Source of the DNA: a candidate division WOR-3 bacterium
GTDB lineage: Bacteria > SDB-A
DNA: 53,937 bases
Assembly: GCA_016929715.1 (NCBI GenBank)
Contig: JAFGIG010000114.1
Span: 1 to 53,937 of the forward strand
Direction: 5' to 3'
In this document: in pieces, positions 1 to 53,937 of the stretch
Numbering within the stretch: the first letter of the stretch is position 1
Layout of the letters: each line of letters begins with the position of its first letter
Program-made: the position numbers and the translations under genes
The notes under the pieces: generated by a model
Database searches by the model: none
Seen by the model: the letters and a program-made list of their open reading frames with translations, nothing else
Told to the model about the DNA's origin: nothing

Positions 1-12
1 AAAATTATGAAA

Positions 13-85
13 GCCGGTGTAGCTCAGCTGGTAGAGCAGCGCATTCGTAATGCGCGGGTAGGCGGTTCGAATCCGCCCATCGGCT
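13..85 (+). tRNA. tRNA-Thr (anticodon CGT)
   Basis: Cloverleaf read by eye: acceptor GCCGGTG/CATCGGC (one G-T pair), D arm GCTC-AGCTGGT-AGAGC, anticodon stem GCGCA/TGCGC with loop TTCGTAA (anticodon CGT), T arm GGCGG-TTCGAAT-CCGCC. No encoded CCA. Confidence 0.9.
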
Positions 86-102
86 TTATTTTTCCACTTC
101 TG

Positions 103-1644
103 TTGCTCTTTTCTTGTCTTTTATATTCAGCACAGGGATTTGAATACGGAATAACCGACGAGACGTTTTCAGCCAATTCAGATGGGGTGGTTTCCCCGGG
201 AGAAAAAATTCTTTTGCTTTTTTCCTTTCACAGGACAGATATGCTGTATGACAGTGTGATGCCCTATTCTGTTCCGAATGGTTTAATCCAAAACACGCGG
301 TTTGACAGGCCTCGGCAGAGAGGGAATTTCGAACTGTCTGTGGCTCCGGATTTGAAAGCTGATACTTCTTTGAGAATAAAGATGATAGCTTTCGGCAGCC
401 GGAGGCAGGAAACCCTTTTCATTGATGTCCCCGTGCTGTTTCAGACAGACAGCATTCAAATAGCAGTTAATCGAAAATCGGCATCTGTCAAACTTTTTCA
501 TAATCCTTTCCCTGAGCAGAGATTTACAAGATATATCCGCATAAGAAGGTTTCCCGACCTTTGGGACACGACTGTTGGAACGACATATTTTGACACAAAT
601 TCGCTTCATGCTAACTTCAACGGCTTACATCCCGGCCTTTACTCAGCGGAAGTCCTAATAGACGGTCTGTCTTTTTCATATTCACTTAAAAGCCCTGTCG
701 CTTTCTTCTTCATATCAAACGGGCACAATTACAAATACGTCCTGTTGACAGATATAGGCAATCAGCAGTCAGGTCTCAACAATTCGCTGGAACTCTCTGC
801 CTTTATCAACGAATCTGCTGAACTCTGCTCGCCTGACGGCAAAACCGGCAATTCTTTAATCTTGCCGTTTTCCTTTGTTTCAGATGAGATATGGAAAACT
901 ATTTGTGAACCAGCCCGTATAATTTTCATTAAAGCCGGAGAAAACGCGATGATATCGGAAGACATTGCGTCTAAAATACATTCGTTTGCAATGGCAAAAC
1001 CCGTAGTATTACTCGGAGCGACTACTCTTAAATCCTTTTTTTCGGCCGGATTCTCTTCATTCAGGGATTTTCCTTTTTATTTATCAAGTTTAAAAGAATA
1101 TTCGCCGGTTTCCGGAAACCTTGAAGGAGAGATGAACTTAAACGGTTACTTTTCGGCAGACATGGTTTTGACGTGTGAAGCTTCAGACACTCTGCTTAGG
1201 ATTTCACACATCCCCATAGTCGTCAAATCCGGCAACTATTACATCGTGTTTCCCCAGCGTCACTCATGTCCGGAGCTTTATCCCCAAATAGCAGACCAAA
1301 TCGTCCGATCACCGGTTTCGGAAATCATTACTGATGCTGTGTTTTGGGATTCCATGCCGGTCGAGATAAAGAGTATCCATCCAAATCCGGTCGGATCTTC
1401 CGGCGCTTTCATAGTCGTCGAAACGCAGGTGTCCGGTATTATTAAGCTTTTTATTGCCGATATTACGGGAAGAGAAGTTATCTCGGTATTCGAAGGGGAA
1501 GTGGAAAAAGGCAGACATGAGTATTACTGGAACGGAAGGGACAGATTTGGTTCTCAGCTGCCGAAAAGTTTGTATTTTGCCACCGGCGTTTTCACTTCCG
1601 GCGGAGAGTTTTTTCAGACCGCCTATAAAATTACTCTTTTTTAG
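103..1644 (+). CDS. Secreted protein with C-terminal T9SS (Por) sorting domain; start codon uncertain
   Basis: The 7..1644 ORF runs through the tRNA-Thr gene, so its first ~26 codons are not credible. A hydrophobic, lipobox-like stretch (FIFPLLLLFSC) begins right at the tRNA 3' end. The first canonical start after the tRNA is TTG at 103; ATT 88 and CTG 100 are also possible. The C-terminal ~90 aa (IHPNPVGSS...YYWNGRDRFGSQLPKSLYF...) look like a Por_Secre_tail/FlgD-Ig type sorting domain. The stop is firm. Confidence 0.55.
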   Translation: MLFSCLLYSAQGFEYGITDETFSANSDGVVSPGEKILLLFSFHRTDMLYDSVMPYSVPNGLIQNTRFDRPRQRGNFELSVAPDLKADTSLRIKMIAFGSRRQETLFIDVPVLFQTDSIQIAVNRKSASVKLFHNPFPEQRFTRYIRIRRFPDLWDTTVGTTYFDTNSLHANFNGLHPGLYSAEVLIDGLSFSYSLKSPVAFFFISNGHNYKYVLLTDIGNQQSGLNNSLELSAFINESAELCSPDGKTGNSLILPFSFVSDEIWKTICEPARIIFIKAGENAMISEDIASKIHSFAMAKPVVLLGATTLKSFFSAGFSSFRDFPFYLSSLKEYSPVSGNLEGEMNLNGYFSADMVLTCEASDTLLRISHIPIVVKSGNYYIVFPQRHSCPELYPQIADQIVRSPVSEIITDAVFWDSMPVEIKSIHPNPVGSSGAFIVVETQVSGIIKLFIADITGREVISVFEGEVEKGRHEYYWNGRDRFGSQLPKSLYFATGVFTSGGEFFQTAYKITLF

Positions 1645-2502
1645 ATGGGCGACAGACTTCCTTTGTGGCTCAGAAAGAAGAATTTTCTGAGCGGGTCATC
1701 GCTTCAGACATCTCGTCTGCTGAGCGAGATTGGGCTGAACACGGTATGCCACGAGGCGAGATGCCCCAACAGGCAGGAATGCTATTCCAATAAAACAGCG
1801 ACTTTCATGATACTTGGAAAAATCTGCACCCGCGCCTGCGCATTCTGCGGAGTTCAAAAAGGTCATCCCGAACAGCCCGATCATTCCGAGCCTTTTAGAG
1901 TAGCTACTGCCGCAGAAAAATTAGGATTAAAATATGTCGTAGTGACTTCAGTCACGAGGGACGATCTTTCTGACGGAGGAGCGGAATTTTTCGCCCAAAC
2001 TGCTTATAGAATCAAATCTTCATCCATTGGATGCAAAATTGAGTTTTTGATACCTGATTTCAAAGGAGACGAAAAGAGTCTTGAAAAAGTCTTTCTTTCA
2101 CAGCCCAACATAATAAACCACAATGTCGAAACAGTCCCTTCTCTTTATTCTGGGGTAAGACCTGGAGCTGACTTCAAACGCTCTCTCGCTGTCCTGTCGT
2201 CTGCGAAAAAAGCCGGTTTTCTTATAAAAACAGGTATAATCCTGGGCATGGGAGAAACCTTTTCCGAATTGAGAGAATCTTTTGAAAAACTCGCATCGGC
2301 AGGTGTGGACATCCTCACTATAGGTCAATATATGAGGCCTTCTGCCGATAATATACAGGTAAATCGGTATCTGTTGCCCGAGGAGTTCGAAGAAATAAGA
2401 GAAATTGCCGTCAACTTGGGTATTAAGACGGTAGTATCAGGACCTCTTGTCAGAAGTTCTTATAAAGCCAGGGAATGTTTTGAAAAATCTTCAAGTTTCT
2501 GA
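1645..2502 (+). CDS. lipA: Lipoyl synthase
   Basis: N-terminal CHEARCPNRQEC cluster plus radical-SAM CTRACAFCGV motif. Length of 285 aa is typical. The ATG directly follows the upstream stop (TAGATG). Confidence 0.95.
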   Translation: MGDRLPLWLRKKNFLSGSSLQTSRLLSEIGLNTVCHEARCPNRQECYSNKTATFMILGKICTRACAFCGVQKGHPEQPDHSEPFRVATAAEKLGLKYVVVTSVTRDDLSDGGAEFFAQTAYRIKSSSIGCKIEFLIPDFKGDEKSLEKVFLSQPNIINHNVETVPSLYSGVRPGADFKRSLAVLSSAKKAGFLIKTGIILGMGETFSELRESFEKLASAGVDILTIGQYMRPSADNIQVNRYLLPEEFEEIREIAVNLGIKTVVSGPLVRSSYKARECFEKSSSF

Positions 2503-2518
2503 TTTTGCCGTCTCGAGC

Positions 2519-3295
2519 ATGATAGCCATGCCGTCGGATTTATTCGCTTTTATTGAAGCTGTCTCTTCGACTTCCTTCAGAAAAATCGAAATAAGGGCAG
2601 AGCTCAAGCACTGGGATTACGATGAACCCGGCAACATTGATAAAATAAAAAAACTTTGCCAGAAATCAGACCTGAAGATTCTTTCGCTTCACGCTCCCAT
2701 GTCAGCGCATATTTCTTCTCCGGATGAATACGACAGAGTCAAATCCCTTAGAGAGGTAGAAAAAACTATTCTAATCGCAAGTAGGCTCGGCGCACCTTTT
2801 GTGGTTATTCACTCAGACACGTTAAACGATTTTGAAAAAAGTAAAAAAAAAGACGCTCTTCAAATTTCCCTTGAGGAATTATCTGATTTTGCCTTGAGAT
2901 GGAATACAGTCCCGCTTCTCGAAAACCTTATGCCTCCGAGGCTGGCTTCTGATCCGGCGGAAATAACCGGCTTTCTCGATTTTATGGAAGACAGCGCCGG
3001 ATTGTGCCTTGACCTTGGCCATTTGAGGATATCAGGATTCGACTACAACGATCTTACCAATGAATTCAACAGCAGGGTTAAAACCGTCCATCTTAACGAC
3101 AATGATGGAAAAGAAGACAGGCATTGGCCTCCGGGTTTCGGAGATGCTCCGGGTCACAGCAAAAAAGACATAATAAGTTATTTTGACAGGGGTTATGAAT
3201 GTGTTATCGAGGCTTCTAAAAGAACGAGAGCCGATCTCGATTTAAGAGAGCTGCTTTTTTTTATCGAAGATCGAGTGAACATTCTGATCTCCTGA
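2519..3295 (+). CDS. Sugar phosphate isomerase/epimerase (xylose isomerase-like TIM barrel) family protein
   Basis: Pattern typical of the AP_endonuc_2/TIM-barrel family (LSLHAP..., VVIHSD, LENL, LDLGHL, HLNDNDG). I chose the internal ATG at 2519, just after the lipA stop, over the 2447 start that overlaps lipA. Confidence 0.65.
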   Translation: MIAMPSDLFAFIEAVSSTSFRKIEIRAELKHWDYDEPGNIDKIKKLCQKSDLKILSLHAPMSAHISSPDEYDRVKSLREVEKTILIASRLGAPFVVIHSDTLNDFEKSKKKDALQISLEELSDFALRWNTVPLLENLMPPRLASDPAEITGFLDFMEDSAGLCLDLGHLRISGFDYNDLTNEFNSRVKTVHLNDNDGKEDRHWPPGFGDAPGHSKKDIISYFDRGYECVIEASKRTRADLDLRELLFFIEDRVNILIS

Positions 3296-4741
3296 AATAA
3301 ATCTGTCCTTAAGCCTTTCTTTTTCCACCGTTAAAAGTTCTTCTTCGGTTATGTCCCCGGGGTATGATTTTGTGAAGCATGCGTCGCAAAAACAATTGGT
3401 TCCGGCGACGAAAACCTTCGGATTGATGAGCGAAACGGCTTTTTTAAGTCCTTCGACGGAAAGGTAAAAAAGCCTGTCAGCGCCTATGAATCCGGCGACG
3501 TCTTCAACTGACTTATCATGAGCGATAAGTTCGCTTTTTGTCTGCATGTCTATTCCGTAAATACAGGGGAATTTTATAGGAGGGGAAGTCGAAGCGAAGA
3601 TTATCTCGGATGCTCCAGCCTCTCTCACGAGTGATATTATTTTTTTTGATGTAACCCCCCTTACAATGCTGTCGTCCACGAGAATTATTCTCTTGCCTCT
3701 TATTTCGGATTTAATTGGATTCAGTTTGTGCCTAAGGGAGTAGTCTCTTTTTTCCGAGTTTGGCATGATGAATGTCCGCCAGATGTATCTGTTCTTGATC
3801 AAACCTTCCTTAAACGGAATTTTCAGGCCTTCAGATATAGCAAGAGCGGCTGTTCTTGCGGTGTCCGGAACTGGGATGACGGCGTCAGCAGAAATGTTTT
3901 TATCTTTCATCTGCAGAGCAAGTTCGGCGCCCATCCTGAACCTTGCTTCATAAACCGAAACTCCTTCGATAATCGAATCAGGTCTTGCGAAATAAACCCA
4001 TTCGAAAATACACGGTCTGTATTCTTTTCGCAGGAGAGTTTTTCGGACAGTCTCTCTCGTCATCTCAGAAACCCATATCATCTCGCCTGGTTTTACTTCG
4101 TCGACAAAATCGAATTCGAGAACATCGGATGTCACGGTTTCAGAGGAGAAAAGCACTTGGTCTCCTTTTCTGGCGAAGAAAAGAGGCTTGATGCCGTGAG
4201 GATCCTTGAAAGCGAACATCCCCTTGTTGGCGATATATCCTACTACAGAGTAGCCGCCCTTGACTTTTTCCATGACTTCTTTCGCTGAATCAAAAACCGC
4301 CTGACTGCTGAATTTTGTCTTATTTTTCAGCGACTCGGCGAATACATTCAGTATAATCTCTACATCCGAAGAAGTGTTTATGTGTCTTTTGGACGCGTTT
4401 AGTTTTTCTTTCAGCTCTCTGTAGTTAGCAACATTTCCGTTGTGAACCATGACAATGCCGTAAGGGGAATTTATGTAAAGCGGCTGAGCATCTTCGTTTG
4501 ATCCGGATCCTATAGTGGGATAGCGGACATGTCCGAGACCTACTTTACCGGTAAGTCTTTTGATGTTTTTTTCTTTAAAGACATCGCGGACGAGCGAATT
4601 CCCTTTTTTTATATGAAATATACTGCCGTCATATGTTACCGCTCCTGCAGCGTCCTGTCCTCTGTGTTGTATGGCGAGAAGAGAGTCTATAATTTGACCT
4701 AAGCAGTCATTTTTTGTCATTAAACCTACTACGCCGCACAT
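3242..4741 (-). CDS. purF: Amidophosphoribosyltransferase
   Basis: N-terminal MCGVVG (Ntn Cys nucleophile), GATase-2 fold pattern, PRPP-binding motif RIILVDDSIVRGVTSKK. Its 3' end overlaps the convergent TIM-barrel gene by 54 nt. Confidence 0.95.
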   Translation of the reverse strand: MCGVVGLMTKNDCLGQIIDSLLAIQHRGQDAAGAVTYDGSIFHIKKGNSLVRDVFKEKNIKRLTGKVGLGHVRYPTIGSGSNEDAQPLYINSPYGIVMVHNGNVANYRELKEKLNASKRHINTSSDVEIILNVFAESLKNKTKFSSQAVFDSAKEVMEKVKGGYSVVGYIANKGMFAFKDPHGIKPLFFARKGDQVLFSSETVTSDVLEFDFVDEVKPGEMIWVSEMTRETVRKTLLRKEYRPCIFEWVYFARPDSIIEGVSVYEARFRMGAELALQMKDKNISADAVIPVPDTARTAALAISEGLKIPFKEGLIKNRYIWRTFIMPNSEKRDYSLRHKLNPIKSEIRGKRIILVDDSIVRGVTSKKIISLVREAGASEIIFASTSPPIKFPCIYGIDMQTKSELIAHDKSVEDVAGFIGADRLFYLSVEGLKKAVSLINPKVFVAGTNCFCDACFTKSYPGDITEEELLTVEKERLKDRFISGDQNVHSIFDKKKQLS

Positions 4742-4742
4742 A

Positions 4743-5657
4743 TTATATCAGTAAATCTCCTTTTTTCAGCCTTGAACCGTTTGCAAAGTCAGTTCCCGAC
4801 ATTTCTTTTTTGGAGGGGGGTTTTACTTTCAGCAAGTTTACAGCTCCGTCTAGGGTTTTAATCATCAGCGGATTGATGCTGAGTATTTGGGATTCAACAA
4901 CAGGGAAATCACAGGAGGAAATTGAAGTCTTCAGAAGCTGGATTTTTTTGTCTTTGAACATAAAACAAGCTGTTGGTGAGGGGTAAAGAGCTCTGCATGT
5001 GTCGTGAATTTTCCGCGACGGCATTTGCCAGAAAACCATCCGGTCTTTTTCATGTATACGTTTTGCCCACGTGGCGTCATCTTCATTTTGAACTATTGCA
5101 TTAGACAGATAAGTCCTAGGGTCATTAAACACCTCTTTTGCCATCTCAGCCGCTATAGAAGCAAGCTTGAGTTTGAGCGACATATCGTCGTCCTCATCAT
5201 CAATGAAGATTTCTCTTTGGGAAATCATATCTCCGGAATCTATTTTATCGCTCAACTTGTGAAGGGTGACGCCGGTGACTTTTTCCCCGTTCATTAATGC
5301 TCTGGCGACAGGCGCCATGCCCCTGTATTTGGGAAGGAGAGAAGGATGGACATTGACTCCTCCGAATTCCGGAATGGAATACAGACGTTTTGGTATTTTC
5401 TTGCCGAATGAAGCTATCAGGAAAGCTTTGGGATTAATCTTTTTGACGAAATTCTCGGCGTCTGCGCTGTCAGGGGTGTCGCATTCAAAAAACGGCAGTC
5501 CTTCGCGAAGAGCCCATCCGGATAAAAGAGAAGATATTTGAGTCAATCCCCTTCCTGCCATTCTTTTTCCTATTGTAAAAACAGAGCCAATTATTTCTCT
5601 TGAATTTCTGGCAAATTCACAGCTGAATTCGTCTGATCCGAAGAGCATCATTCTCAA
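4743..5657 (-). CDS. fmt: Methionyl-tRNA formyltransferase
   Basis: HPSLLPKYRGMAPV motif and a formyltransferase N/C domain pattern over 304 aa. Lies 1 nt upstream of purF and has a 4-nt overlap with yajC. Confidence 0.9.
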   Translation of the reverse strand: MRMMLFGSDEFSCEFARNSREIIGSVFTIGKRMAGRGLTQISSLLSGWALREGLPFFECDTPDSADAENFVKKINPKAFLIASFGKKIPKRLYSIPEFGGVNVHPSLLPKYRGMAPVARALMNGEKVTGVTLHKLSDKIDSGDMISQREIFIDDEDDDMSLKLKLASIAAEMAKEVFNDPRTYLSNAIVQNEDDATWAKRIHEKDRMVFWQMPSRKIHDTCRALYPSPTACFMFKDKKIQLLKTSISSCDFPVVESQILSINPLMIKTLDGAVNLLKVKPPSKKEMSGTDFANGSRLKKGDLLI

Positions 5658-6019
5658 GATGTTATTTCTTCCTCCTGCTGTGTCAGGATTTTTACTATGG
5701 AACCTTTTTCGACTTCGACATCCGTCTTATCGGCGATTTTAAGGATTACTATGTTCCCTTTAATGCTTTTAACTATGCCGTAAAAACCGCCGGTTGTGAG
5801 AACTTTGTCGTCTCTTTTGAGATTTTCAAGAAGCTTCTGGTGCTGTTTTCTCTTTTTGCCTTCAGGATATATGAGCAGAAAGTAGAAAATGACAAAAATC
5901 AGTATAAAGGGAAGAAACGAAATCAATGTCCCAAAAGGGCTCGAACCTTGACTCTGACCTGAAGTTCCTGTCTCCTGAGCGCAGCTCTGAGCAGTTGCCA
6001 ACAAACTGAGAATAAACAA
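5654..6019 (-). CDS. yajC: Preprotein translocase subunit YajC
   Basis: Single TM segment followed by ...KKRKQHQKLLENLKRDDKVLTTGGFYGIVKSI...ILKI, the typical YajC core. Confidence 0.85.
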   Translation of the reverse strand: MFILSLLATAQSCAQETGTSGQSQGSSPFGTLISFLPFILIFVIFYFLLIYPEGKKRKQHQKLLENLKRDDKVLTTGGFYGIVKSIKGNIVILKIADKTDVEVEKGSIVKILTQQEEEITS

Positions 6020-6177
6020 GCCGACCTCCTAAAATTTACATGATGTCCGAAAAACGACAGGTTTTCAATGAAAAAAAAATTCACTTATAAACCGCAAACC
6101 GCAATGTTATCATGTATGCTGATTTGTATCAATGGGCAGAAGACAAAAAATCTTTATTGAAGGGACAAGGAGAATAG

Positions 6178-6876
6178 ATGAAAAAAAATATTTTTTTTCT
6201 TTCGGCTTTTTTGGCTGTTTTCTCATGCACATTCCGTTTCGCTGAAGAAGACTTGAGATTACCTGGAAATTTGTCCGGATCTTATATGGCTTTCGGCGAG
6301 GATTATGAGATAGAAACTTTCCTGGCTGAATCAGGAGAAGAAGTTTTCAGGATAAATCAGGGGGAGGGTATTTTTGGGATAGGGCTAAAGCACGGCGACC
6401 GGTTGTTTTTATCAGTTAAAGGCGACAGCAGTTTCGCTTCCGGAATATACATCATAAGAGAAAAATCAATAGACGGTATATGGACATCAGGAGATTCGGC
6501 CATTTATACGGAAAGGCTTTCAAAAAGCGGATTTCCAGGAAATCCGATTCTCATTCCCGATAAGATGGAAGATGTGGCAAATTCCCTTTACAGATTGACC
6601 TTTTTGGCAAAGGGCGACACCATCGAAAGCATTTTACTTGTCGAGCCGACTGGAGATATTACTTTTGACGCTCTTATCGAAGCTCCTGAAGGAATAATGA
6701 CAGGCGTGGGAATAGCCGGAGATAAATTTTTCTGCGTAAGCTTTTTCGATGTCAGCATGGATTCATGGGGGGTTTTATATTTCGAAAATTTCGAAGACGG
6801 CTCTTTGGAAGGAGAAATGTCTTTTTACGGTGATTGGAAACCTATAGAAGTCCTCGGAGAGAGAATTGAAGATTAA
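6178..6876 (+). CDS. Hypothetical lipoprotein
   Basis: Signal peptide with lipobox (FLAVFSC). AAGGAG Shine-Dalgarno 5 nt upstream of the ATG. No domain recognised. Confidence 0.6.
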   Translation: MKKNIFFLSAFLAVFSCTFRFAEEDLRLPGNLSGSYMAFGEDYEIETFLAESGEEVFRINQGEGIFGIGLKHGDRLFLSVKGDSSFASGIYIIREKSIDGIWTSGDSAIYTERLSKSGFPGNPILIPDKMEDVANSLYRLTFLAKGDTIESILLVEPTGDITFDALIEAPEGIMTGVGIAGDKFFCVSFFDVSMDSWGVLYFENFEDGSLEGEMSFYGDWKPIEVLGERIED

Positions 6877-6904
6877 TGCTGTTCAGTTCTTGGGTTTTTT
6901 TACA

Positions 6905-6930
6905 GGGGCCGCTTCTCAAAAAGCGACCCC
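6905..6930. terminator. Possible bidirectional hairpin between convergent genes
   Basis: GGGGCCGC-N10-GCGACCCC, an 8-bp stem with one mismatch, lies between the stops at 6876 (+) and 6937 (-). The flanking U-tracts are poor, so this is weak. Confidence 0.3.
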
Positions 6931-6936
6931 TATATT

Positions 6937-9207
6937 TCACAGAAAATGATAAGCTATAATAAAACCGGCGACGACTACGCTGACCATGCTCATGAGTTTT
7001 ATCAATATGTTCAGACTGGGACCCGATGTGTCCTTAAAAGGATCGCCGACAGTGTCTCCGACCACGGCGGCTTTGTGAGCTTCAGACCCTTTCCCGCCTA
7101 GGTTTCCTTCTTCTATGAATTTTTTTGCGTTGTCCCATGCCCCTCCGGCGTTTGCCATGAAGATAGCGAGCGTGAATCCTGTTACCAGACTGCCGGTCAG
7201 AAGGCCAATTACTCCCGGCACGCCGAATACAAGACCTGCTAATATCGGAGTTATAATGGCAAGAAGAGAAGGGAAAATCATCTCTCTCTGGGCGCCTTTT
7301 GTTGAAATCTGGACGCAGGAAGCGTAATCAGGCTCTTCTGTTCCTTCAAGTATCCCCTTTTTTTCACTGAATTGTTTTCTGACCTCCATGACCATAGCCT
7401 TTGCAGCCCTGCCGACGGCTTTCATAGTCAAGGCGGCAAAGACGAAGGGAAGCATAGCTCCTATGAAAAGGCCTATCATCACTACAGGGTTCATTAAATT
7501 TACGTTGAAATAAGTCATGAAATCCGAAAAAGAGGCGGCTGCAGTCTCAACAGAACTCTGCCCGATTTGGATAAAGGTCTGTCCCGCCCTTATGAGAGAA
7601 ACTCTTAATTCTTCGACGTATGCCGCTATCAAAGCCAAAGCCGTCAGAGCTGCTGAACCAATAGCAAATCCTTTACCTGTGGCGGCGGTCGTGTTTCCGA
7701 GAGCGTCTAAAACATTCGTCCTTTCTCTCACCTCAGGAGGAAGTCCGCTCATTTGTGCGTTTCCGCCGGCATTGTCGGCTATTGGGCCGTAGGCGTCAGT
7801 CGCTAGAGTTATTCCGAGTGTAGAGAGCATTCCGACCGCGGCGAATCCTATCCCGTAGAGCCCGAAAGCGGCTGACTGGAATCCGCCCGAAAGCCAGTAA
7901 GAAAGAAGCGTAGCGAGGGATACGGAAAGAACTGGGACGAATGTCGAAAGCATGCCGGTTCCGATGCCTTCAATAATCAGAGTGGCTGCACCCGTGGACG
8001 CCTGCTTTGCTATGTTTTGGGTCGGTCCATAATCCGAAGATGTGAAAAACTCCGTCGATTTTCCTATGATTATACCTGTCAGAAGGCCCGATAGCATTGA
8101 AAGCCATACTCCGGGCCAATTCCCTATTATGCGGCTGAGAAAACCCTGAGATGAACCCGAAGACAGAGCAGGCCCGAGCACCAGGTAGCAGACTGCAAGC
8201 GAAAATAAGGCAATGAGAACGGAACTCAAGTTTACGCCGAAACCGAGTGAGTTTAGCAGTTGTTTCTGACTTGCCCCTTCTTTAGCTCGGACAGTGTATA
8301 TACCGGCTATAGAGAGGAAAGCTCCCAGTCCGGCGACTATCATCGGAGCGACGACGAGAAGGAACTGGCCGTGACCGAGTTTGGCGCCCGCGGCAGCGCC
8401 GAGAGCGGCGGTAGCGAGAATGCTGGCGATGTAGCTCTCGTAAAGGTCTGCTCCCATGCCTGCGACGTCTCCGACGTTGTCTCCGACGTTGTCAGCTATG
8501 ACCGCCGGGTTTCTCGGATCGTCCTCTGGTATGTTCTGTTCCAGTTTTCCCACAAGGTCTGCGCCTACATCCGCGGCTTTGGTGAAGATACCGCCTCCCA
8601 CTCTGGCAAAGAGAGCCTGGGATGAAGCCCCAATTCCAAAACTGAGCATTGTCACGGTTATAGCGCTCAGATCAGACATTCCGACGAAAAGGCGCAGAAT
8701 TATAAACCAAACAGAAATATCGAGAAGGCCCAAGCCAACGACTGTAAGACCCATGACGGCTCCGGATCTGAAAGCAATTTTCAGCGCGCCGTCGAGATTT
8801 TCCCTCGCCTTGTTAGCCGTCCTTGAGCTTGCTAGTGTTGCCGTGTGCATGCCTATAAAACCGGCAAATGCTGAAAATAATCCGCCAGAGAGAAATGCAA
8901 AAGGGACTAGTTTCGACTGAACTTTCAGGACGAAAGAGAGAATGAAGAAGAACACGAAGGCGAAAAGAAAGAAAATCGCGACGATTTTATACTGCTGTTT
9001 CATGTAAGCCATAGCTCCAACACGAACATGACGCGCTATGTCTTGCATGGTCTGCGTTCCGGGATCGGAACGCATTATCCTTTTGTAGAAAATGAAAGCG
9101 AACATAAGAGCCGCCGCTGCTCCCGCCGGAGCTATCCAAAACAAATTGTCGACAGGTTTTTCGAAAGCTGTAAGCGCGTTAATCAGCAGAAAATGACTCA
9201 TAAACAT
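6937..9207 (-). CDS. hppA: Membrane-bound proton/sodium-translocating pyrophosphatase
   Basis: 756 aa, polytopic. Signature [21 protein letters not shown] and C-terminal [21 protein letters not shown]. Confidence 0.95.
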
Positions 9208-9907
9208 CCCTCCGTTCTTTATCCAATGATATTAAGCTGTCTTTTTCACCTTCGGCGAGAAGAATAATGTCCGATGAGGAGTCTTTGTATCCGCCGGATG
9301 CCAGCAAAAAAGAATCTAAGTTGAATAAAATTTTTAAAGCCTCCGGTTCGCTGATTATTTGGGCGCCCGGAAGATGAAACATCCTGACTTTCATCCCGTC
9401 GCAAAAATCCAGTTCACCGTCGTTCAGGACTGACGACGCAAGTTTTACTGATGGAACGAGTTTTCTCGCGCTGACGGGAATTATAAGCTTTGCACCTTTG
9501 GCTATAACCTGTCCGTAGATTTTGCCGATTGAGCCCCCGAAGTCTCCGCCGACGAGAATGCCGGCATTTCCTTTGTGGTCGATTGAGTTTGCTCCTTTCA
9601 ATAAAATGTCTTTTGAAGAGAGTTTCGGAAGGACATCTGAAATTTCTGCGTCGATTTTTTCACCTCTGTAAAAAATCATAGGTTTTATTCTCTTATCCGA
9701 AGGAGAAACCGAAAGCCTGTGATCCTTTATGCACCCGACGGTGTAAAACAAGGGGTCAATTTTTCCGCCTGTCAACAAAGAGGCTATCTCGGCGTTGGTT
9801 GTTCCGTTCAGGATCAAAAGATAGCTTTCAGCAAGAGCTTTCTTGACTTCAGGGAGAGATAGAACGGCTCTTGAAATGATTCGAACAGACATTCCGGGTG
9901 AAAACAC
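9179..9907 (-). CDS. Hypothetical protein (no domain recognised)
   Basis: 242-aa ORF packed between alr (11-nt gap) and hppA (about 23-29 nt overlap). Soluble-looking, with GANSIDHKGNAGILVGGDFGGSIGKIYG. The start could be the ATG 15 nt downstream (MSVRI). Confidence 0.5.
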   Translation of the reverse strand: MFSPGMSVRIISRAVLSLPEVKKALAESYLLILNGTTNAEIASLLTGGKIDPLFYTVGCIKDHRLSVSPSDKRIKPMIFYRGEKIDAEISDVLPKLSSKDILLKGANSIDHKGNAGILVGGDFGGSIGKIYGQVIAKGAKLIIPVSARKLVPSVKLASSVLNDGELDFCDGMKVRMFHLPGAQIISEPEALKILFNLDSFLLASGGYKDSSSDIILLAEGEKDSLISLDKERRDVYESFSAD

Positions 9908-9918
9908 AAAAACGCCCT

Positions 9919-11061
9919 TCAGATCACCTTCCTTTTTATTAGAGGATTTATTCTCGACAAAACTTCGTAGTTAATGGTCCCGCATAAAGAAGCGACTGTC
10001 TCTGCTGAAATCGATTCGTTTCCCTGTTTGCCAATAATTACAGCTTCGTCTTCTGTTTTGACTCCGTCTATTCCGGTCACGTCGATAATGACTACATTCA
10101 TGCAGACTCTTCCCCTGACAGGCGCTCTTTTTCCCCGGACAAGAACCCATCCTGCATTTGAAAGGGATCTGTCGAAACCGTCGTAGTAACCTATCGGCAG
10201 GTATGCGAGTTTTGTTTTATTCGTCGTCTTGAAGGTGCATCCATATCCGACATAACTTCCAGGAGGGACTAATTTCACCTGTGTTATAATCGTCTTCCAG
10301 CTCAGGACGGGTTTAAGCTCTATTAATTTGCCGGATAGTTTTGCCGATATAAAAGTCTCTTTTGAAGGCCATATACCGTAAAGAGAGATGCCTATCCTGG
10401 CAAGGTCGTAGTATGTCTTCGGAAAGAGTATGGCGGCGGCAGAACAAGCTGTGTGAATCTGAAAACTTCCCAAAGTCAATTTTTTGATTTTTGAAGTGAT
10501 TTTTTCAAAAACCTTTATTTGTCTTATCGCGAATTCGTGTTCAGTGGTGTCCTCAATATTCGCAAAATGAGTTGAAATTCCAACAAGATCAACGCCGGCG
10601 AGATTTTTTGTCAATTCAGCCGCTTTGAGAGCCTCTTTTTCCGGGTAACCCTGCCTGTTTGTTCCGGTTTCAAGTTTAATGTGAATTTTAGCTTTCTTAT
10701 CCTGTCTTACGGCTTCGAGTGAAGCTTTCTTTATCGTCTGATGGTTGAACACCGTCAGCTCTATGTCTTTACGGACGGCTTCAGAGATATCCTTCAAAGC
10801 TACATATCCCAGACAGATGACTCTCGCCTCTGGTGATATCTCTCTTGCCAGCAGAGCTTCTTCAATAAATGAAACGCAGAATGTTTTTACATTGTTTTTG
10901 ATGCATGCATTCATGATTTCTCTGAAACCGTGACCGTATGCATTGGATTTAATGACAGGGGAGAGTTCCGTTTTTCGCCCGAGTATTTTCTTAAAAAGAA
11001 AAATGTTGTCAGCGAGATTTTTCGAGTTTATCTCGACGATGCTAAGCGAGCTTGCCCTCAT
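9919..11061 (-). CDS. alr: Alanine racemase
   Basis: PLP-lysine motif VIKSNAYGHG. 380 aa, with a C-terminal beta-domain pattern (YGGY.. / VCMN..). Confidence 0.9.
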   Translation of the reverse strand: MRASSLSIVEINSKNLADNIFLFKKILGRKTELSPVIKSNAYGHGFREIMNACIKNNVKTFCVSFIEEALLAREISPEARVICLGYVALKDISEAVRKDIELTVFNHQTIKKASLEAVRQDKKAKIHIKLETGTNRQGYPEKEALKAAELTKNLAGVDLVGISTHFANIEDTTEHEFAIRQIKVFEKITSKIKKLTLGSFQIHTACSAAAILFPKTYYDLARIGISLYGIWPSKETFISAKLSGKLIELKPVLSWKTIITQVKLVPPGSYVGYGCTFKTTNKTKLAYLPIGYYDGFDRSLSNAGWVLVRGKRAPVRGRVCMNVVIIDVTGIDGVKTEDEAVIIGKQGNESISAETVASLCGTINYEVLSRINPLIKRKVI

Positions 11062-11935
11062 TGAATCCTTCCGGTTCAGCGTGTATCAGAACTTCCCTTA
11101 CAGAAGGGATAGACTTCATTATAAGCTTTTTAAGCTTATGGCTGATTCTGTGAGAAAGATATAAAGACACATTCGGATTCATCCGGATATGCATGTCTAT
11201 CCAGAATTCCTGTCCAAGAGTCCTTATCCTGGGTTTCTCATAGGATGTTATCTCCGGGATAGTTGAAGTTATGTCTCCGACCGACTTGAAAATACTTTCA
11301 GGAGGAGCTTTGTCCATAAGATCGTTGATTCCCTTGACGGCGATATCAATTCCTGCTTTTCCGACGGTTAAAAGTATTATAAGAGCTCCCAGTAAGTCCG
11401 AATACGCTTTTACAGCCGGTATGAATATACTCAGTGAAATTGAAACAACGGCAACTCCTGAAGAATAAGCGTCGGATCTATGATGCCATGCGTTTGCTCT
11501 GAGTGTCTGACTCTTCTCTTTTCGGGAGCATTTTAAGGATACCCTGTATAAGAATTCCTTAATTGGTATCGTGACAAGAGCCCAGAAAAGCAAAGCCGCT
11601 TTCATCGGGAGAGAAAGAGAAGTCGGTTGTCCAAAGAAAAAGCTTTTGACGGCTTCATAGAGCATGAAAAGGACAGTAATTATCAGTATCGAACCTACTA
11701 TGAAAGAAGCAATGTTTTCAAACCTCATGTGCCCGTATGGATGGGATTCATCGCCCGGTTTTTTTGAAATTTTCAAAGCGAAAAAAGTAATAAAATCCGT
11801 CAAAAGATCGGACATCGAATGAAAACCGTCGCTCATGAGAGTCATATTGGAAGCCCAAGCACCGAAAAATATCTTTCCAGCGGCTAACCCCATGTTTGCC
11901 AGGACAGAAAGAGACATTACCTTGGAACTGCTCAT
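11042..11935 (-). CDS. Cation diffusion facilitator family transporter
   Basis: Six TM pattern, HSMSDLLTD in TM2 and HHRSDAYSS in TM5, plus a C-terminal cytoplasmic domain. Confidence 0.85.
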   Translation of the reverse strand: MSSSKVMSLSVLANMGLAAGKIFFGAWASNMTLMSDGFHSMSDLLTDFITFFALKISKKPGDESHPYGHMRFENIASFIVGSILIITVLFMLYEAVKSFFFGQPTSLSLPMKAALLFWALVTIPIKEFLYRVSLKCSRKEKSQTLRANAWHHRSDAYSSGVAVVSISLSIFIPAVKAYSDLLGALIILLTVGKAGIDIAVKGINDLMDKAPPESIFKSVGDITSTIPEITSYEKPRIRTLGQEFWIDMHIRMNPNVSLYLSHRISHKLKKLIMKSIPSVREVLIHAEPEGFNEGKLA

Positions 11936-11971
11936 CAGCAGATTATAAAAGCGAATAAATCGCTTAGCAAG

Positions 11972-11999
11972 TTGACTTTGTAAAAATTTTTAATAAAAT
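11972..11999 (+). promoter_or_regulatory. Sigma70-like promoter candidate (TTGACT-N16-TAAAAT)
   Basis: Hexamers at 11972-11977 and 11994-11999. The -10 ends 7 nt before the ATG at 12007 and no Shine-Dalgarno sits between them. Confidence 0.45.
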
Positions 12000-12006
12000 A
12001 GACCTT

Positions 12007-12741
12007 ATGAAATACATAAAAATAATTATTATTGCGGCGCTTTCATGCGCTGTTCTGCTTGAGGCGGCGGCTTTATATATCCTGCACAGAAAGACTTATC
12101 ACAGCACTGAAAGAGCCGCTTATTTTGAGAGAAAAACTGACAGCCTCAACACTGTCATATCGGGAATAGGGGTCACATTTGCCAATCTCGAATACATGAT
12201 TGAAAAACTGGACTTTGAGAATCAGACTCTAAAAACAGACGAATATTACATGATTGTGAATCTGAGCCAGCAGCATTTCTGGATAAAAAAACGAGATAAG
12301 ATAATCTGGGAAGGCTCTTGCGCTACTGGTGTCGGAGAAGTCATCAGAGCCGGGCAAACATTCAATTTCCACACACCCACCGGCGAAAGAAAGATAATAG
12401 CAAAAAGAACTGAACCTTACTGGATAAGGCCTAACTGGTTCTGGAAAGAGCAGGGACTGCCGGTTCCTCATGACAGCGAGTGGATAAAAATTCCAGACAG
12501 TTTGAGCTTTCAGCAGTCAATAACATTTTTCGACAGTCTTTCCGAAGAGGAAAAGTTGTTAGTCAGAGCCGTTCCCGGCGCACTCGGCAATTATGCTCTG
12601 AATCTCGGCGAAGGCATACTCATACATAAAGGGCAAATAGGAAGAGGAGTATATTCTCACGGCTGTATAAGGCTTAAAGAAGAAGACCTTCATATTGCGG
12701 ACAGTTTGCTCCCTGTCGGTTCTTCGGTTTTTATTTTTTAG
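12007..12741 (+). CDS. L,D-transpeptidase (YkuD domain) protein
   Basis: N-terminal TM anchor. Catalytic motif ...YSHGCIRLKEEDL near the C-terminus. Confidence 0.8.
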   Translation: MKYIKIIIIAALSCAVLLEAAALYILHRKTYHSTERAAYFERKTDSLNTVISGIGVTFANLEYMIEKLDFENQTLKTDEYYMIVNLSQQHFWIKKRDKIIWEGSCATGVGEVIRAGQTFNFHTPTGERKIIAKRTEPYWIRPNWFWKEQGLPVPHDSEWIKIPDSLSFQQSITFFDSLSEEEKLLVRAVPGALGNYALNLGEGILIHKGQIGRGVYSHGCIRLKEEDLHIADSLLPVGSSVFIF

Positions 12742-12820
12742 CATTCTCTTTTAATAACTCAGCGGATCGGAGAATAGGATTCAAATCTTTTTAAGAAGAG
12801 TTCGCGGATATGCCCTGCCG

Positions 12821-14371
12821 TTGCTTTCAGGATTTCTTTTATACTTGTCTTTCCCGCCTTTGGGGCTGGGTCCTCTGATACTTATCGCCTTCGTCCCGCT
12901 TATGATTTCAGTATATACTGAAAAAAAACGGTCTTTTGTCAGAGGGTTCCTCACAGGTTCGGTTTTTTACTCTTTGCTGCTATTCTGGATTAACAAACTC
13001 GCAGTGACAGGTCAGATCAGGATATTTCTTTTTGTCGGTTACGTTTTCCTCTGTATTTATCTTTCGTTGTATATGGGACTGTTTTCACTCATACTTTCAA
13101 AGGCGAAAAAACAGCTATATTTCATTTTGCTGTCGGCTGTCACGTGGACAGCATTTGAATTTATACGCTCCCAGACTTCGCAGGTGGGATTTCCCTGGGG
13201 GATGACAGCTTATTCACTCGCCCGGAGCCCTTTGCTGATTCAGATTGCCTCAATAGGCGGGGTTTATTTGCTCGTATTCTGGATAATGGCTGTAAATTCA
13301 GCGGTCGCCTTGCTTTTTACAAAAAAAAGAACGCCTTTTTTCATATTACCCTTTCTTCTTATCAGCAACACATTTTACGGTGTATTATGCTTGAGGCGCG
13401 AAGACAACGGAAATCGAATGTTCTCCGTCGCGATAGTTCAGCCAAACATCTCTCAGGACTTAAAAGGCGAAGAAAGCGAAATCGCGAGGCTTCAAAGGAT
13501 GCATATTCTGCTTGAGAAGTTTTCAGTCTCTTGCAGGGAAAGCGGCGCTGATTTGATCGTCCTTCCAGAGACCAGCTGGCCTTGGCCTGTCAAATCAATT
13601 TATCCGGTCATAACGCCGCATTCTGAGCCTCTCGCCGATACGGCTAAAAAATACTCAACGCCGATTCTTGCCGGCGCTCAGGATATTGTGCAATTGGGAG
13701 AAAATTACAGACCCACAAATTCGGTTTTTCTTATAGAGAAAGACGGAACTTTGGCAGGCAGGCACGACAAAATATATCTGGTCCCTTTCGGCGAGCATAT
13801 CCCCTTTGACGATGTCTTTCCTTTCCTTACAAAAATCCAACTGGGTCAAAGCGATTATCTGCCGGGCAAAAACGAAAAACCGCCTTGTTCTGATGGCATC
13901 TGTTTCGGAATAGGTATATGCTACGAATCGGCTTTCAGCCAATATTTCAGGGGTCTTGTGTTAAAAGGAGCAGGAGTTTTAATCAACGTAACGGACGATC
14001 AGTGGTTCGGAAAAACCGCCGGCCCCGAACAACACGCTGATATGTTCATTTTAAGAGCCGTAGAAAACAGGAGGTGGGGCGTTAGATGCGCGAATACTGG
14101 CGTATCATACATAGTCGATCCCTGGGGCAGGATAAGGGTTTCGACTTCTCCTTATGAAGAAATAATCCTCTTGGGGACTGTCGGTGTGAGAAACGACAAA
14201 AGCCCGTATTCATTTTTATTCGGTGACCTAATCGGATTGTTTTCAGCCCTTTGTTTGTCCTTTTTAGTTTTAATGAGTATAATAAACAAAAGGAGAAAAA
14301 GATGTATGATGTCGTCGTCGTCGGAGGCGGCCCCGGAGGCTACGTCGCCGCGCTTGAAAGCGCGAGAATAG
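12821..14371 (+). CDS. lnt: Apolipoprotein N-acyltransferase
   Basis: N-terminal polytopic region with LSFPP, then a CN-hydrolase domain (VQPNISQ, LPE, ICYESAF). TTG start. Its 3' end overlaps lpdA by 70 nt. Confidence 0.85.
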   Translation: MLSGFLLYLSFPPLGLGPLILIAFVPLMISVYTEKKRSFVRGFLTGSVFYSLLLFWINKLAVTGQIRIFLFVGYVFLCIYLSLYMGLFSLILSKAKKQLYFILLSAVTWTAFEFIRSQTSQVGFPWGMTAYSLARSPLLIQIASIGGVYLLVFWIMAVNSAVALLFTKKRTPFFILPFLLISNTFYGVLCLRREDNGNRMFSVAIVQPNISQDLKGEESEIARLQRMHILLEKFSVSCRESGADLIVLPETSWPWPVKSIYPVITPHSEPLADTAKKYSTPILAGAQDIVQLGENYRPTNSVFLIEKDGTLAGRHDKIYLVPFGEHIPFDDVFPFLTKIQLGQSDYLPGKNEKPPCSDGICFGIGICYESAFSQYFRGLVLKGAGVLINVTDDQWFGKTAGPEQHADMFILRAVENRRWGVRCANTGVSYIVDPWGRIRVSTSPYEEIILLGTVGVRNDKSPYSFLFGDLIGLFSALCLSFLVLMSIINKRRKRCMMSSSSEAAPEATSPRLKARE

Positions 14372-15660
14372 GACTTAAAACAGCTTTGGTCGAAGAGAAC
14401 AGAGTCGGAGGAGTATGTCTGAACGCAGGATGCATACCTACCAAGGCGATGCTTTACTGTTCTTCTCTTTTTGTTTCTTCATTTAACGGCAAAAGATACG
14501 GACTGAATGCACAAGAACTCACTTTCGACGAAACTTCAGTCGATCGGCACAGAAATCTAACTGTGACAAAACTCGTGAAGGGAGTGGAGAACCTACTCGC
14601 CTCAAGAGGAGTAGAAATTGTCTCGGACCGCGCTGAATCAGTCTTGATGCGAAAGGTGAAGTGCCGCAATTGTGAAATCGAGGGGGATAAAATTATAATT
14701 GCCACCGGGTCATGTCCTGCGGACATACCTTCAGCGAGATTTGACGGAGAGCATATTATCGGGTCCAACGAAGCCGTAAAACTGAAAAATGCTCCTTCGA
14801 GTGTTCTTATAGTAGGAGGGGGCGTTATTGGAATAGAGATGGCTACTTATTGGGCTTCAATAGGCAAAAGTGTTTTTGTTGTGGAAATGCTCGACAGAAT
14901 TCTTCCTCTTCTCAACGATCCAAGAGCCAGCGCAATAGTAACCGAATCCCTGAAAAAGAAAAAAGCGAGAATAATTACGGGTGAACGGCTCGAAAAATGC
15001 GAAGTATTCGGCGATGCCGTGAAATGTCATCTCAGCGGAGGAGAATCATTGGAAGTCGAAAGAGTTCTCATATCTACCGGCAGAAAACCGAATTCATGTG
15101 TTGCATCATCGGATTTGTTCCAAAAAGACAATAGAGGGCATATCGTGACGGACGAAGCTTGCAGGACTTCAGTTGAAAATGTTTTTGCCATTGGCGATGT
15201 CGCAGGAGAACCTTATCTCGCCCACAAAGCCTCTCACGAAGCCGAAGTGGCCGTTTCGGTCATTTCCGGAAAAAGTTACCGAAAAGAAATCGAAAAGATC
15301 CCATCCTGTGTTTTCTCGGATCCTGAAGTTGCGACTGTGGGCATTACACCTTATGAAGCGGAAGAAAAAGGATTGAAAGTGGTTTGGGGTGAGTTCCCTT
15401 TTTCGGCGAACGGTAAGGCGGTGTCTTCAGGCATGATTGATGGTTATGCGAGAATCGTGGCAAGAAAACCCGACCATGTCATTGTCGGCGGTCAGATAAC
15501 GGGAGCCTGCGCTGATATTCTGATAGCGGAAATCTCTCTGGCTCTCAGAGCCGAACTGAGTCTCGAAGATCTCGCCGAGACAGTTCACGTCCACCCTTCT
15601 CTTGGTGAAATCCTTCCGGAAGCGGCAAGAGATGCGATAGGAAAAGCTCTTCATAAATGA
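14302..15660 (+). CDS. lpdA: Dihydrolipoyl dehydrogenase
   Basis: MYDVVVVGGGPGGY FAD motif, redox disulfide GGVCLNAGCIPTK, C-terminal HVHPSLGE. AAAGGAG Shine-Dalgarno upstream of the ATG at 14302. The 14251 start only adds a non-homologous extension. Confidence 0.9.
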   Translation: MYDVVVVGGGPGGYVAALESARIGLKTALVEENRVGGVCLNAGCIPTKAMLYCSSLFVSSFNGKRYGLNAQELTFDETSVDRHRNLTVTKLVKGVENLLASRGVEIVSDRAESVLMRKVKCRNCEIEGDKIIIATGSCPADIPSARFDGEHIIGSNEAVKLKNAPSSVLIVGGGVIGIEMATYWASIGKSVFVVEMLDRILPLLNDPRASAIVTESLKKKKARIITGERLEKCEVFGDAVKCHLSGGESLEVERVLISTGRKPNSCVASSDLFQKDNRGHIVTDEACRTSVENVFAIGDVAGEPYLAHKASHEAEVAVSVISGKSYRKEIEKIPSCVFSDPEVATVGITPYEAEEKGLKVVWGEFPFSANGKAVSSGMIDGYARIVARKPDHVIVGGQITGACADILIAEISLALRAELSLEDLAETVHVHPSLGEILPEAARDAIGKALHK

Positions 15661-15679
15661 ATGATTTCAGGGATAATTA

Positions 15680-15973
15680 TCAGCTTGCGTTGGAGACAGA
15701 TCTTTTTTCGAGAAGACTTCTCAATAGAGGAGAAAGATAGACTTCTTCAAGAGAGTAATGAGCTCCGAGGTTTTGAATGAAAATTCTGACCATAGATTGG
15801 GGGCTGTAAATGCGGTTCAAAACAATGACAGGTTTATCGTGAACTCTGCAAAAACCTCCTTCTCCGCTGATCTTGTCGTAAATTACTTCGACTCCAAGCC
15901 TGACGGCAACCTCATGAAGATCTTCAAGAGCTTTTGCCCACTTCCTCGTGTTAGTTTCTGCTCTAACTCTCAT
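15680..15973 (-). CDS. Hypothetical small protein (97 aa)
   Basis: The ORF has a balanced, protein-like composition. It is antisense to the 5' extension of the 15758..17704 ORF, and I judge this strand the more likely coding one. No family recognised. Confidence 0.45.
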   Translation of the reverse strand: MRVRAETNTRKWAKALEDLHEVAVRLGVEVIYDKISGEGGFCRVHDKPVIVLNRIYSPQSMVRIFIQNLGAHYSLEEVYLSPLLRSLLEKRSVSNAS

Positions 15974-15982
15974 AACCCTTGT

Positions 15983-17704
15983 ATTCTACTATTTTTTACA
16001 GTTATTGTCAATATATTGTGTGCGGTGTGTCTATTTGCAGAAGGGGTTGTTATCAATGAGGTTATGGCGAATCCGAAAGGGAATGAAACGGGGCAGGGGT
16101 CTCCGGGGGACAGAAACGAATTTGTGGAGTTTTACAACGCCGCAACAAATTCTGTCGATCTTTCAAAATATCTTTTAAGCGACGGCGATGCGATTGACAT
16201 TATCATGCCTTGGACTGACGAAAGGCTCATAGCCCAGAATGTAATCTACGGCACATGTATTTTGGAACCCGGGCATTATGCCGTAATACTGGATCCTGAA
16301 TATACCGAACCGGGGGATTTTTATCAGCCCTATTCTTTCGGCGACAACACTCTGATTGTGACTGTGGACAATACGACGATAGGCAACGGCCTTTCTGTCA
16401 ATGATCCTGTTTTACTGAAGGACTCCTTACAGAACGTCATCTCGACATATGGAACTCCCTGGGATTCTCTCGACGGAGTTCCGTTCGACCCCGGAGACGG
16501 CATCTCAGCCGAGAGAATAAATCCGTCTGCTGAAGATTCTGAGAACTCCTGGATGCCTTCTTTAGATTACTGCACGCCGGGCATGGAAAACAGTGTATAT
16601 TGCAGCGGTCTCTGGATTGATCCCATATCTTTACATTTTACCGAAACTTATCCATCATTGCCCTGCACGATCAGCATCTTTTTTAAGAACATGGGGCAAG
16701 ACACTCTTGAAGATTTCAGAATATCTTTGCTTTATACAGATTATCTGAACCTTGCCGACAGCTTAAAAAAAGCAGGTGAAACAATTTACGACAAATCTCT
16801 TTTTCCCGGATTGTCCGATTCGGCGTCAATAATCTGGGAAAATCCTCCAGCTGGTTTGTTTACCTTCTTTGTCAAAGCTCTCGAAGCTTCAGTTTCGAGG
16901 ATGATCAGATTCGGGAATATGCCCGGTCAGATTATTCTCTCAGAGATAATGTTCGCACCTTATCTCTCTAAAGAATGGTTTGAACTTAAAAACAGATACA
17001 CCGAAAAATGTTCTCTTGACTTTCTATATGTCAGCGGCAATGACAGCGCGCCTGTCTCCTTGGCGCTTGACCCTCTATGTTTCGCGGTGATATGCGAGGA
17101 TTCATCTGAATTTCTGTCGTCATATATTAACTTTACGGGGACTCTCTTTCAGCCGAAAACATGGCCTATCATGAATAATTCTGCCGATTCAATAAAAATA
17201 TTGGGTTTATGCGGCACGCAAATAGACGCTTTTAGTTATGTTTTTTCTTCATGGGAAAACGGCTATAGTCTTGAAAGGGTGTGTGATGATGTCCCGTCCG
17301 ATGTCTCAGGAAACTGGAGCCGGTGCGTCTCGCCGGAAGGGGGCACTCCCGGCGCTATAAATTCTGTTGGGGCTGTTTTGCCGCAATTTTCGGGAAGTCT
17401 TTCAGTATCACCCAATCCGTTTTCTCCGGACGGAGACGGTATTGACGAAACCTGCGTCTTAGCTGTCTCTCTCGGTTCATATCCTGAAATCATGAAGATT
17501 AAAATATACGATGTGACGGGTCATCTCGTGAGAACATTTGAGAGCGTAGAACACCAAATGATTCAATATTTTATATGGGACGGCAGGGAAGAGAGCGGAA
17601 AAAAGCTCGATCCCGGAATTTATATCATACTTCTCAGTGCGAAAACTGCCGACGGCAAGTCATATTCTATAAAGACTACTGTTGTTCTCGCTGAGAAATT
17701 ATGA
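15983..17704 (+). CDS. Secreted protein with two lamin-tail-like (LTD) domains and a T9SS/FlgD-Ig C-terminal domain; start uncertain
   Basis: LTD signatures VVINEVMANP...NEFVEFYN and IILSEIMFAP...EWFELKN. C-terminal LSVSPNPFSPDGDGIDE...IYDVTGHLV...WDGREESGKKLDPGIYI. The hydrophobic signal-like segment ILLFFTVIVNILCAVCLFA starts at 15983 (ATT). The nearest canonical in-frame starts are ATG 15758 (overlaps the antisense ORF), TTG 16016 and ATG 16064. The stop is firm. Confidence 0.6.
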   Translation: MLLFFTVIVNILCAVCLFAEGVVINEVMANPKGNETGQGSPGDRNEFVEFYNAATNSVDLSKYLLSDGDAIDIIMPWTDERLIAQNVIYGTCILEPGHYAVILDPEYTEPGDFYQPYSFGDNTLIVTVDNTTIGNGLSVNDPVLLKDSLQNVISTYGTPWDSLDGVPFDPGDGISAERINPSAEDSENSWMPSLDYCTPGMENSVYCSGLWIDPISLHFTETYPSLPCTISIFFKNMGQDTLEDFRISLLYTDYLNLADSLKKAGETIYDKSLFPGLSDSASIIWENPPAGLFTFFVKALEASVSRMIRFGNMPGQIILSEIMFAPYLSKEWFELKNRYTEKCSLDFLYVSGNDSAPVSLALDPLCFAVICEDSSEFLSSYINFTGTLFQPKTWPIMNNSADSIKILGLCGTQIDAFSYVFSSWENGYSLERVCDDVPSDVSGNWSRCVSPEGGTPGAINSVGAVLPQFSGSLSVSPNPFSPDGDGIDETCVLAVSLGSYPEIMKIKIYDVTGHLVRTFESVEHQMIQYFIWDGREESGKKLDPGIYIILLSAKTADGKSYSIKTTVVLAEKL

Positions 17705-19006
17705 AACTGTTTTGAGTTCGACGGCGAAAACTGTCCCGTAATCCGGTCTGGAACTTTCAACATATATTCTTCCTTCATGCATTGTTTCGACGATTCTCTT
17801 TGCGAGAGTGAGACCCATGCCCCAGCCGTATTTTTTTGATGTATATCCGAGATCGAATACTTTCTGCATCTGCTTTTTAGTCATTCCCTTTCCGTTATCA
17901 GAAACTCTGAGTAACGCTTTATTTTTTTTAGATTCTCTTTCAAGGCTGATGGATATCTCGCCGTTATCCTTGTTCATGGCATCAAGAGAATTTTTAATAA
18001 TATTCTCGATAACCCAGGACAGAAGTTCCGTGTCTCCTGTTACGTGACAAAGCCCGCAGGGGGTATATGACAAACTGACATTGTGCCCGAGAGAAGGCAG
18101 TCTTTTTGAAAAATACTCCACTGAGTTTTTTATTATTTCGTCGAGATCGACGGACATCATAGTCGGGGAAGTTCCTATTCTGCTGAATCTTCTGATTATG
18201 TTGTTCATTCTGGCAAGGTCCCTCTGAATACTTTCCAATCCCTCATCTATAGTGGACTTGTCGGCCCCGAAGAATTCTATCCAGCCCATAATTGAAGACA
18301 GGGGAGTCGCGAGCTGATGAGCGGTTTCTTTTGCCATTATCATCCATATATTGTCTCTTTCCCAACTCCTCGCTATTCTGAGAGAAATCAAGAGTGTAAA
18401 AAGAAGCGTAATAAGCAGTATCGTCTGAATAATGGGTAAAAGATTTATTGTCCTCAGAAAGGGGGGATTCCCGTAATGAAGGTAAGCGGCGGTCAAACGG
18501 ACTTCTCCCACTTCGACGTATATTGGTATGGGGTCGTTGATTTTATCCATTTTTTTATAGGTTTGGATTATCTCGAGAATGACTGTGTTATCTGTTGACT
18601 CGATATTTGTTATGTCGAGTTCTTCGCTCGATACGGCATCCGGACCTATGCCAATGTTTCTCCATGCCCTCGGTTTCCCGTCCGGTTCAGTTATGACGAC
18701 CGGAATGGGGATTGAAGCTATTATCCTCTTGCCCTCGTTGAATATTTTCTCGTCTGAGGGATTCTGAGCGACTTGAGTAGTGAAAAAAGTTATAAGTGAA
18801 GCATATCCCTGGGCGACCACTTCTTCTGATTTTATTATGTCATTTATGACTTTCTGTGTGAGAACGTAGGAGATTACTCCCACTCCGGTAATGGTCAAAA
18901 GTGTCACTAAAAGGACAAATTTCAGCCATGGATGTCTGAGATCGAAGAGATTGAAGTTTTTAAGAGATCTCGTCGAAGCCTTTGTTATTCTCTTTATCTT
19001 CTTCAT
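17699..19006 (-). CDS. Sensor histidine kinase
   Basis: Two TM segments flank an extracytoplasmic region of about 150 aa. H-box ETAHQLATPLSS, N-box IENIIKNSLDAM, G1 VSDNGKGM, G2 GWGMGL. Confidence 0.85.
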   Translation of the reverse strand: MKKIKRITKASTRSLKNFNLFDLRHPWLKFVLLVTLLTITGVGVISYVLTQKVINDIIKSEEVVAQGYASLITFFTTQVAQNPSDEKIFNEGKRIIASIPIPVVITEPDGKPRAWRNIGIGPDAVSSEELDITNIESTDNTVILEIIQTYKKMDKINDPIPIYVEVGEVRLTAAYLHYGNPPFLRTINLLPIIQTILLITLLFTLLISLRIARSWERDNIWMIMAKETAHQLATPLSSIMGWIEFFGADKSTIDEGLESIQRDLARMNNIIRRFSRIGTSPTMMSVDLDEIIKNSVEYFSKRLPSLGHNVSLSYTPCGLCHVTGDTELLSWVIENIIKNSLDAMNKDNGEISISLERESKKNKALLRVSDNGKGMTKKQMQKVFDLGYTSKKYGWGMGLTLAKRIVETMHEGRIYVESSRPDYGTVFAVELKTVS

Positions 19007-19067
19007 AAAATTTTCCTAGGGTTGATTATAACCTGAACCGACCCTTTAGAGAAACAACATGAGTATT

Positions 19068-21005
19068 TCATGGACCGAGAATCTCTTTGAGTTCTAACAA
19101 CCTCTTATCGTTTGGCCAATTTGCGAGAGCCTTTCTGAGTTCATTTTTAGCTCCGGAATCATCTCCGCGAGCCGACATTATGTATATATTGAGTTCGGAT
19201 TTTTGCGGTGAATCTCGCATTAGCCTGGCTGTCTGCTCGGCTTTTTCGAGATCTCCTGTTGCCATGAAAGCGAGAGTTTTGTAGAAATAGATAAGATCTC
19301 TGTCTCCTCCGAGCAAGAGAGCTTCTTCGAGGTCCCGGAAAACCGCGTCGGTTTCTTTTTGCCCGGTTCCCGATGCTGAAAGAATTGTTTTAGCTCTGTT
19401 TAATCTGTATTGCCAGTGTGAAAAGTTATGATTGAGCGAGTCGAGAACCCGCATAAGTTCTTCTTTTTTTCCAGCGGTATTGAAGTAATTCATCTGATTT
19501 TCCCAGATTACTCTCTGACGGTTCTGTGACGATGGTTCGGGATCGTCTATGACTCTGAATGCGATTTCGCTTGTGGTGTCTGAATAATTGAAAAGAAAGA
19601 AACAGCTTTTAGGTGTGAAATAGCCTGGTATCGATTTTGTCTTCGTCGAAGGGATAAAGACCAAAGGAACGGATTTTTGGATACAGAACTCAATCAGTTT
19701 TTCGGGAGACGATATAAACAGGGATAATTCACCTAATGACTCCAGATACCATTCTTCGTCAAGGAGGTCGGAAAAAACAAGAGTCAGGTCAGCTCTCTCA
19801 TTGTCAATTATTTTTGCATTGAGAAGAAGAAAGTAATCGTTTGTGTTCTCGCAATACACAACTGAGTTTTGAGGAATTACCGAGAGCAGAAGTTTTTGAT
19901 AGAGATTTGCACCTCTTGAATTTCTTCTCTCGGCGGGAGGATGGTTCAGAAATAAACTAAGAGCCGCCGCGAAAATAAGAAAAAAACCCGAAAATTTTCT
20001 GATTCTGACATTTCCGTCGGAAAATGCGCAGGCCATAGAGAAAAAGAAATAAAGCGGCAAAGTATAAGCTGTAAAATCAGGACCTCTTCCGGCTTTTAAG
20101 GCAAAAGCGAGGTATGTAAAAAAAATGACTATGAGGGATAAAGTAATCCATTTGTCTTTCTTAAAAAGCGCCCAAATACCGGTTCCGAAAAGGAAAACTC
20201 CGACAATGGCGGAATTCAGAGCGAGACTCCTCGCTATATCTGCAATCGCGGAAAAAGGATTTTTTTCAGAAAGAAAACCCGAGGCGAAGTCGCCTCTGAA
20301 CTCTTTCATGCTGACGACATCGAAAAAATTTTTAAGATTGTTCGGATTTCCCCAATTGAGAGGAGGAGGGACCGATCCTCTGACGAGGAGAAAAAAATAT
20401 ATCGAGAATCCGAGCGTAAACAAAAGGAGGTAAAGGGATAAAAGTTTAACACTTTTTTCTTTCAAGAACCTTGAAACCAGAAGAAAAGGCAGTGTTATAA
20501 TCAGTAAAATGCTTCCGCCGGAAAATAGTCCCAGCAGGTAGAAAAAAAGTCCGGATTTTTTCTCTGATCCGTAGACTATAGGAAAAAAACAAAGGCCTGC
20601 CGCGAAAAGAGAATATGTTTCGGCGACAGTGGAGTAATGCAAAAGAGGGAAAGAAAAACCGAACATCAGAGGAGCTCCTACGCTGGAGGCGAAAGTCCTG
20701 CCTGAACGCACCAGAAAAAAAGAGAAGAAAAAAAGAGAGAGAGATGAACAAAAGACATTTGCCAGGACGACAGCCCTGGCTTGCGGAACAAAAGAGCCCA
20801 GCAAGATGACTGAAAACCTTCCCATTATCGAATATAAAGGGTGCCCCGGAGAATGTGTTATGGAAAGAGTTCTGGCGACGATGTCCATAAGAGGTGAATC
20901 TTCCCAGAAAAGGCCGGGAGCGGAGAAAAAAAGATAAACAGCAAACGAAACAGCCGCGGTAATGATTGGCGGAGCGAACATGACAATAAACTTCTTTTTT
21001 GCCAT
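19068..21005 (-). CDS. DUF2723 (TMEM260-like, GT-C fold glycosyltransferase family) membrane protein with C-terminal TPR-like region
   Basis: N-terminal FWEDSPLMDIV...LSITHSPGHPLYS matches the DUF2723 signature (W.DsgE....LGIaHPPGyPLy). About 11 TM segments, then a soluble helical-repeat tail. Confidence 0.7.
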   Translation of the reverse strand: MAKKKFIVMFAPPIITAAVSFAVYLFFSAPGLFWEDSPLMDIVARTLSITHSPGHPLYSIMGRFSVILLGSFVPQARAVVLANVFCSSLSLFFFSFFLVRSGRTFASSVGAPLMFGFSFPLLHYSTVAETYSLFAAGLCFFPIVYGSEKKSGLFFYLLGLFSGGSILLIITLPFLLVSRFLKEKSVKLLSLYLLLFTLGFSIYFFLLVRGSVPPPLNWGNPNNLKNFFDVVSMKEFRGDFASGFLSEKNPFSAIADIARSLALNSAIVGVFLFGTGIWALFKKDKWITLSLIVIFFTYLAFALKAGRGPDFTAYTLPLYFFFSMACAFSDGNVRIRKFSGFFLIFAAALSLFLNHPPAERRNSRGANLYQKLLLSVIPQNSVVYCENTNDYFLLLNAKIIDNERADLTLVFSDLLDEEWYLESLGELSLFISSPEKLIEFCIQKSVPLVFIPSTKTKSIPGYFTPKSCFFLFNYSDTTSEIAFRVIDDPEPSSQNRQRVIWENQMNYFNTAGKKEELMRVLDSLNHNFSHWQYRLNRAKTILSASGTGQKETDAVFRDLEEALLLGGDRDLIYFYKTLAFMATGDLEKAEQTARLMRDSPQKSELNIYIMSARGDDSGAKNELRKALANWPNDKRLLELKEILGP

Positions 21006-22376
21006 TTACAATCCTATCATTCTCAATACGAATTTTACGTCGGATAAGAATGATTTAGAGCTGAAACAGAAGGTTTTACCTGTTATATTGAGCAATTTCC
21101 CTGGGTTTAAGTAAAATTTAAGATAGGCTTTTTTCAGAAGTTTTTTCATCTCGCCTCTGCTCAAGCCCGGAAGATCAAGGTCTGGCGCGTCATAAAGGCT
21201 CTTTTCCGAAATCCCTTTCGACAGAAATCCTTTTTTATGGTAGATCTCGTGAATCCTTGTGCCTTTATATGGCTGGAGTATGAAAAACTTGGCGAAGTGA
21301 GCTTTTGAAGCTTTTGCCCCCCGAATACTCTCTTCAACTGTTTCTCGTGTCTCGCAGGGCAAGCCGAAAATATAGAAAATCCAGGTAGTAAAACCTTTTT
21401 CGGCGCAAAGCCTGACTGCATCTTCGTATTTCTTCATTTCGACTGCCTTGCCGATGTTCCTGTAGATTTCATCCGAGGCTGTCTCTATTCCAAATCCCGC
21501 ATTAACGAAATTTGATCGCTTCATCTGCTCCAGCATATCCTCGTCTATATTTGAGGGTCTCAGTCCATTCATGAAATAAAATTTTAGGGGAAGCCTTTTT
21601 TTCCTCAACATAAACAAAAAATTTTCTGTCCATTCCCTGTCTCCAGTGAAGTCATCGTCGGTTATGTGAATTTCCTTCGCCTTGATCTGCTTGTGAATAT
21701 ATTCTATTAAATGCATGGCTCTTTCGGGGGACATTCTGCGGACTTTTCTGCCCCAGACAGTAGGGGTGGAACAGAATATACAGTTTCCCGTGCAGCCTCT
21801 GCTGAAAGATACCGGGACAGCAGGCGTCTGCCTGGATTCGGGGGGGTTGAAAAGTTTCCAGTCCCGGACAAGTCCGTAATCCGGGAAAGGTATTGAATCG
21901 AGATCTTCTATAAAATCAGACGCGGGATTTTCTCTATTTCTTGTCGTCACGCCTTCGACGCGGTCAATGCTTTGATTTTTCGAAAGAAGAACAGCTGTTT
22001 TCACAGCGGAATATTCTCCTTCTCCTTTCACGACTGCCAAAACGCCTTCAGCGAGAGCGGTTTTCCCGTAAGAAGTAGCGTGAGGACCTCCGAGAATGAT
22101 CGAAGGACCGTTATTTTGTGCGAGGATTCGACCAATACGCCTGATGTTTTTGAAAAGCGGGGTTGTGCAGGTTGCGAATACCGCAAGAACTTCATTTTGA
22201 GTGAGTCTTTCGATGAGCTCTCTTTTTCCGAGAAAATCTTCCTGGACTAATTCTGTTCTGAAACCTTCCCTTTTGAGGACGGAAGACAGATAGAGAAGAC
22301 CCAACGGCGGATAAGGGACTTTCCCCGCGTAAAGCCGTTTTTGGGACGGTGAAAAAAGAAGAATTTTATTTTTCAT
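21006..22376 (-). CDS. B12-binding-domain radical SAM protein
   Basis: N-terminal Rossmann-like B12-binding region (PPLGLLYLSS..., GGPHATS) followed by the radical-SAM motif SRGCTGNCIFCSTP. Confidence 0.85.
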   Translation of the reverse strand: MKNKILLFSPSQKRLYAGKVPYPPLGLLYLSSVLKREGFRTELVQEDFLGKRELIERLTQNEVLAVFATCTTPLFKNIRRIGRILAQNNGPSIILGGPHATSYGKTALAEGVLAVVKGEGEYSAVKTAVLLSKNQSIDRVEGVTTRNRENPASDFIEDLDSIPFPDYGLVRDWKLFNPPESRQTPAVPVSFSRGCTGNCIFCSTPTVWGRKVRRMSPERAMHLIEYIHKQIKAKEIHITDDDFTGDREWTENFLFMLRKKRLPLKFYFMNGLRPSNIDEDMLEQMKRSNFVNAGFGIETASDEIYRNIGKAVEMKKYEDAVRLCAEKGFTTWIFYIFGLPCETRETVEESIRGAKASKAHFAKFFILQPYKGTRIHEIYHKKGFLSKGISEKSLYDAPDLDLPGLSRGEMKKLLKKAYLKFYLNPGKLLNITGKTFCFSSKSFLSDVKFVLRMIGL

Positions 22377-23203
22377 GCGACAGCGACCGGGTTAGTCCTG
22401 CCTCTGATATATGAAAGAAATACTTTTCTGCAGGCAGGCAGGCTTTTCTTTTTCAATGAACTCAGCGGAACAAATAAGTTCCCCTCTCTTTTGTTATCAG
22501 AGATCAGCTTTTCGATAAAATAACCGTATTTTATGCCTTCGAGTTCGGCATGAGCGCAATAAACTCCGCCTTCTTTCAGAACATAATCAAAAGAATCTCC
22601 GGATACAAGCAGTTCATCTAGAGTCGGAAGGGTCACCGGTATCTGGATTGTTTTCAATTTCTCATTTTGTCCGGTTATTGGGTAAAAAGGGGAGGCGGAT
22701 CTGACGTCGCTGGCGTAGTCGAAACCGATAGAATCCTGAAGTTTGAGAAAATCCGGAGAGATTTTCCAACCGGGAGCTCCCGTGAATGAAGGAACAAAAC
22801 CAGCCGCAGAGGAGAATTCCTCTATCCCCTTGATAAGGTTTTGAAAAAAAAATCTTTCTTTTCCAGGCCTGAAAGCGGCTATCCACCTGTAATGCGAAAA
22901 CCCGTGAAGACCGGCCTCATGCCCTTCAGAGAGGACGCGGGCGACTGTATTTTTAAGCGATTTAGACTCGTTGTTTTTAAGCAGGTTCAAATAAGAACCG
23001 CTGTCTTTGATTATTTTTTTAGCAAAGTTTTTTTCAATAAACAGCCTTGAAAAAGAAAGCATAAAATCATCAGGACCGGTGGAGAAGAAAAATGACGCAT
23101 GAACTTTATAACGGGAGAGGATTTTCAGTATTTCCGGAACGCCGTAATTCAGACCTGTTTTTGTGTCAACATCTATCCTGAGACCGCATATCTTTTCAAA
23201 CAT
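22373..23203 (-). CDS. ArnD-like polysaccharide deacetylase (4-deoxy-4-formamido-L-arabinose-phosphoundecaprenol deformylase family)
   Basis: Several blocks are collinear with E. coli ArnD as I remember it: LRIDVDT, GVPEILKIL, ASFFFSTGPD, IQIPVTLPTLDEL, HAELEG. Confidence 0.8.
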   Translation of the reverse strand: MFEKICGLRIDVDTKTGLNYGVPEILKILSRYKVHASFFFSTGPDDFMLSFSRLFIEKNFAKKIIKDSGSYLNLLKNNESKSLKNTVARVLSEGHEAGLHGFSHYRWIAAFRPGKERFFFQNLIKGIEEFSSAAGFVPSFTGAPGWKISPDFLKLQDSIGFDYASDVRSASPFYPITGQNEKLKTIQIPVTLPTLDELLVSGDSFDYVLKEGGVYCAHAELEGIKYGYFIEKLISDNKREGNLFVPLSSLKKKSLPACRKVFLSYIRGRTNPVAVA

Positions 23204-23210
23204 ATTTTTC

Positions 23211-23284
23211 CGTGCCCGAAAGGACTCGAACCTTCAACCTGCGGATCCGGAATCCGCTGCTCTATCCGATTGAGCCACGGGCAC
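23211..23284 (-). tRNA. tRNA-Arg (anticodon CCG)
   Basis: On the reverse strand: acceptor GTGCCCG/CGGGCAC, D arm GCTC-AATCGGAT-AGAGC, anticodon stem GCGGA/TCCGC with loop TTCCGGA (CCG), T arm GAAGG-TTCGAGT-CCTTT. It ends 7 nt upstream of the arnD-like start codon. Confidence 0.9.
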
Positions 23285-23313
23285 GTGTGCGACTGGGGAA
23301 AATCTCTTTTTAG

Positions 23314-23409
23314 TTATCTGATTTTCTTTTTATGTCTGTTTAGTCTGCGTTTTTTTTTCAGTTTATGAGTACGAATTTTCTGTAATTTTCTTTTTCTACC
23401 GCAGGGCAA
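23314..23409 (-). CDS. 31-aa hyper-basic small protein, bS22 / AURKAIP1-COX24-like (not in the ORF track)
   Basis: Hand translation of the reverse strand gives TTG-start (M)PCGRKRKLQKIRTHKLKKKRRLNRHKKKIR and a TAA stop. AGGAGG lies 4 nt upstream of the TTG. It resembles the MPSGKKRKRHKM.THKRKKR...NRHKKK small ribosomal-protein family of Bacteroidota (from memory). Confidence 0.6.
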   Translation of the reverse strand: MPCGRKRKLQKIRTHKLKKKRRLNRHKKKIR

Positions 23410-23420
23410 AGTTCCTCCTA

Positions 23421-23714
23421 TCAATTTTTTTTGACTGACTCTTTTATAAATCTCGCCGGTTTGAAAGTTGGAGCCAGGTGATCCGGAATGTTCATCATCT
23501 GTTTCGTCCTTGGATTTATGGCGCTTCTTCCTTTTCTGCTTTTGACCTTGAAAACGCCGAATCCTCTTATTTCAACTCTTTCGTGTCTTGCAATAGTTCC
23601 AACGAGGGCGTCGATGAAAGCGTTGACAACTACACTCGTGTCTTTCTTGGGAAAACCAGTAGATTCAGCGACTTCATTTATAAGATCCATTTTTGTTTTT
23701 GTCGTGTCTCTCAT
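23421..23714 (-). CDS. HU/IHF family DNA-binding protein
   Basis: MDLINEVAE...VEIRGFGVFKVKSRKGRSAINPRTKQMMNIPDHLAPTFKP, the typical HU/IHF arm. The true start may be the Met at codon 9 (23690). Confidence 0.85.
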   Translation of the reverse strand: MRDTTKTKMDLINEVAESTGFPKKDTSVVVNAFIDALVGTIARHERVEIRGFGVFKVKSRKGRSAINPRTKQMMNIPDHLAPTFKPARFIKESVKKN

Positions 23715-23746
23715 TTTTGACTCCTTTTCAAAACGTTGGGCACAGT

Positions 23747-24241
23747 TTACCAGTTTTCTGTCATCAAAGAAATGAGGATTTTTGAAAAATCTTCATAAGC
23801 AGACTTCTTTCCGTCATCTTCCGACTGATTATATGCCGAATAAATGCCGTTTGCAATAATTAGTTTGTCTTTCCAGATAGTGTCGTTTTCAATATTGTTG
23901 ATGTAAGTGACGCTCACCGCAATGGAAACTTGATATTGTTCAATAGTTTCGTCAGAAGTATAAGAAAAAACTTCATTCGAATATGAAGAGACCTTTAGAT
24001 AAAGAGTCAAGTCAGGATCTTTTGAATCGGTCAGCAGTAGGCGGGAATCTTTAATAAAAGCGCTTCTGACAGCCTCTGTAAATGCCTGCTCTATTCCATA
24101 CATGCCTGAAATGTTTTCAGCCGCAGGAACTGAAATACTCTGAGCTTTAGGAGGAAAAGTGCCTCCGTGGAAAGAATAAGAGACACAACCCGATATAGAA
24201 AAAAGCAATATTGCCGAAATTTTTGACATTTTTAATATCAC
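23747..24241 (-). CDS. LptE-like outer-membrane lipoprotein (tentative)
   Basis: Lipobox LFSISGC. Its size and YSF.GG..P...SI.V pattern resemble Bacteroidota-type LptE family proteins. The assignment is tentative. Confidence 0.45.
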   Translation of the reverse strand: MILKMSKISAILLFSISGCVSYSFHGGTFPPKAQSISVPAAENISGMYGIEQAFTEAVRSAFIKDSRLLLTDSKDPDLTLYLKVSSYSNEVFSYTSDETIEQYQVSIAVSVTYINNIENDTIWKDKLIIANGIYSAYNQSEDDGKKSAYEDFSKILISLMTENW

Positions 24242-24261
24242 GGTTTATTATCATATCTAGT

Positions 24262-24744
24262 ATGGAAAAAGTAAAGAATCCATTTCTGCTTCTCGGCAAT
24301 TACAATTGTTTTGCCTGCTCGCCCCACAACTCCCTTGGTCTTCAACTTGAGTTTTTCAGAGAAGGCGAGGATGTTTTCGCTTTCTTTAAGACGAGCGTAA
24401 AATACGAAGGTTTTCCGGGAATGCTTCATGGAGGCATAGCCGGAACCATTCTTGACGAAGTCATGTTCTGGGCTTCTTTCGAGAAGACAAAGTTAATGGC
24501 TGTTACCCTGTCAATGGAAGTCAAATACAAGTTTCCTCTGCCCCTCGGAGCGGACTTGAAAGCGACAGCAAGAGTGATTGAAGTAAAGCGCAGAAAGGTC
24601 ATATGTGAATCTCAAATAGAAGACAAAGACAGAAAAGTTTTTTGCAGTGCCGGAGGAATTTACTATATGCCCGACAGAAAGAAATTTTCCCAAATGGCAC
24701 AAATGGACGTTGATAAAGGTCCTTTAGCCGGTTTTTTCAGGTAG
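24262..24744 (+). CDS. PaaI-family hotdog-fold thioesterase
   Basis: MEKVKNPF... start. N-terminal CFACSPHN motif plus GMLHGGIAGTILDEVM core. I chose the ATG at 24262 over 24211, which overlaps the divergent gene. Confidence 0.7.
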   Translation: MEKVKNPFLLLGNYNCFACSPHNSLGLQLEFFREGEDVFAFFKTSVKYEGFPGMLHGGIAGTILDEVMFWASFEKTKLMAVTLSMEVKYKFPLPLGADLKATARVIEVKRRKVICESQIEDKDRKVFCSAGGIYYMPDRKKFSQMAQMDVDKGPLAGFFR

Positions 24745-25359
24745 GAAATCTATTAAAACGAATCTTTCGCCTTTTTTCAAAGGTGCCGGCAGTGTTCTTT
24801 TAGATCTTTTGAGGAGCTCGGTAAAGATTATTTCGTCTGATTCTGGAACCGAGAAAGAAATCAGAACATTTTCTGCGAAAGTTTCTTTCATGAAATAAAC
24901 TCTAACTGAATCTGTCAAACATTTGAATTCTTCTAAATGCTTATAACTGCAAGCTAATTCAAAATCTACAACCTTTACGAGCTTTTGCAGTCTGGCTGAC
25001 TTTATTGCCGAGGACGCCGCCTTGACGTATGCCCTGGTGAGACCCGCAGCGCCGAGTTTTATACCTCCGAAAATTCTGCTGACGATTATCAGGGTTTCAA
25101 AGAGTTCAGCTCTTTCCATCCGCGTTAAAATCGGCTTTCCTGAAGTTCCTGCCGGTTCTCCGTCGTCAGAGTATTTTTTAAGTTCGCCTAAAAGTAAAGC
25201 GTAGGGGTGATGATTGGCGTTTTTAAACAATTTCCGGCGTTCAGTGATTGTTTTTTTCGCCTCTTCCGGGTCCTGCACTCGCGCTATATATGCAATAAAA
25301 CGGCTCTTTTTCTCAGTGATTTGGGCTTCTGAAGGAGATTTTGGAACGTATTTACTCAT
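24724..25359 (-). CDS. YigZ/IMPACT family protein (UPF0029)
   Basis: KKSRFIAY...ANHHPYA...SDDGEPAGTSGKPIL signature plus a C-terminal DUF1949-like region. Confidence 0.8.
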   Translation of the reverse strand: MSKYVPKSPSEAQITEKKSRFIAYIARVQDPEEAKKTITERRKLFKNANHHPYALLLGELKKYSDDGEPAGTSGKPILTRMERAELFETLIIVSRIFGGIKLGAAGLTRAYVKAASSAIKSARLQKLVKVVDFELACSYKHLEEFKCLTDSVRVYFMKETFAENVLISFSVPESDEIIFTELLKRSKRTLPAPLKKGERFVLIDFLPEKTG

Positions 25360-25369
25360 ATTAAAGAAT

Positions 25370-27028
25370 TCAGAGGTTGATTTTTTTTAGCGACCTGAGC
25401 GCCAGAAGAGGAAAGGTAATCGCGAAAACCGCTGTCAATAAAAGGACCACTGACTGGCAGGCGGCTAAAAGGAGGAAATTCACCTTTCCTCCGAAGAAAA
25501 AAGTCGTTCTGAAATAATCAAAAGCCCATTGGTTCATAACAAGCAGAGAGAAGATCAGATAGAAAAGACTGACAACCGCGGCTATTATTCCTCCGGCTCC
25601 CGCGGAAAGTCTTGAAGGATTCTTCTCTTTGAAATTCGGAACCATGCCGCCTATGCCTATATTAATGCCTGTTATTGCCCATGAAAATAGAAAGATGTTG
25701 ATTATGCCGATTAAAGCGATTAACTTTCCTGTCTTGAGAAAATAATTGCCAAGGGATACGAGCATGATTCCCGTAAGGAGGATGGGGATTAAGCCGATGA
25801 AATATTTTATCGCCAAAAAAGTCTTTAGATCAGTGTATGTTCTCATAAGCCAGAACGAATTTCCTTCCAGGCTTATAGCCGGATAGGTAAACCGCACGGA
25901 AATTGTGACCATAAGATAAGAAACGAACGCGATGTTAGCAAAGGAAATAAAAGTCATAAACACAGGGAGCCTGACGTTGAAAGACGAGTTTATGATTCCT
26001 AAAATGTATATGATCAGCAGGAGAACGAGAATAAGGCTCTGGCCCCACTGTGTCGGTTCCCGAAAAAACACGAGCAGGTCTTTGTATGCGAGTATTCTCG
26101 CTGACCTGAAAATTCTGCCTTTTATGGCGGGGAATCCCTTCGTTTTTTTTGATGTGTTGCCTGAAACTGCCGGAATCGTCAAAAAAAGCTTTTGATACCT
26201 TAGAGAAGACAGTCCCAGAAGGACAAATCCCGCCAGACAGTATAATGCCATGGCTCCCAGCGGTCTGATCCAGGCAAAACCCGGTTTAACCGAGGCTTTC
26301 ATGGTTTGGGCGAAAAACTCAGAGGGAAGATGTCTGAAAGCCGGAAGTTCAATTGAGTTTATGTAGTCAAGAACGCCCTGCATTGTGGTTATATCCGGAA
26401 CTCTGAAGAGGATGTTAAATTTCATGGAAAGATAGACTACTATGAATAAAGAGAGTATGGCTATTGTAGTAAAAGCGATTTTAAGCCTTGAAAAGCTCAG
26501 AAACGCCGGAAATATCATGAAGATTATGAATATTCCCGCTGAAGCCGTCGTCAGCAGGAACAAAAATAGAGATACTATGGAAACTGCATAGTATTTGTAT
26601 GAACCCATGTAAATCGAACCGTATGCGTTGATGACAGGTATATTGACTATTACGCTTGCCCATGAAGCGAAAACAATGTTTTCAATGAGCCGCGACGCAA
26701 ATATTTTTTTGGCATCGAGGGGAAGAGAAAAAAGATAATCGACCTCGGGATTCCTGAAAAAAGTCGGGATGGATGTAATAATGTTGCTTATAATTAGAAA
26801 AAAGAAGAAAGATGAAAAAGTCATCGCTATGAGTCTTGTTATAATCACAGGGCCTATATATTCTTCAATATAGAGAAAACCGAAAATTCTTTTCAGTATG
26901 GCGTATATTCCTGTATAAAAAACAGTGATAACCGTGAAAAATGAGATTGATTTGACTATGCTTTGAGCGGAAAAAGTAAACAGTTCTCTTTTGAGAATTA
27001 TAAGTTTCAATCGCAGAAGCGGTTTCAT
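25370..27028 (-). CDS. Polytopic membrane permease partner of the upstream ABC ATPase (putative ABC exporter family)
   Basis: 552 aa with about 12-14 hydrophobic segments. Its start overlaps the ATPase stop by 4 nt (translational coupling). Confidence 0.65.
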   Translation of the reverse strand: MKPLLRLKLIILKRELFTFSAQSIVKSISFFTVITVFYTGIYAILKRIFGFLYIEEYIGPVIITRLIAMTFSSFFFFLIISNIITSIPTFFRNPEVDYLFSLPLDAKKIFASRLIENIVFASWASVIVNIPVINAYGSIYMGSYKYYAVSIVSLFLFLLTTASAGIFIIFMIFPAFLSFSRLKIAFTTIAILSLFIVVYLSMKFNILFRVPDITTMQGVLDYINSIELPAFRHLPSEFFAQTMKASVKPGFAWIRPLGAMALYCLAGFVLLGLSSLRYQKLFLTIPAVSGNTSKKTKGFPAIKGRIFRSARILAYKDLLVFFREPTQWGQSLILVLLLIIYILGIINSSFNVRLPVFMTFISFANIAFVSYLMVTISVRFTYPAISLEGNSFWLMRTYTDLKTFLAIKYFIGLIPILLTGIMLVSLGNYFLKTGKLIALIGIINIFLFSWAITGINIGIGGMVPNFKEKNPSRLSAGAGGIIAAVVSLFYLIFSLLVMNQWAFDYFRTTFFFGGKVNFLLLAACQSVVLLLTAVFAITFPLLALRSLKKINL

Positions 27029-27744
27029 GTCTGCTCGGCTATCATCTTTAGGAAAATCTCCTCGAGATTTTCCCTTTTTCGGGAAGTCAGTTCTTCAGGG
27101 TTTCCCCTGTATATTAATTTACCCCGGTTAATTACTCCGACCATGTCTGCTATGTCTTCAGCGAGAGAGAGCGTATGGGTTGACAAAAAGACAATTTTAC
27201 CGCCGGTCGCAAAATCCTTAAAAAGATCTTTAACTCTTTTTGCAGACAGCGGGTCGAGGCCGACCATAGGCTCGTCTATGAGAAGAAGATATGGATCGTG
27301 GATCAGAGAAGACGCAATGGCTACTCTCTGTTTCATTCCATGAGAGTAGCTTTCGACGAGATTGTCTATCCAGTCGCCGAATGCGAGATAATCGTCGAGA
27401 TATGACAGGCGTCTTTTGAATGTCTTTCTGTCAATGTAAAACAATTCGGAGACGAACTGGAGAAATTCCCTTCCTGTGAGTTTCTCGTAAAGAAAAGGTG
27501 TGTCCGGTATGTATCCTATCAGTTTTTTTATTTTTTTTGGTTCTTTGACTAAATCTATACCGCCAATTTTAACTTCGCCCTCATCGGGCAAAAGCAGAGT
27601 CGCGAGTATTTTTATTGTAGTAGTTTTGCCTGCGCCGTTAGGGCCTATGAAGGCGAAAATGCTTTTCTCCGGGATTTCTATATTCACTCCGTCAACAGCC
27701 CGGACTTTGCCGTAGTATTTTTTCAAATCTTTAATTGCGAGCAT
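27025..27744 (-). CDS. ABC transporter ATP-binding protein
   Basis: Walker A GPNGAGKTT, signature-like SHGMKQR, Walker B LLLIDEPMVGLD. Confidence 0.9.
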   Translation of the reverse strand: MLAIKDLKKYYGKVRAVDGVNIEIPEKSIFAFIGPNGAGKTTTIKILATLLLPDEGEVKIGGIDLVKEPKKIKKLIGYIPDTPFLYEKLTGREFLQFVSELFYIDRKTFKRRLSYLDDYLAFGDWIDNLVESYSHGMKQRVAIASSLIHDPYLLLIDEPMVGLDPLSAKRVKDLFKDFATGGKIVFLSTHTLSLAEDIADMVGVINRGKLIYRGNPEELTSRKRENLEEIFLKMIAEQT

Positions 27745-27824
27745 CAGAAAATGATATCATAATGAACTGTAATTTCAATTAGGTATGTAAATCTTTTCGG
27801 AGAACATAATTAAAAAAGGTTTTT

Positions 27825-28715
27825 GTGAATAAACCCGGCCCTTATATCCCTTATGATCTTCTCAAGTCTTCATCTCTTAACGTCATCGCAAAAATAGTTG
27901 TCGAAGGCCTTTTCAGCGGTTTTCACAGAAGCGTTTACAAAGGTTTTTCAGTTGAATTTTCTCAGCACAGAAAATACTATCCCGGCGATGAAACCAAAAG
28001 GATAGACTGGAAGGCGACCAGCAGAAGAGACAAAATTGTCGTAAAGGAGTTCGAAGACAGGACGAATCTGCAGGCTTATGTAGTCCTCGATTCATCGGCT
28101 TCCATGGACTACGGAAGCCGGGATATAAAAAAATCATTTTATGCGAAAATTCTATGCGCTTCCCTCGTATATCTTCTCGCGAGGCAGAGAGACATGGTTG
28201 GATTTGTATCTTTCGGGGAAAACATAGAAAAAATTGTGCCTCCACGCGGAACATCTGTTCACGTGAGGAGAGTTGTAAGTTTGATAGAGAAAACTCAATT
28301 CAGCGGTCCAACCGATATAGAAAAAATACTCTACGACCTCGGCGAGAGAGTAAAAAAACGAAGCATGATAATAATAGTTTCTGACCTTCTCGGGGAAAGT
28401 CATGAATTCATAAAGCCTCTGAAGGGGTTGCGTTACAGAAAAAATGAAGTCGTGCTTTTTTGGGTGAGGGATCCCAGTGAAGTGAGATATGTTATTAAAA
28501 GCGATTCAACTCTATTCGATCCGGAAAATCAAAAGAGAACTTTCGCTGAATTTTCCGGTGCGAAAAGAGAATTCGACGGAAAGATGTCTTCTCTTGAGAA
28601 AAAGATATATGAAGAGTGCAGTTCTAACGGCATATATTTCATAGACGCCAGGACGGACATTGAGATTAGAAATATTATTCTGGAATTTGTTTTGAGCAGA
28701 AAGAAAATACTCTGA
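27825..28715 (+). CDS. DUF58 domain protein (vWA-like)
   Basis: GFSVEFSQHRKYYPGDETKRIDWKATSRRDKIVVKEFEDRTN...VVLDSSASMDYG is the classic DUF58 core. GTG start. Confidence 0.8.
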   Translation: MNKPGPYIPYDLLKSSSLNVIAKIVVEGLFSGFHRSVYKGFSVEFSQHRKYYPGDETKRIDWKATSRRDKIVVKEFEDRTNLQAYVVLDSSASMDYGSRDIKKSFYAKILCASLVYLLARQRDMVGFVSFGENIEKIVPPRGTSVHVRRVVSLIEKTQFSGPTDIEKILYDLGERVKKRSMIIIVSDLLGESHEFIKPLKGLRYRKNEVVLFWVRDPSEVRYVIKSDSTLFDPENQKRTFAEFSGAKREFDGKMSSLEKKIYEECSSNGIYFIDARTDIEIRNIILEFVLSRKKIL

Positions 28716-28766
28716 ACACAGGATTCTCCGAGCCTCATCTGCATTGGCATATGACCATAAACTAAA

Positions 28767-28795
28767 TTGATTATTTTGTGTTTTTATGTTAGATA
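28767..28795 (+). promoter_or_regulatory. Sigma70-like promoter candidate (TTGATT-N17-TAGATA)
   Basis: Hexamers at 28767-28772 and 28790-28795. The -10 abuts the ATG at 28796 and ends 6 nt before the second in-frame ATG at 28802. No Shine-Dalgarno is visible. Confidence 0.35.
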
Positions 28796-30139
28796 ATGAT
28801 TATGAACGGCAAGATAAGGATAATGCTTGCCGAAGACGATCCTCATATGATGAAAGTAATGGGGGACGTTTTCAGCGGTAAAAAATATGATATTGCCAGG
28901 GAAGAAAACGGATCTGAAACTCTTGCGAGACTGCTTGATGAAGATTTCCACATTGCAGTTCTCGACGATCAGATGCCCGGGGTAGGCGGTATAAATATAT
29001 GCAAAAGGCTGAGGGACGACCATAGAAAAAAAAGTATTCCCGTCATTCTTCTGACTGCGACGACGAACCCGGCCGAAAGGATTGAGGGATACCGCGCTGG
29101 AGCCGACGCTTGCCTGTCTAAACCTGTAAACAGCGAAGAATTGCTCGCAGTCGCCGAAAATCTTCTATATCAGAGATATGACGACGAATTTGTTCTGAAC
29201 AATGTTAAAGGGTTCGGAGGATCGGTCGCTAGTTTTCCGGTTGTGGACCTTCTCCAATTCATGGAAATGGGCGCCAAGACCGGATCTCTTGAGATAAAGA
29301 GCACGGAAAAAAATGCTGTAGTCTTTTTTGACAAGGGAGTCATAGTCCACTCAGAATCTGGCAGGCTTAGAGGCAGTAACGCGATATATCACATAATCAG
29401 CTGGCAGGACGGTATATTTGTCTATACCCCGGACAGGACTCCTCCGGAGGTCACTGTCAGGGAAAATCTCTCTCATCTGCTTCTGGAAGGTATTAGACTG
29501 ATGGATGAAGAAGCAAGAGACAACACCGCAGTAAAAGAACTCACGCAGGCACTTTTGCAAGTAGAGACATCGGCCGAATCAAAAGTCCTGAAAAAAATGG
29601 AAGACCTGTCGAAAAAAATAGCTCTCGGAGAAAAGAGAATTTTCGAGATACTCGTTATAGATATCTGGAAGGACAATAGAAAAGAAATGCTCGACTTTTT
29701 CATATCGAGCATACTCAAATACATAGGCAGAGAAATTCGCGTCTCAAAGAAAGACAGTGCAATATCGAGTTTTGCAAAACTCGACGTGATGAAGGATTTT
29801 TCAATAGACATAGTGGTCAGCAGCGGGAAGAGAAAATTCAATCTGCTCTGGCAGGTTTTTCTCGAACAGGCTAATGCCCTCGTGGTATTCGTGGATCCAA
29901 CGAACGAGGAGGCGAGAAACGACGGAATTGAGATAGCGAGGAGATTCAACAGCTACAGGGCGCAGATACCCTGCGCGGTGGTTTCACCGGTAGGACAGAA
30001 AGCCGCGGGTCTTCCTTTCGAAAACCCAAAATGGTTTGCAGTTCCGGAATACAACCTGATTGACCTCGAAGAGATTTTTCAGTTTATATTCGACTTCACA
30101 CAGGAGCATTTCCTCGACGAGATAGAAATGAGAAGATGA
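28796..30139 (+). CDS. Response regulator: receiver + PATAN (DUF4388) + C-terminal degenerate Ras-like domain
   Basis: REC: MLAEDD, VLDDQMPGVGG, LLTATT, CLSKP. DUF4388: FPVVDLLQFMEMGAKTGSLEI...VVFFDKGVIVHS...AIYHIISWQDGIFVY. The C-terminal ~170 aa show a small-GTPase-like strand/helix pattern but no P-loop. The start may be 28802. Confidence 0.7.
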   Translation: MIMNGKIRIMLAEDDPHMMKVMGDVFSGKKYDIAREENGSETLARLLDEDFHIAVLDDQMPGVGGINICKRLRDDHRKKSIPVILLTATTNPAERIEGYRAGADACLSKPVNSEELLAVAENLLYQRYDDEFVLNNVKGFGGSVASFPVVDLLQFMEMGAKTGSLEIKSTEKNAVVFFDKGVIVHSESGRLRGSNAIYHIISWQDGIFVYTPDRTPPEVTVRENLSHLLLEGIRLMDEEARDNTAVKELTQALLQVETSAESKVLKKMEDLSKKIALGEKRIFEILVIDIWKDNRKEMLDFFISSILKYIGREIRVSKKDSAISSFAKLDVMKDFSIDIVVSSGKRKFNLLWQVFLEQANALVVFVDPTNEEARNDGIEIARRFNSYRAQIPCAVVSPVGQKAAGLPFENPKWFAVPEYNLIDLEEIFQFIFDFTQEHFLDEIEMRR

Positions 30140-31098
30140 AAAAAATCTTCATACTCGCCACCGGCGGGACAATTCAGATGAAAAAAGATCCCGGCAGAGG
30201 CTTGATACCTGCTTTTTTGGGAGAGGAGTTGATGAGGGGTCTGGCTTTCCCTGATGAGGAATTTATATTGGAATTCGACGAGTTTTCGAATGTTCCCAGC
30301 CCGTGGATAAAACCTGAAGACATGATGAAGATTTCAGAAAGGATAAATTCTCTAACGCTCGAATGCGACGGGATAATAATCACTCACGGCACAGATACTC
30401 TCGAAGAAACAGCTTATTTTCTCTCTCTTACTTATTCAGGCGATAAACCGGTCGTCATGACCGCCGCTATGCGGGCTCCTCCGGATCTCGGTATAGACGG
30501 ACCCAGAAACATCTATGATTCAATAAAAGTCGCGCTCGAAAACGCATCCCGTTCACGGGGGGTCATGGTGGTGATTAACAACAGTATTTTTTCACCCAGG
30601 GATGTAGCTAAAATATCAACATCAAATTTAGCCGCTTTTACTTCGCCTGAATACGGTTTATTGGGGACAATAGACGAAAAAGTGATATACTTTTCCAAAA
30701 CGGTAGAGAGGGAGAGCATTAAGGCTTCTTCTTTGGCTTTGCCCATTGACCTTATACAGGCGTATTCGGGAGCCGATTCAAGGTTGATAAGATATTCAGT
30801 GAATTCCGGAGCTCAAGGCATCGTCCTGGAGTCTCTCGGCAGGGGTAACGTCCCCCCCGGAATGCTCGAAGGAATAAAATACGCCTTGGATAAAGGACTT
30901 CCTGTTGTGGTGTCAACGAAAGTTCAAAACGGCAGAGTCGCGCCGACATACGGATACGAGGGCGGAGGCAGGAATTTGGCAGACCTCGGCTGTTATTTTG
31001 CGGGTAATCTCAGGGCGAATAAAGCGAGAATAAGACTTATGCTCGCTCTCGGGACAAAAGAAAAAGAAATTAGGAGGTATTTTGAAAAATTTATTTAA
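30136..31098 (+). CDS. L-asparaginase
   Basis: ILATGGTIQM (catalytic Thr motif) and ITHGTDTLEETA, over 320 aa. ATGA overlap with the upstream gene. Confidence 0.85.
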   Translation: MKKIFILATGGTIQMKKDPGRGLIPAFLGEELMRGLAFPDEEFILEFDEFSNVPSPWIKPEDMMKISERINSLTLECDGIIITHGTDTLEETAYFLSLTYSGDKPVVMTAAMRAPPDLGIDGPRNIYDSIKVALENASRSRGVMVVINNSIFSPRDVAKISTSNLAAFTSPEYGLLGTIDEKVIYFSKTVERESIKASSLALPIDLIQAYSGADSRLIRYSVNSGAQGIVLESLGRGNVPPGMLEGIKYALDKGLPVVVSTKVQNGRVAPTYGYEGGGRNLADLGCYFAGNLRANKARIRLMLALGTKEKEIRRYFEKFI

Positions 31099-32014
31099 GA
31101 TAACCCTCGCGTTAACATTTTCCGCGTTGTTCGCCACAGGAGTACTGAACTCTCTGACCCACACTGTCAAACTCGGTGAAACGCTCACCTCTATTTCAAG
31201 AATGTATAGCATTTCGGTCTCTGAAATTAAATCCGCCAACAATCTCTCGTCTGATATGATAGTCGAGGGGCAGAGACTCACGATTCCTTCGCAATCTTCA
31301 GGAAGTCAAAATCTTTACGTAGTCAAAAGCGGCGAGACCCTGTCTGGGCTCGCGTCGAGGTTTCAGACAACAGTCAGGGCTATTAAAAACGCGAACAATC
31401 TTTCCACGGATTTTATCAGAGAAGGCCAGCGTCTTGTGATCCCCGGAAGATATCCTCCCCCTCAGCAGACGACTACACAGCAAAGACCTCCTGTGAATGT
31501 AAACATTGTTATTCCCAACGAAGAGAAAAAAGCGGGGACTGCCATTATCGAATTTTCCGTGGTTTTCCCGGACCCTTCTGTCAGCATAAGACACTCTGCC
31601 GCAGCAGAAGTGGTCATTCAAGAAAAACCTATCCTGGCTACCGAGAAAACAGAGCTGATAAAATCCATACTGAACAGCGCTATTTCATATCTGGGTTCTC
31701 CTTATGTTTACGGGGCTACAGGCAACGGAGGTTTCGACTGCAGCGGTCTGGTGTTCAGGGTTTTCGCTGAAAACGGTTTGGATCTCCCCAGAACAGTGAC
31801 TGACATGGAGAAAATCGGCATTGAAGTCCCAAAAGAATCTCTGGCGCCCGGAGATCTTCTGATATTCAACGATCCAAAACACGTAGGGATTTATCTCGGG
31901 TCCGGAAGATTCATTCACTCCTCTTCATACAGAAACAGGGGAGTGATAATCAGCTCTCTCGACAGAGAAAGTTATTCTACCCGCTATGTTACGGCAAGAA
32001 GGGTCGTTTACTGA
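31082..32014 (+). CDS. LysM(x2)-NlpC/P60 peptidoglycan endopeptidase
   Basis: Two LysM repeats (HTVKLGETLTSISRMY..., YVVKSGETLSGLASRF...). C-terminal NlpC/P60 with GFDCSGLV and HVGIYLG..FIHSS. TTG start. Confidence 0.85.
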   Translation: MKNLFKITLALTFSALFATGVLNSLTHTVKLGETLTSISRMYSISVSEIKSANNLSSDMIVEGQRLTIPSQSSGSQNLYVVKSGETLSGLASRFQTTVRAIKNANNLSTDFIREGQRLVIPGRYPPPQQTTTQQRPPVNVNIVIPNEEKKAGTAIIEFSVVFPDPSVSIRHSAAAEVVIQEKPILATEKTELIKSILNSAISYLGSPYVYGATGNGGFDCSGLVFRVFAENGLDLPRTVTDMEKIGIEVPKESLAPGDLLIFNDPKHVGIYLGSGRFIHSSSYRNRGVIISSLDRESYSTRYVTARRVVY

Positions 32015-32030
32015 ACATTCGCGTTATTTG

Positions 32031-32059
32031 TTGATTTATTTAATTACTGGGACTATCAT
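32031..32059 (+). promoter_or_regulatory. Sigma70-like promoter candidate (TTGATT-N17-TATCAT)
   Basis: Hexamers at 32031-32036 and 32054-32059, about 45 nt upstream of the ATG at 32104, which has a GGAGGA Shine-Dalgarno. Confidence 0.45.
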
Positions 32060-32103
32060 ATAAAGGGAAAACAAAAAATATGATGTAAGTTACGGAGGAA
32101 GCA

Positions 32104-33030
32104 ATGAAAAAAACAGGGTTGTTCGTTCTTATAGTCTTTTCTTCAGTAGCCGTCAATGCTTCACCGTTTCTGCAAGGGAATATGGTTGATATTCCCAATG
32201 CCTACATAATGCCTCATTCCAGCATTCAGTTTTCGACGGTTTTTACGGTTTACAGTCAGGACTTTGCATCGGCGGGAGCCAGTTACGAGACTTTTTCGCA
32301 ATACATTTTCGGAGCCAATCTCACTTTGGGGTTATATGACTGGTTCGATATCGGCGGAGGTTATCTCGGAACAGATGTCTGGACCGGATACGTAAAAATG
32401 AGATTGTTAAGGGAAAGCGAGAAATATCCTGCGGTCGCCATAGGAGTTCAGAACATATCTTCGCACAGGAAAATGTCGGAGTTCGGCAGGCATTCCCTCG
32501 ACTATTACGGTTACAACCAGAATTTTGCCTATTTCGGTGTTTTCTCAAAAGACATTTCGTATTATTTCAGGAATATTCCTGTGATAGTCACATTAGGTTT
32601 GGGTGGCGGAAGATTTCAGGGAGAGAGGGAAAGGTCGGAACCATGGAAAGGTATTTTTTTGGGAATGGAGTTCAGGCCGATTAAAAATTTGCGTTTCGTC
32701 ACTGATATCGACGGCAGGGATTGGAACTTCGGAACCGTTTACAGGGCTAACGACAATCTTGAGCTTGTTTTGGCATGGATCGAAATAGAGCAAACTTTCG
32801 GAGTCCGTTACAGTTCGAGGAATGTCCCGACGGAACAGCAGAAACTTGTCATGGGAGCTCAGTTCAGTTTCGGTCCGTTTTTCGGAAGCAAAGCTCTTTC
32901 AGTCCGCCGACAGAGAGAACTCGAGATAATGAGCAATTATCAGAGAGAACTCGAAGAGATAAGGAGAAAAAGAGAAGAAGCCGAGAGAGAACTCGAAAGA
33001 CTGCGCAGAATTCTCGAAGAAAGTCAGTAG
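32104..33030 (+). CDS. Signal-peptide beta-rich envelope protein with charged C-terminal coiled coil
   Basis: Signal peptide (VAVNA/SP). Alternating aromatic/Gly beta-strand-like pattern suggests an outer-membrane beta-barrel or YjbH-like fold. The last ~45 aa are RRQRELE...RELEEIRRKREEAERELERLRRILEE. Confidence 0.5.
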   Translation: MKKTGLFVLIVFSSVAVNASPFLQGNMVDIPNAYIMPHSSIQFSTVFTVYSQDFASAGASYETFSQYIFGANLTLGLYDWFDIGGGYLGTDVWTGYVKMRLLRESEKYPAVAIGVQNISSHRKMSEFGRHSLDYYGYNQNFAYFGVFSKDISYYFRNIPVIVTLGLGGGRFQGERERSEPWKGIFLGMEFRPIKNLRFVTDIDGRDWNFGTVYRANDNLELVLAWIEIEQTFGVRYSSRNVPTEQQKLVMGAQFSFGPFFGSKALSVRRQRELEIMSNYQRELEEIRRKREEAERELERLRRILEESQ

Positions 33031-33041
33031 AGAAGAAGAAT

Positions 33042-34586
33042 ATGTTTTGGCTGATTTTAGCTTTAATCGCTCAAGCAGAGGATCCCACGGAAACTCTTTC
33101 GACAGACAGGATTTACGAAGTGACAGACTCTGTCAAAGAAGATATTATCTATGAGAGGCATATTCTTACAGATCTCTACGCCGAAATTGAGCAACTGAGA
33201 CTTGCCGTGGAGATACCTCCGCCGATAAGCTCTGCCGATTCTTTATACCTCAGAGGAGCGCTTGGGTGGGCTAAGGTTACATACCAAAACATCATAGACC
33301 ATCCAATGTCTCCCGACAGCATTAAGCAGAGGGCTTTTTATATGTATTGTGTAATATCGTATCAGCAGTCAAACTACAAAGAGAGCGTAGATAAATCCCA
33401 CGAGTTTCTGAGAATATACCCGGGCAGTGCTTTTTCGGACAATATCTATATGATATTGTCTCTCTGCCACTTTTCCATGGCTGATTTCATAAAATCGAGA
33501 GAATACTGTTCCAGAATATCTTCATCTTCACCCCAGTTTCCTTTCGCGTTGTATATAAGCGCCATTTCCTATTTTCAGGAGAATAAAAACACCGAAGGAA
33601 TAGGAATGGCTAAGGAAAAACTTAACGAAATGGCTTTCGGCATCTATTCGGGATACTTAAATGACGAATGGAAGTCACGGGCTCTGATGAGCCTGGCTCA
33701 ACTGCATTATGAACTCGGAGAACTGCAGACTTCATATGAATATTACGAACTCGCCAAAGATAAAGGCGCGGACAGAAACGCCGCGGATTTCGGAATAGCA
33801 TGGATTTATATAAAAGTAGGACTTCTCGACGAAGCGCTCGAAATTATTGAAAACCTCGAAAGACGCGATGACATTGAAAAAATCTACACTGATGTTCAGC
33901 TCGCCAAAGCGGCGATTTTGATTCAGAAGGAGTCCTTCGAAAAAACATTTGACATATATTCCGGAATTCTCAAAAGATACTCGGTGAATTACAGTTACGA
34001 AAACGTAATAGACGCGGCTCTAGAAAACGCCCTTTCCTCTTCCGTCGTAGAAGACGTCAGTGCGACGAGAAACCTGATGGCGAGTCTTGACAATCTCATT
34101 GCGGTATCGAGACTGAGAGGCAGAAATGATGTCGCCGACAGTCTGGAAAAGATAAAATCCAATCTCAGATATCAGCAGGAAGTGCTCAGTTCAATTGGGT
34201 TCCAGATAAAACAGTCCGACAGAGCGGACCTTGAGGTTTTGAAACAGAATATCACTCTCATGATTCAGGAAGAAAGGGCGAGGACGGACCTTCTCCTTAT
34301 GGACATAAACTATCTTGAAAAAAAACTCCCTGCGCAGTATTTGGGAGCGCTCGACAGCATTAAGTTTAAACTGACAGGAATTTCTCTCATGCTCGCCGAC
34401 ATTGAAAACCAGATAGGCGCCAGGGGAATAACCGAGGCGACGAATTGGCTTATTCAAGCCCAATACGGTGCGGGAGTCACTTTTTTCATGATGTATAAAG
34501 ATGTCGAATCACAGATTTCTGAAATTAAATCGAGGATACAGAGGATTAGATATGAAATGGAAGAAATTCAGGAACCGGAAAGATAA
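33042..34586 (+). CDS. TPR-repeat protein (514 aa)
   Basis: I chose the ATG at 33042 (MFWLILALIAQA...); the 32775 start overlaps the previous gene in another frame. Repeated A/Y/L helical-hairpin pattern, with a coiled-coil-like C-terminus. Confidence 0.65.
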   Translation: MFWLILALIAQAEDPTETLSTDRIYEVTDSVKEDIIYERHILTDLYAEIEQLRLAVEIPPPISSADSLYLRGALGWAKVTYQNIIDHPMSPDSIKQRAFYMYCVISYQQSNYKESVDKSHEFLRIYPGSAFSDNIYMILSLCHFSMADFIKSREYCSRISSSSPQFPFALYISAISYFQENKNTEGIGMAKEKLNEMAFGIYSGYLNDEWKSRALMSLAQLHYELGELQTSYEYYELAKDKGADRNAADFGIAWIYIKVGLLDEALEIIENLERRDDIEKIYTDVQLAKAAILIQKESFEKTFDIYSGILKRYSVNYSYENVIDAALENALSSSVVEDVSATRNLMASLDNLIAVSRLRGRNDVADSLEKIKSNLRYQQEVLSSIGFQIKQSDRADLEVLKQNITLMIQEERARTDLLLMDINYLEKKLPAQYLGALDSIKFKLTGISLMLADIENQIGARGITEATNWLIQAQYGAGVTFFMMYKDVESQISEIKSRIQRIRYEMEEIQEPER

Positions 34587-37458
34587 AACCGGCCGCAAGT
34601 TTTGTTTTTTGCTGTGTGCTTCAGCGGTTTTCTTTGCCGTCTTTTCGTGCGGACCGGGAAGGCTGGACCCTGATCAGGAGCTTCTTCGTCTGGAAAGCGA
34701 AAAGAGAAACCTCGAGCTTCTTCAGGATGAATACATGGAAGCCACCGCGCTTTATCTTGAAAACCTGCTTATGTTTTATCCCAACAACCCGTTCGGAGCT
34801 GACGCAGCTCTGAGGCTTTCCGAGATTTACAGAATCAGAGCAAAAAGCGAATATGAAAACCAGCTCGACGCCTGGATGGCAGGAGGATTTTCAGGGCTTG
34901 AACCTTTCCCGGACTACAAAAAGGCAAAGGATACATATATACAGGTAATATCAAAATACGAAGGGGTTGACACTGTATCGGCTATTGAGGCGTATTACGC
35001 CCTTGCCTCGATACTCGAAGAAGAAGGCGATGTAGATTCGGCGAGTATAATGTATAGGAAACTTGTCGAAAGGTATCCGGGAAGCTTAAGGGTTCCCGCC
35101 GCCTGTTTCAGGCTTGGTTTGTATTACTTCAATTTCAGACACGAAGGACTCGGCAAAGTGGATTTGGCTCTTAATTATTTTGACAGAGTCATGGATTATC
35201 CTAACGACCCCAACTACGACAAAGCAGTATATATGATAGGATGGCTCAACAGAGTAGCGGGACCTGATTCGATACCGGCTTCCATCACGCATTTTCTGTT
35301 CCTTCTGGAGATGTCCGCTGAAGAAGGCAGAACGGAGCTTGCCGACGAAGCGGTCATGTATCTCGGGTTCGATTTTTCAGAGTTGCCCAACGGAACCCTC
35401 AGGCTCCGGAGGGTCTTGACAGCGCTTTCCGAGATGCCAAAAGGAGACGAAGTGGTCCTCAAGCTCGCCGAAACATTCAAAGAGAAAGTAGATTATCCGA
35501 AAGCAATTGACGCATACAATACATATCTCCAGATGTATCCTTCTAGCCCGAAAGCGCCTTTTGTCCTGCGAGACCTCGCATCGCTCTATGCTGAAGTGGG
35601 CGACATGACCCTCGCCGACGCAACCATGGACAGGCTCGTTGACAATTACGGCAGGGACTGGCAGATGACTCTTGCCGCCGGAGAGGATTCTGCGGAGATT
35701 TCGTCAACCGACTCTCTAATAAGGGAAGCCATGCTCTACACTGCGGGTATTCACCACAGAAAAGCCCTGCAGGAAGGCACTTACGAAGAATGGGCAACAG
35801 CCGCGGAGAGATATAGAAATTTTATCCAACAGTATCCGGAAGACCCCGAAGTTTACGGCTTGCGGTTCGCGCTTGCGGAAGCTCAGTATGAAATGGGCAA
35901 ATTTCTCGACGCGGCTAATAACTATACCGCCGTTTCGATGGATAATTCCTATGATTCTCTGTCCCTTCCTGCGGCTTATGAAGCAGTCACTTCTTTCAAT
36001 CAGTGGTATTCAGCCGACAGCACTTCTGGAGAACGCCAGGACAGTATGGTTCTCGCGGCTGAAAGATACATGGATATCTGGAACAAAAGACCCGGCACCG
36101 ATGTATCCGATCCGGTTAACATATCCATGTCCATCGGAAAAATACTCTATGAAGGCGAAAGATACGAAGAGTCGAAAAACTGGTATATGAAGGTTGTTGA
36201 CAATTTCCCTTCATCGAGTGCTGCCGCTTCGGCTTCAGCCATGATCGCCCAGAGCTATTATAATCTCGGAGATATGTCTTCTTCTGAAACCTGGTTTTTG
36301 AGAGCCTCGGCCCAATCTAACGATACGACTCTGGCAAGGCAAGCAGCTGTCATAGCCTTTCAGTCGGCATCAAATATTTCTGAGACTGACACTATGAAGG
36401 CTTTGACTTTTCTTGAAGTCCATAAAAAATATTCCGAACGCGAAGAGGGCAAAAAATCTTTATTCAACGCCGGCGTGATATTTTTCAACGCAGGTTACGA
36501 AGAGAGGGCCAAAGAAGTTTTCAGATCCTATATCCGAAACTACGATTACCAGGACGACAGCCTTCTGTATTCGGCTTACATGAATCTCGCGAACATTGCC
36601 ATATCCAGAGCTGAAAGAGCCGACAGCTCCGGGACCGGTAGCGCCGGACTTTGGAATGAGGCGGCAAGCGCCCTCGAATCGTTTACGGCGAGATACCCAA
36701 CGTCTCAGGGAACGAAAGAAGCTGTGTTTTGGACGGGAAAAGCATTTTTAGGCGCGAGAAATTTCAACGGAGCCCTGAACTCATTCAAACGAGTCGCTGA
36801 AGGGACGTCTTTTTCTGAGGAGATTCACTATCAGGCGCTTCACAGACTTGCCCTGTCCTACGACAGCCTCGGGTTGATATCCGATGCAGACAATACAAGA
36901 AGGAAAATCCTGAATGATTATTTGGAAGGCGGAAGAGCCGCGGGGATACTTCCTTACGAATTCGAAATGGACATGGTGAGAACTGTAGAGATTGATTTTG
37001 AGAGAATAAAAGGGACGGATCTGCTCTGGCCGATAGACAGAACTTACCCTCCTTATGATATGGAAATGAAATCAGTGGCGGAAAATCTGACAAGAATCGC
37101 AGGTCTGAAAGCGGGTGTTTCGACAATTGCGTCACTCTACCTTCTCGGCCAGTGCAACGAAGATTATGCGAGAGCTTTCAGAGAGGCTGAATACGATCCT
37201 CTTTGGACGGAAGAAGAGCAGATATTTTTTCAAGAACAGCTCGAGGAGCAGGCTCTGCCTTTTGAGGATGCTGCCGTTCAGTTTTATCTTGCTTCCAAGC
37301 AGACTGCCGAAAGCAATGCCCTGATTGATAACAGATGGTATAGGGATGTCTTGAAAGCCTTAGATAACCTCAAACGATTTAGGCCGGATTTATTTCCCGA
37401 TTCGGAGATTTATGATAATATCGATGAAAATGAGCAAGAAACCAGTCCACCGCAGTAA
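34552..37458 (+). CDS. Large TPR-repeat lipoprotein (969 aa)
   Basis: MKWKKFRNRKDK...FFAVFSCGPG is a signal peptide with lipobox. GAGGA Shine-Dalgarno precedes the ATG at 34552. Many TPR-like units (e.g. AIEAYYALASILEEEGDVDSASIMYRKLVERYPGS). Confidence 0.7.
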   Translation: MKWKKFRNRKDKTGRKFCFLLCASAVFFAVFSCGPGRLDPDQELLRLESEKRNLELLQDEYMEATALYLENLLMFYPNNPFGADAALRLSEIYRIRAKSEYENQLDAWMAGGFSGLEPFPDYKKAKDTYIQVISKYEGVDTVSAIEAYYALASILEEEGDVDSASIMYRKLVERYPGSLRVPAACFRLGLYYFNFRHEGLGKVDLALNYFDRVMDYPNDPNYDKAVYMIGWLNRVAGPDSIPASITHFLFLLEMSAEEGRTELADEAVMYLGFDFSELPNGTLRLRRVLTALSEMPKGDEVVLKLAETFKEKVDYPKAIDAYNTYLQMYPSSPKAPFVLRDLASLYAEVGDMTLADATMDRLVDNYGRDWQMTLAAGEDSAEISSTDSLIREAMLYTAGIHHRKALQEGTYEEWATAAERYRNFIQQYPEDPEVYGLRFALAEAQYEMGKFLDAANNYTAVSMDNSYDSLSLPAAYEAVTSFNQWYSADSTSGERQDSMVLAAERYMDIWNKRPGTDVSDPVNISMSIGKILYEGERYEESKNWYMKVVDNFPSSSAAASASAMIAQSYYNLGDMSSSETWFLRASAQSNDTTLARQAAVIAFQSASNISETDTMKALTFLEVHKKYSEREEGKKSLFNAGVIFFNAGYEERAKEVFRSYIRNYDYQDDSLLYSAYMNLANIAISRAERADSSGTGSAGLWNEAASALESFTARYPTSQGTKEAVFWTGKAFLGARNFNGALNSFKRVAEGTSFSEEIHYQALHRLALSYDSLGLISDADNTRRKILNDYLEGGRAAGILPYEFEMDMVRTVEIDFERIKGTDLLWPIDRTYPPYDMEMKSVAENLTRIAGLKAGVSTIASLYLLGQCNEDYARAFREAEYDPLWTEEEQIFFQEQLEEQALPFEDAAVQFYLASKQTAESNALIDNRWYRDVLKALDNLKRFRPDLFPDSEIYDNIDENEQETSPPQ

Positions 37459-37491
37459 CAGCGGCGAAACTGATTTAACAGGCGGGTCTGT

Positions 37492-37905
37492 ATGAAAATC
37501 TTTATTTTTACCTTGACGGTGCTGACCGCGACGGCTGTCTTTGCGCAGTCGATTCCGAGCAGTATTCTCGAAATCGAGGAAATTGAAATACGGGGAACAG
37601 CGAGAGAACCCCTTGTAATAAACATAGCGGCTACTGCTAAGATTGATTTTTCAAATTTCATTATTTCTCAAAGTTTTTCGAGGGAAATCTTAAACCAGGT
37701 ATTTCAGGCTAGAACCGAACTCGGCATGATAGGCCGCACGCAGGTCTCGAGACCTTTTTCCAAGACCTGTCTTTTTTTAGGCGCAGGCGGGACGGCCGCG
37801 GGAATTTATCTGATGTCGAGTGGAGGAAAAGCCGGACCCTATTTCCTCGCTGCAGGAGGGACTTTTCTCGTCGGGTCCGGAATATTTTATTTGTCAGGAA
37901 AGTAA
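37492..37905 (+). CDS. Small signal-peptide protein with Gly-rich C-terminal TM hairpin
   Basis: Signal peptide (TAVFA/QS) and C-terminal LFLGAGGTAAGIYL...YFLAAGGTFLVGSGIFYL. Sits directly upstream of the ExbB-like gene. Confidence 0.5.
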   Translation: MKIFIFTLTVLTATAVFAQSIPSSILEIEEIEIRGTAREPLVINIAATAKIDFSNFIISQSFSREILNQVFQARTELGMIGRTQVSRPFSKTCLFLGAGGTAAGIYLMSSGGKAGPYFLAAGGTFLVGSGIFYLSGK

Positions 37906-37921
37906 TATACATTAAAGGAGG

Positions 37922-38551
37922 TTGGTTTTGTCCGCTTTCGTCCAGTTTTATAAAAATGGTGGATGGGCTATGCATTTTATCGCACTAGCCGCTTTTGTCT
38001 CTCTCGGATTGATTATCGAAAGGATGATATTTCTGTTTAGATCGGGTATAAATGCCGATAAATTCCTTCGCTACGTGACTAAAAAATTGAGAGAGGGAGA
38101 TTACACCGGCGCGATAAGATACTGCGACAGCGAAGGCAAACCTCTGTCTAAAATTATAGGTGCAGGCCTGAGAAACTACAAAGGGGATATTAGGGAAATG
38201 CAGAACGCTGTAGACGAGGTCGGATTGGCCGAGATACCGAGACTCAACAAACGCCTCAACTACCTTCCCGTTCTGGCGCAAGTCGCGACCCTTCTGGGTT
38301 TGCTCGGAACGATAGCCGGCTTATTAAAATCGTTTGGCGCCCTTTTGACCGCAAGCGCTTCTACAAGAACGCTCGAGTTGATTCAAGGAATATCGATCGC
38401 CCTGAATACAACTTTCTTCGGTCTGACAGTCGCGATACCGGTAATGCTGCTTCATTCTTTTCTTCAGTCCAGAGCCGACGGTATCGTTGACGATATCGAC
38501 GAGTATTCAGTGAGAATAATGAATATGCTTCAGGATATAAAGAAGGACTGA
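37922..38551 (+). CDS. MotA/TolQ/ExbB-family proton channel protein
   Basis: N-terminal ...NGGWAMHFIALAAFVSLGLIIER and C-terminal ...GISIALNTTFFGLTVAIPVMLLHSFL are characteristic. TTG start behind AAGGAGG; the in-frame TTG at 37928 is equally possible. Confidence 0.85.
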   Translation: MVLSAFVQFYKNGGWAMHFIALAAFVSLGLIIERMIFLFRSGINADKFLRYVTKKLREGDYTGAIRYCDSEGKPLSKIIGAGLRNYKGDIREMQNAVDEVGLAEIPRLNKRLNYLPVLAQVATLLGLLGTIAGLLKSFGALLTASASTRTLELIQGISIALNTTFFGLTVAIPVMLLHSFLQSRADGIVDDIDEYSVRIMNMLQDIKKD

Positions 38552-38554
38552 CGC

Positions 38555-39232
38555 ATGTCTTTCGCGGTATCAAAAGCCGGAAGAAGAAGTCATAAACAAA
38601 GAGGCGTGGACGTAACAACGGTTTTGAACCTTTTTATGATTCTCATACCGGCGCTTCTGACGAGTTTTCAGATAGTTCAGACATCCATACTGAATCTTGA
38701 ACTCGCCGGATTAGGGGCGGTTGAAGGCGAAAATTACATTCCAGCGCCCACTTATTTCATGACTACAATTCTCGCAAGGACAAAAGACGGCAGAATAGTC
38801 TGCGAATTTTCTCGATACAGATACGTAGGAGGAGAATCAATTGCTGTTGACACCATGATAGAAAAGTCTCGGTATTTCGACGGCTGGGGCGAGATAGATA
38901 CTCTTTTAACCCTCAAACTCGACTCACTTTTCTTTGAAGCTAAAAAAGAAGTCAAATCCTTTCTCGACACGACTCCTGAAGAGCTAATAGCTCCGAACTG
39001 GAGAGAGATAAAAAATTTCATTGCCCAGAATCCCGCTGAGACCGAAGTCATGGACAGCGTCATAAGCAGATTAAATCTTTTCATACTGATATCCGTAGAC
39101 AGCATAGGGGAAGCTGTGAGCGGAGAAAGCGTCAACCTCAACGACCTTGTGAGTTTTATGAAAATATCCCAAAAATGCGGTTTCCAGAACAATTATCTTC
39201 AACCTCCCCCGTGGTGGCCAACAGGGTCATGA
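38555..39232 (+). CDS. Divergent ExbD/TolR-like protein (TM Asp replaced by Asn, enlarged periplasmic domain)
   Basis: N-terminal basic stretch, then VDVTTVLNLFMILIPALL...LNLELAG, which aligns with the ExbD INVTPLIDVMLVLLIFFM...V.LP pattern. 225 aa versus about 135-200 for typical members. Confidence 0.55.
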   Translation: MSFAVSKAGRRSHKQRGVDVTTVLNLFMILIPALLTSFQIVQTSILNLELAGLGAVEGENYIPAPTYFMTTILARTKDGRIVCEFSRYRYVGGESIAVDTMIEKSRYFDGWGEIDTLLTLKLDSLFFEAKKEVKSFLDTTPEELIAPNWREIKNFIAQNPAETEVMDSVISRLNLFILISVDSIGEAVSGESVNLNDLVSFMKISQKCGFQNNYLQPPPWWPTGS

Positions 39233-39246
39233 AAAGGAGCTGAAAA

Positions 39247-39858
39247 ATGCCAAAAGACATTGACTCAATAGGGGAGAGTATCTCTAAGTGGTTTCCGAAA
39301 CCGCCGACAAAGAGAAAAATGATGTTCAGAAAATCCATATCTTCGCTTAAATCATCTAATTCTTCCAAAGGACCGAAATCCGACAGGGAGACTCCTGTCC
39401 TTCAGCTGACTTCGCTTATAGACATGTTCACTATTATTCTCATATTTCTTTTATTGAATTTTTCAACAGATCCGAATCAGAGCCCGCCGCCGATGGACGT
39501 CAACCTTCCGACTATTATTTCTGAAGAAGAAATCGAAGAGAAAACTCATGTGGGAGTTAATGTGGTGGCAGCCAATAACTACTCTATTACGCTCGACCAG
39601 ACTTCAATTATTGAGTCTGCAGAGGAAATGCCCGTCAAAACGGACACTTTTGTGGCACCTTTGCTTGAAAAACTCAGAGAGACATACGAAATAGCCATTC
39701 AGACAGCCGAACTCAACCAGATTGACCCGGATTCAATAAAAGTCATTATCCAGGCAGACAGCCTTACGAGTTACAACCTTATAACGCAGATAGTCAATAC
39801 CTGCACGATGGCAGGTTATAAAAAAGTATCGGTCATGGTTTTAGCGCCGAAGTTCTGA
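39247..39858 (+). CDS. ExbD/TolR-family protein
   Basis: LQLTSLIDMFTIILIFLLL (conserved Asp present) followed by MDVNLPTI. AAGGAG Shine-Dalgarno 8 nt upstream. Confidence 0.8.
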   Translation: MPKDIDSIGESISKWFPKPPTKRKMMFRKSISSLKSSNSSKGPKSDRETPVLQLTSLIDMFTIILIFLLLNFSTDPNQSPPPMDVNLPTIISEEEIEEKTHVGVNVVAANNYSITLDQTSIIESAEEMPVKTDTFVAPLLEKLRETYEIAIQTAELNQIDPDSIKVIIQADSLTSYNLITQIVNTCTMAGYKKVSVMVLAPKF

Positions 39859-39876
39859 AATCGTAAAGGGGGAAAA

Positions 39877-41730
39877 ATGGAAGAGATCAAACTTGCCGTA
39901 GTGGTCCAACAGCAGGGCAAACGCAGGCATTTCGTCGTCGAAAAAGATCTCGTTTCCATCGGCAAAAGCGAAGACTGCGAAATAGTGGTCTCGGATGACG
40001 ATCCTGACATACCGCAAAAACATGTCCTGTTCTCATACAACAGCGTCGGGAATTCATACGAACTGAAGATAAAGCCGGATATCTTCAGAGGCTGGATTAA
40101 AATAGGTGAAGATGAAATTTCTGTCAAGGACATCGCCCTTCGCGCGAAAGTAAGGAAAGAGAATGATCAGATAGTGCTCCCTCTGGAAACTACAGGCAGA
40201 GGAAGAATCCAATTGGGAGGCACCGTTATAGGCTACGGTTTCCAGTCTTTCGCTGGATCTTCACAAAAAAAACCCCAGAAAACGGTTTCTGCGGCTTCTG
40301 TCGGGTGGGTTGAAGTAATCCAGGGCGGGAGCCTGAAGAAATACCTCGTCAAAAAAAATCAGGTGTTTCTTGCGGGGAACACGGTCAGGTCGGCTGTCAA
40401 AGAGCCGACTATAGAAAAAGAACTTAAACTGTTTTATTCTGCCGGCGGAAGTTATTCCTTGACCATAATCCCCGGTTTTTACGGCGTTATCAGCAAAGAC
40501 GGTGATCGACTGCGCATAGACGACGATTTTTTTGCAAGGAGCGGCACTGTTGAAAAAACTATAGATATCTCGGCAGGAGACAGAGCGGATCTTAAATTTA
40601 AAAACAGCTTTATAATCAGGCTCGGAGTAAGGGAAGAAGAGATTCGACGAGAAGCCGTCAAAACACCTCTGGCTACTCCTCCCGCCCCGGAAGATAGACC
40701 TCAGCCTATAGAAAAAGAACGGGGAAAACCCAAATGGGAGCGTTTTAACAACAGACCCCATGACAGATTGACTGTTGGCGAACACTCAAAGGACAGGAAG
40801 GTATTCACCATATTTGATTTTACCACCGCTCTTTTCTGGATTTTTTGGATTTTATACGCTTTCACAGTCAAAGTGGAGGCGCTTAACCTCGATCTAGCTA
40901 CCGCTGAAGAAACCCTAAAAAGACTTGAAGAGAATGATTTGCTAGATGTTTCACTCACTGAAGACATAGAGAGCTTGAGGAGAGGAACTCTCGGTGTAGC
41001 GACAACCGGTGAAGGAACTTCGGAAGGGACGGGTTCGGGCTCGGGGACAGGAACTGGCAGCGGTTCGGGATCAGGAAGCGGAGCCGGAGGGCCGGTCGGT
41101 CAGGGGGGGCAGACTTCGAGGGTGGCAAGAGGGTTGAGAGTTCTCGGTGTAGGTTCGGGACCATCGACGGGTCCTATGGGCCTCGGCGGGGGTGACGCGA
41201 GCATTCAGGATCTTCTCGCCGGAGGAGCCTCGCTTTCAGGTGTTTCGGGAGGCATGGCTTCAGCGGCCGGTGGTTCAGGAGGTCTTGGCGGGGGCGTTAC
41301 AGGAACCGTGGGAGTCACTGGAGGAACTGATATTTCAACGGGTCCCGCGACAGGCGGAGATCTTCAGCATCAGAGGACAGCGGGAGTCAGAGGTGGAACT
41401 ATAGCCGACCTTTCAGGTTCAGCGGCGACGTCCGGAGCAAGGGATGCGGCGGATGTCCGCAGGGCTATAGTCAGGTATCAGGGAAGGCTTAAATATTTCT
41501 ATGAAAGAGAACTCGAAGTGAACCCTGCGCTTCAGGGGAAAATCGTAGTCAGGATAACCATCTCGGAAGAAGGATATGTCTCTAATGTTTCTATGGCCAG
41601 CAGCACGCTCGGTTCGCCTTCGCTTGAACAACAGATATTATCGGCTATAAGCGGCTGGACTTTCGGAGCCATTGACCCGGGCGGAGGTTCTTTCACATTT
41701 ACAGTTCCTTTTAATTTCTACAGCCAGTGA
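39877..41730 (+). CDS. FHA-like(x2) / single-TM / Gly-Ser-rich / AgmX-PglI-type TonB-like C-terminal domain protein
   Basis: N-terminal VSIGKSEDCEIVVSDD..IPQKHVLFSY (degenerate FHA-like) and a second similar module. TM FTTALFWIFWILYAFTV. About 115 aa of G/S/T-rich linker. C-terminal RYQGRLKYFYERELEVNPALQGKIVVRITISEEGYVSNVSMASSTLGSPSLEQQILSAISGWTFGAIDPGGGSFTFTVPFNF matches the AgmX/PglI C-terminal (TonB_C-like) pattern. Confidence 0.75.
   Translation: MEEIKLAVVVQQQGKRRHFVVEKDLVSIGKSEDCEIVVSDDDPDIPQKHVLFSYNSVGNSYELKIKPDIFRGWIKIGEDEISVKDIALRAKVRKENDQIVLPLETTGRGRIQLGGTVIGYGFQSFAGSSQKKPQKTVSAASVGWVEVIQGGSLKKYLVKKNQVFLAGNTVRSAVKEPTIEKELKLFYSAGGSYSLTIIPGFYGVISKDGDRLRIDDDFFARSGTVEKTIDISAGDRADLKFKNSFIIRLGVREEEIRREAVKTPLATPPAPEDRPQPIEKERGKPKWERFNNRPHDRLTVGEHSKDRKVFTIFDFTTALFWIFWILYAFTVKVEALNLDLATAEETLKRLEENDLLDVSLTEDIESLRRGTLGVATTGEGTSEGTGSGSGTGTGSGSGSGSGAGGPVGQGGQTSRVARGLRVLGVGSGPSTGPMGLGGGDASIQDLLAGGASLSGVSGGMASAAGGSGGLGGGVTGTVGVTGGTDISTGPATGGDLQHQRTAGVRGGTIADLSGSAATSGARDAADVRRAIVRYQGRLKYFYERELEVNPALQGKIVVRITISEEGYVSNVSMASSTLGSPSLEQQILSAISGWTFGAIDPGGGSFTFTVPFNFYSQ
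41008..41360 (+). repeat. Coding low-complexity Gly/Ser/Thr tract (imperfect GGN-AGY/ACN repeats)
   Basis: Encodes GEGTSEGTGSGSGTGTGSGSGSGSGAGG...GGSGGLGGGVTGTVGVTGG inside the 39877..41730 CDS. The DNA is an imperfect short-period repeat. Confidence 0.6.
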
Positions 41731-42722
41731 GAAAATGTCTCCTTTTCGCCGCTTTGACGGCTTTTTGCTTGATCCCTGAAAGTATTTCCAGTTCTGTTTT
41801 TATCCTCATTAAACAGGAAGAAATGCCGATTGAGCGTGTTCAGGGTTTCATTGATTCAATAGCAAATACAGGAATTGACGGAATCCTGGTAGACGCATAC
41901 AAAGACGGGCTGACTCTCTTTCCTTCCGAACGTCTTGATTTTGCTTTTTCCTATGATATTCTCGAAGAAATAGTCTATTGCGCCGGTCTCAGAAAATTAC
42001 TTGTATTTTTTAATCTCGACCTTTTCAGGGTTTGGACCCGGCATGTTCCGCCGACGAGCGCTTCACACGTATTTCACCTTCACAAGGACTGGCTTCTAAA
42101 AGATGCGGCAGGAAACAGCATGAGCTCTTTTTCAATTGAAGATCTCTTGTCGAAACACGCAATAGATGGTTATTATGTGTCTCCGTCAAATAGGGAATAC
42201 GCTGTTTTACTCTATGAATTAATGACTGAACTCACAGGAAGATACCTTTATTCCGGAATTGTAATATCCGGTATTTGTGTTCCCGGGCAGGAATGGTCTT
42301 ACGACGATTATACCATGACTGAATTTATGAGGTTGTATTACGTCAATCCGAATACGGATAGATTAGCCCCTTCGATCAGGGAAGAGTGGTCCGGTTTCAA
42401 CCAAAAGGCGGCGGAAAATTTTTTAAAAAGATTTCTCGCAACATCTGAAATAAAAGGTTTTCTCGCTGTCAGAGTTGAAAACGATTCGGATTTATCTCTA
42501 TCGCTGATCAGATCCGATATCGCGGATTTTTTCATACCGGATTCAAACTGGATAAAAATTAGGAATGTCTCTCCTAAAGATCTTGCAGACATAATTAAAA
42601 CAAGGGGAGACAATGAATTTATTGTTTTGGACGACGCCAGAGACGCCTTGAGAATAATCGGCTACAAAGAGATGATAAAAATCGCCATGGAATGGATCAG
42701 GGGAGAGGGGGCCAGAAGATAA
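41727..42722 (+). CDS. Hypothetical secreted protein (possibly glycoside-hydrolase-like TIM barrel; weak)
   Basis: GTGA start/stop overlap with the upstream gene. Signal peptide MRKCLLFAALTAFCLIPES. No firm domain. Confidence 0.45.
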   Translation: MRKCLLFAALTAFCLIPESISSSVFILIKQEEMPIERVQGFIDSIANTGIDGILVDAYKDGLTLFPSERLDFAFSYDILEEIVYCAGLRKLLVFFNLDLFRVWTRHVPPTSASHVFHLHKDWLLKDAAGNSMSSFSIEDLLSKHAIDGYYVSPSNREYAVLLYELMTELTGRYLYSGIVISGICVPGQEWSYDDYTMTEFMRLYYVNPNTDRLAPSIREEWSGFNQKAAENFLKRFLATSEIKGFLAVRVENDSDLSLSLIRSDIADFFIPDSNWIKIRNVSPKDLADIIKTRGDNEFIVLDDARDALRIIGYKEMIKIAMEWIRGEGARR

Positions 42723-43092
42723 ATCTCGCGCAGTTTTCGCACCTATCTACCGATAGGTGGTTTTTAACTCGCTGAAAAACTTCCGCAGGAATCCTGTTGG
42801 AACAACCTACACAATAGCCTTCCCCTCTCTCTTCTCTCGCAGGAACTATAGCCCTCGGTATCAGATCGTCTTTGTATTTTTTCATCAGTCTTAGATATTC
42901 GCGTTTGAGATCCGAAGGAAGTTTTTTAAGAAGCTTTTCTTTTGTATTCTGAAAATTTACAACGGTGCTTTCGTCGAAGCTCATCCCGATTTCTTTAAGT
43001 TTTGAAAGATATCTTTCGTTTGTGAGTTCGTTTATATAAGTTTCAGCGTTGTCAATAGCAAGCAGAATCTCAAGCCATTCATTCATAGGCAT
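42697..43092 (-). CDS. Coiled-coil plus C4 zinc-ribbon protein (COG1579-like, short)
   Basis: C-terminal CVGCSNRIP...CENCARF zinc ribbon after a helical region. Overlaps the convergent gene by 26 nt. Confidence 0.55.
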   Translation of the reverse strand: MPMNEWLEILLAIDNAETYINELTNERYLSKLKEIGMSFDESTVVNFQNTKEKLLKKLPSDLKREYLRLMKKYKDDLIPRAIVPAREERGEGYCVGCSNRIPAEVFQRVKNHLSVDRCENCARFIFWPPLP

Positions 43093-43522
43093 TTATGTAT
43101 TCCTCAACGAACTGCAGGAGTTGTTCGGTTGTTTTCACCTTCTTCATTATTTTTTTTGTTTTTACGGTTTTGAAGAATTTAGCGAGATCGCCTACAATAT
43201 CTGAGTATCGGACGTATTTGCCGGAAGAGTGAAGATAATACTCCTGAGTCGGGAGTATAAGAAGAAAAACGAAATTGACCGGAGAAGTCGAATTTTCCAT
43301 CTGCCATGGAAAAGAGATGTCTTTGCCCGGAGATATTCCCACTGAAACAATAGGAGATGAGATGAGGTTTATGCGGGCATGAGGGAAAGCTATATTGCCT
43401 TCGAGGACGAAGGAGTTGAGTTTTTCTCTGTCGAGAAGAGCTTTTAATATCACATTGTATGGTTCAGCTTTCACTCCTTTGAGCATTTCCGAATATACGC
43501 CTTTCGAAGTAGCTGACTTCAA
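43079..43522 (-). CDS. PTS EIIA type-2 (PtsN-like) domain protein
   Basis: LLDREKLNSFVLEGNIAFPHARI (His phosphorylation-site context) and VNFVFLLILP. TTG start without a clear Shine-Dalgarno, so the N-terminus is uncertain. Confidence 0.6.
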   Translation of the reverse strand: MKSATSKGVYSEMLKGVKAEPYNVILKALLDREKLNSFVLEGNIAFPHARINLISSPIVSVGISPGKDISFPWQMENSTSPVNFVFLLILPTQEYYLHSSGKYVRYSDIVGDLAKFFKTVKTKKIMKKVKTTEQLLQFVEEYINAYE

Positions 43523-43615
43523 AGCAAAGACATTTGAACTATTTACCAGATGGATGATAAAAAAACCCTTTCCCGTAAAACCTTTGAAATAAGGTATATT
43601 TTCTTTTTTTTTATG

Positions 43616-44608
43616 TCAATGTTTTTCTTTTCTGCCTCTGAATAAAAGTATGTATAGAAAAAATGGAGCTCCCAAAAGAGCTGTGACGACGCCGACAGGC
43701 AATTCGGCCGGTTGAAGGGTTTTTCTGGCGGCTATGTCGGCGAACAACAGGAATATTGAACCGGAAAAGAAAGAACCCGGCAGAACGGTTCTGTAGTCGT
43801 GTCCTGAGATTTTCTTCTCGATGTGAGGGACAATAAGTCCGACGAATCCAATCGGCCCGAAAAAAGCCACCGAACCCGCGACGAAAACGCTCACGACAAT
43901 AAAAGAAATCTTCTGCAGAGATTTGACATCCACGCCTCTTGAAAGGCTGATGTCGTCGGCAAAATATAGGTTGTTGTATGCGTTCATTTTAATAAAGGCG
44001 AATAAAACAAGAGGCAGAGAGAATACAGCCGAGAAGAGGGCTGTCTTCCAGCTGGAAAACGCCAGAGAACCGGTTAACCACCTGTCGAGGATTCCTGCTG
44101 TGAAAGGGCTTGTGACAAACCTCATGAGAGTAATTACAGAACCGGCAAAAATGCTCAATGTGATTCCGGATAGAACGAGATCGTGAATTGAAAAAGTGTT
44201 TTTTCTCGCGGATAAGGCGTAGATGAAAAACAGTGTCGTAGCTGAAAAAAACAATGAAGAAAAGATTCCGGAAAGCGGAATAAAAGACAGATACGTTGAG
44301 GCGAGAAAGGCGCCGAGAGCTGAAACACTGCTTATTCCGAGAGTGTATGGCTCGACAAGGGGGTTTTTCAATGTGCTCTGCAGAACAGCCCCGGAAAGAG
44401 AAAGGGAGCCGCCGAGAATGAAAGCTGATATTGCGCGGGGGAGTCTGTAACTTAAAAAAATATCTTTTAATGGTCCGTCTCCGAAAAGGGCGGAAAATTT
44501 TATGGGGACAGCTCCTATGAAAGGTGATATGCAGAGAAGCCCCAAAGCGAGAGCTGCGTGAATTAAAAGATTTGTTAAAAACTTTTTTTTAGTGAGAATG
44601 GTTTTCAT
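43616..44608 (-). CDS. FecCD-family ABC permease (iron-siderophore/cobalamin type)
   Basis: 330 aa with about 9-10 TM segments and typical FecCD blocks (PRAISAFILGGSLSLSGAVLQS, GPIGFVGLIVPH). Confidence 0.85.
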   Translation of the reverse strand: MKTILTKKKFLTNLLIHAALALGLLCISPFIGAVPIKFSALFGDGPLKDIFLSYRLPRAISAFILGGSLSLSGAVLQSTLKNPLVEPYTLGISSVSALGAFLASTYLSFIPLSGIFSSLFFSATTLFFIYALSARKNTFSIHDLVLSGITLSIFAGSVITLMRFVTSPFTAGILDRWLTGSLAFSSWKTALFSAVFSLPLVLFAFIKMNAYNNLYFADDISLSRGVDVKSLQKISFIVVSVFVAGSVAFFGPIGFVGLIVPHIEKKISGHDYRTVLPGSFFSGSIFLLFADIAARKTLQPAELPVGVVTALLGAPFFLYILLFRGRKEKH

Positions 44609-45369
44609 TCAGGCCTCGGGAAAATTAGAGGAACGCCGTTTTGGAAAACAAGAGACAGCTCTTCTCCGAAAACCTGCCGAACAATTTTTTCGTCAATTAT
44701 TTCCGCAGGATGTCCTTTGGCTTCCATTTTTCCTTCCTTTAAGATGATAATTTCATCTGAGTATATACTTGCGAGACTTATGTTGTGGCTCGCCATAAGT
44801 ATAGTTGTCCCGGTCGCCGCGTGTTTTCTAAGTTTTCTGTATATCTCCGCCTGATGAGATATATCGAGCGAAGAGGTCGGCTCGTCGAGGGCGAGAAAAA
44901 CAGAACTCTGAGCAAGACTTGAAGCCAACAACGTCCTTTGACGCTCTCCGCCGCTCAGAGTGCAAAAACTCCTGTCTGCAATATCTGAGAGACCGAACTC
45001 TTTCATTATCTCTTTGACATAAGAAATTTCCTCATCGCCGGCAAAACCGAGCCTTCCAAGCCACGGGAACCTGCCGGCTAAAACTGTTTGTTCGACTGTA
45101 AAAGGGAGATCTCTTTCGGAAAACTGCGGAAGATAGGAAACGAGTTTCGATTTTTCGCCGGGTCCTATCTTATCCAACTCGCGATTTAATAAAGACACAG
45201 ATCCCTTCTGAGGCTTGGACAGGCCTGCTGCTATTCTGAGAACTGTGCTTTTGCCGCTTCCGTTGGGACCGATCAAGGATGTAAGAGAACCTCTGTCAAC
45301 CGCAAAATCAATATTTTCAAGAGAAAAAGCTTTTCCCCAGGAGAAAAAGACGCCTCTAATCCTCAGCAT
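44605..45369 (-). CDS. ABC transporter ATP-binding protein (FepC/BtuD type)
   Basis: Walker A GPNGSGKST, LSGGERQR, Walker B FLALDEPTSSLD. Confidence 0.9.
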   Translation of the reverse strand: MLRIRGVFFSWGKAFSLENIDFAVDRGSLTSLIGPNGSGKSTVLRIAAGLSKPQKGSVSLLNRELDKIGPGEKSKLVSYLPQFSERDLPFTVEQTVLAGRFPWLGRLGFAGDEEISYVKEIMKEFGLSDIADRSFCTLSGGERQRTLLASSLAQSSVFLALDEPTSSLDISHQAEIYRKLRKHAATGTTILMASHNISLASIYSDEIIILKEGKMEAKGHPAEIIDEKIVRQVFGEELSLVFQNGVPLIFPRPE

Positions 45370-46264
45370 CTACGGCTCTCTGGATGAAAAGATGCAGGAA
45401 TTGGGCGGATTCGGGGAAGCCGGGTCCTGGAATCAGTATCTTTTCGTCGAAGCATATATGCACGCAACCCCTCCTGACAGCTTTAATCCCGGGATAAACT
45501 TTTTCCCAGCGGCTTACAAGACTGAGAGAGTCGTATTTTTCAGGAGTATTTGTCGGCCTGAATTCTATGATGATGTCAGGATCGAGCAAAAGAACGGCTT
45601 CTTTAGATATCTCGGGATACAAAACAGCGTTGACTCCGACGGCATTTTCTCCTCCGGCTATGCCTATTATCTCGCCCAGAAAAGTTTCAGAACTTGCAGA
45701 CATGAAATTCTCAGGAGATGAAACGTCGGAGGTTATTGCCAAAAGGACTTTTGGACGCGGGATAAAGCCGGAAGGTGAAATCGCTCTTAATTCTTGTCTG
45801 ATTTTTTCTGAAAGTTTAAGACCTTCGCCTTCGGCAGAAAGAAGAGAAGAAATTTCGGATATTGCGTTTAATATATCCTGGGTGTCTTCCACGCTGAAAC
45901 CGATTGTTTTGACAGAATATTCTGAAAGAAAATCATTCAGACGCGTGGGGTCTCCCGCGACGAGAACAAGATCGGGTTCAAGTAAAGTTATCAGTTCGAG
46001 ATTAGGATCGAGAATACCTCCGACTCTCGCGGCGTCTTTACGGGCGAGGCTTTTGTCGGACCAGCTGTCTATGCCGACAATTTTTTCAGAGAAACCGAGC
46101 GAGGAGACTATTTGAACCAGATTGGGACCGAGTATGATTATTCTGTCGTAGTTTTTTTCGTTTTTTTCTTTTGCAGAACCGTCACGGCAGGAGAAAAGAC
46201 AGAAAACCATAAACCACGGTAAAAGAGATACAGCGAAGACTGAAAGAGATTTTTCCCTGGTCAC
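45356..46264 (-). CDS. Periplasmic binding protein (BtuF/FhuD-like, PF01497 type) lipoprotein
   Basis: Lipobox LFSC, then RIIILGPNLVQIVSSLGFSEKIVGID, the typical N-lobe pattern. Confidence 0.75.
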   Translation of the reverse strand: MTREKSLSVFAVSLLPWFMVFCLFSCRDGSAKEKNEKNYDRIIILGPNLVQIVSSLGFSEKIVGIDSWSDKSLARKDAARVGGILDPNLELITLLEPDLVLVAGDPTRLNDFLSEYSVKTIGFSVEDTQDILNAISEISSLLSAEGEGLKLSEKIRQELRAISPSGFIPRPKVLLAITSDVSSPENFMSASSETFLGEIIGIAGGENAVGVNAVLYPEISKEAVLLLDPDIIIEFRPTNTPEKYDSLSLVSRWEKVYPGIKAVRRGCVHICFDEKILIPGPGFPESAQFLHLFIQRAVDAED

Positions 46265-46791
46265 ATTTCTATACCGGTTCTCGCCTTGACGCCTTCACTG
46301 AAATAGTGCTTCACTTCTTCCATAACGGTAACGAGGTCGGCTCTTTTAATGAATTCTTCCGGAGCGTATCTTCCCGTGAAAAGAAGTTCGGTTTTGTAGG
46401 GTCTTTCCTCAATAAGAGAAATAACCTTGGGTATTTCTATCAGGCCGAAATGCGCGGCAATGTTGATTTCGTCAAGTATGAAAAGGTCGAAAGATTTGGT
46501 TAAAATTTTTTCCTTTGCTATTTCAAGTCCAGTTGCGGCTCTTTTATAATCCTCTGCTGATGGAGCAGAAAGATCTATAAAGTCCCTTCCGCCGTATAAC
46601 TCGAAAAAAATCGAATCCTCGAACCTCTCAAGAGAAGTATGTTCTGAATATCTGAGCCCTTTTAGAAAATGGCCGATATAAATTTTTAGACCGGCTCCCG
46701 CGGCTCGCAGGGCGAGTCCTATCGCCGCCGTTGTCTTTCCTTTGCCGTTGCCTGTGTAAATCTGAAAAAGACCTTTTGCCATATCTTTCAA
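46261..46791 (-). CDS. cobO: Cob(I)yrinic acid a,c-diamide adenosyltransferase
   Basis: GLFQIYTGNGKGKTTAAIGLALRAAGAG...FILDEINIA, the CobA/CobO/BtuR pattern. ATGA overlap with the binding-protein gene. Confidence 0.85.
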   Translation of the reverse strand: MKDMAKGLFQIYTGNGKGKTTAAIGLALRAAGAGLKIYIGHFLKGLRYSEHTSLERFEDSIFFELYGGRDFIDLSAPSAEDYKRAATGLEIAKEKILTKSFDLFILDEINIAAHFGLIEIPKVISLIEERPYKTELLFTGRYAPEEFIKRADLVTVMEEVKHYFSEGVKARTGIEM

Positions 46792-46805
46792 TGGATACCG
46801 ACCTT

Positions 46806-48278
46806 TCAGCGGTTTTGACAGGGCAAAGAGTTTCTCGTCATATCACGGTAGAGGTTGTGATATTGTATTACTCTGTGTTCCCAGGAATGATTTTCGAGCA
46901 TGCCGTTTTTAAGGACTCTTTTCCATAGGGCTTTGTCTCTTTCGAAAAGAGTCAGCGCCTTGACGAGAGCGGAAGTGAACTCGATATCCGAAAACGGAGT
47001 GAATTTAACGCCGTTGCCGGTTCCGGTGACAGGGTCGAAGTTTTTAACGGTGTCGTCGAGCCCTCCTGTCGCGTGGACTACTGGAAAAGTTCCGTATTTC
47101 AGTGCGAACATCTGCGTCAAGCCGCAGGGTTCGTATCTGCTGGGGACCATAAAAATATCGCAACCCGCAATTATCTGATGAGACAGAGATTCGTCAAAGG
47201 CTTTAATGAATTTGAAATTGTGACAGCGCCGGGATATGTTTTCGAGCTGATTTTCTATTTGAGGATCTCCGGTTCCGAGAATAACCATCTGCAGGTCGTT
47301 TGAAAGGATACCCGGCAGAACGCTCGCCACCATATCGTATCCTTTTTGGTGAGCTATTCTCGATATTCCGCCGATGAGAGGGATGTCGGGGTCAGGAGGA
47401 AAATTCATTTTGTTCTGAAGATTTTTTTTGCAGTTTGTTTTTTCTTCAAGGTCTTCGGGTCCGTAATGACAGCAGAGAAAAGGATCCGTCATGGGATTCC
47501 AGTGGGAATCGTCTATGCCGTTGAGTATTCCTGCGAGTTTGTTTCTCTTTTCTTTTATAAGGCTGTTCAGTCCGAAACCCAATTCAGGAGTCTGAATTTC
47601 AGAAGCGTATCTCGGGCTGACGGTTGTCAGGAAATCTGAAAATATTATGCCGGATTTAATAAGTGACATGTTCTGGTAAAATTCCAAGCCGGATGTCGAT
47701 GCCAGATCTGGGGGCAGTCCGGTGAGGTGAAAGTTGGACATGGCATAGTTTCCCTGATATCCGATGTTGTGGATAGTAAAAACAGTTTTCGCTTCTTTAA
47801 GTGTGGAAGGTTTGGAGAAACCGGTTTTAATGAGAGCCGGAATCAGGCCGGTCTGCCAGTCATGGCAGTGGATTATGTCAACGTCGAAATCGAAATATTT
47901 GGTCATCTGAACGGTGGCGTTGCAGAAAAATATAAACCTTTCTGCGTTGTCGGGATAGTCAACGTTGTTTTCGTTATAGAGCTCTGGCCTGTCGAAATAT
48001 CCCTTTTGATCTACGAAGTAGAACCTCACAGATGAAGATTCCTCGATGAATTTTAATATTCTGCAAGTGACAGTTTTGTCTCCGCATATTACTTTGAAGT
48101 CTTCGGCGTGGATTTCCGTGTCGAGATTTTTTTCTCTGGTGCATCTGTAATAGGGCAGGACGACTCTTACGTCATGGCCGAGTTTGGCAAGGTGCCTCGA
48201 TAGGTCCCCGACCATGTCGGCGAGGCCGCCTGTTTTGGAATAGGGATATGCTTCAGAAGAGACTGTCAGAATGTGCAT
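46806..48278 (-). CDS. glgA: Glycogen synthase (ADP-glucose type)
   Basis: MHILTVSSEAYPYSKTGGLADMVG (KTGGL motif). GT5/GT1 two-domain pattern over 490 aa. Confidence 0.9.
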   Translation of the reverse strand: MHILTVSSEAYPYSKTGGLADMVGDLSRHLAKLGHDVRVVLPYYRCTREKNLDTEIHAEDFKVICGDKTVTCRILKFIEESSSVRFYFVDQKGYFDRPELYNENNVDYPDNAERFIFFCNATVQMTKYFDFDVDIIHCHDWQTGLIPALIKTGFSKPSTLKEAKTVFTIHNIGYQGNYAMSNFHLTGLPPDLASTSGLEFYQNMSLIKSGIIFSDFLTTVSPRYASEIQTPELGFGLNSLIKEKRNKLAGILNGIDDSHWNPMTDPFLCCHYGPEDLEEKTNCKKNLQNKMNFPPDPDIPLIGGISRIAHQKGYDMVASVLPGILSNDLQMVILGTGDPQIENQLENISRRCHNFKFIKAFDESLSHQIIAGCDIFMVPSRYEPCGLTQMFALKYGTFPVVHATGGLDDTVKNFDPVTGTGNGVKFTPFSDIEFTSALVKALTLFERDKALWKRVLKNGMLENHSWEHRVIQYHNLYRDMTRNSLPCQNR

Positions 48279-48529
48279 CAGACTTCAGCGCCTTTTTTAG
48301 GACAGGATTCGCATTTGGTCTCTTTTTTCTCGCAGGATTTTGCCGGTTTATCTTTGTAATCTGTCTTGTAGAATCCCGATCCCTTGAAAATAAAACCGAT
48401 TCCCGACGAAATAATCTTTTTCGCCGCAGCTCCGCAGAAAGGGCATTGGATTTCTGATGAAGAGTTGAAATCCCGCAGAAGCTCGAAACTCTTCCCGCAT
48501 TTAACGCATTCGTATTCATAAAGCGGCAT
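48278..48529 (-). CDS. FmdB-family zinc-ribbon protein
   Basis: MPLYEYECVKCGKSFE...CPFCG. AAGGAG Shine-Dalgarno upstream. The stop overlaps the glgA ATG (TGATG). Confidence 0.8.
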   Translation of the reverse strand: MPLYEYECVKCGKSFELLRDFNSSSEIQCPFCGAAAKKIISSGIGFIFKGSGFYKTDYKDKPAKSCEKKETKCESCPKKGAEV

Positions 48530-48629
48530 AAAATTACTCCTTTTAGATAATCAATATTCGGATACCGAAAAATCGTGATCAGTATTTTTCAATGATATGC
48601 CAAAAAGTTTTTTAACAAAAGAAAAAAAT

Positions 48630-48661
48630 TACAAAAAAAAAAAGGGGGCGAAGCCCCCTTT
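48630..48661 (-). terminator. Rho-independent terminator of groESL
   Basis: On the reverse strand AAGGGGGC-TTC-GCCCCCTT (8-bp GC-rich stem) is followed immediately by a T10 run. It starts 3 nt after the groEL stop. Confidence 0.8.
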
Positions 48662-48663
48662 GA

Positions 48664-50304
<1,641 letters not shown>

Positions 50305-50316
50305 TTATACCTCCGT

Positions 50317-50604
50317 TTATCCTTGTATTACAGCGAGAATTTCGTCTTCGTTGAGAATTAGGTAATCTTTGTCGTCAACTGAGATTTCGGTTCCGGCGTA
50401 TTTGCCGAAGAGGATTACATCGCCTTCTTTAACAGGCATGGGGTCCTCATCCTTTTTTGTGAGCTGTGCGACTGATATGACCTTGCCTTTCTGCGGCTTT
50501 TCCTTAGCCGTGTCGGGAATTATTATCCCGCCCTTTTTTACTTCCTGTTCGTCTGTTCTTTCGACGATGACTTTCCTGTTGACAGGAACTAGCTTAGCTG
50601 CCAT
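50317..50604 (-). CDS. groS: Co-chaperonin GroES
   Basis: ...[41 protein letters not shown]...KYAGTEI. I chose the second ATG (50604) because AGGAGG lies 8 nt upstream of it and only 2 nt from the first ATG (50610). Confidence 0.93.
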
Positions 50605-50660
50605 AGACATGACCTCCTTTTAGAATTAACAGCAAATGGTAAAAAGTTTCTTTATGCTTA

Positions 50661-50688
50661 AAGATATACAGAAAAATCCGATTGTCAA
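50661..50688 (-). promoter_or_regulatory. Candidate groESL promoter (TTGACA with TATATC/TATCTT -10)
   Basis: The reverse strand reads CTTGACA-atcggatttttctg-TATATCTT. The -35 is perfect and the spacer is 14-16 nt depending on which -10 hexamer is used. About 50 nt upstream of the Shine-Dalgarno. Confidence 0.4.
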
Positions 50689-50862
50689 GACCGGCAATTT
50701 GCCATAAAAAATCCGTGTTTTTGTATAATGCAAAAGATAAAATGTAATTTAAGCCTCGATATTACATATTATTTTGCGTATATTACGTAAAACAGTGATA
50801 ATTTAGTAAAATGCAATATATGGCATTGATATTGCTAATTTTATATTAGATTCAAGGAGGGA

Positions 50863-51351
50863 ATGATGAAAAAAATATGTTCTAAGGGCACTATTGTCCT
50901 GAGGATCGCTCTGACTTTATTGTTTCTTGTGCCGACTGTAGTTATTGGTGACATAGTCTTCAATGACGGTCTTTTTTTCAAAAATGCCGCCTCTTCAAAT
51001 CTTTTCGGCGTAAGAAACTCCGATGACCAATACATGTCGATAAACCTGGACAGGACGAGGTATCTCGAATCCATCGTCATAACAAACGCCTATATGATCC
51101 AGAAAGCCGCGGAAGAGTATGCGTATATGAACAGTGGAAATTATCCCTATAGTTTTTGTGATTTAACTTTACCGCCATCTTTGATAAACCCTTTTGATTT
51201 TTCTTACCCAGTTTATGATGGTTCTTCACCCATTGAAGGAGCGGTGGGATATTGTCATTCATATTATTCTCCAAGCACTTACACAATCGTCGGTGCCGGC
51301 AAAAACGGAAGAATTATTATAACTCTCCACAGTTCATACAACTCGAATTAG
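50863..51351 (+). CDS. Hypothetical protein with N-terminal hydrophobic anchor
   Basis: AAGGAGG Shine-Dalgarno; the second ATG (50866) has better spacing. N-terminal TM/signal IVLRIALTLLFLVPTVVIG. The mid-region NAYMIQKAAEEYAYMNSGNYPYSF vaguely resembles pilin-like proteins. Confidence 0.45.
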   Translation: MMKKICSKGTIVLRIALTLLFLVPTVVIGDIVFNDGLFFKNAASSNLFGVRNSDDQYMSINLDRTRYLESIVITNAYMIQKAAEEYAYMNSGNYPYSFCDLTLPPSLINPFDFSYPVYDGSSPIEGAVGYCHSYYSPSTYTIVGAGKNGRIIITLHSSYNSN

Positions 51352-51359
51352 GGGGAAAC

Positions 51360-53882
51360 ATGTCAAAGAAAGTCACATTTTCAATTCTGCTGATTATATC
51401 AGCAATAAACATGTATCCTCACAACGGAATATTTCAAACGAGGTATGATGTCTATGGAGATTCTGATTTTTATCAGGTTAGATACAGGGATATTTATTTT
51501 AGAGTTCAAGACATAGACAGCGACCAATTAGCTGATGTCATAATGATAAATCCTTTATCCGGAAAATTTACATTTCTCATCAACCAGGGGAATTTTGATT
51601 TTACAAGACACGAATTCAATTACCCCAGAGGCGTCAGATTTGCTGATGTTGGAGACATAGACAATGACAGTGATCTGGATATTATTCTTGTCCCTTTTAT
51701 AAAAAATTACTGGGATGAAAGGGATAGCATTTTTATCTACATAAACTACGGCAATTACAATTTCAGTTATGGATCTTGTATTACAGATACCTTAATCTAT
51801 ATTTGTGGAATCAAACTCGGAGACCTGGACAACGATGGTGACAATGACATTTTTTCCATAGCTTATCCAGAAAGGTTTTTTACATACAAAAACGACGGAA
51901 CAGGTCAATTTAATTTCTATGATTCTTTAATTATAGATCAATTATGGTTATCAATAATCGATATCGAAATTGCTGATTTAACTCAAGACCCGTATGATGA
52001 TGTATTATTTTATAATTTCGGTTGCACTCCAAACGGATTATTTGTTTTAAGGAACAATGGATCAGGATCTTTTACAGTAGATTCTTTTTATGAATTCTCT
52101 TATCCCTATCATGACAATGTTATAAAGGTAACGAATGCCGACGGCGACGGAGACAATGATGTGTTTCTCCATGGATTCTTCAGTGATGAGTTGATATACA
52201 TGATAAACAACGGAAACGGAAAGTTCACTTCAACGGAGTATTTCAGCTTTAATTTTTATACAAAGGATTTTTATATATCTCCTCTGATGAACGATTTCAC
52301 AAGATTTTATTTTACAATGACTTCTGAAGAGGATTATAACAGTTACAATAGAAAAATTTACCTCTTTAAAAACTATCTCTTAGACCCAATGACTCTTTTC
52401 GGCGATTTTGTCTCCTGTGACTTTCCTATAAAGTTAGGGGGAGGAGATTTCGACGGCGACGAAGACATAGATTACTGCGTCGTTAATTTCAAATCTGGAT
52501 TGCTGTCTATTATTCAAAACAGAGGAGACGGGAAATTCGTCAAACCTCCCCAGTATCATACAGGTCTTTATCCCCAGAGCATCGTCGCCCGGGATTTTGA
52601 CGGAGACGGGGACAACGATGTTGCGACAGCAAACGGAGGTTCAGACGACTTCACAGTGTTGTTCAACGACGGTCAGGGCGGGTTTTTCAACAGGCTTTCC
52701 TATAACTGCGATTCTTCACCCAACGGTATTTGCGCGGGGGATTTTGACGGAGACGGTGATGAGGATATAGCTGTTGTAAATTACTCCTCCGATAATATAA
52801 GCGTATTCTCAAACAGCGGTTTTGGAACGTTTTCACTGTCTCAGACCCTGACGTTCGGTGCAGGCCATACCAATCCTTTCGGTGTGGAATGCGCAGACCT
52901 CAACGGGGATGGTTATTTGGACATTGCCGCGTCTTTTCAGACCAGTTCTGAGATCTGTGTTATGATTAACGACGGAAACGGAAATTTTACAGTGGACACA
53001 TTTTATGGGTCAGGCCAGTGGCCCTGTGATCTTGTCCTTGAGGATATTGACGGAGACTGCTTTATTGACATACTCGTAGTCGAGGAGTTTTCAAACAAGG
53101 TCAGCATATTCGCCAATGACGGGCAGGGTGTGTTTACGTTATCGGATTCTCTGACGGGTCTCTGCAATCCCACAGGACTCGCAGTGTATGATTTTGACGG
53201 AGACTCTCTGAAAGACGCGGCGGTTGCAAACGCCTATTCCAATTCAATAAAAATCTTCAAGAACCTCGGTTCTGGAGGATTTACGGAGTGTTTCAGTGTC
53301 AGGACGGGGTATGAGCCCTGGGGGATAGAATACGCGGATGTTGACGGGGACGGTTTTAAGGATCTTTTGACCGTCAACTTCAAAACCAACAACTTGGCGG
53401 TGCATTATGGCGATGGAAGTATGACGTTTTCAGAAGCAGAGTTCTACGGAGTTGACAGCGCACCCTCCTGTATGGTCCTGGCTGATTTCAACGGCAACGG
53501 CGGAGCGGATATTGTCACTGGTCACTATGCAAGTGATAAAATTTCTGTTCTGTTGAGCGATGTGACGACGGGTGTGGGTGAGACACCGGGGATAGATCAT
53601 GGAACCGGGAGTATTTCGTTGGAATTGATGTCCCCGAATATCGCACCGGAGTGGTTTGACATTGAGCTCGTTCTTTCTAATGACGCAGAAGTAACAATCG
53701 AGATATACAATATTCTGGGTCAAAAAATCAAAACTCTAGTCAGAGGAAATCTTTCATTTGGAACCCACGCATTCAGGTGGCTGGGAGAGGATGAGAAAAA
53801 CGAGAGAGTGTCGAATGGTATGTATTTTATCCTTATGAGATCAGGAAATACGACTCAAATAAAAAAGATAGGACTGATGTGA
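51360..53882 (+). CDS. FG-GAP/VCBS-repeat protein with C-terminal T9SS sorting domain
   Basis: I chose the ATG at 51360 (GGGGGA Shine-Dalgarno; MSKKVTFSILLIISAINM signal) over 51252. More than 10 FG-GAP-like units (GDFDGDGDNDVA, GDFDGDGDEDIAVVN, DLNGDGYLDIA, DIDGDCFIDIL, DFDGDSLKDAAV, DVDGDGFKDLL, DFNGNGGADIV). C-terminal ...VTIEIYNILGQKIKTLV...GTHAFRW...VSNGMYFILM. Confidence 0.8.
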   Translation: MSKKVTFSILLIISAINMYPHNGIFQTRYDVYGDSDFYQVRYRDIYFRVQDIDSDQLADVIMINPLSGKFTFLINQGNFDFTRHEFNYPRGVRFADVGDIDNDSDLDIILVPFIKNYWDERDSIFIYINYGNYNFSYGSCITDTLIYICGIKLGDLDNDGDNDIFSIAYPERFFTYKNDGTGQFNFYDSLIIDQLWLSIIDIEIADLTQDPYDDVLFYNFGCTPNGLFVLRNNGSGSFTVDSFYEFSYPYHDNVIKVTNADGDGDNDVFLHGFFSDELIYMINNGNGKFTSTEYFSFNFYTKDFYISPLMNDFTRFYFTMTSEEDYNSYNRKIYLFKNYLLDPMTLFGDFVSCDFPIKLGGGDFDGDEDIDYCVVNFKSGLLSIIQNRGDGKFVKPPQYHTGLYPQSIVARDFDGDGDNDVATANGGSDDFTVLFNDGQGGFFNRLSYNCDSSPNGICAGDFDGDGDEDIAVVNYSSDNISVFSNSGFGTFSLSQTLTFGAGHTNPFGVECADLNGDGYLDIAASFQTSSEICVMINDGNGNFTVDTFYGSGQWPCDLVLEDIDGDCFIDILVVEEFSNKVSIFANDGQGVFTLSDSLTGLCNPTGLAVYDFDGDSLKDAAVANAYSNSIKIFKNLGSGGFTECFSVRTGYEPWGIEYADVDGDGFKDLLTVNFKTNNLAVHYGDGSMTFSEAEFYGVDSAPSCMVLADFNGNGGADIVTGHYASDKISVLLSDVTTGVGETPGIDHGTGSISLELMSPNIAPEWFDIELVLSNDAEVTIEIYNILGQKIKTLVRGNLSFGTHAFRWLGEDEKNERVSNGMYFILMRSGNTTQIKKIGLM

Positions 53883-53888
53883 AATTCT

Positions 53889-53917
53889 TTTGTTTTTTCT
53901 ACGAAAACAAAATTTTA
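53889..53917 (+). terminator. Weak A/U-rich hairpin plus T-run after the FG-GAP gene
   Basis: TTTTGTTTT-N7-AAAACAAAA followed by TTTT. The stem is almost entirely A-T, so its stability is low. Confidence 0.3.
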
Positions 53918-53937
53918 TTGCACAATATTGCGTTGCA

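Follow-up and report, generated by a model that had tools for sequence, protein, structure and literature searches.

The operon studied here joins a proton-channel protein of the MotA/TolQ/ExbB superfamily to two ExbD/TolR paralogues and a TonB-like protein, which raises the question of what such a motor drives: nutrient uptake, outer-membrane integrity, or another kind of trans-envelope machine. It lies in a stretch of 53,937 nucleotides from a candidate division WOR-3 bacterium, hereafter the window, and a preliminary description made from the sequence had read it as an Agl/Glt-like core module. Component matches, gene order, and the architecture of a GltG-like protein support that reading. 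We conclude that the product of the operon is quite probably an Agl/Glt core complex of the Fibrobacter succinogenes type, a proton-motive-force-driven trans-envelope machine and not a nutrient-uptake TonB system. Core complexes of this kind have been known since 2011, and the operon adds another member.

Layout of the operon

Nine co-directional, tightly packed ORFs on the + strand span positions 32104-42722 and form one operon, with intergenic gaps of 11, -35, 33, 16, 3, 14, 18, and -4 nt from gene 1 to gene 9. The features of the region are the following:

31082-32014: hydrolase gene with two LysM domains and NlpC/P60 (Pfam), directly upstream of the operon
32031-32059, + strand: sigma-70-like hexamer pair TTGATT-N17-TATCAT, 5' of gene 1
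32104-33030, + strand: gene 1, 308-aa signal-peptide protein, predicted outer-membrane beta-barrel with a charged C-terminal helix at residues 262-307 (AF2, Foldseek)
33042-34586, + strand: gene 2, 514-aa TPR protein, GltC-like; weak TPR matches; position of Fisuc_1892
34552-37458, + strand: gene 3, 968-aa TPR lipoprotein, GltD counterpart by position; lipobox VFSC, Cys33; TPR_6 87 bits
37492-37905, + strand: gene 4, 137-aa secreted small protein, GltF/CglF-related; motif IEIRGTAREPLVINI at nt 37582-37626
37922-38551, + strand: gene 5, 209-aa TolQ-like proton-channel subunit (AglR-like); PF01618 MotA_ExbB 86 bits
38555-39232, + strand: gene 6, 225-aa divergent ExbD/TolR paralogue (ExbD1); Asn25, codon at 38627; inserted periplasmic segment
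39247-39858, + strand: gene 7, 203-aa ExbD/TolR paralogue (ExbD2) in the AglS-like position; PF02472 54.9 bits; TM Asp59, codon at 39421
39877-41730, + strand: gene 8, 617-aa GltG-like transducer; NF033768 81.6 bits, TonB_C
41727-42722, + strand: gene 9, 331-aa signal-peptide protein; start overlaps the stop of the GltG-like gene by 4 nt
42740-42759, + strand: terminator-like hairpin, 8-bp stem then T-run, 3' of gene 9 and between convergent genes

The ORF map and the profile matches bore out the close-packed, co-directional genes and the domains first described for them, with MotA_ExbB, ExbD, TonB_C, NF033768, and TPR matches all obtained; the TPR lipoprotein, initially given as 969 aa, is actually 968 aa long from the Met at 34552. 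The promoter-like hexamer pair is indeed present upstream of gene 1, but sigma-70-like sites occur in the region at chance level (20 observed versus 15.7 +/- 3.9 in shuffles), and the evidence for a promoter role of this pair is weak. At the other end, the terminator-like hairpin may close the operon. As also described earlier, a Pfam search of the 40 window ORFs yielded no TonB-dependent receptor, TolB, or Pal, and no MglA-like GTPase was found among the scanned window ORFs.

Motor and transducer

The channel protein scored 58 bits against the TolQ model (cutoff, 221) and 28-37 bits against ExbB models (cutoffs, 135-206), and TolQ and ExbB entries of the PDB matched it at E values of about 6e-6 to 9e-6 only, versus 38-48% identity and E values below 1e-40 for its module-linked homologues. 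Against the TolR model, the motor score was 23.8 bits (cutoff, 127.3); no other named models scored better on the motor proteins than TolQ and TolR. Two ExbD/TolR paralogues had been proposed, and the second matched PF02472 directly, at a score that passes the Pfam cutoff. The first, ExbD1, had no match of its own in Pfam or NCBIfam, but aligned with the second-paralogue family by hhalign (98.2%, E 5.5e-14), and its orthologues in the related loci L002 and L004 matched PF02472 at 52-62 bits.

The membrane residues of the two paralogues differ. The TM Asp of ExbD2, which occupies the position of Fisuc_1896 (the MXAN_6860 homologue in Table S3 of Luciano et al. 2011), was kept by all 47 distinct sequences of its family. 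ExbD1 carries an Asn at the place usually held by the channel Asp, and this combination of Asn in ExbD1 with Asp in ExbD2 recurred in 39 of 52 classifiable loci. A TM Asp has been reported in both AglQ and AglS of Myxococcus xanthus (PMC9389320); a mid-membrane Asp in both subunits, as in that pair, was not found here (ExbD1 Asn25, ExbD2 Asp59). The succession of a TolQ-like gene and two TolR/ExbD-like genes in one cluster is as expected of a core complex.

The transducer is divided into two predicted cytoplasmic FHA-like domains (residues 1-125 and 140-254), a TM helix (310-331), a linker that is Gly-rich and not Pro-rich (51 Gly and 4 Pro in residues 371-520), and a C-terminal domain (523-614). 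The AgmX/PglI type first proposed for the C-terminal domain was upheld, as NF033768 gave 81.6 bits (cutoff, 40), at least 40 bits more than the generic TonB models (TIGR01352, 41.5 bits; PF03544 TonB_C, 26.2 bits, which passes the Pfam cutoff). The same model gave 75-107 bits for every GltG-like protein scanned. Furthermore, the best equivalog-type match of the whole protein was GltG (NF033760), at 70.5 bits in two stretches with a cutoff of 650; the Myxococcota-type GltG P0125 scores 302 bits on this model. The C-terminal domain shares 40% identity over 88 aa with that of this Myxococcota-type GltG, in which two Cys are seen at positions occupied by Tyr and Ile in the 617-aa protein. Judged from its sequence, the protein is GltG-like and not a GltG equivalog.

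The FHA-like domain of the preliminary description left only a sub-threshold signal by sequence (E 0.079), but it reappeared in the AF2 model, in which two beta domains were predicted at a pLDDT of about 80-87. The best Foldseek match was the tandem FHA of EssC (E 1.5e-4 over 278 columns); numerous single FHA domains came next, with a probability of 1.00. The model thus supports two FHA-like domains on the cytoplasmic side, and the protein as a whole matches the GltG architecture of PMC11761067 (FHA, second FHA, TM helix, disordered linker, and TonB-like C-terminal domain). A core complex is also expected to include a bitopic protein of the GltG type whose C-terminal domain is AgmX/PglI-like, and the cluster encodes one.

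Scaffold, small, and envelope proteins

The two TPR proteins are periplasmic, one of them being a lipoprotein. A GltE counterpart had been placed among them, which did not hold: the 514-aa protein resembles GltC instead, by position and by a weak match to NF033756 (E 4.8e-5, 22 bits; cutoff, 450), and the window operon has no GltE-like third TPR gene. In related loci, the GltC model matched 9 of 35 pooled first/third-TPR proteins (best E 1.3e-18), and the GltE model matched 23 of 35 TPR proteins (best E 9.9e-38). The 968-aa protein is likened to GltD through size and position only (Fisuc_1893, GltD-like in Table S3 of Luciano et al. 2011), and no GltD-named NCBIfam model matched it. Its YbgF-type repeats reach 137 bits in five stretches (model cutoff, 90.1), a score that is the sum of generic TPR_6 repeats, and the YbgF and BamD TPR models matched 25 of 25 members of its family.

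The earlier suggestion of a GltF counterpart for the 137-aa protein now goes beyond size alone, with relatedness drawn from a family alignment and a shared motif. Of 69 loci, 43 have this conserved, strand-like motif, IEIRGTAREPLVINI, immediately 5' of their AglR-like gene, and a single further match was found elsewhere in 857 kb; the tail of the protein is Gly-rich, hydrophobic, and lineage-specific. In L088, a Myxococcota-type locus, a CglF-like protein aligns with the family along its length. The CglF model NF033764 matched 5 of 38 family members (E <= 0.01), including the L088 protein at 67.9 bits with a cutoff of 90; the window copy had no NCBIfam match and so falls below this cutoff. On sequence grounds, the 137-aa protein falls in a conserved family of small proteins that is related to GltF/CglF. 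For the TPR and small proteins of the window, which have weak or no matches to Glt models, assignment comes from family-level and positional evidence.

Gene 1 gave an AF2 model with a pLDDT of 83.9 and a pTM of 0.76, and Foldseek aligned it with outer-membrane barrels of the 12-strand type, namely FapF, KdgM, and NanC (target-normalised TM-score of 0.55-0.66 for the last two). Its family comprises 101 representative clusters, and a peptidoglycan-binding OmpA domain is added in one relative. The gene had been counted as part of the module, and it does lie in the operon, but homologues in L090, L091, and L092, the three other contexts examined, have no neighbouring Agl/Glt-like genes. The modelled barrel is possibly an outer-membrane partner, and its membership of the machine is uncertain. 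Gene 9 is possibly a glycosyl-hydrolase-like TIM barrel, as suggested by GHL6 and GHL10 matches that were all sub-threshold (E 0.0076-0.27), and it has counterparts in the close relatives L001, L005, and L006 only. Of the adjacent hydrolase, the LysM and NlpC/P60 domains were confirmed; the functional link once suggested for it draws only on close relatives sharing the whole neighbourhood.

The order TPR, TPR, (TPR), small protein, AglR-like, ExbD1, ExbD2, and GltG-like was shared by L002, L004, L007, L089, and about 40 metagenome loci, the latter ranging from 30 to 68% GC, so that single-locus synteny of the core module extends across unrelated lineages. Order and content also match the F. 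succinogenes version among the published core clusters (Luciano et al. 2011). Recurrent TonB-dependent receptors beside the module, named earlier as an observation that would speak against the core-complex reading, were not seen: when 132 flanking proteins of related loci were surveyed, no such family was among those matched by at least two of them. Wza-type Poly_export was found in 3 of the 132.

Alternatives, proposed working, and comparison with known systems

With TolQ and TolR as top-scoring named models (58 and 23.8 bits), the cluster could be taken for a divergent Tol-Pal-like envelope-integrity or cell-division system, in which a TolQ/TolR-like motor, a TolA-like 617-aa transducer, CpoB/YbgF-like TPR proteins, and a gene-1 anchor keep the outer membrane on the wall. 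The YbgF score above its cutoff, the OmpA domain on one gene-1 relative, and the NlpC/P60 hydrolase gene directly upstream point the same way. We nevertheless consider this unlikely, since the TolQ and TolR scores remain far under the equivalog cutoffs (221 and 127 bits), the YbgF score sums generic repeats, the C-terminal domain of the transducer is of the AgmX/PglI type, and the FHA-like domains and GltF-related protein have no Tol counterpart. Moreover, TolB and Pal are absent in and beside the cluster, both in the window and in those related loci for which gene tables were inspected, and M. xanthus retains a separate Tol-Pal system alongside Agl/Glt (PMC3169522).

Passing Pfam scores for TonB_C and ExbD, together with a vitamin B12/siderophore-type ABC importer (FecCD, ABC ATPase, Peripla_BP_2, and CobA) encoded 1 kb downstream on the opposite strand, would suit an ordinary ExbB-ExbD-ExbD-TonB energizer with accessory TPR proteins, serving TonB-dependent transporters encoded elsewhere. 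However, adjacency of the importer is not conserved beyond close relatives, the ExbB equivalog scores are far from their cutoffs (28-37 versus 135-206 bits), the AgmX/PglI model surpasses the generic TonB models, the linker is Gly-rich instead of Pro-rich, one ExbD paralogue is devoid of the Asp, and TonB-dependent receptors are neither present in the window nor recurrent among the 132 flanking proteins, all of which makes an energizer very improbable. As the core parts are homologous to Agl/Glt proteins, a complete Myxococcus-type gliding apparatus also comes to mind, but we give it hardly any credence. The Myxococcales/Bdellovibrionales-specific outer-membrane module GltA/B/H/K, GltI, GltJ, and CglB were undetected among the window ORFs scanned, as were an MglA-like GTPase and AglZ, and it has been argued that the core by itself does not drive motility (Luciano et al. 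2011). In addition, the organism has T9SS-sorted proteins, and gliding, if any, could therefore rest on another machine. Counted against the core-complex reading itself are the missed GltG cutoff, the weak or missing Glt-model matches of the window's TPR and small proteins, the lack of a GltE-like gene, the Asn of ExbD1, the Gly-rich linker, and the gene-1 homologues that lie apart from such modules in the three other contexts examined.

Experiments in M. xanthus have shown that AglR interacts with GltG and that Agl function depends on protons (PMC3169522, PMC3858216). If the core complex resembles TolQR/ExbBD structures and the M. xanthus model, it would have five channel subunits arranged around an ExbD1/ExbD2 heterodimer, and proton flow through the sole Asp-bearing subunit would power a cycle of rotation or conformational change. 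The GltG-like protein would dock on the channel through its TM helix, and its C-terminal domain would bind both the strand of the GltF-like protein and a TPR scaffold extending to the outer membrane, where the gene-1 barrel with its C-terminal helix may make the contact in this lineage. The machine probably performs mechanical work on some part of the envelope or cell surface, for instance by anchoring a surface polymer, moving one, or tethering the outer membrane, and the core on its own is unlikely to power gliding. More tentatively, and rather less likely than not, TPR-linked core modules, the present one included, might constitute a class of their own among 5:2-type envelope motors, and a widespread one, with an obligate heterodimer axle bearing one protonatable Asp and a conserved Asn. 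In such a class, output would pass from the GltG-type C-terminal domain to a GltF-type strand motif, itself ancestral to the system and not a Myxococcales/Bdellovibrionales invention, and the machine would here be completed by the coiled-coil-tailed barrel and the glycosyl-hydrolase-like protein, acting on a surface glycan or in outer-membrane tethering.

Among known systems, ExbB-ExbD-TonB shares with the window operon the 5:2-type motor superfamily and an output domain of the TonB_C fold that binds partners by strand addition, whereas the window operon has no linked receptors, misses the ExbB cutoffs, and has extra TPR and small proteins and an asymmetric ExbD pair. Tol-Pal (TolQ-TolR-TolA-TolB-Pal-CpoB) is similar in its proton-driven TolQR-type motor, its bitopic long-linker transducer with a small C-terminal domain, and its CpoB-like TPR repeats; the window operon differs from it by the lack of TolB/Pal, a heterodimeric TolR pair, cytoplasmic FHA-like domains, an AgmX/PglI-type C-terminal domain, and missed equivalog cutoffs.

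The Agl-Glt gliding and Agl-Nfs spore-coat machines of M. xanthus (AglRQS, GltC/D/E/F/G) likewise combine a TolQ-like channel with two differing TolR-like subunits, a small GltF-type protein, and TPR proteins with signal-peptide or lipoprotein signals. GltG of M. xanthus (640 aa) and the 617-aa protein have in common two FHA domains, a TM helix, a disordered linker, and a TonB-like C-terminal domain. The agl/glt genes are dispersed in M. xanthus, in contrast to the single operon of the window, which is without GltA/B/H/K, GltI, GltJ, CglB, MglA, AglZ, and a GltE-like protein; ExbD1 has Asn where Asp is reported in both AglQ and AglS, and the linker is Gly-rich and not Pro-rich, unlike that of the M. 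xanthus machine.

The Group B core complex of F. succinogenes S85 (Fisuc_1892-1897), compared by listing, has the same order and similar sizes. Table S3 of Luciano et al. 2011 gives it as a GltC-like TPR, a GltD-like TPR, an AglR-like protein, a skipped gene, an AglS-like protein, and a GltG-like protein. The skipped gene, between the AglR-like and AglS-like genes, was left unassigned in 2011, and the TolQ-like protein is 212 aa long there and 209 aa in the window. Both clusters are single-locus, neither with GltE listed or found. Fisuc_1897 has 308 aa, versus 617 aa with two FHA-like cytoplasmic domains in the window, and the window operon begins with an additional outer-membrane barrel gene and ends with one for a 331-aa secreted protein.

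Organization and conservation of the nine-gene cluster

The preliminary description had read this region as an Agl/Glt-like core module, and our searches support that interpretation while correcting some of its details: the gene order is that of Fibrobacter succinogenes, and the C-terminal domain of the 617-aa product scores 81.6 bits against NF033768. The nine co-directional, tightly packed genes are present as open reading frames at 32104-42722, with intergenic gaps of 11, -35, 33, 16, 3, 14, 18 and -4 nt in order (33 nt at most) and a terminator-like hairpin at 42740-42759, 3' of the ninth gene.

Genes of the module and the hydrolase gene upstream of it
31082-32014, upstream of the module: two LysM domains and an NlpC/P60 domain, by domain matches
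32104-33030, + strand: gene 1, 308 aa
33042-34586, + strand: TPR protein, 514 aa, weak TPR matches
34552-37458, + strand: TPR lipoprotein, 968 aa counted from the Met preceding the lipobox VFSC, strong TPR matches
37492-37905, + strand: small protein, 137 aa, signal peptide, motif IEIRGTAREPLVINI
37922-38551, + strand: channel protein, 209 aa, MotA_ExbB 86 bits
38555-39232, + strand: ExbD1, 225 aa, no Pfam or NCBIfam match of its own
39247-39858, + strand: ExbD2, 203 aa, ExbD 54.9 bits
39877-41730, + strand: GltG-like protein, 617 aa, TonB_C 26.2 bits, NF033768 81.6 bits
41727-42722, + strand: last gene, 331 aa, signal peptide

Profile searches recovered the channel domain and the LysM and NlpC/P60 domains of the upstream hydrolase as described from the sequence. 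The large TPR lipoprotein likewise holds up in its TPR matches and lipobox, although its length is 968 aa and not the 969 aa first given. The promoter-like TTGATT-N17-TATCAT hexamer pair is indeed located at 32031-32059, but sigma-70-like sites are no commoner in the region than in shuffled sequence (20 observed versus 15.7 +/- 3.9), and it was dropped as a meaningful signal because this frequency is at chance level.

By identity to the channel protein, its homologues separate into a small close group (72-97%) and many distant sequences (38-48%). Around four distant homologues, the gene order is shared: two TPR genes come first, one for a large protein and one for a protein of ~950-1000 aa, in some cases with a third TPR gene behind them, followed by genes for a small protein, MotA_ExbB, two ExbD proteins, and a TonB_C-like protein. 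A search of the JGI metagenome collection returned at least 595 matching stretches, and 80 retrieved loci were surveyed with profiles built from five loci. The same order was found in essentially every locus that had adequate flanking sequence and an Asn/Asp pair of ExbD paralogues, across GC contents from about 30 to 68%. The synteny expected of a core complex is conserved in the four distant loci, in about 40 metagenome loci, and in the published F. succinogenes listing.

The TPR proteins were compared with named Glt models. When the first- and third-TPR proteins of related loci were pooled (n = 35), 23 matched the GltE model (best E 9.9e-38) and 9 the GltC model (best E 1.3e-18); the 514-aa TPR protein of the window matched GltC weakly (E 4.8e-5) and gave no match to the GltE model. 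All 25 large second-TPR proteins matched YbgF/CpoB and BamD TPR models, and none of the 25 matched a GltD-named model, which the library apparently lacks.

The ExbD pair, the GltG-like protein and the small protein

Profile searches of Pfam and NCBIfam gave no match for ExbD1 itself. Orthologous proteins from other loci match PF02472 at 52-62 bits, and the ExbD1 and ExbD2 families align over their full length in profile-profile comparison (98.2% probability, E 5.5e-14); this makes ExbD1 a divergent ExbD/TolR paralogue, one whose periplasmic part contains insertions. Together with the PF02472 match of ExbD2 (54.9 bits), this bears out the early assignment of two such paralogues. At the alignment position of the channel Asp, ExbD1 carries Asn25 and ExbD2 carries Asp59. 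Across 52 classifiable related loci, the ExbD1 residue is Asn in 39, Ser or Gly in 4, and Asp in 9, and the ExbD2 Asp is kept in 47/47 distinct sequences. The Asp/Asp loci mostly have neither TPR genes nor the small-protein motif. An Asn/Asp-asymmetric TolR pair is usually a component of the core at this locus and its relatives.

The AF2 model of the GltG-like protein, covering residues 1-345, contains beta-rich domains at 1-125 and 140-254 (block pLDDT about 80-87), a disordered stretch, and a TM helix, the hydrophobic segment being 310-331. Searched against the PDB with Foldseek, this model gave the tandem FHA domains of EssC as top match (E 1.5e-4, 278 aligned columns), followed by dozens of single FHA domains at probability 1.00. 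BLASTP detected no internal repeat between the two N-terminal halves, so it is the structure model that supports the reading of two tandem FHA-like domains, predicted to be cytoplasmic. A linker (371-520) with 51 Gly and 4 Pro precedes the C-terminal domain, whose AgmX/PglI type, proposed from the sequence, was confirmed by the NF033768 score (cutoff 40), with TIGR01352 at 41.5 and TonB_C at 26.2 bits. The best equivalog-type match was the GltG model NF033760 (70.5 bits, cutoff 650).

For all direct sequence comparisons with Glt proteins, a three-gene locus served as a stand-in for the true ones (L088, 221-3238: CglF-like, 91 aa; GltG-like, 654 aa; CglE-like, 228 aa), which can be read as a Myxococcota-type gltF-gltG-gltH arrangement. 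Its GltG-like product P0125, encoded between the CglF-like and CglE-like genes, scores 302 bits with the GltG model and is 40% identical to the 617-aa protein over 88 residues of the C-terminal domain; neither N-terminal region of the 617-aa protein showed sequence similarity to it. All GltG-like proteins scanned in related loci score 75-107 bits with NF033768 and 60-150 bits with the GltG model, the latter alignments spanning in several cases from the TM helix to the C-terminal domain. Their N-terminal regions fall into three length classes (almost none, about 140-170, and about 270-345 residues), the longest including the 617-aa protein and M. xanthus GltG. Word-indexed protein searches with the 617-aa protein, full length or with the Gly-rich linker removed, returned 2-3 relatives, candidate selection being swamped, and the sole match in a genome-collection search was a 94%-identical MAG contig labelled Desulfuromonadaceae.

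Of 69 loci, 43 have a match to a 40-column profile of the small-protein motif IEIRGTAREPLVINI just before the channel gene; a six-frame search of 857 kb gave a single match elsewhere. The family aligns lengthwise with the CglF-like protein of the Myxococcota-type locus, sharing the motif, its spacing, and a second block, (S/N)F(I/L)PxxhES(V). The NCBIfam model for CglF, which we take to be GltF, matches 5 of 38 family members, the Myxococcota-type protein among them. The signal peptide described earlier stands, and the link to GltF comes through this family alignment: the window protein had no match of its own to the CglF model, and the motif profile scores only marginally against the CglF-like protein. 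Residues about 100-137 form a Gly-rich hydrophobic tail, LFLGAGGTAAGIYLM...FLVGSGIFYLSGK, which is also present in the copy of one close relative (L005) and missing from all other family members, many of which end in a short ...PF or ...W. Luciano et al. (2011) reported gltF as restricted to Myxococcales and Bdellovibrionales, together with an extra core gene that had no homologues there. These data point to a GltF-type protein as a probable member of the core complex. According to the model for M. xanthus, GltF contributes a strand that extends the sheet of the C-terminal domain of GltG (PMC11761067), and by analogy the IEIRGTAREPLVINI motif may play the same role here.

Flanking genes and lineage

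The model of the gene 1 product is confident (pLDDT 83.9, pTM 0.76) and shows a beta-barrel with a long helix behind it, at residues 262-307. Foldseek matched it to outer-membrane barrels, with the best TM-scores to the 12-stranded KdgM, NanC, a designed 12-strand barrel, and FapF. Out of 1.84 billion representative proteins, its family accounts for only 101 representative clusters. In one relative an OmpA domain follows the coiled coil, which places the tail in the periplasm. Three homologues elsewhere (L090, L091 and L092) are not adjacent to Agl/Glt-like genes; gene 1 was dropped for this reason as a fixed part of the machine, and may be either a recruit particular to this lineage or simply adjacent. 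In one distant module (L002), the TPR genes come after genes for two beta-rich proteins that are paralogues of each other and have charged C-terminal tails; BLASTP found no similarity between them and the gene 1 protein, so only an architectural analogy can be claimed. The same locus (1-2450 and 11176-18785) carries a STAS-domain gene between its two ExbD paralogues. The last protein of the operon shows only sub-threshold GHL6/GHL10 glycosyl-hydrolase-like similarity, and genes 1 and last co-occur with the module solely in close relatives that share the entire neighbourhood.

As the preliminary description held, the lineage is T9SS-bearing: proteins with T9SS C-terminal sorting domains are encoded at 15758-17704, 51252-53882 and 7-1644 (all + strand), the set comprising LTD with CHU_C, eight FG-GAP repeats with Por_Secre_tail, and a weak FlgD_ig match. 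In public databases, the nearest relatives carry the name Desulfuromonadaceae or Desulfuromonas sp. SDB, an assignment that looks doubtful given these proteins. A response regulator (28796-30139, + strand) is encoded two genes before the module, an order shared with L005; besides a DUF4388/PATAN domain, it has some 190 C-terminal residues matching no family. It could be a regulator of the module, to which it is linked only by proximity in close relatives. Just upstream of it is a DUF58/VWA-domain gene (27825-28715, + strand), with which the L005 locus also starts; this family is usually seen in MoxR/Bat-type operons. A membrane H+-pyrophosphatase (6937-9207, - strand; PF03030, 872 bits), unrelated to the module, offers a second route to a proton gradient.

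Alternative readings, mechanism and comparison with known systems

An energiser of TonB-dependent uptake is very improbable, since a Pfam scan of 40 ORFs in the window turned up no TonB-dependent receptor, in line with what had been noted, no receptor family is among those matched by at least two of 132 flanking proteins in related loci, and the channel protein scores far below the ExbB equivalog cutoffs. A B12-type ABC importer lies downstream (43616-46791, - strand; FecCD permease, ABC ATPase, Peripla_BP_2 and CobA/BtuR adenosyltransferase); it was dropped as a pointer to TonB uptake, having no receptor and no conserved linkage beyond close relatives. A Tol-Pal-like system, which is unlikely though less remote, would be expected to show itself in genes that the cluster lacks, TolB and Pal, whose absence had also been noted, and TolQ and TolR equivalog cutoffs are again missed widely; the channel protein matches PDB TolQ and ExbB sequences equally poorly (E about 6e-6 to 9e-6). 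That the operon belongs to a complete gliding machine is hardly credible, none of the specific parts of one being seen in the window.

The searches establish the parts list, topology signals and conserved linkage of an Agl/Glt-type core. From TolQR/ExbBD structures and M. xanthus work, we infer that a pentameric channel would surround an ExbD1/ExbD2 heterodimer and that protons would pass via a single Asp, that of ExbD2. The TM helix of the GltG-like protein would dock on the channel, perhaps with the membrane-proximal FHA-like domain, and the flexible linker would transmit force to the C-terminal domain, which, close to the outer membrane, could hold both the TPR scaffold and the GltF-like strand. 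The modelled FHA-like domains suggest an input to the machine. In FHA domains, Arg and Ser normally contact phosphothreonine; the first FHA-like domain reads IGK and QKH at the putative contact positions, which makes phosphothreonine binding by it doubtful. At one 67% GC locus (L049, 3546-11741), a gene for a 1210-aa PknB-like Ser/Thr kinase lies directly upstream of the gene for a GltG-like protein with a 270-residue cytoplasmic region, and after it come two AglR-like genes and a pair of ExbD genes, both encoding the Asp. This arrangement may reflect regulation that links the kinase to FHA domains.

To the question of what the Agl/Glt core does outside gliding bacteria, standing since 2011, these loci add that the core is common in metagenomes and usually includes a GltF-related small protein. 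The host is uncultured. In culturable carriers such as Fibrobacter succinogenes or marine gammaproteobacteria, it can be tested whether one protonatable Asp suffices for the motor, whether the small-protein motif binds the GltG C-terminal domain, and whether loss of the cluster alters surface polymer or outer-membrane integrity.

The module is of the core-complex type already described in 2011, here in a lineage with T9SS-sorted proteins, and what is added is incremental: a GltF-type protein in the core, the Asn/Asp asymmetry, the predicted tandem FHA domains, and the modelled helical-tailed outer-membrane barrel. The 617-aa protein has the same domain architecture as M. xanthus GltG, described by Cambillau and Mignot with FHA domains at 1-114 and, centrally, 190-329, a TM helix at 330-348, a disordered segment, and a TonB-like domain at 544-640 (PMC11761067). 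In contrast to the Asn/Asp pair here, AglQ and AglS of M. xanthus are both reported with the Asp (2022 review, PMC9389320), a real difference if that statement is correct. Wza, Wzc and glycosyltransferase genes directly downstream of the GltG-like gene in L002 recall the link of M. xanthus Agl-Nfs to the Wza-exported spore coat (PMC3858216); the association is weak, with Wza-type Poly_export in 3 of the 132 flanking proteins. The order in the window is also that of F. succinogenes S85, for which Table S3 of Luciano et al. (2011) lists Fisuc_1892 (746 aa) as GltC homologue, Fisuc_1893 (1292 aa) as GltD homologue, Fisuc_1894 (212 aa) as AglR, Fisuc_1896 (164 aa) as AglS, and Fisuc_1897 (308 aa) as GltG, without GltE; Fisuc_1895, passed over in that table, is the positional counterpart of the Asn-bearing ExbD1.
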